From NCBI GenBank assembly GCA_000708835.1, contig DF237438.1, positions 1 through 64,000 on the forward strand: a DNA stretch of 64,000 nt. Reading direction: 5' to 3'. This document shows positions 1 to 64,000 of the stretch, piece by piece. The position numbers and the translations under genes are program-made. This stretch comes from Klebsormidium nitens (lineage: Eukaryota > Plantae > Klebsormidiophyceae). Below the pieces are notes generated by a model. It saw only the letters and a program-made list of their open reading frames with translations, did no database searches and had not been told where the DNA came from. The stretch's first letter is position 1, and each line of letters begins with the position of its first letter.

Positions 1-2524
1 TTCTAAAATCGACTTGCGCTCCGGTTATTGGCAGATCCCTATCCACCCCGATGACGTCACTAAAACCGCCTTCCGCACCCGGTACGGCCACTTCGAGTGG
101 CTGGTTCTACCCTTTGGCTTGACTAACGCCCCGGCCGCCTTCATGGATCTCATGCACACCGTCGGTCTTTCGAGATTTGCTCGACCCCGGGGGCGTCGTC
201 ATTTTCCTCGATGATATTTTAATATACTCTGATTCTGCAGAGGAACACGAGCGCCTCCTCCGGGAGGTATTCACACGCCTGCGCAACCACACCCTCTACG
301 CCAAGGAGTCCAAGTGTGAATTATGGCGTACCGAGGTCACCTTCCTCGGCCACGTCATCAACGCTGAAGGGGTGTCAATGGAGGCATGCAAGGTTGCGGC
401 GATCACCACATGGCCTCAACCCCAGGACCCTGGCCATATTCGCTCATTTCTTGGTTTGGCTGGCTTTTATCGTCGATTTGTTCGTGATTTTTCTCGCCTT
501 GCCGCTCCTCTGACTGATTTGCTGGTGAAGGGTGCAAAATTCGAGTGGACGGATACACATAACCACGCATTCCACTCACTCACATTTTCGCTAACCCATG
601 CACCTATCTTGCGCCCCTTTAACCCTGACCTTCCTTGTACACTCGACATCGATGCCTCCGACTTTGCGGTCGGAGGTGTACTTTTGCAAGGTACCGCCGG
701 TACCAATCTTCACCCGGTCGCGTTTGAGTCTAAACGACTCAATCGCGCTGAGCGGAACTACTCCGCACGCAACCGGGAGCAGCTAGCCCTAGTACACGCC
801 ACGCACAAGTGGCGCCACTACCGTTCTTGGTCGCTCGGTGGCGGTTCGCACCGATCCTGCCACTCTTGTACCCACTTAAGCTGGAGTACATGCGCTCCCG
901 CCACCACCGGTGGGAGGAGCAACTCACCCAATTTGACCTCAATCTCACGTACAGGGAGGGGCGCCTCAACATTGTACCGGACGCCCTCTCAAGGCGCCCG
1001 GACCACAAGCCCGAACCTCCCGCTAACCAACCCGTTCTTGCTGCAGTGTCAAGTCTAATTCCCGACCGGGCTTTTCTAACAGATCTCCGCCTAGCCACTA
1101 CGGCGGACCCTTACGCCCAGATGGTCGTTTCCCGTATGGTTCTAGCTGACACTGCATTTGAGTCTTTTTCGCTTGACGACGGTCTGCTCTATAACTCCGA
1201 TCGCCTATACATTCCTCCAGTACCTGCACTCCGTACCCGAGTACTCCAAGCTAACCACGATTGTAACGCTGCCGCCCACCTAGGTATGGACAAGACCGAA
1301 GAGTTGGTCGCCCGCACCTTCTACTGGCCGGACCTCCAAGCGGACGTCCGGCGTTACATTCGCACTTGCGACGCCTGCCAACGCAACAAACCCAGCAACC
1401 GCCGCCCTGGGGGTCTATTACAGCCACTTCCTATCCCCCAGGAGCGGTGGGAGCAAATTTCAATGGACTTAATTGTGGACTTACCTAAAACTACATGCGG
1501 AAATTCCGGCATTGCTGTCTTTGTCGACCGGTTATCTAAGGAAATTAAAATTGCACCCATCTCTGATGACACCACTGCCCCTTCCATCGCACAGGTATAT
1601 TTCGATAATGTCTTCAGACATAAGGGCTTGTCCCGAGTCATCCTCTCCGACAGGGACCCACGGTTCACATCTAACTTTTGGCGGTCCCTCTTCAGGTTAC
1701 TTGGTACCAAACTATCGTACTCCACCGCATTTCATCCCCAAACCGACGGTCAAACCGAGCGCGTGAACCGGGTCATCGAGGAGGCTCTCCGACCCTACGT
1801 CAACGCCCGGCACACTGACTGGGACCTATACCTCATCCCTATCGAATTCGCCTACAACAACTCGGTACAAGCATCCACCGGCCACTCACCATTCTACCTA
1901 AACACCGGTAGACACCCTCTCACACCCTCCGCCCTCCTAAAACCACCTTCCTCCGATACCGCCGCCGCAGATCAATTCCTAACAACATCGCCGCTTCCCT
2001 CGTCGAAGCCAAAACCCTCCTAGTCCTCGCCCAAAACCGCCAAAAACAATACGCCGACCAACGCCGCCGCCCCCTGACATTCCAACCTGGCGACCAAGTC
2101 TACTTGGCCACCACTAACCTGTCGCTTCCCACCCGATCACAAGTTCGCAAACTTACCCCAAAATTCACCGGTCCATCATTTCACAATCATCCAAACCATC
2201 TCCGACGTAGCGTACCGCCTAGACCTACCCCCCCACATGACCATACACCCAGTCTTCCATGTCTCCCAACTCAAACCGTACCAACCAAACGACCCTACCC
2301 GCTTTACCAACCGAGACCCCCCTCCACCACCACCAATACTCACCGCTGACCAACCCCAACACCCTATAGACAGTGTCGTGGAACAGCGTACCGTCGGCCG
2401 CGGTACCCGGCAACGCACACAGTACTTAGTAACATACCGCGACTAACCCTTCCACGAAGCCCAATGGGTCGCCGCCCACTTGGTGAATTTAGACCCCAGC
2501 AACGAGGACGTTGCTGGTACTTAA
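1..2524 (+). pseudogene. Degenerate pol (RT-RNase H-integrase-chromodomain) of a Ty3/gypsy chromovirus, 5'-truncated by the window edge
   Basis: RT motifs [19 protein letters not shown] and FLDD. RNase H motifs DASDFAVGGVL and AFESKRL. Integrase motifs H-x-x-x-x-x-H-LG...CDAC, ISMDLIVDL, SDRDPRFTS, HPQTDGQTERVN and VFHVSQLKPY. Chromodomain-like TQYLVTYRD*PFHEAQW. Lesions: 4-bp duplication frameshift near 160-167, frameshifts near 820-880, near 1980 and near 2175, and an in-frame TAA at 2444-2446. Confidence 0.95.
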
Positions 2525-2533
2525 GGGGGGGAC
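2523..2533 (+). other. Polypurine tract of the LTR retrotransposon
   Basis: AAGGGGGGGAC lies right after the pol stop and just before TGTAAC at 2537. Confidence 0.8.
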
Positions 2534-2536
2534 TGC

Positions 2537-3022
2537 TGTAACACGTGGATATTTCTTAAGCATTTATAGCCGTAGATATGCCGATAAACACAATCTGATT
2601 ATACGATAATCTAAGGGTTTCCCCCTCTAACGGTAACATGATCTTCTTAAATAAATACTCGATTCTCATTGGTTTAAATATGATGAGCTTAGCTTAGCTA
2701 AGCTTATCTCCCGAGCTGCCATGAGCTGCAGCACTTCATTTTATTAAACTACACTTACAGACTGAGCTCGCGTCGAGCTCAGCAAGCTTGGATCAAAGCT
2801 ATAAAGTGGATTTCTCCACTTGTGGAACTCACTTCTTGACTCCGGATTTGAGGGCAACTTTCATCTTTAGAATCTTATCAACTCTCTACTCAAGTCTCTC
2901 CGCGTCCACTGTAGCAAGACACTTGAGCAGACAGGGCCACTTATAGTACTTAAGTGTGCACCCGTTTACATACCCGAGGCTAGAGGCTAGGCCAGCAACC
3001 GAATGACTGGGATACCGTCACA
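2537..3022 (+). mobile_element. 3' LTR of the chromovirus
   Basis: Starts TGTAACA a few bases after the PPT, is AT-rich and has a TATA-like GCTATAAAG near 2799. The right end is uncertain: ...GTCACA at 3022 or ...GTTTACA at 2970. The 5' LTR is outside the window, so the end cannot be confirmed. Confidence 0.65.
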
Positions 3023-3353
3023 GTGCCGTAGTTCCCGCACTCGTCACACAAAACGCCGAACTTGGAACACCCACCTGAGGCTGGAGGAATCGCATGATTC
3101 CATGAGGCATGAGCCCGCTGCCTCTACGGTCTACCGTCTACGCCACTAGGTACTTTGTTCGCTGCCAGCATGGTGCCTCTGCCAATTTAACACTAAAGCT
3201 ACAGTATTACTTTTAGTATATCCTACATGATCCGTTGTGGACAATAGCAGCACATCAGCGCAAGGCTTCCAGGATCCGCCCGCAGCGAGCGATTTGAGCA
3301 CCAACTACTGTAGGAGCCTTAGACTTGGCCATCACTGAGCTTTTCAGGGAGCA

Positions 3354-4292
3354 ATGGCGGCGACTTTTGCATCGCGCATGCGGGCTTTCATTGACAGTCC
3401 AACAGGGCCGCGTACGACTCACTTCTGGGGTCCTGTTGCCAATTGGGGCTTTGTTTTGGCGGTGAGGGGACTCATGTTTCTGGTGGAAGCCTTTTCCCGG
3501 CTCTCACAAGCCACCTGATTTGGATGTGGCAGACATTTTTGGAATGATGCCCGCTTGATGCCTGCGAATCCCGTCTGGAAGATCAAGTCAAGTCTCAAGC
3601 CAGCACTCTTAAGCTTTGGGGATGGCTCGTTTTACTGTCGGTGTAGGTGCGTCTGATGACGATGCGAAGGTTTCTACTTCTTGTATGCTGCCAGCATTCC
3701 CTCTGTGACAAGATTCTTCCCACTTTGTCGCAGGATAGAGCTTTGCTAAAGCCTAACGGTGGTGCCGGTTGATTCGGGCATGCAACTTTGGCGCCATGCT
3801 GATAGTTTCTCCGCTTTCTGTCAGGGCATGGCAGACACGAAGAAGTCGCCCGAGCTGCTGTCTGGAAATATGACCTCAGGTGTGTGCAGGAAGCGTTCGC
3901 CACTGACAGTCTCTTGTACGCAATGTATGAAAGCAGGGCATGCATCTTTGTCTCGCCGATGCCCTTGCTGCAACTGAGTTTCATACGGAGCTGAGTGCGT
4001 GTACGAAGATATCTTGCATAAACTGTTCAACCCACTGCTAACGGGATATTGTATGCTGCTTTTAATCCTTTGCAGGAGGTGCACTTCTGCCAATCTGCTT
4101 ACTGCCTTCTATTGCGAATTTGCTGACTGCCTTGTATTGTTCAATGCAGCTATGTGCGTATATAGTGCGTTGTTCATGCGCTTCGCCTGGGTGGTACAAC
4201 CAAGAAACTACCTGCTCTTGGCTTGCCATGCTTCTAATGAGTCTGTCCAGCTCTACAATCTACAGCGATTCCTGCGATTCCATTACGGGTGA
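3354..4292 (+). CDS. MPC1: Mitochondrial pyruvate carrier 1 (exons 3354-3461, 3825-3879, 4150-~4292; a further 3' exon is possible)
   Basis: Spliced translation [36 protein letters not shown]|[18 protein letters not shown]|[38 protein letters not shown], with GT-AG boundaries in compatible phases. Exon 1 is absent from the ORF track. THFWGP and [11 protein letters not shown] are MPC1 signatures. Confidence 0.93.
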
Positions 4293-6674
4293 GGAGCTCG
4301 AAGTTTGTCTTGAATTCAAGTCATGTTTGGATATGCACATGCTCACAATTAGAATTGGTGACCTGAAGCTCTGATTCGGATAGACTTGCAGGAGAGAAGC
4401 AGTCTTCTGGAGCGGAACTCGTGCTTTCTGCGTAGTTTGGAAGCCCCTTCAGATTCTTACTTCGTCTTTTCCTCGATGCAGAGACAGTCCGACCGTTGCG
4501 AAGCTTCAAGATCCCAAGTGATGGGCTAAAGAAGGTCGGTGCTTTTCAGCTTCCCATAAGTTTGTAACATAAAATGGTCGTTATACAAGATTTGAATGTG
4601 TTGATGCACCAGACACCTGATCAGGTTTTTCAATCCTCATTCAATCATGATGTTTGGCCCTTCAATCGATCTCTACTGGTCAAAGGCAGTCAGACTCCGA
4701 GTAAACGTATCCTTGAACATCACAAATCTGCAGGCCTAGTGAATTGTGATCGACTTGGTAAATACAGGCTCAACACACACCAGTGCCGGGTGGTCCCTAT
4801 TGCCGCCAGTGTGGCCCGGTACTATGATCCATTTTCAGATACGTCCGTATGCTTGAACTATTGACGTTGATGTGTTGCCTTGTCATCTGATTGCTGGTGT
4901 GCTCAAAAGCGTCGCAAAGCGCAGGCAGCTACTAGGCTAGGCTCGTGGCCGGATCATTGGTCATACCAGTTTACACTCAGATTAATAGCTAGAGGACTTT
5001 GCTACTACCGACTTCAAATTGGTCATGTGCAGTTTGAAACTTTAGTAAGCCACTTGAATTTGTGAATGATTATATAGCCAGACTATCTATGCACCACCAT
5101 CCAGTCGGACCTTCACTTGAGGCCGAGAGAATTTGGCGGTGGAGTAGACCGGTGAAATGATCGATGGCATTTATGCAAATCAATTATCGAGTAACAAATT
5201 TTGCGGTGAAGACCGTCTAGACCACGCCGCCTAGCTTATTGAGCCCGTTAAGCCTGCAATAACAATACTGCAAGCTGCACAATTACTCGACTTATAAGTG
5301 ACTTGACTCGAGTGCGATCCGACATGGTCAGTGAGCATACTAATGCAGGTGATACCTATATGTGTCCGAACTCGAGCTTATCGCCTGCGCGGGCCGGCTC
5401 GATTTTGGCCGGGTACGCTCATGCATGCTGTTTATATCATTCCTGGCCCTCAATTCGCCAGGACTCTTTCATCGGACACCGTTTGCGTAGGACAGAAATG
5501 CAGATCGAGTCTCGTATACGTACTATTAAACTTCCATCGGAGTGACGATTTCGACAGAGATTTTGTGCATGCATTTTTAAGGTTTTGGCCGTACGTCATG
5601 GCTTCCACTGCAGCTTGCGACAATGGCGGACTTCTACCTATCTCCTCCTTCTTCCTGCAGCAGAGCTGCACTAATTGACACGTATGCAAGGCCAGGCTTG
5701 TCGAATTCTAGATCGATTCAAGTTGTCTCGGGTATGCTCCGACTATAGCCGGAGCAGGCAAAGGATTGTCCGGTCCCATGGCGTCTTGCGGAAACCTTTA
5801 GAAATTGCATGAGCGGCAAAAAGCGCTATGAAAGCTATAACTAAAGGCCGCGGCTCCTAGCAAGATCCGGGCCAGGATATATTACGGGCTGGCATGTCAT
5901 GAGACGCCGCGCTGCAAGTGTTTATACTTCGATGATCGGATCAAGATTGTGCACCTTTCGTGTCGTCGTAATCAGCATGACTCATGGTCCTGTAATCAAA
6001 TTGACTAAGTTATTTGAGGCTTTGATTCATAAGAGCATCTTAACGACGACACGGCCTGCACGTCATTGAATGAATTTATGATGGTATCCGAGAGCAACGT
6101 GTGCTGCCGCTAGCTGACCGCGCACTTCATGGTACATCTGCATAAACGGTGCAACAAACTTGACTCGAAACTCAGAAGTCAACAAGTCAAAAAGTGAAAA
6201 CAACCTGGCAATCTTTCAAGTTGGACATTCAAATTTGGGAGGCATTTGCATCTAGTAAGGATGGGTCCAACTTGACAATCTCTTTCCAAAACGCCATACA
6301 GTAGCCACATAGGCCATATGCTTCCATGGCATACACGTAGCTCGATTTTTGATCGGTCTAGGTGGATCCGACTTGATACAAATTGGTTTTGGTGAGAGTG
6401 CTATGTTGTCAATGCTTGAGCCTCAGCTTCTTCCATAGAATCACCCCTGCCGTTAGTAGGCTCTTCCTCTTCAACATCGCGTCCCGGTACTTGAACTTTC
6501 TGCAGCATTTGAATTCTAGGATTAGATGCCTCGAATGGGTGATGATTCAAAAGATGCGTCAACCCTCTCGACGAAAGCCAGTTTCAAGACAGCGGGGTTT
6601 CTAAAACCGATCCGCATGACTGTAAATCAACAAAACGGTGATAACTTTTCGAATCCGATGGGAATGAAGAACCT

Positions 6675-7872
6675 TCACTTGGTGCGCGATTCTTCAGCAG
6701 TCGAATCGTAAGGCACCAAGAGCGCTTTTTCCTAGGCAAGCCGGTGCTCCAATCGTCACTGGGGGTGTCACAAGTGGTGCAGTGCCTCACCGCCTGTGCC
6801 TGCCCCCTGCGCACGTCCTCCTCATGCTCCTTCTTGAGCCGCTCCAACTCCTCCTCCTGCTGCTGCCGCTCAAACCATGTGTCCGCCTCAGCCCAGACTG
6901 CAAACAAAAGGCCTCTGGCCTGACTGATCCGGGGTGTTGACACTAATATGCACCATAGGAGCAAGAAGAAGAAGACGGAAGTGGTAGATTGGATACTGGG
7001 AACGAAACCAAGAGAAGTAACTCTCCATCATAGCCACAAATGATCCCAAGAGCAACGATCAGGCCAGGGTGCTGAATCCGACATAAAACAAGTTTGGGGT
7101 TATGGAGACCGTTGTTGTACCCGGTTGATTTGCCCAGCCCTGCTCTCCTCCCTTGATCTTGATGGGCTGCGCCACATTGACTGTGAGCACGCGTCCGTAC
7201 AGCTCTGCGTTGTTCATGTTGTCCAGGGCTGCCGCAGCATCTTCCCTGCAAAACCAAGCTGGGGTTGACTTGGTTTCCGTACAGCCAATTTACATCCGTC
7301 ATTTGCTCGCATGCCAGCTTGCTGAATGTACTCACACTGCCGACTTTTCATCATCTCTGGGTATGGCATTACACTGCATCAACTCTGCGAATCGCTCGCT
7401 ATCCAAGGAGGGCGCCACCCACGCTTCCATGTATGTGATGAAGCCAAAGCCGCGGTGCTTCTGCGTGGCCTGGTCCAGGGGCGTGTTGATGTCCTTGATG
7501 TCCCCGAACGGAATGAACGCCGCGTGCAGGATGCCCTCCGTAACCGCCTCGTCCAGCCCGCCTGCACCTCAGGCAGGCACCGTCAGCACAGGGACGCAGC
7601 TGCCGTAGGCAGGCCCGACTGGCGCCGCGAAACATACCACGACCATCTAGCTACGCCACCGTGTAGGACTTCAGAGGTCACCACTACAATGGAGAGACAT
7701 GGCCTTCACTTGACGGATCTCAGCGCGACTACCCTCACCCTTGGGCACTTGCTACACTAGCATGTCATCAATCAGAAAGTTATGCAAATGCAAATTGCAC
7801 CAGCAATCATTGCAACTAAGCAAACTCACCAATATAAAGCGTTGTTTTTGGATTGGCTACCGGAATCGCCAT
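6675..7872 (-). CDS. RRM protein similar to the N-terminal RRM of cyclophilin E (PPIE), without a cyclophilin domain
   Basis: Spliced translation [14 protein letters not shown]|[46 protein letters not shown]...[41 protein letters not shown]|[17 protein letters not shown]...|[21 protein letters not shown]2 (LYIGGL) and RNP1 (RGFGFITY) are present. Confidence 0.88.
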
Positions 7873-8148
7873 CGCTCCGCTGTTCTTCACCCCATCAAAG
7901 CAGCATCTTGTGGCCCCACGTCGTGTCCTCCGCTTGTCCAACGCCTCTGTCAACGTCTGCTAATGACGACCATTCTTTGCGGCACCAGGGCGGGCAGCTC
8001 CCATGCAGGGCCTAGGCAACCGCCCTCGTTCTGCTCAAGTTTCAAAGGACTGCGCGCAACCTGCGACTCGCGAGAAGTCAGAGTAGCCTTCGGATCGGAT
8101 CAACTGGGCACCGAGACTCCGAGAGGCTTGGCCGGGGCCTAGAACTTA

Positions 8149-8892
8149 GAGTACCGTCACTTTGAAGTGGCACCCGGTAAGGTATTTTAGCTAGAGGCAC
8201 TTTGGCTGGAAGGACTCAAGCCCCCCCCCTCCTCCTGGCCTTGCCTTCATAGAAAAGGTCAAGGCCCCGGTACCAGTAGTCACCACCCGGGCAAACCTTC
8301 TCGACGATCGAAAGCACCCGTCGTATGCATAGATTCGCCCCTTTTTTACGTTGAAAAGTGTTTTTTTTGTTGCATTAATGGTCAAAATCATTGACCCGTG
8401 GGCTAAGGGCACCGTCATTTTGAAGTGGGAGCGGGGTAGGTATTCTACAGGCCCCTGTCCTAGAAGGCCTCAAGGCCCCCCCCTTCCGGCCTAGCCTAAG
8501 ACAAAGGGCCCCAAGCCTCGGGCATTACAGTTGGTAAAACCGCGTCAAAAAAGGGGGTTTTGCCCCTAAACATACTAAAAATTTGGGCTGGGGCTGCGCC
8601 CCGGCCAGAGGGCTCAAGCCCCCCCCCCTCCTCCCACCTTAGCTCAGCAGATCAAGCCCAGCCCCCCCCCCAATCAGAATACCTACCCCGCCCCCATTAC
8701 AAAATGACGGTGCCCTAAAAGATGTAAAATCAGCGTATATAAAGGCATGTTCTTCAGCTAAAATCCGGCTAGGGCTTCGCCAGAAAGGCCTCAAGCCCCC
8801 CGCCCCTCCCCACCTTCGATTGGCTGAAACAGCCCAAACCCCCCCCCCTGACAGAATACCTAAGGGGGTGCCACTTCAAAGTGACGGTACCC
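8149..8892. mobile_element. PIF/Harbinger (Tourist-like) MITE, outer element
   Basis: Perfect 25-bp inverted repeat GTACCGTCACTTTGAAGTGGCACCC (8151-8175 versus 8866-8890), with termini GAG.../...CCC. It is flanked by a 3-bp TTA duplication (8146-8148 and 8893-8895) and has no coding capacity. Confidence 0.88.
8407..8715. mobile_element. PIF/Harbinger (Tourist-like) MITE nested inside the outer MITE
   Basis: TIR GGGCACCGTCATTTTG (8407-8422 versus 8700-8715) extends to about 40 bp with 3 mismatches. It is flanked by TAA on both sides (8404-8406 and 8716-8718). Confidence 0.88.
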
Positions 8893-9221
8893 TTACATAC
8901 CGCGATAGATCTAAGGTCCCTAAACTTCAGGCCCGGCCACCTGGGTTGCACTGAAGTCCCCGGTGGAAAACCCGGCTGGCTGTGGGGTAGACGAGGCAAA
9001 GACCGCCGACCGGGTTACAGTAGCCGTTACTGCGTCTGCTCGATCATCTCACATCTGCAGATCATGGTGGTCGTTGCGTGCGGTAGCCTCCCAACCTCGC
9101 ACTTCATGATTCATCTCCTCCGACTCATCCAAATTGTTTCATGAGAACGCGCATTGCGTAAAGTTGGCGTCTCTTCCTGCTTCCTTCTGCAGGCTGGTGG
9201 CGTCATTCCTGATGCCTGGCC

Positions 9222-12200
9222 ATGCTGGGCGATGACTTGTATGAGCTGGTGGCCGTATCGCAGCAGCGGCCCCGGCAGGCGGCCATTCACACTGCATTTG
9301 ACCCCAGCGAGGAGCTGCTATGGACCGCCACCGACCAGGTGAGCCCCGTCGCTGCGGCTGCAGGATCACTTTGTTCAGCTGGGGCTGCAGCAGCAGCAGA
9401 AGCTGCCGCCCAGGATGAAGCTCAGGCAGGGGCAAACTCGGTTGTTCCATATGGCAGAGCGCTCGAACGCTGTTGTATCAATGCTTGGGCATTGCCCACT
9501 AGGCTCCAGATAGAGTTGGCCATTGTGTCTGTCTGCGTTTCCCCTCCTGCGCCTGGTGTCGCTGGCGTGAGCTGGGTTGCTGCTGGCCTGGTGCAGGGGT
9601 GCGTCCAGGCGTCGCTGTGCCCCGGGCTGGAGCGCTACACGGTGTGGAGCAGCTTCCCGGTGGGCCACCCCGTGGTGGGCCTGCTGCCCACTGCAGCGGG
9701 GGTGCTCTCCGCCAGCAGCGACACCCTGCGCATGCACACGCGCGGGGGCGTGCCGCTGCTCAGGATGAGGTGAGGCGCCTGCCACCAGCAACATGGGCAC
9801 CAGGGACCGGCAGTGGGCACAGGCAGGGACAAGCCCATGGGGCGCATTTCGAACCTCAAAGGGTCCTCAAATAGACCATCTGTCTTGGAGACTCCAGTCT
9901 GTCCTGTGAAAGCTGGCGCCCAATCCTTAGGCCCCCACACCGTGTATCCCCCCGTGTCCTGCAGAGACCCCGCGCTGGCGGGCACCACCTGCTGCGACTG
10001 GGAGCGCTCGGCCGCAGGGCATGTGGTCCTGGGCCTCTCCCCCCAGGCGGAGGGCACTCGCTCCACCGGCAGCCCCCCCATGGCACTGGTGGACCTTACA
10101 GCGCAGCGTGTTGTTGCCACTGCCCCTGGCGGGGGGGGCGTGACAGCGCTGCGGTCGGCAGGGCGCCTGCTGGCATGCGGCGGCAGGACCGGGGAGCTGG
10201 TCCTGCGGGACGCACGGACCTTGAGGGCGGAGCAGACCATCGCAGCGTTTGCAGGTATGGAAGCTGCTAATGCAATGAAATCGAAGCTATGCACTATCAT
10301 TCTTATCCTCACTACAGGGGTGTCAAGAGTTCCCCCCTCGCCTGATTGGTCACTCATGGGGCCTGCTCTATGGGGTGTTACCTCCCCTGCCTTGCTGTTG
10401 GCCTGGCCGCCTTGATGGATACCCCCTGGCACTGCTTGTGCGGCAGGCGCGGTGGCGTGCGTGGACCTGAAGGATGTCACTGTGGTGTGCTGCGGGCTGA
10501 CTGCCCGGCGCGGCGCGGTGTACTGCGACCCGCTGGTCAAGGTGTTTGACATGCGCCAGGCGGGCCGGGCGCTGCAGCACCTGCCCTTCGCTCCCGGGCC
10601 CACTCGCCTGCGCTTCCACCCCAAGTTCTCCTCCACGCTCCTGGTCATCGCCGCCTCGGGGGCGGTCATGCTCTCGGACGTGCAGGGCGGCGGCGGCAAC
10701 TTCAAGAACTACCAGGTGGGCAGTCAGCACCTAAAAGACACGCGGCCAGCCAGAAGGCCTGCTTCGAGGGGGCTCCTCGAGTGCCGCTGACTCATTGCGA
10801 CCAGCCTGGATGAATCTGACGGCACACGCGTGCTCCTGCTTCTACGCAGTTGGGCTGCAGTACTGAGGCTGGCCCCTTGTTGTTTGTGACAGGTCGACTG
10901 CGAGGGGGATGCCCTACTCTCCGCTGACATCAGCAGCTCGGGTGAATCCCTGGCGTTCGGGGACGGCGGGGGTTTCGTCCACCTGTGGTCCGCCCAAGCC
11001 GCGCCCCGCGTAAACCTGTTCTCGGGGCCCACGGAACTACCCGAGCTGCACGCGCGCCCGCCTACAATCAGCCTGCGCGAGGGGGACTCGTTTGCGGCGT
11101 TGCCCCAGTTTCCAGCCGGGGACGAGCTGCCGCTGTCGGCGTACGACCCCACGGCCACGCTCAAAGTGGGCATGGCGCCGCGCATCGTGGACCCCTCCCT
11201 CCTTGACAAGCTCAACCAGGTACTGCCAGCGGCCCCTCCTGCGACTGGTCGGCAAGACGCGGCTGCTTCGAGCACTTTATACACGACAGTGGCAGTCAAG
11301 AGTGCCCTCTCCGTGCTTTGAAATCTGCAGCATTGTAGTCAGAGATCATCCTGGCGTCCAGCGATCCACACACACTTTTTCTGGCCCCTGCTGGGCCCCC
11401 TGTGTCGCACCTGCTTCCTCGCTGTCCTGTTTCACCCTGATCTGTGTTGGCCCGCTCGTCTGCGCCCCAGGTGGACTTCGTGGGCTACGTGGTGAACCCG
11501 TTCTTCCGGCGCGGCGCTGCGCACGGCGAGGCTGCGGCTGCGCTGGCAGTGGTGCGCAACCGGCGGCAGGCGCGGCGCAGCGAGCGGCCGAGCAGCGCGG
11601 AGGGGGGGGTGGCAGCGCTGGCGGCGGCGGGGCGCGAGCGGGTGGGGCGGCGTGTGCCCAAGGGGTACCGCTACGTGGAGATCAAAGCGAGCGCGGCCAA
11701 GGTGAAGTTCGAGGAGTTCGACTTCAGCTACTACAACAGGACGCGCTTCGCGGGGCTCGAGAACGACATGGCCAACTCCTACTGCAATGCGCTGCTCCAG
11801 GTGCGGCAGACCAACTCGGGAGTCGCCAATGGATGCAGCTGTTCGCACTGACAGCCACTTCGGCGTCCACCGCAGATCATCGATTGGCGTTTCATTCAGT
11901 ACCTCACACTTTCAGACCAGATTATCAACCCAACTCGACCTTAGTTCCTCTTTATCTGGTTGTCCGAAATCTGGTCAAACAAGAACCGGGGCTGCGACAT
12001 AAATCGAGGGAAGGAAACTCTTGGCAACCGTCCGCAGTGACCACTCTTGAGATAACTGGTAACAGGGACGGATGTTGACGAGCTCTCTGTATCTTGGTGC
12101 TCGCCTCGTTCGGCAAGAACCGGCTGAGAAACGTCTCGACGGCTGGTCAACCTCCGGTTCCTTCGCCCCCCCTCCCCCCGTTTCCCTTGGGCCCCCCTGT

Positions 12201-15200
12201 GATATGCCGCATGTGGGGCGCAGGTGCTGTACTTCATTCCCGCGGTGAAGGTGGCCGTGAGCGGCCATGTGTGCCTGCGCGAGTTCTGCCTCACTTGCGA
12301 GCTGGCGTTCATCATGCACATGCTGGACCTCGCACAGGGCGCCACGTGTCAGGCCTCCAACCTGCTGCGTGCACTGCGCCAGTTGCGAGAAGCAGTCGCT
12401 CTCGGCCTGGTCGAGGGGCCCGACGAAATTGGGGCCAAGCAGGTGCGCGATCCCACGAGCAGCGTGCGAGCAGACATGAAACCTTGCCGGTGACGGTATG
12501 GTGGTTGAGGTAGTCGAGCACAGACCAAGGCTGCCAAGGCAGACCGCGTGTAAATAGCGTTCCCACCGTTTTGACGTTCGAATCGTTGTACATTTTGCGA
12601 GCCTTCACGGCGTTCGTTCTTCGGAGGGATTTGCAACCTCCTGGATTCGTCCTTCCAACCCCTCTCACTTCTTGTGTTTCCATGCTGCTCTGATAAAGTT
12701 TCAGACAGTGCGAGTGGGCATCTTGCGGGGTGGAACGCCTGCATCAGAAGTAAGGCGTATGGCTGTGGCCCCGTCTCACGCTTTCCCTGGCCGTGGGTAT
12801 GTCGCAGGAGCAGGACGTGTCGAAGCGCATCCAGAGCCTGTCCCGCTTCCTGCTGGAGCAGCTGCACAAGGAGGCCGGCCTCACCGCGCCCACCGCCACG
12901 CTGGCACCCCCCGACCAGCCCGCGCCAGGTACCTCGATCACCGACCAGATCTTCGGGGCGACCCTCCGCACCAGCGCCAAGGTACGGGCTCTCGTGTACA
13001 ACGCTCCTTCTGTGGTATAGCCTGAACCTTGGGGCAGATTGTCATATAGACATTGTCATTTGCACTCCCCTCACAACCTAATTACCGAAGATCGGGGCGG
13101 ATCTGTTTCGTAGGACAAGCAAGAAGTTTGTGGTGAGCAGCGTCGTAGTACTGTGGCTCAGCCACAGCTGGGACCCTGGGCCGCAGTCCGTCCAGGAACG
13201 GTGTGTAGGCGTGTGACGTGGCGGTTGTGGTGGGTGCACGCAGTGCCTGAAGGTGGAGCACGCGCTCACGGAGCGCGAGGTGCGCACGTTCCACGTGGAG
13301 CTGCAGTACCCGCAGCGCCCGCCCGCGCCGGGGGAGGCCTGGCCCCGCTTTGCGGCCATTCTGGAGCGCAGCCTGGCGCGCCAGGAGGACATCCGCGCCT
13401 GGTGCCCCGTCTGCAAGGCGTACCAGCCCCTGCAGCAGGTGACACGCCGCATGCAACACGCAGCATCGCCCCCGCCTTGTTAGCATCAACCCCGAGAAGG
13501 ACTGTCCGCTCTGACGCTCAGGTGTCAAATCTCGGCCGTGGCCGCTTCCGTGTTGATGATCCCTTGCCCCAACTCAGTATGTGCCGTGTCCCCCCGACTC
13601 TGCCCGTCCATTCCGCTGTTGTCTCCCCTGAGCCGCCCCTTTATATCTTTGCAGCGCAAGTGGCCCGTGAGCCTGCCCTCGGTGCTGGTGCTCAACGCCG
13701 GCATCCGCACCGCGCACGAGCTAGCGTTTTGGCACCCCGACTCGCCCGCCGGCCCCACAACGCCAAGCGTCGCAGCGGGTGGCCCCGCGCTGGGCCGCAG
13801 TGAGAGCGGGAAGGAGGTGGTGGCGGGGAGCCCGCAGTGGCTGCCCATGCAGATCGGCGTGCACGCGGACCAGGACGGCAGCTCTGTCACCGTCACGCAG
13901 GTCAGCACGGCAAGCTGCAAGGGAGTGATTTACGCCAGCACTCGTGAAAGGAGAGGTTGGGGACCGAGGTCAAGCGGGCTTCCAATGAGGCTTCGCGTCA
14001 CCTTGAACCGCGAGCAGTCTTCTGGAACGGTCCGGTGTTTAGTCCTCGCACCTCAGCGATGCGCAGCAGTCCACTCTGGAGCGACTGACGCAGTGTGTAA
14101 GAAGACTACGTCCAGGATCGGTTCACGGTAGGCGCCCCGGCGTGTGTGCAGGACCTTGATGGGCCCCTGTCGAGCAGCGCGGCGGCGGTTGCGGCCATCC
14201 AGGCTGCCAAGGATGCGGACGCAGCAAGCGGCGGGGCGCCAGAGGCGACTCCTGGCGCGCGGTATGAGCTGACGGCGCTGATTGCCGTCATCCAGGAGGA
14301 GCTCGCGGCCGTGGCCGCTGACGTCAAGCAGCGCTCCCCGCAGCACCTCGTGGCGCACGTCAAGGCAAGCGCGCTTGAGCACTCGCCGCCAATTGGGCTC
14401 GTCGCAAGGACGCGTCTACACGAGCGTGGCGAAGGGGCTTTCCTCATTGCGGCCCACAGTCGCCCTGCCTCTGTGCTCACCCGGCCACGTGGCTGCTCGT
14501 GTGCAGATTCCGCCCATGCATGCCGACCGTGAGCTGCCCCTAGCCGCGTCGCCCTCCCTGAGCTTGCCCCACGGGCCCGCCTCTTTCCGCGCCATGGCCC
14601 GCTCCACCTCCCCGGGGGCAGCCGCTTTGCTCGCGGCGGTAGGGGGCAGCCCCCTTGCGCCAGGTAAGCCGCACAGCAAATGAAGATGCACAGAATTGAC
14701 AGGGAGCCGGGTAAAGCGCAACAGGGGCAGCTGAGGGCCATGTGGGTTTGCGGGTGACGGGCCAACTGTCCAAGATTGAAGTGTCACAATGACCGTCAAT
14801 GCTTCCAAGTGTCAGGAAGATAGCTTGCTCCTCTCGGCTTGTTTCCCAGCATTGGAGTGGCTCTCCCTGGTTCCCATCCGGTCCCCTCCGGCCTGCTCGT
14901 TTTCCAGTGCCTTAGTCTTACGCACCCCTATCCGGTTTACCCAGGCCGCGGCTTTGGTGTCGCGGGCGCCAGTCCTGGGCGGGGCGGCGCAGGCGAGGTG
15001 GCCACCCCGGGGTCCGTGGAGCGGCAGGGCAGCCAGGGCCGGGGGGGGCTGCCCTCCGACTGGGTCCTCTTCAACGACTTCTGCATCACGCCCACCACCG
15101 CGCAGGAAGTTGTGAGTGCGCTGCCCCGTCCCAGCACCTCCTGTTGCCCCCCCGCCAGCGTGCTGTGCCTCCTTAGTGTGCCGGCCTGTTCTGCACGCCT

Positions 15201-16958
15201 ATCGATTCAGCCGGCCGGTGGTGGCCCACCGTCACATCGCTCCGACATAAGTGGTGAAAGCGCCCCTTGCGGGGCTGGTGCGTGCAGGTGACATTGTACG
15301 GGCAACACAAGGTGCCGTGTCTCCTGTTCTACACCCGGGTCGACGCCCCGCCCCTGGTCCGCGCCCCCTCCAGTGCTGCGCCCGCCAGCCCGGGCACCCC
15401 GGTGACGCCCCCCCGCCCGCTGGCGCCCCTCGTCAGCGCCACGCATGCAAGCCCCATCGACGAGGCGCTGTTCACCACCCTCAACGACGAGACGCGCCAG
15501 AAGCAGTGGCGCTCCTTCGTGCCCTTCGATCTCCCCTCCGAGGCGCCCCGCGCAGTGAGCAGCCCAACGCCAGGCCTCACTGCCCACTCCCGTCTACCCC
15601 TGGGCAGCGGCAATGCGTCCTAGCTGCTGCTAGTCCAGGGATTCGTCATCGGGCTTCCTTCACTTGCCGGGCTGAGGACAGGACTTCGATCTACTCGGTC
15701 ATTGCGACCCCACCAGTCTGCAGTCCCCTGCGCAATTCTCTCTGTTTTTTGCTCTCCTTCGCCTCCGTATAGTTCGCCCCTCCCCCTCGTCCAGGGCCTG
15801 CTGCTGGGCATCGACGCCGAGTTCGTGGCGCTGGCCCCCGCGGAGACGGAGCTGCGCGAGGACGGCAGCGCAGCCGTGCTGCGGCCCGCGCGGCTGGGTC
15901 TGGCGCGCGTGAGCGTCGTGCGCGGGGAGGGCGAGCGCGCGGGCGGCGCGTGCATGGACGACTACATCCGTGCGGTGGAGCCGGTGTACGACTACCTGAC
16001 ACGCTACAGCGGGCTGCGGCCGGGGGACCTGGACCCGGGCGTGAGCGCGCACCACATCACGACGCTGAAGAAGGCGTACCTAAAGCTGCGCTACCTGGTG
16101 GACACGGGGTGCCGCTTCGTGGGGCACGGCCTGAAGAAGGACTTCCGCATGATCAACCTGGTGGTGCCGCCCGAGCAGATCGTGGACACGGTGGAGCTGT
16201 TCCACCTCAAGCGACAGCGCAAGATCTCGCTGCGCTTCCTCGCCTCCTACCTCCTCAAGGTCAGCCCGCCCAGCCCGGGGGAGCAGGCGCAGACCACCGC
16301 AGAACAACACGGCTCCCCCAGACACGCGTCGCTTGATTTGATCACGACGCAGGTCCTGGCAGTTTCAGTATATGTACCACTTTGAAGACAGAGGCTGAAG
16401 CGTTTAGGTTGTATGCTGACCCCAATTGCTGCGTGTTGCCAGTCGTCCACGGGGTTGGCCGGTGCAGCCATCTTGCTGCACCATCAATAGAGTGTTCTCT
16501 GGCCAAGCAGGTCGCCGGTCCACTTGCTTTGGCTAAGCTGGTGTGGCTGGGTGGGTGTGCAGCTGGACATCCAGAAGGAGACGCACGACAGCATCGAGGA
16601 CGCGCGCACCGCGCTGCGCCTGTACGCCATGTACAAGCAGCTGGTCGCGGCCGGGGAGTTCCAGGACAAGGTGAGAGCGCACGCACCGCATCGCCCACGG
16701 CTGCCCCCAGCAAGGAGGGGGTGCTTCGTTGCGTCCAGCTGTGGGCATGATGGGTGAGCCCGTTGCCTCGGAGATTGTTGCGGCCATGTCCTACGCAGGA
16801 CTCCTCTACGCAAGCACGCGTTTTCTGAACAACGACCTTCTTTCGACTTGCAGTTGCTAGAGATCTACAAATACGGGCGCAAATATGGATGGGAGGTTGG
16901 CGGGATTACAGCAGAACGGACGTTGGTTACCGAAGTTCGAACACAAAGTGTATACTAG
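9222..16958 (+). CDS. PAN2: PAN2 poly(A) deadenylase catalytic subunit (WD40, pseudo-UCH, DEDD exonuclease), multi-exon
   Basis: WD40-like N-terminal exons (e.g. VYCDPLVKVFDMR, LAFGDGGGFVHLW). UCH-like RTRFAGLENDMANSYCNALLQ|VLYFIP, HVCLREFCLTCELAF and WVLFNDF. Exonuclease motifs LLGIDAEFV, FVGHGLKKDFRMIN and THDSIEDARTAL. The last exon ends at TAG 16956-16958. Confidence 0.95.
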
Positions 16959-18180
16959 TGAGTACATATCTCGCTCGTGTCCATCCTGCGCGACATGCAT
17001 GGTAGTCTGCACGCCACCGCGGACGCCGGAGACGCAGCTGGCACAGACAGGGTCACATGCAGCCGAGCCTGCATAACGGTCTACAGACCAATGATTTCAC
17101 GTGCTTACAAGCACGTGAGATTACATGATGAGCTCAACGGTTGCACTAAGCAGATAGGTAGCCAGGGTAGGTCGGAGTCCTGAATTCCATGGTCAAATAA
17201 GGCGCATGGGGTAGTTGGATGCTTTCACGTGTTGGCGGCCCCGCCAACTTCATATGATGCATGGCTGACTTGCCGCGCAGCATGATTGCACCGATTCGGA
17301 CCTCTTTTAGTGATTGCGCCAATGACTGCACTTACAGCGCGCTCATGGCAGCTGCCTATGCAATCCTTGACTCAAGGACGTTGCAGGCCGCACAATTTGG
17401 TATAGACGGTTATACATGTTCAGCGTGCAATGCAGCCGCGCGCCGGATATGTTGCGGCGAACATACTTCCGCCAATATATTGCCAACTTCATGCAACCGG
17501 TGATCGGCCATATGCAATGAACGTTGCCCAAATCGCATCACGAAGTCGGCTTACATGAGTGAAATATCCGCGTCTGACCGCGTGGTCTGTGTTGCCCCAG
17601 ACAGGCAGGCAGGGAATGGTCGATCTCATGTGCACTGCGTGCAGTTGCTTCAATCATTTGCAGGAGGCGCGCGCGCTGCGGCCATACGTTCAAGTTGGGA
17701 CAAGAGAATCATTCAGGACGAGACATGCGAAACTTTCAGCCTCAAGAAACTCATACACATCTCGGCGCATCGTTTATTGTAAGACATACATGCATCTTAT
17801 ATGCCGGCCAAGCTTGGTGCTGCTAGTGCTAAGCGAGCATGCGTATTTGAGTCGGATGCGCCATGATGCAGTAGTAGCGGGACAGGAGTAGTCGGTCCTG
17901 GGCGCGGCCATTCGGTTCTCGGTTGCGAGCAACTAGTCATAATGCGTTCCAGGACAGGAGGTCGCAGTTGCGCACAGCTCCGGACGCGTACTCCAATTGG
18001 ATTTCAATACTGTACAAGGATCAATGTTTTGTGGTTGTCTTCCTATGTTTGAAGAACCGATCAAGCAAGACCTGCTATTAATTACGCCACCTATTCTACC
18101 TCGGTCACCTGGTGATCAAGCATCCAGAGGCAATCGCAAAGCCTCCTTCGCGGATCCTCTCTCTCGCGACTGCTGCCGCC

Positions 18181-21100
18181 CTAGCTCCCGCACGAGATGC
18201 ACGCGTCTTTGTTCTCTAGGCTGCACACCATGGCGGCCATCTGCGCCTCCTTCTCAGCCTCCAGCTCGTCGGCGCTGGGGCGCAGGGCGGCCTCGGGGGC
18301 CGGGGCGGGGCTGGGGCTGGGGCTGATAGACAGGGGCTTGGGGAGGGGGCCCGCCTTGGCGAAGCTCGACTTGTCCACCGTGAACTGGATGGCGTCCGCA
18401 GCCGCGCGCGTGCGCAAATAGTACATGCCCGTCTTCATGCCCTGCGCATGCGGCCAGATACCATCGCTCAGGGACGGATGCTCGGGGGTGATGCGCGCAA
18501 AGGGACAAGCCAGACACGCGAAACCAGGAAGCAACTACTCGCTCTTCAATTAGCCCTGAGAAGGAACCAGGTGGCAGACTATCTCTCCCTCTGCCACTCC
18601 GGCAGGAGGGGCAAGGAGCAGGCGCATGGGCGGGTGGGCACGGGCCGGCGCTGACCTTTCTCCAGGTGTAGAAGTGCAGGCTGGTGAGCTTGCCGAAGTT
18701 GGGGTTCTCTAAGTGGATGTTCAGGCTCTGGCTCTGGTCGATGAACGCGCCACGGTCCGCCGCCATGTCCACGATCGTGCGCTGCTTGATCTCCCACACC
18801 GTCCTGCCGCACAGAACGGAGCGTCAGCACACTCCTCCCAGCGTGAAACAGCAGCCATGGCACCGCCTACACTTCTACTTCGACCAAAGACGAAACAGCC
18901 GCTACTCAGAGCTGGCTGTATGGAAAAAGCGAAGGACGTGGGCTGTGGCGGGGCCCCCGAAGCGCTCACTTGTAGATATTTTTGAGGTTGTCCGGGATGA
19001 TGTCGGCGCGCTGCACGGAGCCGTTATAGTGGATGAGCTCGTTCTTGAGGACGGGCGTCCACAGGCCCAGCTCCACCAGGTCGCTCATCAGGTGCTTGTT
19101 CACCACCGTGAACTCGCCGCTGCGCACGCGCAGAAACCGCGTCAGAAGGAGGCACACAGAATGAAGACCAGTCTGGCCAATTCCAAAGTCGTTCAAACAC
19201 TGCTGAACAAGTGTTGAGATTGACCCGAAAGGAAAGGTTTTCGGAGGGCATGATTCAGGGGTGCCTACCTGAGCACCCTCCTGGCGTAGATGTTGGAAGT
19301 GTAGGGCTCGAAGCCTGCACACAACAAGAGGCACAGGTTAAGAGCGCCCAATGCGTTTGCTGTGCCAATGCTTGTGAGCACTGTGATGAGAACACCCAGA
19401 TCAGTAGGAGTGTGAGAACGAAGGTAACAGCAGGAGGAACCAAGCAGAACTTGGTGCGCCCCAGCGCCAGGGCGGCACTCACATTCGTTGTTCCCCAGGA
19501 TCTGGCTGGTGGACGCGGTGGGCATGGGTGCGCACAGCAGCGAGTTGCGCACGCCGTGCTCCGCGATCTGTTGCCGCAGGGCCGCCCAGTCCCAGCGGCC
19601 GGACAGGGACACGCCCCACATGTCCGGCTGGATCACGCCCTGCAGGACACGCCAGAGGGAGGCAAGTGAGGAAAGGACATCCAAAGCAAGCAAGCTGTCG
19701 TTCTGACTGGCCAGCATGACTAGGATAGAAAGCAAGTGTACAAGAGCAAGCCATTGGGGACCATGAATTTTTCAATTGGTGTCTCAACAGGCTGCACAGC
19801 ATTGCAAAGTGCGCCGTTACAAACGACTATGAGGAGAAACGCAGTGGGTGCGTGCTGCTGACCTTGCTAACGGGGCAGCCAGCGTAGGTTTCGTAGGGCC
19901 CCTCCTCCTTGGCGAGCTGGCAGGAGGTGCGCAGCGCGGCGTAGTAGATGGTCTCGAAGACGTCCTTGTTGAGCTGCTGCGCCTCCGGTGAGTCGAAGGC
20001 CATCCCCAGCAGGATGAACGTGTCGGCCAGCCCCTGCACGCCGATGCCGATGGGCCGGTGCCGCATGTTGGACCGCCGAGCAGTCTCCGCAGGGTAGTAG
20101 TTCACGTCGATGATGCGGTTCAAGGAGCGCGTCGCCTGCTCCGTCACCTGGGACAAAGGATTGCAGAGGGTTTGTGAGCCTGAGAAGGTTCAAAAACGCG
20201 TCAAGACGAAGTAGCAAGCGCTTTCAGGATAAAAATGCCTGACGAAGCTGTCGGAATGCGTTCGTATGCTTCCAAGGGTGCACTTCCACAACCATGAGAG
20301 TCACGCCGGTGGTCGAACCTAGGGGGCTCACCTCGACGAGCTTGTCGAAGTCGAAGTAGCGCTTTTCGCTGCCGATGCTGCCCACCAGCTTCTTGGTGTG
20401 GCCCTCCAGGGGGACGCCCTGCTCGCGCACAAAGCGGGGCAGCGCAATGGAGGCCAGGTTGCAGACAGCCGTCTCCTCAGGGCTGGTGTACTCTACGATC
20501 TCGGTGCACAGGTTGGAGCACTTGATGGTGCCCAGGTTCTGCTGGTTGCTCTTGCGGTTGCATGCGTCCTGCGCAGAAACAAGCACATGGGCTCAGCAGC
20601 ATGACATTTTCTTGCAAGTGTTGTAAATCCAGCCCCCATTGCAACATGAATCCATATTGTATCGCAAGTATCGCAAGTATCGCAAAAGGACGTTCAGAAC
20701 AACAATGCACAAGTAATCACAGGAGAGAAGAACGTACCTTGTACAACATGTATGGGTTCCCTGTCTCTATCTGAGCCTCGAGAATGGCAAACCACAGCTT
20801 TTGAGCTTCCACCACCTTCTTGGCCTTGCCCTGCGCATCGACAGTGACTTCTGTCACGAGGTAGTATTAAGATGCAGGCATGCGCGCAGAAAAGTTGCAC
20901 GTGCAGGACTCTACTTCGTCTTAGTCGGTCAGAAACTTGTAAAGTAAGCTGTCACAGACTGAGCCAGTTTCTTGATACAAACTTTTCTGAATTTCTGAAA
21001 CTGGGACGACAGAATCTGTGTGTTTGCTGTGGGGCTGCCTCACCTCCTTCTCGTAGCTGATGTACAGCTCCTCAAACTTGTCCCCCCACACCTCCGCCAG

Positions 21101-23394
21101 GCCCTGTGCCTCGTTGGGGCAGAAGAGGGACCACTTGCCGTTCTCCTCCACGCGCTTCATGAACAGGTCGTTCACCCAGAGGCCGTAGAACAGGTCGCGC
21201 GCTCGCACCTCCTCCTTGCCGTGGTTCTTGCGCAAGTCTAGCCACTCAAAGATGTCCGCATGCCACGGTTCCAGATAAATGGCAAACGCACCTGGAGCAG
21301 GCAGCAAGAAAGTCCATGATTACATGGCTAGCACAAGTGGAAGAGAGTACTATTCAGATCTATGATGCATGCACTCCAGTCTAGAGAAAGCGGGCATCGA
21401 GCAGATACTTGGCCGCCCTTCGCGACTCAAGGAGGTGGTGAAGGCTGACGGAATTGGTAAAAAACTATTGGGGAGCCAGCAAAGATTGTCTTCAAGCTCA
21501 AAACTTCAGACCAGATTGCAGGGAAGGCAAGCCCTCCTACCTTTCCTTTTGCCGCCTCCCTGATCAACATATCTGGCAGTGTCATTGAAGACTCTGAGCA
21601 TTGGGACGATGCCATTGGATGTGCCGTTTGTGCCGCGGATGTAGCTGCTGGTGGCGCGGATGTTGTGGATGGACAGTCCGATGCCGCCTGCGCTCTTGCT
21701 GATGCCCGCACACTCCTTGAGGGTGTCGTAGATGCCCTCGATGCTGTCCTCCTTCATGCACACCAGGAAGCAGCTGCTGAGCTGCGGCCGAGGGGTGCCG
21801 GCGTTGAAGAGGGTGGGGGAGGCGTGGGTGTACCATCTGCACACCAAGTGGCGCATGCTTCTGTCAGCAGGAGCATGGGAAAGAATTGGCACACTGCTTT
21901 TGTGGGGCTTGAGCAAGAAAAAGATGGTCACAAGAAGGATGCTTCCAAACAGATCTTAACAAGAAGGATGCTTCAAAGAGATCGAGGGCAACATAGGAAA
22001 GATGGGTTGCCTGCACTTGTGTGGTGATGAGGCAAGAACTGAAGTACAAATCCATCAGTACGCAAGAAGGCAACCTGGTGAAGCACCCACCTTTCTGACA
22101 TGAGGTGGTACGTCCTGATGGCCGCCTCAATGTCCTGCTTGTGAATGCCGACAGCCACACGCATGAGCATGTGCTGCGGTCGCTCTACAACCTTGCCATT
22201 CACTTTGAGCAGGTACGAGCGCTCCAGAGTCTTGAAACCGAAGTAGTCGTACTCAAAGTCGCGGTCGTAGATGATGACGCTGTCCAGACGCTCCTTGTTC
22301 TATAGGGGGGAAAGAAGAGAATGTTTTAGGCCCCATCCGAAGGACAGTGTTGGAGGAGCTTGCATGGGGCATGAAACAAACAAGACTAGCTTGCAAGACA
22401 CGCATCTCCAGAGAAGTCCTGCAGATGATCATGACATACCTTCATGATGACCTCAAAAACGTCGTCTGCAATAAGCGGCGCTTTCAGGCCGGAACGGTTG
22501 TTGACGTGATAGTACATATCTTTGATCCTGAGGCATGAAAGAGACAAGCGGTAAGTTCACCAGTTGAGATTTGAAAGCTTGCAGCGAACGAGTCCAACCT
22601 GGGGCTCATTGCATTCAAGTGAAATACTCAGTGTGTCTGGTGGAAATCGAGCTTCATATATACTTGATAGCTGAGACAAGGCAGAACTGCATGGCTGCAA
22701 GTACCCTTTTTTGCCCAGGAAGGAAGCAGAAAACTCACGTATCTGAGAAGGACTTCTTTGTGTTCTTGTGCAAGTTGGACACAGCAATCCGCGCTGCCAG
22801 CTGCAACAATCAAAAACCACCATCAAATTCTGAGTCAACCAAAGGCATTCTGAAACTAGGTAGCATCGCCATTGATACTAGAGGTGATGAGGTTCTAGCT
22901 GTATGCTATTTCAGATCAGCAGAATTCAGAAAACACTCCACAGGAACTTCTATAGCTGCAGGGGCACGCCAAAAAGGTACAGCTGACAACAAGTTGCAGT
23001 TCACAGCTGTTGATTGCTATGAAGCAGATTTGCAAAGGCAGATGCATCGGCCTTTCAGCAACGGCACCCAACTGTGTTGGTCGCCAAAAGTAACAAGGGT
23101 GGTTTGGTACCGTAACAGATGGGCACATGAAAGCAGGGGACGCAGCAGGTGAGAGACGATCCCCACCTGTGCATAGTCCGGATGCTTTGCAGTCATGGAC
23201 GCCGCTGTCTCCGCCGCCAGCTCGTCCAGCTCGCTGGTAGTGACGCCCGTGTACACGCCGGTGGTCACCTTCTGCGCCACCAGCACCGGCTCGCAGTGCT
23301 CGGGATTCAGCCCATAGCTCAGCTTTCTGATCCTCGCAGTGATCTTGTCAAAGTGGACCGCCTCCTTGCGGCCATCACGCTTGATCACATACAT
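18181..23394 (-). CDS. RNR1: Ribonucleoside-diphosphate reductase large subunit (class Ia), multi-exon
   Basis: ATP-cone start [22 protein letters not shown], plus [49 protein letters not shown]...[36 protein letters not shown] and C-terminal CISCGS*. Confidence 0.98.
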
Positions 23395-23660
23395 CCTGAC
23401 TTGACGTGCTGAGAGAGTTAGCTAGTCCCCCTCGGCTTCCTGTTAGTCTCCTTCCTTTAACTTCGTACGTACAACTGTATGCTGAAGGTGGCTGCTTTGC
23501 TCCTCCCTAACAATTGGTCAGAAAGGTGCTCGCTGCTGGCAACCTGAGGCAATGGAAGCCCCGGAGTCTCAAATGTGAAGATTTGGAAGAATGCCTTGAA
23601 GCAATGAAGGGCGTGAGTGCTTGACCGCAACTTTTCGTGTGGCCGTGTGCAGACCGCAGT

Positions 23661-23737
23661 GGCGCCAAAGCCAGCGGGAACAACTCCACGCAATCATGGC
23701 TGGCGGTAATGGTTTGAATGAAAGTTATGGCGGGAGA
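23661..23737 (-). promoter_or_regulatory. Cluster of E2F-like sites upstream of RNR1
   Basis: On the minus strand: TTTGGCGCC (23661-23669), TTCCCGC (23674-23680), TTACCGCCA (23701-23709) and TCTCCCGCC (23729-23737), about 270-340 bp upstream of the RNR1 ATG. E2F control of RNR genes is established in plants and animals. Confidence 0.5.
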
Positions 23738-25108
23738 GGTTGGGAATCCTCTTCGGTACTTCGTTGGATGACGAGAACAGCACGGCAACCACAGTAACGC
23801 GGTAACCTTTTCAATGGCCAAAATTGACACATCTTCATAATATTTTGTGTCCTCCCAAACTTCACCTCAAGAGCTTTCAAATTCGAAATGAGACGGTCGA
23901 ATCATGAAATTGTATCAAGGGACTGGATTGAGCAATCAACAAATGTGTCTGTGCCGTTCGATGACCGTTCTCTTAATTATCGGACAGCTGTGGCCACGCC
24001 CCCTCCGTGGTACGTACCGCAGTTGCCACTGAAACGCGCATTAAGTCAATAGGTACCGTACCCTGCACGCAATGCGCATGCCTTGCAGATTTTGAGAATT
24101 CTGAGCACTTACAAGATGGTGCAAGGTCTTTGAATGCATCTCATGACCGACTCCTTCGCGGTCACTACACTCCATTGCCCATTTCCAATTGGTTGCGAAG
24201 AAGTCATCAGGATGGTAGCTTTTCCGGATATAACATCTCGTTTTCATCCATCCAATGCCCAAGTAGGCCGTAGGTTCTTCAACAGTTTGAGCATGCACAT
24301 GGTTCCTTGGTTCGAGTTCGTGAAGCGCTATGATTGATAGTGCATGCATAGAAGCAGGACGGTCACATTGAATGTTTCGAAGTGACTCGGAATTTATACT
24401 AGTACGTTCTTGAAGGCATGCCACAATGCCATGGCCCACTCGCCTGTACTGGTAACTTTGTATTGGCTTACGCCCGGCTTAGGTTTGATTCTTCAAGTAT
24501 CAAGTTGAATCTTATTGATATTGCTTCAATTGCTTATAAGCCTATAGCCTGGTCTATCATCGTGCGTGCGGGCGCCACATGCATGCGGGCAATGGCATAT
24601 GTAACTTGTAATTTGATCAATAGGGATGACCGATGGTCCCGACCGGATCAGGCTGCTCTCAAAGGTGCATGATTGCATGGCATTATACCGGCCCCGTGCA
24701 CCAGATCCCCAGCGTAATCTCTTTGGGCCAATGCACTATAGTTCATTGCAGCAACGTGAGCCTGCATGAACCGTTTTTTCGGCGCCCATACATGCATGGC
24801 CGCGTCTGACGCGATATGCAGATTCTGCGTCGCACGCGGCGCCAGGGCAGTTGAGAAGTACAAAATTGCCAAGTGACATGCTTCAGGACTTGGGCTGCCA
24901 AGAGGTGCACAATGTCACTCGTGTGTAACCTCGCTCCATGACATACATATCATTTGATCGGATATGACTTACACATTCCAGTTCTCGATTCAGTATTGCC
25001 GTACTCTGTGTGGCCGGACGAGGGTGGTCAATCGCCCTTGTTGTGCATGGTTTAGTGCTCAAAATCGCACATGATGCACAACAATGCAGGGCGGCAGAGT
25101 TATCGACG

Positions 25109-28100
25109 TTACTTCTCAGGCCGTCGCGTCCTGTGGTCGAGCGTGTCCTCCCACGCCTCTACTAGTTGCTTCCTCATGCTCGCGGCCATCTCCCTGCCCA
25201 CTTGCATACCCATGCCCACCATCTCTCGCCGCAGCGCCATCCTGGCCAGCAGCGGCAGCCACAATGCGGGCGCTGCCTGCACCGTGTTCCCCAGCGTGCG
25301 CATGCCGGCCGCGACCCGCTCCAGCAGCACATCGTCCTCGTTGTCGTCGTCGTCGTCCACCATGCGCCGCTCCTCGGCACGCCCGCTGCCGCCCTCCGCG
25401 GCGGCGGGCTGCATCAGCCGCGCGCTCCAGCGGGGCAGGCTGCTCGCCTCGAAGGCCTGGCAAGCAGGGAGAGGCATATTTGTCCCATTTTTGCGAGTAC
25501 GCTGACCGGACTATTCCCTTCTGTACGGCTTTTTCCGGCATTTAAGATGCGAATCTTGGTTCAAAGCGCGACATAGATTTCGAAAAGTGGACGACAGTAG
25601 GGTTTTGACGAGCTCAAGTGGACCGCTGTCGCTGACTTCAAATCTTGAACAGGCCGCTCTGACCACCTTGCATCTGCGTACTGCTGGCATCAGGCAACAA
25701 ACATCAGATTAGCGGGCTTGTGACACCGCTTCAGACAGTGCCCCGTTCCCCTTCCGTTCCGCCCAGCTCACCGCTGCTGCCTGCTGGTCCGCCACAGTGG
25801 CCACCACGATGTGCCCTGCCGCGTCCACCCGCGGCCGCAGGGCCGCTGGTCGCGCATCCTCGGGGTGGGCCTCCTCCGCGTCGGCGCGGCCGTCGGGGGC
25901 GGGCCCGAGGCCGGCCCAGTGGCGCACATGGTCCAGCATGCTGCCCACCAGGCTGTCCGTCACGCCCGCCAGGTCCTGCACGCCACCGTAAACTACTGCT
26001 CAGCGCAAGCCAACAGAGTACGTGCACCTGAAGATCCTCGCCCCGCTGCCCTCCTTTCCGAGTTCGGTCTGCACGCCGACCTCCACGCCTCGCATTCTGC
26101 ACATAGTCGTTTACGCCCGCTGCCACCGGCCGGCTTCAAGCACCATCCGTTGGCGTGCTGGCTGACCTGCACGACGTGGTGCCGCACGTGGGTCCCGCTG
26201 TCGGCCATGACGAAGTCGAGCAAGTCCGCCGTGGCGGCCACAATGGCCCGCTGGTCCAGGGCGCCACGCAGGCTCGACCCCGCCCTGCCCAGTGCAGCGC
26301 GCCCGCCCCACGGCCCTGCGCAGACACGTGCTGCTCAAGTATGCTCACACACCGCACGGCACGCCAAGCACGGACACAGACACGGAGTCTCCCTCTCAGG
26401 TTGGGTGCAGTCATGAGGAGGGTGTATGAGAAGGAGAGCAAGGCAGTCCACGCTCAATGTGACTGCCGAGAGATGTGAGACCAGTGCTGGGCGGTGAGAC
26501 ACGATGTTCCAATACCAGAAGAACTATGTCCAAGCGTACAATCAGCGGACTTCGCCCCCACCCCCTGGCAAAAGAAGCTATTTATCGTACAATGGCAGAG
26601 GGGGCAAAGGTAAATCCGGGTTCGTCCGCCGCTCACCGTCGGGCGCCGTGACGGGGCGCCCCTGCATGCCGATAGCTGCCACGAGGCGCTCGAGGCGGTG
26701 CCAGCGGACGTTGCCGTCAGGGTGCAGCAGCAGCTCGCGCAAGATCTCGCGCATCTGCATGTACGCAACAGGCGGCATCAAGCGTCGCAAGAGCACGCGC
26801 CCTTGCAGCGGAACACCAAGTGGGCTGCTCTAGACACATTCTCTGGTGTATTCGCCTGATCCATCCCAAATGAGAAGCAGAAAAAGAGCGAGAGGCGAGA
26901 GGGCCGTCGGATCGCAGCCTCGTCAGCGCCGCCTGGCACACGACGTAGAAGGCCACAGAGAGATGGCAGGCTTCCAAGCGCGAGGGTCCAAATCATCAAA
27001 GCTCTACTGATCGCGCTGTGGGGCACGGTCACATGCGCGGCGGCCGACCTCGGGCGTGGGGTCGGCGAGGAGCCTGCCGACGACGAAGGGGTACGCTGAG
27101 GCGAGGACCTTGAACGACGGGTCCAGCGCGGTGGCGGTGCCCTCCAGCGACCCCAGCGCGCGGATGACCATCGTGTACACCGCGGGGTACTGGAACTGGA
27201 ACCTGCGCAGCAACGCACCCCAAGATGAAGGGTTGCAGCCAGGCAATCCTCCTGCTCCTTCCGAAAGCAAGAACCCAACACGAGATTCCGAGGCAGATAG
27301 GACACGATGGCTGGTCTTTCTGCCTTGCGATGCTATAGGCACCCCCGTGTTACGAGTGCGGTGGAGAAGGGCATGTTAAGACAAGGTGACGCTGGCAGGC
27401 TTGCCGCCTTGCCCTGCGCGAGGTGCCGCTGACCTGTACATGACCTCCGCGAGCTGCGTGACGATGCCCTGGAAGTCGAGCTTCATGCGGCGGCCCTCCG
27501 TCCCAAACGACTCGCGCAGTGCGGCCGCCACTCGGGCCAACTCTGGGGACCGCAAAAGATGGCGGGGTCAATCAGAATGTTGAGACTCCTACTCATTGAT
27601 GTCCGCGGTTGGGCACCTCGAATTCTCTCAAAATAACCACAATCGTGTCGACGGATGCAAGACTACACAAAGCCTTCGAAGAAAGCACATCGTTGGTAAA
27701 AACAGGTGGTTCAAAGACCTCTGTCGATTCTGTCGACTCTGATCATCCAACAAAGACGCTTCAGAAACGGTTATCCAGGGTGACGCCCACCTGTTTGCGG
27801 GGGGAGGAAACCCAGCGTGACGAAGTCGCTTGCTAAACCTAGCGCGTCCCTATTTACAAAGTGAACAAGCTGCACACCACAATACGTCGCGATCAGAAGT
27901 GGCGGCTGGTCTAAGGAATGTGTTTGCACAACAAGAAAGCCGGACAGACGTCGTGATTCAGCCATGCAAAACTTACATCAGAGACAATGGAGAACACGCC
28001 AAAAGATATAGAAGCAGAGCAGCTTTGCGGAGGAAAAGAGGAGCTATATGATACCAACAATCAAAGACCTGGCTCCGCCCGTTTATCGAAATCCAAGTTT

Positions 28101-31054
28101 GTCATGTTATCTCAACTTGATACTGAGTGCGCTCAAATCAACATAGTGACAGTGCAAGGGCCCAGGCTGGGCGGCGCGGCTGACCGTGCGTATGAGGCCG
28201 ATGCGGTAGCGGTGCGGCAGCTCGGACATCATGCCGAAGTCCAGGTACACCAGCAGGCCGTCGCTCGTCACCAGCAGGTTGCCGGGGTGCGGGTCTGCAC
28301 AGCACGGAGGCGTATCAGACAAGAACGGAATTAAAAAGCTGCACGACACGAATTCGGGGTCTGCAACTTCGGTCTTGGGTTTAGACGGCATCAATCAGAT
28401 TACCGCTGCTTTCACTTGCGCTCTGTCGATGTTACGACCCTCTTCGAGGGTGGCAGAGGGCTGCGGGCACTGACCGGAATGGAAGAAGCCCTCCTCGAGG
28501 AGCTGGCGCAGGGAGCAGAGGACGCCGAAGTCGACGATCTTCTCCGCATTCAGCTGCAAGCCGGCGATCGCAGCCTGCCATCACAGAGCGCGCAATAGTA
28601 AAGGCACTGCTTTTGATGCTCGATGGCCACCAACTAATAAGCTCAAGTAAACGTCCCAGGTTGGTGACGTAAGACACGGCCAGGGCCCCACGTGCGACGA
28701 CGTAAGCACACGACCCGAGAGCGACAGGAACAAAAGCTCTCAGAAGATCCCGCAATTTCAGATGACCCATTGGCTGCAGAGTATTGGGGTGGGCATATGC
28801 AAAACTTCGAACTCAATCCGAGAGCCTCACCGCATCAGTGAGCTTGACGCCTTCCATCCACTCCATGGTCAGAATCTGGTGCGTCGTCATCCGCCACAGA
28901 ATTCGCGGCACACGCACCCCGCCCTCCTCTGCGCCGTTGCGCCTCCTTCCCGGGGGCGCATCCATGAGCCCGTCCCACCCCCCGTCATAGTCGCGCGCGT
29001 GCTCCGCCCCCTTGGCGGCATCAAACGCGTAGAGCTGCGCAAAGCGCTCCGCGTTGTGGGCCTCTCGCACGTAGTCGACTTCCTCAAACACGCGGCCGAC
29101 CATCTCGTCGACCACTGCAGTAAGGCTGCCCCGCGCGCCCACGTAGCGCTGCAGCTGCGCCGCCACCTGGCGCAGCAGGTACGCGTCTAACGCCAGCCGT
29201 ACCGCTAGCCCGGGGCGCTGCACCTTCACAGCCACCCATGCGCCATACGGGCCGGGCAAGCGTGCTGGCAAGGAGAGAAGGGGCAGACTGGTGGGCAGAG
29301 TTCGCTGTAATGGCAGAAGAGCACAATTGTACGCCATATTATTTTTAATTGACTTGGCCTTCGTTTAAAGGTTCTTTAGAAGATGGATGGTCTAAAGTAG
29401 CGGATGAGTTTTCAAAAAAACATATAGAGTTCTCTAAAGCGCCCTGCTATGGCAAGCCAGAATACGAGGCCCATGTTCCTAATAAGAGTTGAAAGGTCTG
29501 AGAAGTTGTGCACGCCACGTCTCCAGACGTATTACCGGTTACATGTCGAGTCAAACTAGATCGATCGCAGGGTTTGACCAACCTGACATGTGACGAAAAC
29601 GATTCCTGGAAGGCTCTGCCAGCAGTTCGCAACCAGAAACAGGGAGTTCTCAGTAGTGACAACATTCTAAAAATGCAAGTCACGTGTGTGCAATCTCGCT
29701 TAATTCACATTCACTTCGATCTCGTTTTGTAATCCAACAGGCATCAACAGCTTGAGCCACACACCGTCGAAACACCGGCGCACTCTGTTACTCCACTTCG
29801 CGTGCCCACCTTTGTAGACCTGCCCCAGCGAGGCTGCTGCAACCGGCTCGGGCGAGATCTCCTGGAACAGCTTCTCAATGGGCGCCCCCAGCTGGGCCTC
29901 GATGGCGCGGAACGCTGCGCGTGTTGGGAAGGGCGGGATCTGGTCCTGCAGCTTGGCCAGCTCCGCGCAGATTTGGGGGGGCAGCACGTCGGGGCGCGTC
30001 GACAGCGTCTGGCCCAGCTTGATGAACGCGGGGCCCAGGCGGATGAGCGCCAGCCGCAGCTGCACGGCAAGCACCGTGATAACTGAGCCTGTTCCCTCGC
30101 TGAGCAGTCTGGCTGAGTCTCAAGAACTGTTTTACTTAATTGCTACAGGCCAAAAACCAAGCTCGAAGTTGTTAGAGTGGCACCGGAAGTGACTGATCAC
30201 TTGTTGCCTTGGTACGACAGTCTGGTTACATTAGATGGATAAGAGAACGCCTACCAAAACCACCCCACATTTCAACAAAAGACGTGCGAGCACAGTGTTC
30301 TTGAGGTGCACTCTAAAAGCCACTCCTCATCATCGCCATCAATAGTGGGAATAGGCGCCCTCACCATCTCTGCCCGCTTGTTGATGTCACTTTCCCGCAG
30401 CGACCTCAGCCTGAGCCAGCCGACCTCTGCTGTGATGACCAGTGCCCGCCACAGCACCGGCAGTGGGCGCCAGCGGTAGTGCCTGGCCAGGGCACCCGGG
30501 TCGTACACCGCAGGCTTCAAACGCTGGGGGAGCTCCACCGTCTCGTCCTCTGTGAAGAAGCCGTCCTCCAATAAGAGCTCCGCCGCTGCGGGGGGGGCTG
30601 TGGTGGCAGCAGCGCCGGGAGGAGGCCGGACAGCGTCTGTTACTCTAGAGGTTGATTTTGGAGCTTGATGGGCGGTGGTGGATGTGGTGGCGGCAACTGT
30701 GGCCCCTGGGCTTCCGGTGGCAGTGTAGGAGGACCGGATCTGCCATGAGCTTGGCAGGATAAGGTCCAGCTGGCTGGAAACGCAGAGGGTGGATGCTGAA
30801 ATTGAGAATGCAGGCGGCTTGAACCACCTTGATCCTGAGAGAAGGCTCTCACTTTCGATGCCCACAGTTGAAAGAAGGGGTGTTCTTCGCCAGAGCGCCT
30901 CGCCTCCATTCAGAAGAGGAGAGACTTTAGCAACAGCTCCAAGCCCCTCCTCGCAAGCCCCAGCTTGTGCTCGTATCCACGGCAGCAGGCTCTCCCACAG
31001 GCGTGGCCGCAGGAGCAAGCGGGACCGGCTGCTAGGAGGACCTGCTGCATTCAT
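25109..31054 (-). CDS. ABC1/AarF atypical kinase, probably plastid-targeted (ABC1K4-like from memory), multi-exon
   Basis: LGPAFIKLGQTLSTRPD, PVAAASLGQVYK, VAVKVQRPG, EEVDYVREAHNAERF, LTMEWMEG, FFHS|DPHPGNL, YLDFGMM and VIRALGSLEGTATALDPSFKVLASAYPFVVGRLLADPTPE. The N-terminus is long and Ser/Arg/Ala-rich. Confidence 0.93.
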
Positions 31055-31599
31055 GGTGATTCGCTAGCACGAGCTACCAGAAGTGAGGATCACGACAGTA
31101 CCGCTTGGAAATTATCCCATCTTAGCATGGTGCCAGCATGCATGCACCTTGCAACAGCTGGCGCTGCTGCCCGCCCTCAGGGACAACAAGATGCCCACTT
31201 CAGAGTTGAAGTTAATACTCACCACCCTTCTCTGGCGTTTTTGTCCTTATCAAGCGGTGCGCCCTTCAAGGACAACCAGTTCGAACAATCGCAGTAGGCT
31301 CTACCCCACTTCACATTTGGCGTCCAAGTCCCATTCAATGCAGCCTAGCGCCCTGGGCTCACACTCACAGCTTTGGCTGTCTAGAATATTACATGTCACT
31401 GCGCCTCCTTCCCTGACCATCTGTTGATACAGCATAAACACAACCACTCTCCTGCCGCCACGTGCCCCCCTTTTCCGCTTGGAAGGCTTTGTCTCCGCAA
31501 CCTGGTCGCCTCAGGCTCGCCGGCTCCGGGGCCCGGGGGATACCCCGAACCGCGAAAAGGCTTCCGGAACTGAAAAAGCTCTGCATGCAGTCACTAGGC

Positions 31600-31853
31600 G
31601 GTTCACGTATCAGCAGTGGTTCACCACAGCGTTGCTGGGCGTTCCTCACCCGGGGATTCGGCGGTGTGAGTGCGGTAAGGAGTTGCCGGAGTGGATTGGG
31701 GCGGAGCATACCGTACGCTGTTCCCCGAGGTACAAAGCGCGCACGCTGACGCGTGATGGCATATGCAGTGCGCTGTACTTCATCCTGCGAGACTCGGGTG
31801 TTCAGCATCCGCCGGAAGGCGAGGGGCATCCTTGCCGGCCGGTGAGAGACTGA
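31600..31853 (+). mobile_element. Possible relic of a CRE-like (RLE-type) non-LTR retrotransposon zinc-knuckle region
   Basis: WFTTALLGVPHPGIRRCECGKELPEWIGAEHTVRCSPRYKARTLTRDGICSALYFIL has a C-x-C-x11-H-x3-C knuckle preceded by LG-x-P, as in CRE-clade elements. The usual downstream RH is degenerate and no RT is visible. Confidence 0.4.
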
Positions 31854-32573
31854 GAGACGGAGGGGAGACTCGGAGAGTGATGGATGCTGATGTTCTAGCA
31901 TCGCCGGATTAGCTTGCACACCTTATTCAAATGGACTGTGGCGGACGTAGACGGGCATGATGCAGGAGTGTTGCCCAGGCTTTGCGCGTGCGTTCTAAGC
32001 GATCGTACGTGTCCAAAGCCTACCCTTCATAGTAGAGAAGGAGATATTGACCAGCCACACGTGCATGCAGGCCGGCAAAAGATTTGCATGGTCGTTATCA
32101 GACCTTTTGAGTTAACTTAATTACACATCGTTGTCTTGAGCAGACAATAGCAGCATCGAGTAAAGGTCCGCATATAACATGAGGTCGATCGGCTTCTCGC
32201 GCTCGTAATATTCAAGCAATGTCATCCAATACAATCGCATTTTTTTGGAACCTTTGAGACCCCACTCAAAAGCGTGATTGTGGAAAGTCTTCATGGGAAA
32301 GCACACGACTGTATGCTGCGAATCCCGGGCTTCACTCAAGCACTCAGGCATTATGTACCACCAAGACATGCATACACCAGAGACTTGGTTCTCGGTAATT
32401 CAGCATGGCCGATGTCTAGAGACATTAATGTTGCTGAAAGAGCAACAGAGGAAGAAAATTGAGCTACACAAGCTTGAGCCCCTGCTGAGGCGTCGGTCCT
32501 CCACATTCGACTAAAATTCTGCCACGTCTCTTGCACGATTCACTTCTATCTGGACACGTTGCACGATCTACTT

Positions 32574-35500
32574 CTATCTGGACAAGTCGTCAGACAAGTC
32601 ATCATCGGACAACTCTTTGTCAGGCAACACTAACATATTTTCGGGGATTCGCAGAACCTCGTCCCCCGCATCAGGCAGCTTCAGGCGAACCACCCATTGT
32701 TTGATGCTCTTCAGCTCGGGAGGGACCTCGTTCTCTGGAAGAGCGCCTTTTGTCATGACCATCTCCCCATCCACACCTTTTTTTTTGGGACCGGTCCACG
32801 GCTGCCAACCATAGTTATCAAACTTCTCTCCTGGAACCGCAAGGACTACTCGAAGCTGCTTTCTACCGATGCGTTTCAGAAGGTCCAGAATCCCTTGCGC
32901 GCTGATCCCATGCCCGGGGTTGCGCGTGAACTGGACAGCATATATCCAATCGCCACCGGGGCAGAGTAGCCCATCCCACGACTCTTGATCTCTTGTGGTT
33001 GGCCGGAGGTACGTGTGCTTCAGATCCGCCGGATTCATCCCCTCCTCCTTGCTGTCGGACACAAAATCCTTGCAGCTCCGGAACGCCTCCTTGATCTCTT
33101 CAACCGCTTCCTCCCGCTTTTCCGACTGACCCGGGTCATTCTCGGACACCTCCCCGCCCTGTCTCGCTCCCTCCTGCTTCCGAGGCCGGCCGCGCCGCTT
33201 TCGGAACACCTCCTTGATGTCGTCGTCGTCCAGGTCTACGCCCAGGACGCACCTCACATGCCCGTACGCCTCCAATGAGGACCCTGACATCTCGCCGACC
33301 CTCGGGTTGCTGGCAGCCGCGTGCAGCAGGTCCACTAGGTCCTGCCACCGGCCCTCCTTGGCTTTTTGAAAGACGAGGTCCCCGATGCGCGGCGAACCAA
33401 GACGGAACCCATCAAACTCCAGATCTTTCGTCGCCTACATGGACAGATGGAAAAGGAGGTCAAGCGCTAGTTGTCCCTCTGCAAGTGAGTGGATGCCATT
33501 GTATACATGCTGGAGACCTAAGAGAGCCAGGCACTGCATGCCACCCAAGGTAAAAGACACGAGCAGAACGAAGACCGAGCCGAATTCTGAATGGTCGGCT
33601 ATCAGTCGACCCTCCTTTGCCTCAAGCTAACTCACTTCAATGTGCGCAAATGCATGCCGTATGGCGCTCTTCAAAGCTGCTGCGCCAAGGCGATACAGGT
33701 CCACCGCCTCCAAAGCTGAGAGTGACCTCGCAAGACGCTCAAACGATCGGCCGGGGTCTGCCAGGACGCTCCTGACGACCCCGCCAAACTGCTCAAAGCG
33801 ATTCTCCGTCTGCTTTTGTGACATATGAGGGTAGAAGCGCTGCCGGCACTCCAGCAACTCATCGAGCGTCCACACAGGGAGCCACCAGACTTCAGCGTGC
33901 CTGCGACGTCGATCCATATTGTGAGCAGGTCACAGAAGCAAAGTGCCTGCTGTGGCAAGAGCGAGGGGTCAGACGGGGTGGAAGTCTGTCTACGCCCGAT
34001 GACTTATTGAGGAAGACGCAAGTGTAGGACAGCGAAAGGCCAAACAATCAGAAACCTGAGAGGATTCAGAGACACCCTGCCAGGACTGCAACGTCGAAGA
34101 TATACAGCCACAATTCAATTGACCCATAACAGAACAGCATCGGATGAAGAAACGAGCCGCGAGGGAACTAAGATTTGCGCAATTCGAGCTCAGGCAAGAA
34201 CCAAGGACTTTGGCCACTTTGAGGTCCATGATCACTCCAACCATGAAGAAGTTAACTTTGGAGGTCTGTTGACAATGGTCCGAATACTTACTTCCCCTTG
34301 ACAAACTCCATGTAATTGTCAGAATTGGGCGAGCACAGTACCACCCAGCGACCGTAGCCCGGGAACTGCGTTTCACGGGGAGCCCGTCCATCTTGTACTA
34401 GCCAGACAGAAGGGCGCTCGCAGAGGTCTGCAACACAAGAGAGGATAATCATTGCTGGTGAGCATGAGTAGAGCCCTGTCACTTCCCGCTTTATTATAGC
34501 CCAAACCAAGAGAGAGTGCGCCTTCTAAGGTGAATATACTGTCGCCCTGACTTCCTGGGGGAAACATGCTCACACTGAGCATCCACCAACATATAACCTT
34601 CGCAATTGTTTGAAGCCGGAAGCCAAGCATACACCTTTGCTGCCAAACAATGGTTTCACAGTGCAACATGTCAAACTGTTCGCTTACCTTGAATGGATTG
34701 CCAGTAAGCAGTGCCTTCAGAAGCCTTTTTGACAGTGATCGCCGACGGATTGGAGAAATCGAAGAAAAGTATGGTGTCCTTTCTGATCCTATCCATGTAC
34801 CTGCGAGGCAGACTGATAGGGTTGGCACAGAAGAAGGAAGCACGTGGTCCCTCGTCGTGGAAGGCCTTGTTAGAAGGAAGGCGCTCAGCAACACACGCTA
34901 GCAGGCGACTACAAGGCGACTACAAAGTCAGCCAGGACTGGTGTATGCACACCTGTATGCCACTTGTGCCCCCTGCTTTGCCAACCGGTGCAGGAGGAGG
35001 ACAGCAAAGGCAGACTTTCCGATGCCCGGGGTGCCACTCAGGATGACCGCAAAGTTGTTCCCAAGAATCTCGAGCTTCTTCAGCACCGTGCGATAGCACT
35101 CCCGGATGACAATGCTATCCCTCAGGCCTGGCGGCAGTCCCTCCCGAAGCTTGGGNNNNNNNNNNNNNNNNNNNNGATCATTGCTGGTGAGTATGAGTAG
35201 AGCCCTGTCACTTCCCGCTTTATTATAGCTCAAACCAAGAGAGAGTGCGCCTCCTAAGGTGAATATACCGTCACCCTGACTTCCTAGGGGAAACATGTTC
35301 ACACTGAGCATCCACCGACATATAACCTTCGCAATTGTTTGAAGCCGGAAGCCAAGCATACACCTTTGCTGCCAAACAATGGTTTCAAAGTGCAACATGT
35401 CAAACTGTTCGCTTACCTTGAATGGATTGCCAGTAAGCAGTGCCTTCAGAAGCCTTCTTGACATTGATCGCCAGCGGATTGGAGAAATCGAAGAAAAGTA

Positions 35501-37179
35501 TGGTGTCCTTTCTGATCGTATCCATGTACCTGCGAGGCAGACTGATAGGGTTGGCACAGGAGAAGGAAGCACGTGGTCCCTCGTCAGGGAAGGCCTTGTT
35601 AGAAGGAAGGCGCTCAGCAACACACGCTAGCAGGCGACTACAAGGCGACTACAAAGTCAGCCAGGACTGGTGTATGCACACCTGTATGCCACTTGTGCCC
35701 CCTGCTTTGCCAACCGGTGCAGGAGGAGGACAGCAAAGGCGGACTTTCCGATGCCCGGGGTGCCACTCAGGATGACCGCAAAGTTGTTCCCAAGAACCTC
35801 GAGCTTCTTCAGCACCGTGCGATAGCACTCCCGGATGACAATGCTATCCCTCAGGCCTGGCGGCAGTCCCTCCCGAAGCTCAGGCGGAATCTGGATGACT
35901 CCACTGGCAGTGTCCGCTTGCGCAATGAATTCAGCGTACTTCTGGAGCCTCTCTGGAACAAAAAGCAAATCAACAGTGTGGTGGGGGCTGACTACCGGCA
36001 GATCAGACACTTCCGCTCGGATGCAAGAAAATTCACACCAGCCTCCCACGAAGCGAATCGCCTTTGTGGTGGGCACTGCCCAGTGGCAGAACCTGAGTTG
36101 TGCCAATGCAGGAACTCTACACCAGTCAAACAGCACCTGAAACAGCAATCAAATAGAAGACAATGCTGACAGGTGCGACAAGCGCTTCAGCACACAGCGC
36201 AAACAGGTGGAAACAGGTACAGAGACTTACCCAAGACTGCAGGGTCTGGAACCCCCGCCGCTGCACACGACAGAAGCTATCTGTCAGCATTCCACACGCA
36301 GTCACTGAATAAGCCAACTGCATATGCTAAGCAGGCTATGAGGTTGGAAATAGTTTCTCTGCACCGCAAAACTGTTCCGCCTGCATGTTGCCATGACCCA
36401 CAGAGCAACCCACCAACCTCAGGCAAACACAGATACAAACACCCTTCTTAAGCAGCAACAATCGAGACAGATTGCCATGGCTCATTGAGCAGACACCTGA
36501 ACTGCAGGCAAAGAGGGATAGAAAACCCTCTGTGCGGTGTGCCATACCACTCTCTTTGCGAAACATCGACAAGCAGCAGGGGAATTGCCTGCAGCACAAC
36601 ATTGGCAGCAGAACGCCTCTCATGGTCTTTTCACATCTGTGCGCTGCTTTGCTGGGCTGCTCCAAGGAGACCGCCCTCCATGCGTAAGACGACGGGAGAC
36701 GTACCTGGTGTCTGCTGCAGCTTCAACTTTTCCACCTCCGCCTGCGCGAGCGCGGTCAGTCGCTGCTCCAGCGCGACCAGTCTTTGCTCCAACAACTCCG
36801 TGCTCTTGCCTGCAGCCGCAGCAGTGTCGATCTGGTTCTCCAAGCGTTCAATTCTCTTCTCCGCACGCTGGATACTCGACTTGAGGGCCTGTGCCTCTTC
36901 CTTGACCCGGTCAGCCTGAGGTGCACTATCAAGTCCGTTGGAACTTCCGGTAGACTCTGCTTGCCCCTGGGGAATTTTCGCCCTCGGCAAGAAGCTTCTC
37001 AGTCCTGAGCCCACGCTGTACTCGGAATGGGACCTGCCCAGCCTCGATCCCTCAACCAGAGGGCGAGGAAGTGTCCTCAAAGGGAACAGCTGGGGAGTGA
37101 CAGGGGCAATGTCTGCCTGCCTGCGCGAAAATAAAGCTCTCGCCCCAGCCACCTGGAAGAGCACTGCGGCAGACGCCAT
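32574..37179 (-). CDS. Crinkler/RHS-type effector: transit-peptide-like N-terminus, coiled coil, P-loop NTPase, PD-(D/E)xK-like REase with AT-hook
   Basis: Exons 37179-36705, 35952-35682, 35529-35417 (second copy of exon 2, partial, 35155-34953, and of exon 3, 34800-34688), 34427-34292, 33900-33636 and 33434-32574. All have GT-AG boundaries with matching phases, giving 706 aa when one exon copy is used. Walker A LSGTPGIGKS; Walker-B-like VWLVQDG; VVLCSP; LPVWTLDEL; RFEQFGGVVRSVL. REase-like G..LEAYGH, YLRP...ESWDGL, AVQFT...H.I and VVLAVP. Confidence 0.8.
34447..35879. repeat. Direct duplication of about 700 bp (period 729 bp) covering two exons of the Crinkler-like gene
   Basis: ~34447-35155 and ~35176-35879 align end to end with about 19-20 substitutions counted by eye (~97% identity). 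The copies are separated by 20 N. Confidence 0.92.
35156..35175. other. Assembly gap (20 N)
   Basis: Run of N between the two duplicated copies; the true length is unknown. Confidence 0.99.
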
Positions 37180-37562
37180 TAACCTCACCAGTGACGTCCC
37201 GCAGAAACCAGTGGATGCGGCGCCTGAGCCATTCCAACCTGCCACAGCCCTCGCACTCGACTTCGATCACGGTGTTGGTTGAAGAGCCCAGATTTTAGTC
37301 CGAACTTCATTTGGCTTGCTGAATGATCACGGCGATTCTTACCCCATTATCGCTTTGATCTGGTTACACTTCGGGTTAGATGATAGAGTCGGTGAAGACG
37401 AGCTGGCTGTCGCCCAGGCGAAGGCCCAGGCCCAGGCCGAGGGCCTACAGACGTGCTACAGACGCTGTGCATTCGAAGTCAGCTGGGAATATGTGCATGG
37501 CGGCGTGCCTGTCCCCGCCTGCCTCACACCGCTGCCAGCTAGTCCTGAGAGGTGATACCTGA

Positions 37563-40168
37563 ATGGTGCCCTCGCTTCAGGCCAGCCCCGCCGCAGCGGA
37601 CGAGGATCTGAAGCTGTCCGTCTCAGAGCAAAATCTGTTGCGCAATGCTGACCCCCAGCGAGCAGACTCAGAGCGCACCCCATGGTGGACCGGCCTCGTT
37701 CTGTGCTCTGCCATCCTCGCAGTCTCCAGCGCCGCTGCTGCCTTTAAGTACATCGAAGGAGCAGCCCCCATCACGAGGGCGGGATGGAGGCTGCAGGTGG
37801 GGGGCCGACTGTTGGGAGCTACAACCCTCTGAACTGCCCATGTTATGAGAAATTCTTGCTGACAGTGCTGCAGCTTTTGTGCCCTACCCGCCTGCATCCG
37901 TTGGTCCTTAAGTCCCCTTAGCCCCCCTTGCTGCATGACTCAGTTGCTGTTGCTGTGTGGCAGGTGACCACCCTGGCGGTGAGCCCCCTTGCGTATGCTC
38001 AGTGGCGCACGCTGGCCCCCGAGCTGCGGCGGCGTGCGGGGCAGCCTGCCACGCTGGGGCTGCTGGCGCTGTCGGGGGCGTGCCTGGCGGTCCACTTTGG
38101 CACCTGGGTCTACAGCATTGATCACACCAGTGAGCAACGGCTGCCCACCTTGGCAGACTCTTGTGCTTTGCTCTCAGTCTGGGAATATTTGCTTCAGCCC
38201 CAATACTTAGCAGCTCAAGATGCGCCAGCGATATCATACACTAAAATGTCTGGCAGACATTTTAGTCTGCCAGACATTAGTCTGGATGCCTGTGACATGA
38301 TGCACAACATGTGGTGGCGGTGTTCTTTCCCCTGCCCGTCTTCAGGCCGTCTTCATCTTCTTGGTTGATGTTGTTCCTGAGCCTTAAGCTGGCTCTGCCG
38401 TCTCTTTTGCCAGGCCTGCCCCACTCGCTGCTCCTGGTGTGCTCCAGTCCACTGGTCCTCGCGGTTGCGTACTGCCTCACTTGCCGGCCCATCTCGTGGG
38501 GGGAGATCGGTGGGGTGGCCCTGGGCACGGGGGGCGCAGCCCTGCTGGCGCTGTCAGCCAAGAGCGACCGGGATGTGACTGTGCAGGGGGACGTGGCCGC
38601 GGTCCTGGCTGCGGCAGCCTTCTGTGGCTACATCACGTGTGGGAAGAGCCTGCGAGGTGCGCGTCTTGTTTTGTTCCCTGTCATTTTGGGGCCGTGCCAG
38701 AATCAATCTACTGCCACAGGACCACAGTATTCCTACGTAGCCACAGTAGAGTCTTGACTCTGTCACCTTACTTCACTAGACTTGACTACCCTCTGAAATT
38801 CTGATGACCTATACTGTGAACTTCGAAATTGACTGAACAGGCCCGGCCTTTCGAGGCCTTTCGAGGAACTGCAGAAGGCCGGCCTGTGCTTTTCGCCTTC
38901 CTTTACGTGTCCTTTTGACCCCGTTTCATCTGCTCCCTTGCAGACTGGCTCCCTTTGTTTTGCTACTCCTTCCCAGTCTCCCTAGTAGCCGCGCTGCTCC
39001 TGGCATCTGCTGGCATGGTGCTGGAAGGGTCGGGCGGCCTGGTGGACAACCGGCTGACGGGGCCCTTCTCCTTTGTGACCCACTCGGCGTACCTGCTCCC
39101 AGTGCTGTACCTCGCACTGGGGCCCGGCATCGTGAGTGGGCCACCCGCAGCATGTCGCAAAGTTTTGCAGGGATCCTATCTCATAATGCTGTTCTTTTAC
39201 GAGCAACATTTTCCAGACACTGTTCTGACCTCAAAGGTGAATTTTTGGTTGAGGGATGCCATTTGCCTGTAACACTGCTCTGGCCTTTTTCTATAAAACG
39301 TGTTTGCTCCAATTGCCCGATTCCCACGTCTTTCGCTCTTGGTTGTCAGGTGGGCCATGCCGGCCTGAACGCGGTGCTGCGGTACATGAGTCCGCTGTCG
39401 CTCAGCCTGGCGGTCTGCGTGGAGCCGCTGCTGGGCAGCCTGCTCGGCTGGGGGCTGCAGGTGTCGGCACTGCCAAGGTAAGCCCGCTTTGGGCCATGCG
39501 CCCAAGAACACGGAAGTTCTTTCCAATCTTTGAATGAAATCCCGGATATTGTTTGGTCAATTCTGTGGGGTCTGGGACGTGATTTGAACTGGTACTAACT
39601 TTTCATGCCACCAGTCCGTAGTCAAGCTAACTGGGTCGTACAAAAGTCTGGCATGTGGCGTTCTTGCGAAGCACGCGTTCCTGCCTGCTTGCCAGAATAT
39701 TCACTTGGGCGGGCGGGGTGCTGCTGATCGTGGCGACCATCGTCACTCAAATGGCTAGCCAGCAGCGGCTGGAATTGGCCAAAAGGCGGCCCGGGGGTAC
39801 CGAGCTGGTGAGAAGTCGTTGAAAGCTTTGCACTTTACGGTCTGATTCTCTTCCAAGTGTCGACGGCCTGGTTTTTGCCTGTCCTTGCTCGTCGGGTCCT
39901 GCTGATGAGACGTATGAGACTGTCTGCCTTATGAGCCCGTTCAAGTCGAGGGAGTCGTTGATGTCATTACTATGATTGATATTGTGCAAAGACTGATTGT
40001 GCCACTGCCTTCCGCCATTGTTGCCAGGTCCTCCTTCCGCTATCCGCCCCGGACGACGTTTTGGAGGGAACGGAGGAGAAACTGTTATTTGAGGGGGAGG
40101 GGCTGGCCGCGCAGCGAGATAGGCGGGAACGGGAGGCGCTGCTGGAGGAGGGTGCCGCACTGAAGTGA
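37563..40168 (+). CDS. EamA/DMT-superfamily membrane transporter, multi-exon
   Basis: About ten hydrophobic segments. Motifs AGWRLQ, ALSGACLAVHFGTWVYSIDHTS, GDVAAVLAAAAFCGY and GHAGLNAVLRYMSPLSLSLAVCVEPLLGSLLGW. The probable last exon is VLLPLSAPDD...EGAALK* (40028-40168). The start codon is uncertain. Confidence 0.85.
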
Positions 40169-41222
40169 TTAGTAAGGGGCTTTTTTCTTCGATCGTGAAG
40201 AATCAGTCAGATACATGTCCGGAATCGAAAAAGGATGCCGCTGGTTGAAAGCGCCGGTCCAAAGCTTTCAGTCCTTTGCTCTTTGCGGTTAGAAAGCTGG
40301 GGAGACAGGGTCTCCCCATAGATGGGGCGAAACGAGATCAAGTTGTGGAAACCAAAGACTTGGAGGTACAGCATTCAAGGACAACCATATGCGCCGTGGC
40401 ACGCGAAAAAGAGTTGTTTTGACATTGATGTATCGAGTAACTTATTATGAGCGCCGCATCACGATTGTGAGGCCTTATCGGTGCTGGTACGCGCACAGGG
40501 TTCAACGGTTGCCAGTATGAGGAGTCCGCCGCTATATTGTCGAGACTTAGGACGAATTGAAGGAATCTTGCATGAGCGGTCTAGGCGCATCTTAATTCCA
40601 TGATTCACTGAGCTGTGCGTATGATTGCAGATTTGGGGACCTGCGAGCGCAACCTGCGCGTCTAGCTGCAGGCTCACTCGTATAATGCGCCGCTGATTAG
40701 CTTCATGCATGCATCGACTAGTCCTCAACTTCACATCGCTGACCGCCACGCGGTCACTATATATTTGCCTGATCGATTGTCACTGCATGATCGACTGAAG
40801 CTGGGGTGCGTGTCAGTGTAAAATTTAGTCCATGACACTCACGTTGACATGTGCATGAAGATGCAGATGACGACCCATGCATGGTGACCCGATGGGGTTC
40901 TTTTCTTAAGCGCTCAATGCCAGAACCCTCAATTCATGTTTCATGTACGCACATATGCACGTTGCAACCAACTTTCCAGGGCCAAGCTAAACCCGGCGAA
41001 TACGCAACGAGTCGCAGGAGACAGCTGCGGAAGGTCATCGCCCATCTTTTCAGCGTAAGCGAGATGAGCATGGTGAAGACCAGATCGGCACGCCGCAGCC
41101 ATTAAAAATCGACGGCCTGCTAACGCATGCAGACAAAACAACAAAATTGTTGCAAGAGCGAGTTGGTTCTACCAAGCAGACTCGGTTTCGCAGATATTTT
41201 GTCCGCAGCAATCATCCTCGTT

Positions 41223-43123
41223 CTATGCCTTGACGGCTTGCTTCGGCTTCTCGGGCACCTTGGTGTCGGGCGGCGGCGCGGGGTTCTTGACGTCGAGCAT
41301 GCCCTTCTCCTTGAGCTTCGGGTCGAAGCGCAGGCTCTCCGTCGACTGCCGCGCCGCGTAGCTGGCCTTCAACTCGGCCTCCACCCGCCGCGCCACTTGC
41401 TTCAGGGCCTTCGCTGTCGGGGGCCCCGGCGCGGCCTCCTCCACCGCCGCCTTCTCATCGTCCGTCATCAGCGGGCGCACGTCCAGCGGGTTCTCCCACC
41501 TGCGGCCGAGTGGAGCGAGCCGGGGTGAGGCACAGCGCAGAGGGACAGGAGTCAACGACCTGGGCAGTCTTTTCCAGGCACAAATTGAGTAGGGAGAGAG
41601 GTTAGAAAGCCGCTCACAAGTGCCCAAGTTAGGGTTCACGCTTTCAACAGATACGCCAACGGTTGACAAAAGTGAACGGCGGCTGTGCGCCTTGGCGTCT
41701 GCTTTGTCGGCGCCTCTGGTCTGTAAACATTCGTTCAAGACAAGACGTGAACCTCATCAGATTCTCCAGCTAGGGAGAGTGTTCAATGCCCATCCTGCTT
41801 TTCCCCCGCTCAACGTCCGCTGGCGACCCACAAACTCGGCGGCATGCCGCCTGATGTCGACTCACCTGTTTTGCTCGGGCCCGTTGTCGTTCCCTGTCGG
41901 CCGGTAGCCCAGCTCGGCAATCCAGGCGTCGCGGATGGCCTCCAGCGCGCTGCGCCTGGGTGCCTTGATGTGCTGCACCTTGACGGCCCAGCACTGCAGG
42001 GGCACGCGCGCAAAGTGCAGCCGCAGAGAGGGGCCGATCTGCACGGCGCCAAGCACGGCGCGGATCAGGGACGAGGGCGAGCGAGAGACTCCTGCCAGCT
42101 GTATATCCCAGCGAACTGAGGACAGCTTTGGACCCCATATCCGTACGCGACTTCAACTGCACAGAAGACATGTCCTGGTAACACAGTGTGTGTTGATGGA
42201 AGAGAAAGCAAGCCGGACACCAGAAAAAAGTAAAAACCCTAAAACCCTAAAACCCTAACGAGTTTAAGTCCCACTTCGTGTGTTTCAGAAACTGTCTCGC
42301 AGGGCGGCTCTCGGGCTTTGGTGCTCTCACCGCACGGGAGATGCCCACGTGACGGACGACTTTCTCTTCATCGAAGATCGCATACACGCTGGCCTTGGCG
42401 TCCGCCTGCGAGCAGTCCGCAATCTTGCCCTCCTCCGTCAAGAACGGCACCAGCGGCAGCTCCGCCAGGGGGGTCACCGGAGCAGCACCACGCCCCGCCC
42501 GCCGCGCAGCCGCCTGCCGCCGCTCATACTCCGCTTTCGCAGCGGCAGTGGCCGCCCGGGTGGCTTCTGCAGAACCGACGAAGAACCACTTCAAAGAGCG
42601 CTGCGGATTGTTATGCGGAAACTTGCGGAACGTCCAGCCAACCGTCAAGCACACGAGGAGGAAACCAAAGGTTGCCAGTACAGACGTGCACGCGCTGTAT
42701 CTGTTGCCACCAGCAATGCAGCGAGGCACATACTGTACGGCAAAGCGGTTTGCTCGGCATATTTCCAATCTGCTACGACAGTGGTGCCGCTGTTCACACA
42801 TGACGGAACATTCCAGCTGCCTTCTCGAGTCGATCCCGCAACTGAGTCTGTTAGTGCCCACCTGCGTGCTGGTCCGCCAGCTCTAGTTTCTTCTTCCACG
42901 CTGGCTCGCCCTCCGCTCCGCCCTCCGCCGCAGCCGCGCGCACCGCAACCGAGTGAGATCTCCCTTGCGGCTTGGCTGTTCTGCTACCTTGCTTAACGCC
43001 CAGCAACCCAATGACACCGTTCTTGAGCGCAAGCTCCTGTGTGTGTGTTTCTCCTAGCCCCTGACTACGGAGGGCGGGAGACCCCGCTAGGAAGCGAGGT
43101 GCAACGGTTATAACCGTAGCCAT
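41223..43123 (-). CDS. Plastid-type GIY-YIG-superfamily domain protein (cyanobacterial-like), multi-exon
   Basis: Transit-peptide-like start MATVITVAPRFLAGSPALRS. Core SVYAIFDEEKVVRHVGISR...LRLHFARVP...LEAIRDAWIAELGYRPTGNDNG..Q|NRWENPLDV...LRFDPKLKEKGMLDVK. Confidence 0.75.
42233..42258. repeat. Interstitial telomere-like repeat (AAAACCCT)3
   Basis: AAAACCCTAAAACCCTAAAACCCTAA, equal to (TTTTAGGG)n on the minus strand, inside an intron. Confidence 0.7.
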
Positions 43124-43484
43124 GATAACTCTACACGCAACTCTTTCTAGCCTAGCAGAAACGACCTGGGAAACAAGAGAACTCGAGGATGAGCAGTCTG
43201 GAGGAAAACTTAAGCAACTCGAATCTTGTCGATCGTCCAATCTGCATGACCATTGAAACAGACTCGAGATGTCAGCTTGTGGTCAAGATGGGAACACAAT
43301 CGATACGACGAAATCGGATCGGCTCCTCTTCTCTGTGATATCTACCTTTAGTGGATCTTGGCTGAATCTCGCTGAGTAGCGGGACGATCCTCTTTCAGCG
43401 AATGGAGTATGACAGCCAGAGAGTATAGGAGAATGCAGCTCGATGCTGGCGGTGCTGCCACGTTCTTGTAAAGATGCTCACCGC

Positions 43485-45631
43485 TTAACCTAGAGGTAGC
43501 AGGCCCTCCTCAATCAACCTGGTCAACTCTTCCGAAAATCTGCAGCGAGACCCACAAGTAGAATGAAATCTAATATGCAGCAAAGATATCAAACACTGAT
43601 TTGGCATGCTTTGCGCTAAATCCGCTAAGGTAACTACCAGTTCTGAGGGAGACAGTTTACGCAGGAGATAACTTCGGATATGCAAAGACCGCGGCTGGCT
43701 GCTGAAGCATGTGAAAAGCCCTGATACTTTTCAGTCGGCCTGTAGATACCAGGTGAGGCTTTGAGGGGTGGTGCGTACCTGCAGAGGGGGAAGCCCATCA
43801 CCGTGAAATAGTCCCCCTGCAGCCGGCGCACCAGGCAGCCCCCCAGGCTCTGGATGCCGTACGCGCCCGCCTGCAGTCACGGGAGACCCCACATAACACG
43901 AAAGTACTTTTTAAAAGTAATGTCGATACTGCCCAAACAAGAATGTCAACGTCTCAACAACCAAGCGGCTGTGCTTATAGCAACAAAGTACTACAACTTG
44001 GCGGCCAGGTTGTTGCCACCACATCACTCCTGTTTTAAGGAGGGAATGTAAGTGACGCACTGGCATGAAAGTGTGATTGGTTCCACTTTGCTCGGCGCTC
44101 GCACCTTGTCGAGGGAATCCCCCGTTGCGACGTATGCGTCGATGGTGGCCTCCTGCAGCGGGGCAAACTCGACCTGGGTGGTCTCAGAGAAGGTGCGTAC
44201 CAGGGGGCCAGAACCACCTGCTGGGTCTGAGGGAGAAAAAGAAACATGATGTCAGAGGGCCACACACCACCTTACAGACAGGTGCTTAGAGGAGCTCTTG
44301 ACTGCTGCATTGATGAGACTATAGCGCACGCATTGGATTGGTGGTGATACAGCCGGTGTGAGATGCAACAGCTCTGACGTGATTGGGGATTGTTGATCTG
44401 GTTTGAAACACTGTGTAGTGATTTTTGGGGGAGCTTAGTAAGCTACAGTCAGTGCCCGGCGCAACAAATGAAGACGGCTCACCTTGCACTTTGGGCAGAA
44501 GAAGCACCACCCCCGTATGCACCGAGTGCCACTCGCCTGCAAGGGAGCGAACACCAATTAGAACAGACGACTCACACCTGCAATGCACGCTTCTCCAGGC
44601 CAATGCTTTTAGAGCAAGTGAACGCTCCTTGCCAGCGTTCATCGATTCAAAGGTTGTCCTTTCTTACAGGCGGTCAAGACCGGGGGAACTGGTCATAAAA
44701 TGTTGCCCGTGTTAGAATTGCACTCTTCTGCCCCTGTGCTGCTTAGAAGGCTCACCGCTGAGGCGCGTGAGGAACTCCTTTGCCTGGGCTGCGTCACGGG
44801 GCTTCTCCAAAATCACCCCACCGTGCTCTACCACAGTGTCCGCGCCAATCACCAAGTCCGGCTGCGCACCACCCTGCACAACACAACTAAGATGAGCATC
44901 CCGTGCGGTTACATTGAGAGTACGAGGCTCACAGAACCACCAGCAAAAGAATCTTTTAGAGCATTGTCTAAGAAGATAGTGATTTGGGTTTTCTGGGCCT
45001 GCTGCCAAGGAACAATGGCAAAAACCAAATTGTAGGCCTTGTACGAATGCGTACGAGAAAATTGGACGACTTGCAGTCTTACCTCTGAGGCGCACCTGAG
45101 CGCCACCTCAATTGCCTTGTGGGTGGCAGTCTCGATGGCGTACAGCGCCGCAGTTTTGAAGCTGCTCTTGTCCAATTGCTCCTCAAAAGTGGACGCGATG
45201 CACTGGATGGTAAGGCCCTGCATAAGAACAGTAGGCTGTCTCAGACTAATTTGCAGCATGGCTTTGACAAACCCTGTCAGTTCTCAATTCCAATATGGCA
45301 TTGAGTTTCAGGCGCCATGCCTGTGCAGAAGGCTTTGCTGAATTCAGTAGTCTGCGCCAAAAATTGACTGTGAGTCAACAGGACGGCAATGCAATGCTGG
45401 CATTATCAAGCATTGAATCTAAGCAAATCCGAACATCTTATCCACATGGCTCCAGAGAGTTTCCCTACATTTGACAGCAATGCTCCACTAACCATCACGA
45501 CACACGCAAGAATCAGAGGTGGTTGAAAGGCAGCCCACCAGTCCCTGCAGCAGCTCTTTCCTACGCGGGCTTTGTGACCCCAAGATGATGCGCTTCTGGG
45601 AATTGAGCTTGGCAATGTGTTGGAGCACCAT
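43485..45631 (-). CDS. maf: Maf/YhdE-family nucleoside-triphosphate pyrophosphatase, multi-exon
   Basis: RIILGSQSPRRKELL, STFEEQLDK, KAIEVA, LVIGADTVVEHGGVILEKP, LAGEWHSVHTGV and DK|AGAYGIQ...GDYFTVMGFPL. Confidence 0.92.
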
Positions 45632-46077
45632 GCTAGGTCCGGACAGGTGCGGCGGGCCGCCCTCTTCTTCTCCCTTGCCTTGGCCCTTCACTGTCAGCTT
45701 CACTAAAATTTTGTGTCGCAGGCTGTGGTAGAAAATGTTGACAACTTAGGAACTCGTCTATATGGCATGGGCCAAACGGTGTGTAGCCACATGCCGCCGT
45801 ATTGTTGACGAGCGCCTGCCGGTTTTCGAGTTAGACCGCCTTTTGTGCCCTGAAGAGGTGGCGTTTTGACAATCTTAGCGGTAACGCTATCATTCTGAAG
45901 AAAGAATCGATTTCTTCTTATACATGCACATTCTGCCAATATATGATCCAATCGGAACAAGCTAGAACCAGGTATTACTATTATGAGATTGACAAATTGT
46001 GCTGTTGATCAAGAGTATGACATGAGGCGTGCAGGACACTAGGCTGCATCCCTCGCGCCAAAGATTCTCATGGGACG

Positions 46078-48983
46078 ATGGGGAACTCACATCGGTCTCC
46101 TCCGAAGGAGGATTGGGTTTTTGAAGAAGATGACCTGGTGGGTGACCTTACTCGGGGGCACGGCGCTGACCTGTTTGCCCCACGAAGCTCGGACGCGTCC
46201 TCACTCCACATGGGGGCTGTAAAAGCAGGCCAGGAAGGCGCATCTGACAGCTGTGGAACCCCGGGGCTGCAGAGGGAGGGGCAACTAGACGAGTGCGACG
46301 CTTCTTGCCCCAAAGACCAGCTGGAAAAAGTGAGCGTCGAGGATGAAAGGAAGATGGGAGGGGAGCAGGCTTCTACTTCAGGACGGGACAATGCGTTTGC
46401 AGCTGCAGCAGACGTTTTGCTGAGGGGGGAGTGTGTTGTTGCTTTTACTGGAGCGGGGATTTCAGTCGAATCAGGTAAGAGGCTTTTGCTTGAGAAAGCG
46501 TTGCGAAACATTTTGCAATGGGGAACGTCGTTATCACTTCCGCCCAGCTTGGCCCCAAAAGCACAGTCGCGATGTGCCTCGTTTGTGAATTATAGCGCGA
46601 AGCAGGTGGAGCTGGTGCTGCATAGTTCGGCAGGTTGATGTAACATGGGGGACGAAAGTCTCTGACTGATACCAGAAGAAGTTGCTCCGAAATCTGTTCT
46701 GATGTTCCATCCTCCAACACTGGCAGCTTCTATGCTTTCTTGCTGACTATGCCTTCTCTGGAGGGAACTTCCAATTGGATTTTTTACTTAGTCACACTTC
46801 TAATGTCACGTCTAAGTTCAGCGCTTTGTCGCGTCCAGGTATCCCAGACTTCCGGAGCCCAAGCGGGTTGTGGGCAAGGTTCGATCCGGGTCTTTATTGC
46901 AGTTATCCAGCTTTCATTGAGAGGTGATGGTCGCAGAAGCCCCACAGACCCAAAAATGGCTTGGTGGCAGACATCTTCAATTCTAAGCTGGCAAGTGCGG
47001 AGAGTTTCGAGAACCATGGTGATTGCGTGCACTGGATTGAGAAACGGCACGTTTCAAAGCACTAGACATCTGCTTGAAGATGACGAAACAGACCACCACA
47101 TCCACCCTCGCTCTTGAAATTGTTGTAATCCCAGTGAACAGTGAAGGGAAGGAGTGTGTGAAGTTCATGTTGCAATGATTGTTGAACGACCTTGTCGGGG
47201 TGTCTGAGAAACACTTTCTGCATGGTCACAGTAGTTCCTGGGAAGTTCCACAGGCCACGTTGAGTGTTTGTTTCGCTGTAGTGAGATGCCTCTGCGCTAT
47301 CCGTAGGCCAGAGTTGTTTTGGACGATGGCGCTCGAGATGCAGTGGTTGACGGGCGATGCGGAGCCCAACCGCGGGCACGCAGCCCTGGTCCAGCTGGAG
47401 CAGCTGGCGGGGCTCCGCTGCGTGGTCACACAAAACGTGGATGGCCTGCACCAGGTAAACGGGAGCAATCTTTAACATTCTTTCAAAAGAGGAGCCGAAT
47501 CAGTGAAAGGAAATAAAACATTGGTCCAAAGCACCAAGAGACCAGTGGTCAAGAGTATCTGCTTTGAAAGTATGGCAATGGCCAAAAGGGAGGAGCCTCC
47601 TGACAGTTGCTAGGCTTCATAGCTGCCCTTGCGTTCTGTTACGGGTCTGGCGATTCCCGGGAGGATTGTCCTTCATGTCCCTGCCATATTCGAAACATCC
47701 TCGACAATTGTCTTTTACAATGAGATCCATTCCAGTCAATTGTGCCGACCTAAGGTTTGGGTCATCCGTTCTTCTGATTATCCAGAAACTTTGCAGGAAC
47801 TTCCAATCGGATAAGCCCGTGTCACAGCGCGCCCTTGCCTTGCGTCTTGCAATCCTGGCTGAGCTCCCCTCCCCCCGCCGCCTGGTGCAGCGCGCCGGCT
47901 CCGCTGCGGTCCACGAGCTGCACGGCACAGTGTGCACCATGACTTGTGTGGCGTGCAAGAAGAAGCGCTCCGTCTGGCGGGAGATGGAACGGCTCCGCTC
48001 GCTGAATAAAAAGCAGGTATGGGGCGGCATTGCGCACTCTGCTTTTGGGGGAACCTTCGGATAAAAGTCCACAACAAGGGCGGCCTCGATCCTAACTCTT
48101 AGGCTGGCCAGGAAACCCACGTGTGTGAAGGCATTGAATGTTGCGCTTTTGGCTGTCGATGCTGGTTAACGAGGCACCCTGCGATTACTCTCCTTCTGTT
48201 TGTGCATGGCCATTCGCACATGAGCCCAAACTCTCGCCAGAGGGCAGCATCAAGGCGCACTTCGCTTTCCGCTTTTTTTTCCAAGGATCGGTCCTGACAG
48301 TTACGTTCTTCTGCGCAGCTCGAGCCTGCCGACGTGCCGCGCTGCCATCGCTGTGCCGGCGCCATGAAGATGGACGTGGTCTTGTTCGGTGAGGCGCTGC
48401 AGTACGCGGTGCTGCAGGAGGCCATGCGGGCCGCCACCGCAGCTGACGTCATCCTGGTCGTTGGCACCAGCCTCTCGGTGAGTGCACATAGTAGTGCTGA
48501 CGTGTACGCGTAGCTATTGCGGGCTTGACGGTATGGCATGGTTGCGCCCAAAAATGTGATCCTTCTGAGCCGTTTGGCTCGATATTGAGTAACAATGTTA
48601 CTTTCAGAAAGTTGGAAGCTGTTGTCTCTTGGAGCGCCATGTGCTGATGATTGGTAACACTCCGATTATTTTTGAAGCATCGTTTCAGGTCCTCTCATTG
48701 TTCTCAGGTCGCTCCCGCAAACAGCCTGGTGCAGCAGTGCAAGGCGCGCGGTGGCCAAGTCATCGTGTGCAATCTAGACGACTCGGGGCAAGAATACGCG
48801 GACATTGTTTTGCAAGGGAATGCCTCAGACACGCTCGAAAGACTGGTAGCGGCTTGCACCCAGAAGCTCGATGAAAAGCGACTGGGATTGGAAGCACTCA
48901 TCAACGAGAATCGGCAGTTGCCCGCTCCAAGTGAAAGGACGCTTGCGTTGGATCGAGCCCTCTCTGTTGGCAGCCTTCTATGA
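46078..48983 (+). CDS. Sir2-family NAD-dependent deacylase resembling prokaryotic class U/III sirtuins, multi-exon
   Basis: FTGAGISVES|GIPDFRSPSGLWARFDP, EPNRGHAAL, VVTQNVDGLHQ|RAGS..VHELHGT, zinc pairs CVAC and CHRC, DVVLFGEAL, VVGTSLS|VAPANSL and IVCNLD. Confidence 0.93.
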
Positions 48984-49959
48984 CAATAGTAGAAGCGTGC
49001 TGGCTTGCGCGACCAGTTTGATGCATGGTCAAGTGGGTCTGACGCAACTTTTGATAGCCTTGCCGATGTGGCAGCCTCTAGAAATAGAGGGACTTCGCTA
49101 GAGGGAACACTTGATTCCTACTACGTCGTTTTTTTTACTGATCCAACTTCCTTGGTGTGAACCACTGGAAGCCGCAGTACATGTGAGTCACTTCAAGCAC
49201 CCATATGTTGGCTGCAATCCACTGAGCACGCGTACTTAGGCATTGACGGTCCGTGCTTGATCGGAATCTAGATGGTCCTGCGGCCCGGCCGTGAGGCACT
49301 GCATATGTGTTTCAAAATCAAGTTCTAGCTGACATCTACAAACCGTGGGCCCGCACCTAGCTCTAGCTAGCTTGCATCAATAATGAAGGATCGCGATGAG
49401 TGCCCGCCCCGCGTGCACCGTCATGCATGGGAGTCGATCGATTTGCAATTGCAGTCGCGGATTGTCTGGACGTATGCAATGATCGTTGCAAAGTATCACG
49501 GCATGGAATGGTCCGACTATAGAGCTGCTGCATGATTGAAGTATACCAGATCTGACATCTAATGGTACGTGACTGCATGAAAGCTATTCGCTTACTAACA
49601 CATCCGACAGACTGAGTTCGTCTATACTGTCATGCTGGCATGCACAGCTTAGGCTGCCGCAGCCAGGGAATTCCACCGACATAAATTACTCCTGTAACGA
49701 TGCGATCAGCTGCACGTCCGGTGAATCTTAGATGGTGCACGCATGTATAAGTGCATATCCATTCCAGAATGGGCCGCATGTGAACGGATGTCCAAAAATG
49801 TCAGTAGTAGCAGGCCAAGCCACTGATTGTGAATGGCTGCCGTTCCCTGCAGTGGTTGCCAAGAAGTGTCTGCATGTCACACTGGGCATGACAACCCCTC
49901 TGGCCCATTGTTTTGCACGTTCCAGGAGTACCTTTGAACAGGTGCGTCAATCACGTCTT

Positions 49960-52900
49960 TCAACTGTCCACCTTGGAGGGGATGGTTTCTGCGTGCAGTT
50001 TCACTGTGGGGGCTATCAGGTCATCTTTGCTTTGAATAAGCCGCAACTCAAGCTGGCCTCGCTTCGTTCCAGAAGGAATGCCAGCTAGAGCGTAGTCTGC
50101 GATGGTCCTTTGAATGACAGCCTGCGCGTGGTCAAGTGAAAATGTTAATGTGGTCGTCATGAATTTGAAAAGTGGGTCATGTATCAAGGAGGAACAAGGC
50201 TCCTGTGTCAAGGCCGTTGAATCAGTGTGGAAAAGGCATGGTGTTTTCCAACAGGAAGCATGCCAGTAGCTCGTCAACATTTTCTGCGGGCGTAAGCAAT
50301 GAGACTGGTTTCAATGCATGCAATCCCCAGCGTTAAAGACAAGTTGGCGAAGTAAACCGGTCAGTCGCTTTTAGCTGTTACAGCTGCCTTAGCTCATCAA
50401 CCACAAACAGACCACAGATTATGGTCCAGGTTTCTCGAATGGTTCCAACTAAAGTTAGAAAGAAAGCCCGCCGTTTTCTTGAGATTCAAAAAAGCAAACG
50501 GGATCAACCCGATCGAGAATGAAGGGGCCATTAGGAGACTGAGCTCGGTTAGCAAAACAAGAGTAGACTACTCAGAATCGTCAGTCGTAAATCGACCGGC
50601 CTCACATGGAGGTTGAAATTGCTGAAGAGAGGATTTACTGAAGTAGCGAATGCTCGTAAAAAGACATCGCCAGGTTGAGAAAGACACTGAGAGCTTGACG
50701 CATACCTGGAGACTCGCAACCGCTAGCTCAGTTGCTCTTGCCAGGTCATCCGGATTTTCCTGCAGCGTGAACATGCCAAATGAGTCGCGAACATTCGTGG
50801 CTGGCAAATCACATATGATTAGGACTTGCAGCAACCTCCTCGTTCTGTTTTGATCAACCATCAGCAAATAGCCAGTATCAAACGTGGAGTCGCCACTTGT
50901 TTAATGGCTTGCTTCGTCATGTTATTCTTGCAGCGACTAAAAGTAAAATAGGAAGTGTCCATATCATTCAGACCATGGAGAAGCAGTCCTCACGTTTGCG
51001 CAGGCCAGAATGAGCGCGGTCATTAGATCCCCAGTGCCCTGCAACAGAAGCGCTCGATGTTCTGAACACCGATGCAGCAGAGCCTCGTGAGAGGAGCGGG
51101 AGAACTGCGTGGGCTGCATGAATTCCAGTATCCCTCAGGTGCGAGTGGTAATGTTGACCACGCGGAAGCCATCCTCTTGACCCTTTATGACAAGACGACC
51201 AACACGTTTGAGCATGAGCGCACGGACGAATGCACAATCTCACTTCGATTCAATAATGCTCACCGTAAACGAGTGTGGCAGCTTGGGGACCACTATCCGG
51301 AATTGCAAGGCTTTGAATTTCTGCAACGAGAGCGTTCAGTCTTTCGGGTGCTTGATACTCAAATTGAGTCTACAACAGCGGCTCAGTCGCCTCTCCTCGT
51401 GCATTGCACCTACATACATGCATCAATGAAGAGCTGCAGAGACCTAATGACAATTTTGCGAGGAAAGACGAAACAAGCAGCAAATCTTGTGACAATAACA
51501 AGAGAAGTGAGTAGCCACTGCGTAATGCCCCACACTTACCCCATGAGCGGCTTGGCTTCCGATGATCAGAATCTCACCATTCAAATGTACGCTAGTAATC
51601 ACAACCTGCGCAGTCACCTTCACAAACTTAGAAGTGACCGTCTGTGACGGGACGTGACCAACCATCGAAACAACATCTGAAACGCTAAACGAGGGATCTT
51701 TGCTGAGCGTACTCGCGAGAGTTCGAACAACGGATGCGTGCAATTGGGGATAGTGGCATTTCGCAGATTAAGAGTCGGCGAAGGTCGCACCCACCCGCTG
51801 AGGACCTCTGCTGTGTAACACCTCGCAAGCACGGAAGGCGTCCTTTTCGCTAGCTATGCTGCAGTAACCAAACAAACTTGTTACACATGAAAATATACTC
51901 GCACTGATTGTCCTCGTTGTTTGCATAAGTGAAGCACGTTGGACCAACTTCAACGGGGATCCGCTGCCGTAAGAGTTGCCAGTGAAGACATCGTGTAGAG
52001 AACTCGTCCGACATACCTGAATTGTACCAGTTGCTCAGCTTCGAACTGGTTCGGTGTGAGGATGTTGGCTTGCGGTACAACCTGCAATCCAAGACAGGAA
52101 AGTTTTGACTTCGACCCAAACAACATCCAGAGGAGATTGTCTATGATGATAACTGCACTTGATGGCCATTGAAGCCAGACTAATCCGCAATCCAAAGGGC
52201 TGGGCGGACGTCTTATCTGGCAACTTAAAAGGTGCGAAGCAGCTACTTCCCTGGCCGCAGGATTCAAAAGATGCATGGTATTGTTAGGCAGGCCCACCTT
52301 TTCTCGATACACGGGCACCAGTTCTGGTTTCACATAGAGCGCTCCATTGTCCCCCATGACTGGATCGCAAACTGCATATATACGAGAAGCTTCTAGCCTT
52401 CATTCCGAACATCCTTCGTGGCCAGAAAAGATGGACAGGCTCATTCGCTTCATGTAGGTCAAACCTATCTCGACAACCAGGGCTTGCCGGATCCCGGTGG
52501 TCACAAGCCGTTGCCCCAACTCGTTGGCCACCTTTGAAAGCGCTTTAGATACTCCGTACTTCCATACCCTACTGTGCAAGGAGGCCTTTGCGATAAGCAG
52601 ATAACGAAGAGCCACGGGTATGTCTGGAGACAGAAAGAAGCCAATCATACACTCAGCCCATTGTGGGAGCCTGAATTTGCCTCTTAGACAGGCAACTCAA
52701 AAGGAAAATCCGGTATGCATCAGTCCGACTCACCATAGATAAGCTTGGGATTTGAAGTCCGGACCTTCTCGATGACCCGGAGAACAGTGTCCAGGAAGGA
52801 TAGAGAGCCAATGTAACCTGCAGGAACAAGGATCGCTGGTCTCCAGCCCGAGAAAACATCACTCGATGACCGAAAAATCGAACAGGCAATCTCAGCATGC

Positions 52901-54174
52901 ACCGCGCACAGATGTGAAGACTGATACTAATCAAAATCTTAGTCAGGCTTGCCCTTTGGAACCTAGCCTGCTTCCAATCAACTTGCCTGTGACGAGATGT
53001 GTGTATTGAAGAAGGTCATTTTCTTCAAGGCCCTCAATCAAAGTCCACAGCTGGTCGCCGTTCAACACGTCACCCTTGAAAGTAGGATAGCCTGCAGCCA
53101 GGACACAGTTACCAATCTAGCAATGAACAACAATAGATTACACAGACTGCCTTGGTTGTGATCGATGATCGGAGCTTGAAGCTTCTATTCAAGACCTCAA
53201 TGTCAGTATGCCCTGACAACGCCGGATAAAGCTTGAGGATGAAAATGGTCTGGAACGAAGCGCGGCAGTGAGCACAGCAGCAACCGAAAAGAAACCTACA
53301 TAGTCAGGATGTCTTGCCTGTATGGTTTGAGAATTGAACCGAGTTGATTGGATCTACATCAAAGCCATGGAGCTGAAGTGGAAAGACGGCACACTTGTTC
53401 CCCACATACCCCTGCAACGATGTCAAACAAAGCCCCTCAGTGGAGTTCCAATCTAGAAACCTGATGAAACCGAAAAAGCTGCTATGAAGTTCATCATGAA
53501 CATTTACAAACAACAAAGTGCAAGCTTTAAAGCTGACTGCATGAATTTGGTTCTGCAGCTTTTTCATCTTTGAAATCCCACTTTAGGCTGGCCAAGCGAT
53601 GAGCCTACTCAACACCAGATGGACAGACATTCTTCGAACCGCGACTTGTGGAATCAGACATCGGAGGCCTGCTACTTTTCTGCTTGGCATGATTGCGCAT
53701 GGATGTTTAAAACGATTGAAAAGGCACTGCTACAGTTGACTCGACTGAGTCAAACCCATAATGAATCAGCAGCTCATCTGGGTGTGGCTGGCGCCTCACA
53801 CTGACGGTGTGCGATTGGATACTCAGCACTCTTCCACCACCCGGCAGGACAGCTGCCAATGGAGGTGGCATAGTACGCCCCCCAGAGAGTGCTGAACCGG
53901 TGCGCTTCCTGACTGGCACGAAGATGGTCGGAGGTTGACAAAATGGTCTGTTCTTATTGAAAAGTTGGGAATGTGGAGCTTGACTCTGAAAATGGAGCCC
54001 CCTCAGACTGGCCCGGATATCGCCAACGCAGTGAGAATGTGCAGTCGTGAAGCTGCTACTGGTCACAGGGTTTGAAGGTATGGATGAGGGTAGTGGTGTC
54101 ACAGATGATATTCTCTTGCAGATTAAACTCAGTGATGGATTCAAGGACACTTTACACCTCACGTTCAATATCAT
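49960..54174 (-). CDS. SOS4: Pyridoxal kinase (vitamin B6 salvage), with an in-frame N-terminal extension; core ATG at 53871
   Basis: [82 protein letters not shown]|GTGDLMTAL and a plant-like C-terminus [12 protein letters not shown]. Confidence 0.93.
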
Positions 54175-54811
54175 GCCGGCATTGCTCCGGTGCAAAGCTT
54201 TGTAAGCTTAGCGAGCTTAGCACGTATCTCACACGTCAATCATCTACCTTTCAGCCGGCAAGCCTCCGCAGACAATGCGCTGAAATCCTCTTGCGCTTCC
54301 TCCGCTGCGGGATCACAGCAAGCGGAAAAGATCACTTGAGCTGCTTGAACGAACATTCAAAACTGTGCCGCAAGGCAGCAGAAGTAGCGGGCAAGGCAAC
54401 TTGGAAACCAAGCAGAAAGTCCCATGCAGGAGCTTGTCTTGCACCCGGAGCTGTGAGCTTTCTTCTAGATATATTTAGGATATATTGGAACATATTCATG
54501 AGTTCTTGAAAGGAACATATCCGATCATCCAATCCGTCCGTCAACCACCTCGACTCCGGTTCCAGATCTTTCCAAAGTGAATTTTAAATACTGGTGATAA
54601 TCGACAAGAAGATGACCCCATAAGATGATGCTGCATCCAGCTGCATCCTTGTATTTGCCAGGCGGCAGCAGCAGAATTTTACCCTGGCACAAGGAACTTG
54701 TCACTGTCATTGTCAACACTGGTTGCCAGTGCATGGTGGAAAGGCAGACTCTGAAATTGGGCGCCATTTGGAAGCGCGCTTTCTTGAAGTTGGAAGGCAC
54801 AGTCAAGAAAG

Positions 54812-57800
54812 ATGGACGATCCACTTTCTGCGAGTGGCTTGCGGCGGCGAGAGGTTGCGGTACCCAATCCTACCTCAGATGCCGATGGCGGGAGCCCATC
54901 AGCCAGCCCACGGCGGAGCGGTCGATTCAGTGAGGTGGTGGAGCAACTAGAGAGGGCGGGAAGTTCAGTCAAGGAGACGCTGGAGAGGGCGCAGGACCAG
55001 GCATCAGAAACATGGAAGGCCGCTAAGAAGAGGTACCATCTAATGGACTTCCACGAGATGCCAGCTTACCTGCAGGACAACGAGTTCATCCGGCACTACT
55101 ACCGCGGAGAGATGCCGCTTAAGCATGCGGCACTGAGCCTGTTCAAAGTGCACAATGAGACGCTCAACATCTGGACGTGAGCAAGCGGACTCTTTAAGAT
55201 TTCACAGATCTGATGTCACTGGCCCCTGAATTGGCCTCAATTGCAAGCTGTCATCACCTGTTTTTGTAACATCTTTTTTTGAGCTTCCATTTCAATTGAC
55301 ATTGTGAGATTTGTAAGAAGACTGATGTGGGCTTTTTGTTTGGTGAAAGGATCAGGTCTTATCTTGCACCTAAGCAAGTAAAATAGACTGGTGCAGGGGG
55401 TGTTTGAACTGTTGTGGAATGGTGGTGGCCCAACCAAGCAGGGTGGGGCAGGCAGGTTACTAATGTATGTGATTATCTGCTTGGAGCTGCAAGGATTGCT
55501 ATCACCTGAAGCAGACATGGGCCTTTATGAACTACTGATCAAGTGATTAGGGGCTTTTTTGCATGTGTTTCTTAGGGGCATACCCTGCCTTTACGCTGTT
55601 CCCCAAATGCCTTTTCGAACCGGGCGGCAAATCCCCCCCCTTCCTTGGCATGGCCCTCCCGCCGCCGCTTGTCCATCTTCTTCTATTCTTTTCTTCTGCA
55701 GGCACTTCCTGGGCTTCTTGCTGTTTGTTGCTCTCACCATCTACACGTGGCGCACCCTGCCCCTGCCGCGCCCCTCTCTGCCGCACATCCCCTCCTTCGT
55801 TGACTTGCTCCACCTCCGGCAGCACTTCCCCACCATCAGCCATGCCCTCGAGATGGCAGACCTACCCCACCTTCGTGTGAGTTCATTCGAGTTCGCTTCT
55901 CTCTTTGTAACATGTACCTTGTCTGATTCTGGTATAGCGTCTGACTCCAGTCCGAAGAATCCTGTCGGCTCTCCCTCATGTCATTCAAAAGATGGTCTAA
56001 TGACCCCAAAACCAGGCCTTTCGGACACCCTACTTCACGTCAGGACAAAGAGTCTAGGAGCGAGGCAAGCTTTGCCTTTTCCTTTGAAGTAAGAAAGTGC
56101 GTATGAATAGGTCCCTGCTGATGGTATATAACACTTATTAAAGCTCTAGGTTTGCATATGCATAGAAAGCTCGTGGAAGTTTCCCCGCAGCGGTGTTCTG
56201 TTGACGATTGCCAGAGATTGGACGAGCGGAGCTAAATACGTCAGGCCTCCAAGACATGAGCTACTTTCAGCCAGTATTTTCAGTCTTGTGGTCGCCTGCT
56301 TTTCAGTCAGGCCTTTTTTATAAACGGCCAACTTTTGCGAAGATTATTTGAAAATGCTTCCGATTGTCGTTTTACAACCGGCATCTACGACTCTGCCGGG
56401 TTTGTACGGTTTTGTGTTCATCTACCTCTTTGTTCTTGAGTGTTGACCTGACTATTCGGAAGAAAGAGGACGTGGACTTCCCAGCCGAAATCGAAGACCC
56501 TTCAAGTTCTGGCTATGATCTTTGAGAATGCACGGTCTGGACTGATTGGGCCCGTCAATCCAAGGGTTTACAGTCCAAGGGGGTCCCAAGGGAGTCCGCC
56601 AGAAGTCCCTTTTCCTCTTCCCGTCCGCTCTCGAGACAGCCGACGGTAATTGCATTGAAGCAACTCCGTGTCGACTCCCTCAGCCAAACCTTTCTCAGTC
56701 CTCAAACGGGGCACCGCTCTGTCTGTGTGCAGTCCCTGCTGACGACCATGGGCGACGGCGTGTCTGCGACGCTGGAGGACTTTGCAGTGGCAGCGCAGGC
56801 GCTGCTGGCGGGCAAGGGCGTGGGCGTGCCGCAGCTGGTGGTCACGCGGTGGCCCTTCTTCGTCTTCCTCGCGGGCGCCATGACGTGCCTCCTCTCCAGC
56901 GCCACCTGCCACCTGCTCGCCTGCCACTCCCACCGCACCTCCGCCATCATCTGGAGGTGAGCACGCCACTGTTCGCGATTGCTCCCGATTTGCTGGGGCC
57001 TGTACAAAGGTACAAAGGAGAGGACCGATTGGAGTCCCTGCTTTCTAAGATGTCCTTGTCCGTCTCGTTTCGAATGATCGTCATCTTCGTCTGGTACAAA
57101 GTATTGATGGACACGAATCTCAGCCAGGTTAGTTTCTCAAGTAGATTTGCAACGACTTCGGTCGGACGACACCATTTCAATCTAGAGTCGTACCGTTCTG
57201 ACCATACTCGTCTGCCACCACTGGCGTATATTCCTCTTAGAGACTCAAGTTCAGCGGAAGGTTCAAGATTGCTGACGCAATCAGGTGCAAGTGCAGAGTA
57301 TAGCCGCCAGCGTCCTGCGAGCTTTGCCTGATGGAACACGCAACCCACTCTGGTCGTTTTTCTCTACAGTCGGTTACAATTGTCTTCAGCTGATGTTCTC
57401 TGTCCATCAATTCAGAAGCTGCCTGTATCTTTCTGGAATTCCTTTTCAAACCTATTTTGCGGTTTGGTTAAGATGTCAGTTTCTGAGATCCGGGGGACTT
57501 GCCTTTACGCTTTCAACCCGTTCCTCCTGCGTGCAGGTTTGACTACTGCGGCATCGCGGTCATGGTGGCCACGTCCTTCTTTCCCCCCGTGTATTACTCT
57601 TTCTTGTGCGACCCGCTGTGGCGCTACATGTACCTCATCGGCATCAGCGTCATTGGGCTGTGCTGCATCGCCGTCAGCCTGATCCCCACCTTCCAGACGG
57701 CCAAGTGGCGCACCTTCCGCGCGTCCATGTTTGCGGGGATGGGCATGGCGGGCATCATTCCGTGCCTGCACAAGCTGGCAGTCCTGCCGCACGAGAGCGT

Positions 57801-58026
57801 CGTCTGGAAGACCACGCGCCTGGAGGCGGCCATGGGGGCACTCTACCTGATCGGGGCGCTCTTCTACTCGACGCGCATCCCGGAGCGGTGGAAGCCGGGA
57901 ACGTTTGACATCGCGGGGAGCAGCCACCAGATCTTCCACTTGTTTGTGCTGGCTGCCGCATACCTGCACTACAACACTGGGCTGATCTATCTTGATTGGC
58001 GGGACAAGACGGGCTGCCCGCCCTGA
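54812..58026 (+). CDS. HHP: PAQR/AdipoR-family heptahelical protein (HHP), multi-exon
   Basis: [24 protein letters not shown]|[59 protein letters not shown]. Confidence 0.95.
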
Positions 58027-59115
58027 TTAGCTTGGTCGATTCCAGGGTAGCAAAGAGGTGTTTGTATCATGGACTTACATTGCGGCAAGCGCGTTGGATT
58101 GCTCGCTGAGTAACTTCCTGATTGTGGGTCTGATGAACGTAGTCAGCTGATACCACTTCCTCCAACGAAAGCTTTCAGGAGTCAACTGAAATGTACGTTA
58201 GATTGGCATGGGCGGGCTCCTTGTATTTGACATACGGATGCGGCTCGTGCTGGTCAAAGATCTTTTGTACACTGTACACCAAACAGTTGTAGGAGAATGC
58301 AAGATTTAAATGGACATGGTTGCGAATTATTTTTGCTCATTGTCTACTGTAAAGTAGGCGTACGGCTGGATCACCATCCATGTTACGTTGGTTTTCATGA
58401 AGCCTTCTACAATTAGGCATTACACCATGTATGCATATGGGTTACATGCTCAATGATAGGCTATGTTCAGACATATTGCTAAGAGGCCCGTCTGTTGGGC
58501 TGTGGTCCATTGCCGGCCCAATCTTCATATTGAACCAAGGCAAAAGCTCTAGAGGCGGCCGGCTGCAGTCGATTCGAGGAACACTGGCCGAGGCTTTAAC
58601 CGTGCTGTAAGTTGTAGAAATCGAAGTTAGCTCGATCTCATGATGGCCGGCGCCACTCATTTTTTCCGCCATGTTCACTTTTTCATCTTTTAATCTGAAC
58701 GGCCACTCATGCATGTTGCGCGACCTCAGTGCGCAATCAACTAACATGACATGCATAGTGTGTATACTAGTACGTGGCGGCAGCATGCGCGCAAGGAGAC
58801 CCAGAAAAGCCTATACCTAAATCCAACATGTACCGTACATGCTTCCTCCATGTACGTAAATTCCTCCTGAGACCATTTCACAATTCTTCAATCGAGCTAG
58901 ATAGAGCTCTACGAACCTTCAAGTTGGTCTCAGTCTGCCTGTGTTGGAGCTGGTGTAGCTGGAGCCTTGCAAATAGGGACTTTTTGTCGACCTGCACATG
59001 CAACGCCTGTTTCAGGTGGGGCATATTCTTAGATTCCACCAGTGAACTTGATCAAGTGCCCCGTGCACAGCGCAATCATTTGAAAGGCAGGAAGTGAGGG
59101 GCGGCGACATCGCGT

Positions 59116-61636
59116 ATGATGGACCATAAGCGAGACTCTCGCTCACAGCGCTTCAAAAATTTGCAGTATAAGTCTCGGGGGCGGGGCCAACATCATGGGC
59201 AAGGCCACGAGGTGGCCACAGATGGAGCGGAAGGGAGAACAGTGGGCAAAGACATTGAAACAGACGAGGACCGTACGAAAAGATCGGGCGCAAACGATAG
59301 GCTTGGTTCAAATTGGGACAGGTACATGGAGCCTGGGGAAGCAGATGGCGCAGGCACCTTGGATGATGGTGGGGTGATGGAAGAAGTAGCAAAAAAGCAG
59401 TCAGAGGGGTTGGACTACAATCTGCTGCTTGAAGAAGCTGGTGAGTGGTCACAGCTTGCTTGTGGGGTATGAATGCGCACTGGCCCGAAACGATCTAGAA
59501 TGCTCAAAATATTTAGTGGTGGACTAACTTGTTCCACTGCCAATCGATGATGTAGCGAACTGGATAGTCTTGGAAGAAAAACAAAGCCTTCTGAGTTTCT
59601 GAGTAACCAAGGTTCACTCTAGCTGCAGCCTTCTTGGTGGTACTTGAGGCCGCTGGTGGCATGACAGTTGGGCCTCAATGCTTTCGTTTACTCTCAACAA
59701 AAATTGTCGTGCTAAAGAAGAATGCTCTTCACAGAGAATTCAAATAATTACAACATCTGCCTATCACACAGCGTAAGCAAGGAATGTGACTGTGCTACAA
59801 AGTCTGCCCGCTACTCAAGTGACCGCATCTTGTTGTTTCAGATGCCCTTCTCAGTGGTGGCAGCGTCTCACTGTTGGCTCACTTCGACCTGGACATTGAG
59901 GATCACTTTCAGACGCATGACATGGAAGAAAAGGTACGTGTTGTGGCTCGCTCGCATATCCGGTTTCCTGACATAAGTCATCTCCTCGTGCTAACGCTCA
60001 GACAAGCCCAGCTTCGGGCTAACTGTCACTTTCAAGACCATTTTTCAGGCACTGGCCAGCTTTGGATCTGAAGCGGTTGGTTTTTTAATCACTTGCAGGT
60101 TCTTTTCAGCGCCAACTTTGCTGTTGTGAACCAGAATAAGCTGACAGTAGATCGCTTTTCCTTTCCAGCCTTTGCCACTCAACATCAATCTGTCCATTTT
60201 GAATGAGGCCTTGTCGTACTTGTCGATGGCTGAGCGCCTTGGGCTGGAAGACGAACTTCTCAGCTCACAAGAGGTGAGCCGCTGTGCTTTCATCCCCTTA
60301 TTTCAATCAGCAAGCAATCATCTGCATTAACGATCAGCTGGCTGCACTTGTCAGCTTACATAAGATTTGAACGCAGCTACAAACACTGTACAGTCTGCCG
60401 TCTCTTCGTTGCCAAAGCAAAGTCATCAAGCAATACTCTCCTTTGAAAAGGGAGACGTAGTTGGACGCTAATGTCAATTGGACGCAACGGGTATCAAAAG
60501 CTTCGTTCGAATTGTAATGGTTGAGGCGGATTTTGTAACCTGACAAGAACGAGGTTGTGCAGGAAGAAGAGGGTGCCACAATTGAGGCCTTGGAAACCGA
60601 CAGAGCGGTCGAACTCCGAGATGCAGGGGCGTATTCCAAAGAGCAGCCGCCCTTTAGGGAGCCGGTTACTGCAACTTCGAGAACCAGCGGGGTTGAGGGA
60701 GTAACTGTAGACCCTACGGGCTCTGTTGCGGCAGCCCTGTCTGTCCCGAAAACGAGTCTCCAGGGAAAGGGCCAAATACCCGCAGCAGGAACCTCTCGCT
60801 TATCAGACGGGAAAGACAAAGCGCCAGAATCCGCATGTAGCAGGACTTCAAAGGGGGAGGAGGCGCGCGGCGCACGGCAAGCCGAGCTGTCTCCCTCAGG
60901 TCAAAAGGAAGAGGACGACGCAGATCTTCTGAATGTGCTTCTCGGCCGAGGCGGTCAGGCCGTAAAGGTAACGGAGGGGAACGGATCAATACAGGGCAGT
61001 GGGAGTGCAAGGCCAGCTGCTAAAGAGGAGGCTCTGCCAGAACGGCGAAACGGGGGCGCAGTTGGACAAAGTCGGGGGAAGTTGGGGACCCGTCCCTTAG
61101 TTTCAGGAGACAGTCTGCTTCGACCATCAGGCGTTGGAAGGGGCGAGTCCGCTCAAGCCGAACCGCATCAAGGGACGGAGACGAATTCTCTGAGGGCTGA
61201 AGCGGGCAGGATCGGTCTGTTGAAAGGACAAACTTCCAGTCCTGCTGCTAGGGAAGCAGACGAAGAAGCAGCTTCACACAGTCAGCGGGGAGAAAGGGCG
61301 TCTCCTGCAGATGATGACATAGACGCTCTTCTAGCTGCTTTGACCCCGTCAGCGTCCAAGTCCCAAGCGCACGTGCTACCGGACAGGGCTGCTTCCAATG
61401 GAGGCGCAACAAGCGTGACAAGAACGGGTGTGGCTAGTGCGGGCTCGATGAGTGCGGCTACACCTTCAGAACGACTGCTTGAGAGTACTGCGATAGGGAG
61501 TGCGTCCCAACTTACCCGAAGTGTGAAGGCAGAATCGAGACCTGAGCAACGAAGTACGGCACCAGTCTCGGCTAGATCAAAACCTACTGCCCCAGCAGAT
61601 GAGGATTTTGATGCCTGGCTGGATTCAATCTCCTGA
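59116..61636 (+). CDS. Aven-like protein, multi-exon
   Basis: Arg/Gly-containing N-terminus, LGSNWDRY, K.SEGLDYNLLLEEA, a helical exon LNINLSILNEALSYLSMAERLGLEDEL, a long low-complexity region and C-terminal DEDFDAWLDSIS*. This matches my recollection of the motif order in Aven. Confidence 0.65.
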
Positions 61637-62762
61637 ACATAAGACCAAGCAATGGAGATGTTCCGAAGTTCTGCCCGGTGGGACCACTCGCCATGACGAC
61701 CGTGACTTGTCCGTGTATGAGATCCAATCGATCCGTCTGAATCGCGAGGCAGGGTATGTGCCGAGCAAGACGTCTCATATTGCCGGTTCGATACTATGGA
61801 CCGCGTGTTGGAGAAACTCAAATTGAACGAGAGCTCACAAATGATTACTGGCCTCAGTGCAGCCAGAGCGGGCATGCTAAGGAGCACTCAGTGCCACAAG
61901 TGCATCAATCATTACTGCTATATATCCATCGTGCCATAACGTGGCGGCATGTGACCCGCTAGCCTCAATCGAAGTTGACCTTGCCTCGGCATTTGTCGAA
62001 TAATTGTCGAATGGTCGGCCTGGCATCGTTTCTCAATTTCTTTGCGTGCAGAAAGCTAAAGAGTGGCAAGGACTGCGCATGGAACATGCCTCGACACGTT
62101 ACAACTCTATTGACCGTCACATGTGGTTCATTATAAATGCCTACGTACATATATAATAATTCAGCTATCCCTCTCATGTCTAATAGGTCTTGCAGTATTA
62201 TTTCCATCCATCATTGCTTTCGGACTCATACTAATACATGCATGTACGTCACAACATGATCAGTGCGTATATGTACATCCAGCGTATAACGCCTGTCGTC
62301 CTGGCTCTTTGATTGCGACTTCCTTAAGCCCGGCCAGGCGCAGCATGCATGAGCCTGTGAGTCCGCAACCGACATCAGTCATGCTGATCATGCAAAGTTG
62401 TGAACAGCAAATGGCGTCGTCGGAAGCGATCGGGGCTAGCTGTGTGCAGCTTATAAGTGCCGCATCATTGAGTACATTCTTTGCCCGCCATGCGTACTGT
62501 ATGGCAGCTCGCTGGCTTGATGTGCATGATACCTTCAATATGCATACCTGACGATTGACAGGTTTGGGACCATTGACCCCCGCTGTTCTTTTGAAGACAA
62601 ACGGTCTCTGGCTCACTTAAACCAGCAGACCGGCTGCCTTCCGGCCTAGAGTTTCAGCCCATCAACACGAATCCAGGTGTGACAAAGTCGGCCCCATTTT
62701 GCAGCCAACACTACCGAGCTACCTTAAGCGTGCAACACACCTCGCACGGTGCTTTGTCCCCT

Positions 62763-64000
62763 CTAGTCGAACCACCTTTTCTTGGCCGCTTCCGCCACCT
62801 TCAACCGCTCCGCCAGCTCGGCCACGTCAACCTCCCCCAGCTTCCGATCCCCGTTCGGCCCCCGCGCGGTGATGGCCACCGAACCGTGCTCTTCTTCCTG
62901 CTTGCCCACCACCAGCTGGAGCGGAATTTTGTCCGCATTCGCGTTGCGCACCAGCTTGGGCAACCGCTCCCCTGACACCACCTCCACCCGGATGTCGTGC
63001 GCTTTGAGCTGCCGCGCGACGCGGTGCGCGTACTCGACCTGCGAGTCTGTGATGGGCAGCACGCGCGCCTGCACCGGGGCCAGCCACAGCGGGAAGTCGC
63101 CTGCACGGGAGACGCAGGGTATTGACCCGAGAACGAGCGACAAGAGCGAAGAGTCGTCAGCGTCCATGGCAAGTAGCACCCCTTAGGATGGACGGCTGAA
63201 TCTCGCTACTCTGCGAAGCTTGCCCAAGTCAACCCTTTTGTGCAGACTACTCGCGACATGGATTCGAGACGTTGAGTTTTGCAGCCGAAAGAGACACTCT
63301 TCATGCTGTCGCTTATGTCGACGTGCACATCGAATCACTGGTGAGTTTCAAAACCTAGAGAGACCGCAGCGAACCCCTCCATTTGAGACGTAGTCTGACA
63401 ACGAGGCATCACCAAGTTGAGATAGACAGACTTCCGGCTGACCTGCGTAGTTTTCGATGAGGACGCCGAAGAAGCGCTCGAGCGAGCCGAAGATGGCACG
63501 GTGGATCATGATGGGCCGCTTGCGCTCGCCGTCCGCGTCCTGGTACTCCATCTGGAACCGCTCCGGCAAGTTGAAGTCCACCTGTGCGCGGCGAAGGGAA
63601 AGACTCGGTCACGAGACGGCTCGTGACAACTTGCCGCAGCAGGAAAAAGGGACACAGGTCATGAGAGAGAATCCTCCAACAGCCTTGAGAAAGGACGAGA
63701 CAAACTACGCCGGTCAAGGTCCCCAGCGGTCTTTCGGATGATCAAGCTCTGCACGTACGCAATCCCCATCCCCATCTCCATCGGCAAAAAGTTCGCCCGA
63801 CTTTAGGGAAGTCCTCGATTGCCAGACTCCTTCGCCGACAGGAAATTTGGATGTTGCTCTCACGCTTCCAAAACAACAGATGGTTGCTACGGAAACAGCC
63901 ACCCCCCTTTCTCAACGACCCCAGCAAAATCAACCACAGCGGTGCCACGTGTCCTCACCTGGATAGTGGAGCACTGCCACCGCCGCCCGATCGCGTCCTC
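62763..64000 (-). CDS. thrS: Organellar (plastid/mitochondrial) threonyl-tRNA synthetase, 3' part; continues beyond the window
   Basis: [14 protein letters not shown]|VDFNLPERF...[26 protein letters not shown]|[10 protein letters not shown] and an anticodon-binding domain ([21 protein letters not shown]). Confidence 0.95.

Follow-up and report, generated by a model that had tools for sequence, protein, structure and literature searches.

A spliced and expressed gene of Klebsormidium nitens predicted to encode a variant of the Crinkler/RHS-type NTPase-plus-endonuclease-like class

The window, a 64,000-nucleotide stretch of contig DF237438.1 from the streptophyte alga Klebsormidium nitens, carries on its minus strand a gene whose exons are linked by GT-AG introns into a single open frame (Table 1). 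The exon structure can be read directly from the sequence. Six spliceosomal introns separate the seven exons, with all donors starting with GT (6/6) and all acceptors ending with AG (6/6), and the join of 2151 nt comprises 716 codons and one terminal stop. The original prediction described a frame of six exons and 706 amino acids. It was right that the frame is spliced and free of stops, but it left out the in-frame microexon 2, and the model of seven exons and 716 aa is the best one for this gene. The microexon peptide is also found in the three closest annotated K. nitens paralogs. The sequence motifs on which the prediction was built (GTPGIGKS, VWLVQDG, LPVWTLDEL, RFEQFGGVVRSVL, LEAYGH, SWD, and VQFT) are all present in the product.

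Table 1. Positions of the gene, its exons, and the assembly features inside it
Feature	Position	Strand	Content
Gene	32574-37179	-	seven exons, six introns
Exon 1	36705-37179	-	gene model; ATG at 37179; MASAAVL start shared with paralogs; Ala/Arg/Ser-rich N-terminus (aa 1-85); coiled coil (~aa 86-158)
Exon 2	36231-36260	-	30-nt microexon with GT-AG sites, in frame
Exon 3	35682-35952	-	start of NTPase; Walker A GTPGIGKS at 35741-35764
Exon 4, copy 1	35417-35529	-	gene model; above gap
Assembly gap	35156-35175		20 N, inside the gene
Duplicate (copy 2)	34448-35151	-	704 bp, 97.3% identical to 35177-35880; holds exon 3 portion (34953-35151), intron 3, exon 4 (34688-34800), and part of intron 4
Exon 5	34292-34427	-	Walker B-like VWLVQDG (34387-34407); VVLCSPN strand
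Exon 6	33636-33900	-	LPVWTLDEL; RFEQFGGVVRSVL; helical region after the NTPase
Exon 7	32574-33434	-	286-aa C-terminal domain and stop
AT-hook-like motif	33174-33200		KRRGRPRKQ (aa 509-517), within a disordered insert of exon 7

Splicing of the 3′ half is observed directly in contigs taken from four transcriptome-sized runs that belong to four studies. These runs have no RNA label on record and are presumed to be RNA; the presence of spliced joints and a size of 29-42 million letters are in keeping with transcriptomes. The junctions 34427/34688 and 34800/34953 are joined in contigs of all four runs, and 33434/33636 is joined in contigs of two of the four. Loose contig ends at 33900 and 34291, found in 4/4 runs, fit the junction 33900/34292. 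The proposed splicing and transcription are thus backed by contigs of four studies at four 3′ junctions, and the joins of exons 1-2, 2-3, and copy-1 3-4 are those predicted by the gene model. The gene is real, spliced, and expressed.

The duplicate at the assembly gap repeats exon 3 in part and exon 4 completely. The two exon 4 copies differ at 3 amino acids, and the frame stays open across 716 codons with either of them. Because the two copies are 97.3% identical and both end at the gap, they are probably unmerged contig ends. The transcripts join 34800/34953 as well as 34688/34427 and therefore carry the exon 4 of copy 2. Neither the gap nor the duplicate was mentioned in the original prediction. 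A gap and a near-identical duplicate inside the gene could mean that the locus is a pseudogene, or that the assembly has fused paralogs into a chimera which makes no product itself; the mosaic identity to the paralogs described below and the variant letters by which some RNA contigs differ from the window, which probably stem from paralogs, point the same way. Such an origin is nevertheless extremely unlikely, given the uninterrupted frame and several contigs that are identical to the window across exon 5, copy-2 exon 4, and exon 7 (threshold 98%).

The gene belongs to a small Klebsormidium multigene family, which is likewise observed directly. Its closest proteins are five annotated K. nitens “hypothetical proteins” of 52-93% identity, three of which align end to end (86-93%) and are encoded on different contigs. 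The expectation that automated calling would miss such a gene is therefore wrong for the family. The single copy in the window is itself an unannotated paralog. Identity to the paralogs is mosaic: the NTPase is nearest to P0003 (94%), the N-terminus to P0002 (84%), and the core of the restriction-endonuclease (REase)-like domain to P0001 (96%). In two annotated paralogs this core is damaged, P0003 being without ~69 residues and P0009 having diverged.

The family is rare. The C-terminal 286 aa have 27 relatives among 1.84 billion representatives, and a protein search with a family profile (A2) gave 4 proteins, all from K. nitens. No longer homologues were returned by profile A1 at 761-2170 aa, a length band unsuitable for this purpose. 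Scans of metagenome (A3/A4), viral (A4/A2), and genome (A2) contigs gave pattern matches, none of which was confirmed by tblastn as a related locus; being limited by their patterns, these scans are weak evidence of absence.

The NTPase is recognizable from its motifs. GTPGIGKS (aa 232-239) and VWLVQDG (aa 304-310) occur in the window and in 5/5 paralogs, and the Walker A motif is visibly intact (GxxxxGK[ST]) and is accompanied by a Walker B aspartate, the general hallmarks of a P-loop NTPase. Within NCBIfam, TIGR01631 (Trypano_RHS) is the top match in all five paralogs, with E values of 1.4e-7 for the closest and 4.2e-7, 8.1e-5, 3e-6, and 0.017 for the others; the exon 3 piece of the window alone gives an E of 0.15. 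The match extends over ~145 residues, from Walker A to beyond LPVWTLDEL, and corresponds to profile positions 279-429 of 761. Its scores of 13-30 bits (best 30.1) compare with a cut-off of 89.75, so that the full-length match above the curated cut-off that marks the trypanosome RHS family proper is not reached. Pfam RHSP (PF07999) matches four of the five paralogs, with a best E of 0.0022 and scores of 15-18 bits where the cut-off is 25. The proposed link to Crinkler and RHS NTPases is consequently retained in part. Profile comparison supports, at sub-threshold level, an NTPase most similar to that of trypanosome RHS proteins, and all of these family scores lie below the curated cut-offs.

A different affiliation is indicated by Pfam, in which nSTAND3 (PF20720) is the best match in 5/5 paralogs (best E 3.6e-6). 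The exon 3 piece of the window scores 27.6 bits and the paralogs 26.4, around a cut-off of 27.2, and NPHP3_N and AAA_16 are further weak Pfam matches. Together with the structural matches of the C-terminal domain to the Avs3 N-terminal nuclease and to LmuA, these results could be taken to indicate a STAND/NLR-like intracellular immune switch that oligomerises through its coiled-coil N-terminus and NTPase on sensing an invader and carries a nuclease-like effector domain, as bacterial Avs proteins do. The nSTAND3 match, however, covers just 38-46 of the 155 positions in the profile, at Walker A and the helix next to it, and the remainder of the STAND module is undetected by Pfam nSTAND3. In addition, a repeat or sensor domain is absent after the NTPase, the best PADLOC match (E 0.0068) falls on the coiled coil, and the longer RHS matches fit better. 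A STAND-type switch is thus quite improbable, and the “nSTAND3” label that the paralogs carry in public databases derives from the Walker A region alone.

Pfam returns only weak coiled-coil family matches for exon 1, and helix 88-161 is the sole confident segment of the full-length P0001 model (5 sequences), a low-confidence model with a pLDDT of 38.3 in which neither the NTPase fold nor a helix-turn-helix (HTH) is visible. Helices are predicted for aa 376-500, and no HTH family was matched by Pfam between the NTPase and the REase-like domain of the full paralogs. A Crinkler header was likewise not found: no Crinkler family was matched in Pfam with exon 1 and the full paralogs at E values up to 10, a range in which the HMMER filters discard most matches above E ~0.1. 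The possibility of a secreted or delivered effector was rejected because the protein has neither a Crinkler-kind header nor a secretion signal.

No family was found in Pfam or NCBIfam for the C-terminal 286 aa, and TIGR01631 matches 0/16 of their relatives in NCBIfam. In the AlphaFold model of exon 7 (pLDDT 76.9, pTM 0.73), the predicted elements compared with the alpha-beta-beta-beta-alpha-beta core of the PD-(D/E)xK nuclease superfamily are a helix (44-64), three strands (141-145, 155-158, and 163-169), a second helix (179-189), and a further strand (193-201). In a structure search of 48,161 chains, endonucleases occupy 11 of the top 12 rows, headed by Cfr10I (Z 5.3, rmsd 4.3, 149 residues aligned), McrC (Z 5.2), and Bse634I (Z 5.0). 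Re-examination of the Foldseek list places LmuA (Z 5.9), SgrAI (5.2), HerA-DUF (5.1), and McrC (5.0) on top, and the neighbours with a restriction-fold nuclease domain span Z 3.5-5.9. No match attains a Z of 8, and lower values can reflect a common arrangement of elements. Foldseek itself gave a best E of 0.03 and no match at 0.001, the viral structure library contained nothing at E ≤ 0.001, and sequence comparison with the PDB returned just coiled-coil and generic P-loop matches. The C-terminal domain is accordingly predicted, on a weak structural resemblance, to adopt a restriction-endonuclease-like fold. The pairing of NTPase and REase in the original prediction holds to the extent that the model is most like restriction-endonuclease-fold nucleases, with Z at most 5.9.

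The putative active site departs from that of canonical nucleases of this fold. In exon-7 numbering, the residues shared by 15-16 of 16 relatives are E55, H59, D154, Q168, T170, and R188. E55 (15/16) and H59 (16/16) lie on helix 1, and D154 is found in 15/16; in the full protein these are E485, H489, and D584. The motif on strand 3 is Q168-x-T170 (Q598-x-T600) in all 16 relatives, and a conserved lysine is absent. Assigned by the order of secondary structure elements rather than by residue-level superposition, the position of (D/E)xK in the catalytic D…(D/E)-x-K motif reads Q-x-T, which makes nuclease activity of the domain doubtful. The designation of the protein as a nuclease toxin is thereby not established. 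The exon 7 product also contains the AT-hook-like motif and ends in an acidic tail.

Trypanosome RHS proteins are described as mostly nuclear, RHS6 as binding DNA, and Pol II transcription as requiring RHS proteins (PMC6393297). A non-catalytic chromatin or transcription factor akin to the Trypanosoma brucei RHS proteins, with an inactive REase-like domain that binds the chromatin of the alga itself, would account for the invariant Q-x-T, the AT-hook-like motif, and RHS being the best family match. The strict conservation of the polar E/H…D…Q-x-T site, in contrast, suggests chemistry beyond binding, and a small, recently duplicated, mosaic family with two damaged REase cores and with so few relatives among the representatives searched would be odd for a core transcription factor. 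Such a non-catalytic factor is rather unlikely.

The gene is best regarded as an ordinary, expressed member, in variant form, of the Crinkler/RHS-type NTPase-plus-REase class, a known class for which free-living eukaryotes have been reported before. We infer its function, its localisation, and any role in conflict from the features above, and the product is probably a DNA-binding protein of genetic conflict or of chromatin, with action as a nuclease toxin unproven. There is about an even chance that the coiled coil, the RHS/Crinkler-type NTPase, and the REase-like domain make up an NTP-switched, DNA-binding, and possibly DNA-cutting intracellular protein. In such a protein, chains would be paired or bundled through the coiled coil, and the RHS-like NTPase, by binding or hydrolysing NTP, would govern the C-terminal domain, which may engage DNA jointly with the RGRP of the AT-hook-like motif. 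Cleavage at the conserved but, for a nuclease, non-canonical E/H…D…Q-x-T site is no more than a possibility. The recent origin and mosaic make-up of the paralogs suggest genetic conflict rather than housekeeping, whether the protein defends the cell from foreign DNA or has a selfish origin.

Comparison with known systems delineates how far this class membership extends. Like the Klebsormidium genes, trypanosome RHS genes form a multicopy, recently diversified family, and it is to their P-loop NTPase that the family searches give the best match. They differ in that only ~150 of 761 profile positions are matched, at 30 versus 89.75 bits, in that the RHS N- and C-terminal regions find no counterpart, and in the spliceosomal introns, coiled-coil N-terminus, and AT-hook-like insert of the Klebsormidium gene. 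Oomycete Crinkler (CRN) effectors with NTPase, HTH, and REase C-termini are described by Zhang et al. 2016 (via PMC5289972), whose lists may already include the Klebsormidium family. The predicted order P-loop NTPase, helical region, restriction-endonuclease-like domain is shared with these effectors. In the ESM Atlas the clusters closest to both halves of the protein are those of oomycetes and of Euglenozoa/RHS (0.96-0.97), matches that serve as leads only. In contrast to CRNs, the Klebsormidium protein has a coiled coil in place of the Crinkler header and Q-x-T in place of (D/E)xK, and none of the matches obtained at the sequence level is to an oomycete protein.

Among bacterial proteins, McrC (of McrBC), Lamassu LmuA, HerA-DUF, and SgrAI/Cfr10I/Bse634I resemble the C-terminal domain at Z 5.0-5.9 over 120-155 aligned residues. 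With the NTPase-coupled systems, the Klebsormidium protein would share a nuclease-like domain under NTPase control. However, identity is 7-10%, Z stays below 8, the NTPases belong to other classes, and no sequence homology was found in PADLOC or the PDB. It is improbable that the proteins of Klebsormidium and related green algae with a coiled coil, an RHS-type NTPase, and a REase-like domain form an intracellular, NTP-gated family of anti-invader DNA nucleases, with a new E/H…D…Q-x-T active site and diversification through gene conversion among paralogs, as a eukaryotic, streptophyte-lineage counterpart of the bacterial McrBC/Lamassu/Avs logic. If active, the protein would represent a plant-lineage Crinkler/RHS NTPase-plus-nuclease module that works inside its own cell rather than being delivered by a pathogen, it would combine an unusual catalytic centre with an AT-hook, and it would offer a free-living alga of the streptophytes in which to examine the “transposons to toxins” idea. 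At present, the locus yields mainly one unannotated paralog, an assembly defect inside the gene, and the exposed basis of the nSTAND3 label.

NTPase and REase pairs are viewed in PMC5289972 as derived from prokaryotic transposable elements, and several paralogs of high identity sit on different contigs, as would be expected of the cargo of a mobile element that is, or recently was, active and spreads copies through the genome. Inverted terminal repeats and long terminal repeats were, however, not found within 29000-41000, and at E 1e-4 no transposase, integrase, or reverse transcriptase was recognized among 114 flanking ORFs (20-50 kb). The intron-rich structure and the single copy in the window argue further against mobile cargo, which is very unlikely. 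In the literature searched, one paper pairs Klebsormidium with Crinkler (PMC7585586) and none pairs it with the term retrotransposon hot spot. No transposon features flank the gene, and a reading of the locus as a transposon was rejected for want of repeats and a transposase. The neighbours of the gene are ribonucleotide reductase, ABC1 kinase, Maf, and SIR2.

Several ORF fragments of the window, on the minus strand between 32574 and 37179, belong to one gene that is transcribed, spliced, and open. Its seven joined exons comprise 2151 nt and encode 716 residues, followed by a single stop codon. The original prediction of six exons and 706 residues described the same joined open model but missed exon 2, a putative 30-nt microexon, likewise in frame, placed solely from the gene models of paralogs. 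All sequence motifs quoted in that prediction are found in the spliced product. The six intron donors are GTACGT, GTAAGT, GTGTGC, GTAAGC, GTAAGT, and GTGAGT, and all six acceptors finish in AG. The first ATG of the open frame serves as the start codon, and the same N-terminal residues start four of the five annotated K. nitens paralogs (P0001, P0002, P0003, P0009, and P0031). The N-terminus (MASAAVL...) is rich in Ala, Arg, and Ser, with seven basic and three acidic residues among the first 60, and looks like an organelle presequence; this N-terminus is kept in four of the five paralogs, the exception being P0031. A 28-nt tandem duplicate, 89% identical, covers the stop codon together with the beginning of the 3′ UTR.

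Coordinates of the gene, its internal features, and its neighbors
Feature	Position	Strand	Remarks
Ribonucleotide reductase large subunit	20204-23421	minus	5 ORFs, Pfam
ABC1 atypical kinase	28110-30119	minus	3 ORFs, Pfam
28-nt tandem duplicate	32531-32586		
Exon 7	33434-32574	minus	
KRRGRPRKQ	33174-33200	minus	aa 509-517
Exon 6	33900-33636	minus	
Exon 5	34427-34292	minus	
Copy 2 of duplicate	34448-35151		704 bases
Run of 20 N	35156-35175		
Copy 1 of duplicate	35177-35880		704 bases
Exon 4 (copy 1)	35529-35417	minus	
Exon 3	35952-35682	minus	
Exon 2	36260-36231	minus	putative 30-nt microexon
Exon 1	37179-36705	minus	
Ala/Arg/Ser-rich N-terminus	36925-37179	minus	aa 1-85
Maf-like	44715-45107	minus	1 ORF, Pfam
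SIR2-family	47179-48061	plus	2 ORFs, Pfam

Splicing was assessed in sequencing runs whose RNA nature is a guess, as they are not on record as RNA. Out of the 23 runs listed, 16 contain at least half of the sampled words from 32400–34440, and the best share, 0.69, approximates the exonic fraction of this interval. In contigs of four runs from four studies (X1, X2, X3, and X7), placed on the window at 98% likeness, the joints 34427/34688 (260 bases skipped, CT..AC on the plus strand) and 34800/34953 occur in all four runs, and 33434/33636 in two. Contigs also have loose ends at 33900 (4/4 runs) and 34291 (one run), the letters of which are those of the adjacent exon; at 33900 these are 18 letters with one mismatch to exon 5 of the window, possibly reflecting a paralog origin. 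Therefore, with the runs presumed to be RNA, the four 3′ junctions are borne out, and the transcripts carry the exon 4 of copy 2, the lower of two near-identical segments around a gap. Depth runs into the hundreds in exon bins versus 4–75 in intron bins of the same runs, consistent with spliced RNA containing some precursor. Low-depth contigs (4–75) lie over 33452–33643 and 33932–34315 (introns 6 and 5, respectively), as would be seen with unspliced precursor RNA or with minor DNA contamination of the libraries.

The gap is the single run of 20 N in the window. The two segments share 97.3% identity, are spaced by 729, and both terminate exactly at the gap. Their 19 differences are scattered across exon and intron (exon 3, 2/199; intron 3, 3/152; exon 4, 5/113; and intron 4, 9/240). 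The duplicate probably represents a single region whose two contig ends the assembler failed to merge, for which paralog reads may be responsible; in that case, the gene appears 729 bp longer than its real length. The frame is open with either copy of exon 4, and the copies differ at three residues.

In the NTPase, Walker A (GTPGIGKS) and the Walker B-like VWLVQDG are intact in every copy. The top Pfam match, nSTAND3, spans only 38–46 of 155 positions around Walker A, scoring 27.6 bits for the exon 3 piece of the window and 26.4 for the paralogs at a cut-off of 27.2. Pfam RHSP matches four of the five paralogs over positions 1–127 or 1–146 of 312 (E 0.0022–0.02), with scores below the cut-off of 25. 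The top NCBIfam match in all five is TIGR01631, “trypanosome RHS family” (E values of 1.4e-7, 4.2e-7, 8.1e-5, 3e-6, and 0.017), over ~145 residues at profile positions 279–429 of 761, with scores well short of the 89.75 bits set as the family cut-off. For residues 190–470, the nearest ESM Atlas entries are eukaryotic clusters from Basidiomycota, Oomycota, and RHS-bearing Euglenozoa (0.97), a lead only. On these significant but sub-threshold matches, the NTPase appears RHS/Crinkler-like; the type originally proposed agrees with the best-matching family, but every TIGR01631 and RHSP score falls below the curated cut-offs.

The C-terminal domain, encoded by exon 7, has no family match in Pfam or NCBIfam. 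Its AlphaFold model, built with 15 relatives, has a pLDDT of 76.9 and a pTM of 0.73. Foldseek against the PDB gives no match at E ≤ 0.001; the list is headed by OkrAI (E 0.03), McrC, Bax1, Nt.BspD6I, Hjc, and Can2, and a second look at the list gives Z values of 5.9 for LmuA, 5.2 for SgrAI, 5.1 for HerA-DUF, and 5.0 for McrC. An independent VIA search of 48,161 chains yields Z ≥ 5 in two chains and Z ≥ 8 in none, with Cfr10I at 5.3 (rmsd 4.3, 149 aligned), McrC at 5.2, and Bse634I at 5.0; endonucleases account for 11 of the 12 best rows. These proteins share the PD-(D/E)xK fold. Because the match list is consistent, it supports a predicted restriction-endonuclease-like fold, as originally claimed, but with Foldseek E values above 0.001 and Z below 8, the scores fall short of proof.

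Across 16 sequences of this domain (exon-7 numbering, to which 430 is added for the position in the protein), H59, Y142, Q168, and T170 are conserved in all, E55, W153, D154, and R188 in 15, and H175 in 14. Judged from the succession of predicted elements, helix 1 carries E55 and H59, the second core strand begins with D154, and Q168-x-T170 occupies the expected (D/E)xK position. Nuclease activity of the domain is thus doubtful: a polar site is kept, but Q-x-T replaces (D/E)xK and no lysine is conserved among the 16 sequences. A disordered insert harbors KRRGRPRKQ, presumably an AT-hook-like motif, which is also NLS-like. It is kept in Klebsormidium-type relatives (P0004, RGRPRK; P0005 and P0007, GRP) and is absent in distant ones.

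Walker A is intact, and the polar site of the C-terminal domain is conserved. In the proposed mechanism, the coiled coil would oligomerize the protein, the RHS-like NTPase would act as a nucleotide switch or motor, and the restriction-like domain together with the AT-hook would engage DNA. Cleavage may occur via a non-canonical E/H-D-Q-T center, its absence being equally likely. That no header is present speaks against delivery into other cells. Published work describes the T. brucei RHS proteins studied as mostly nuclear, RHS6 as DNA-binding, and Pol II transcription as requiring RHS proteins (PMC6393297); for Crinklers, toxicity is attributed to the REase, with the NTPase regulating it (PMC5289972), and a 2026 paper describes a selfish gene of Crinkler-like type from free-living eukaryotes (PMC12957317). 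No paper linking Klebsormidium to the Crinkler/RHS families was found in the literature searched. Within this known kind, the Klebsormidium gene is set apart by its coiled-coil N-terminus, Q-x-T site, and AT-hook insert.

Among 114 flanking ORFs of at least 90 aa (20–50 kb; Pfam, E ≤ 1e-4), 11 have matches, none of them to a transposase, integrase, or reverse transcriptase. A search for terminal repeats around the gene found none, and the 64-kb window holds no second copy. The neighboring genes are ordinary and all multi-exon.

Exon 7 as a query retrieves three K. nitens “hypothetical proteins” (727, 734, and 660 aa; 91–93% identity), with all of which the spliced model aligns from first to last residue. 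Cluster look-ups add two further K. nitens proteins, KFL_003970120 (635 aa) and KFL_005680050 (638 aa). Across 1.84 billion cluster representatives, a full HMMER scan yields only 27 matches at E ≤ 0.001, 10 at ≤ 1e-10, and 7 at ≤ 1e-30; the remaining matches are ORFs of 84–434 aa on short metagenome contigs. In the C-terminal-domain alignment, five metagenome ORFs (P0007, P0013, P0015, P0020, and P0025) have “...LQ”-type residues directly before the aligned domain start. These ORFs are probably terminal exons read through a ...CAG acceptor, hinting at a conserved phase-0 intron before the domain in other algae.

No 100% match to the protein of the window was returned among the database relatives; therefore, the gene is most likely a paralog, in K. 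nitens or a very close relative, that lacks an annotation or carries a different one. Its nearest paralog varies by domain: P0003 for the NTPase (94% identity), P0002 for the N-terminus and coiled coil (84 and 92%), and P0001 for the REase core (96%). This mosaic suggests gene conversion among copies or a mixed assembly. P0003 is missing ~69 residues of the C-terminal core, while in P0009 the core diverges and ends early; both cases may reflect decay of the copy or an erroneous gene model.
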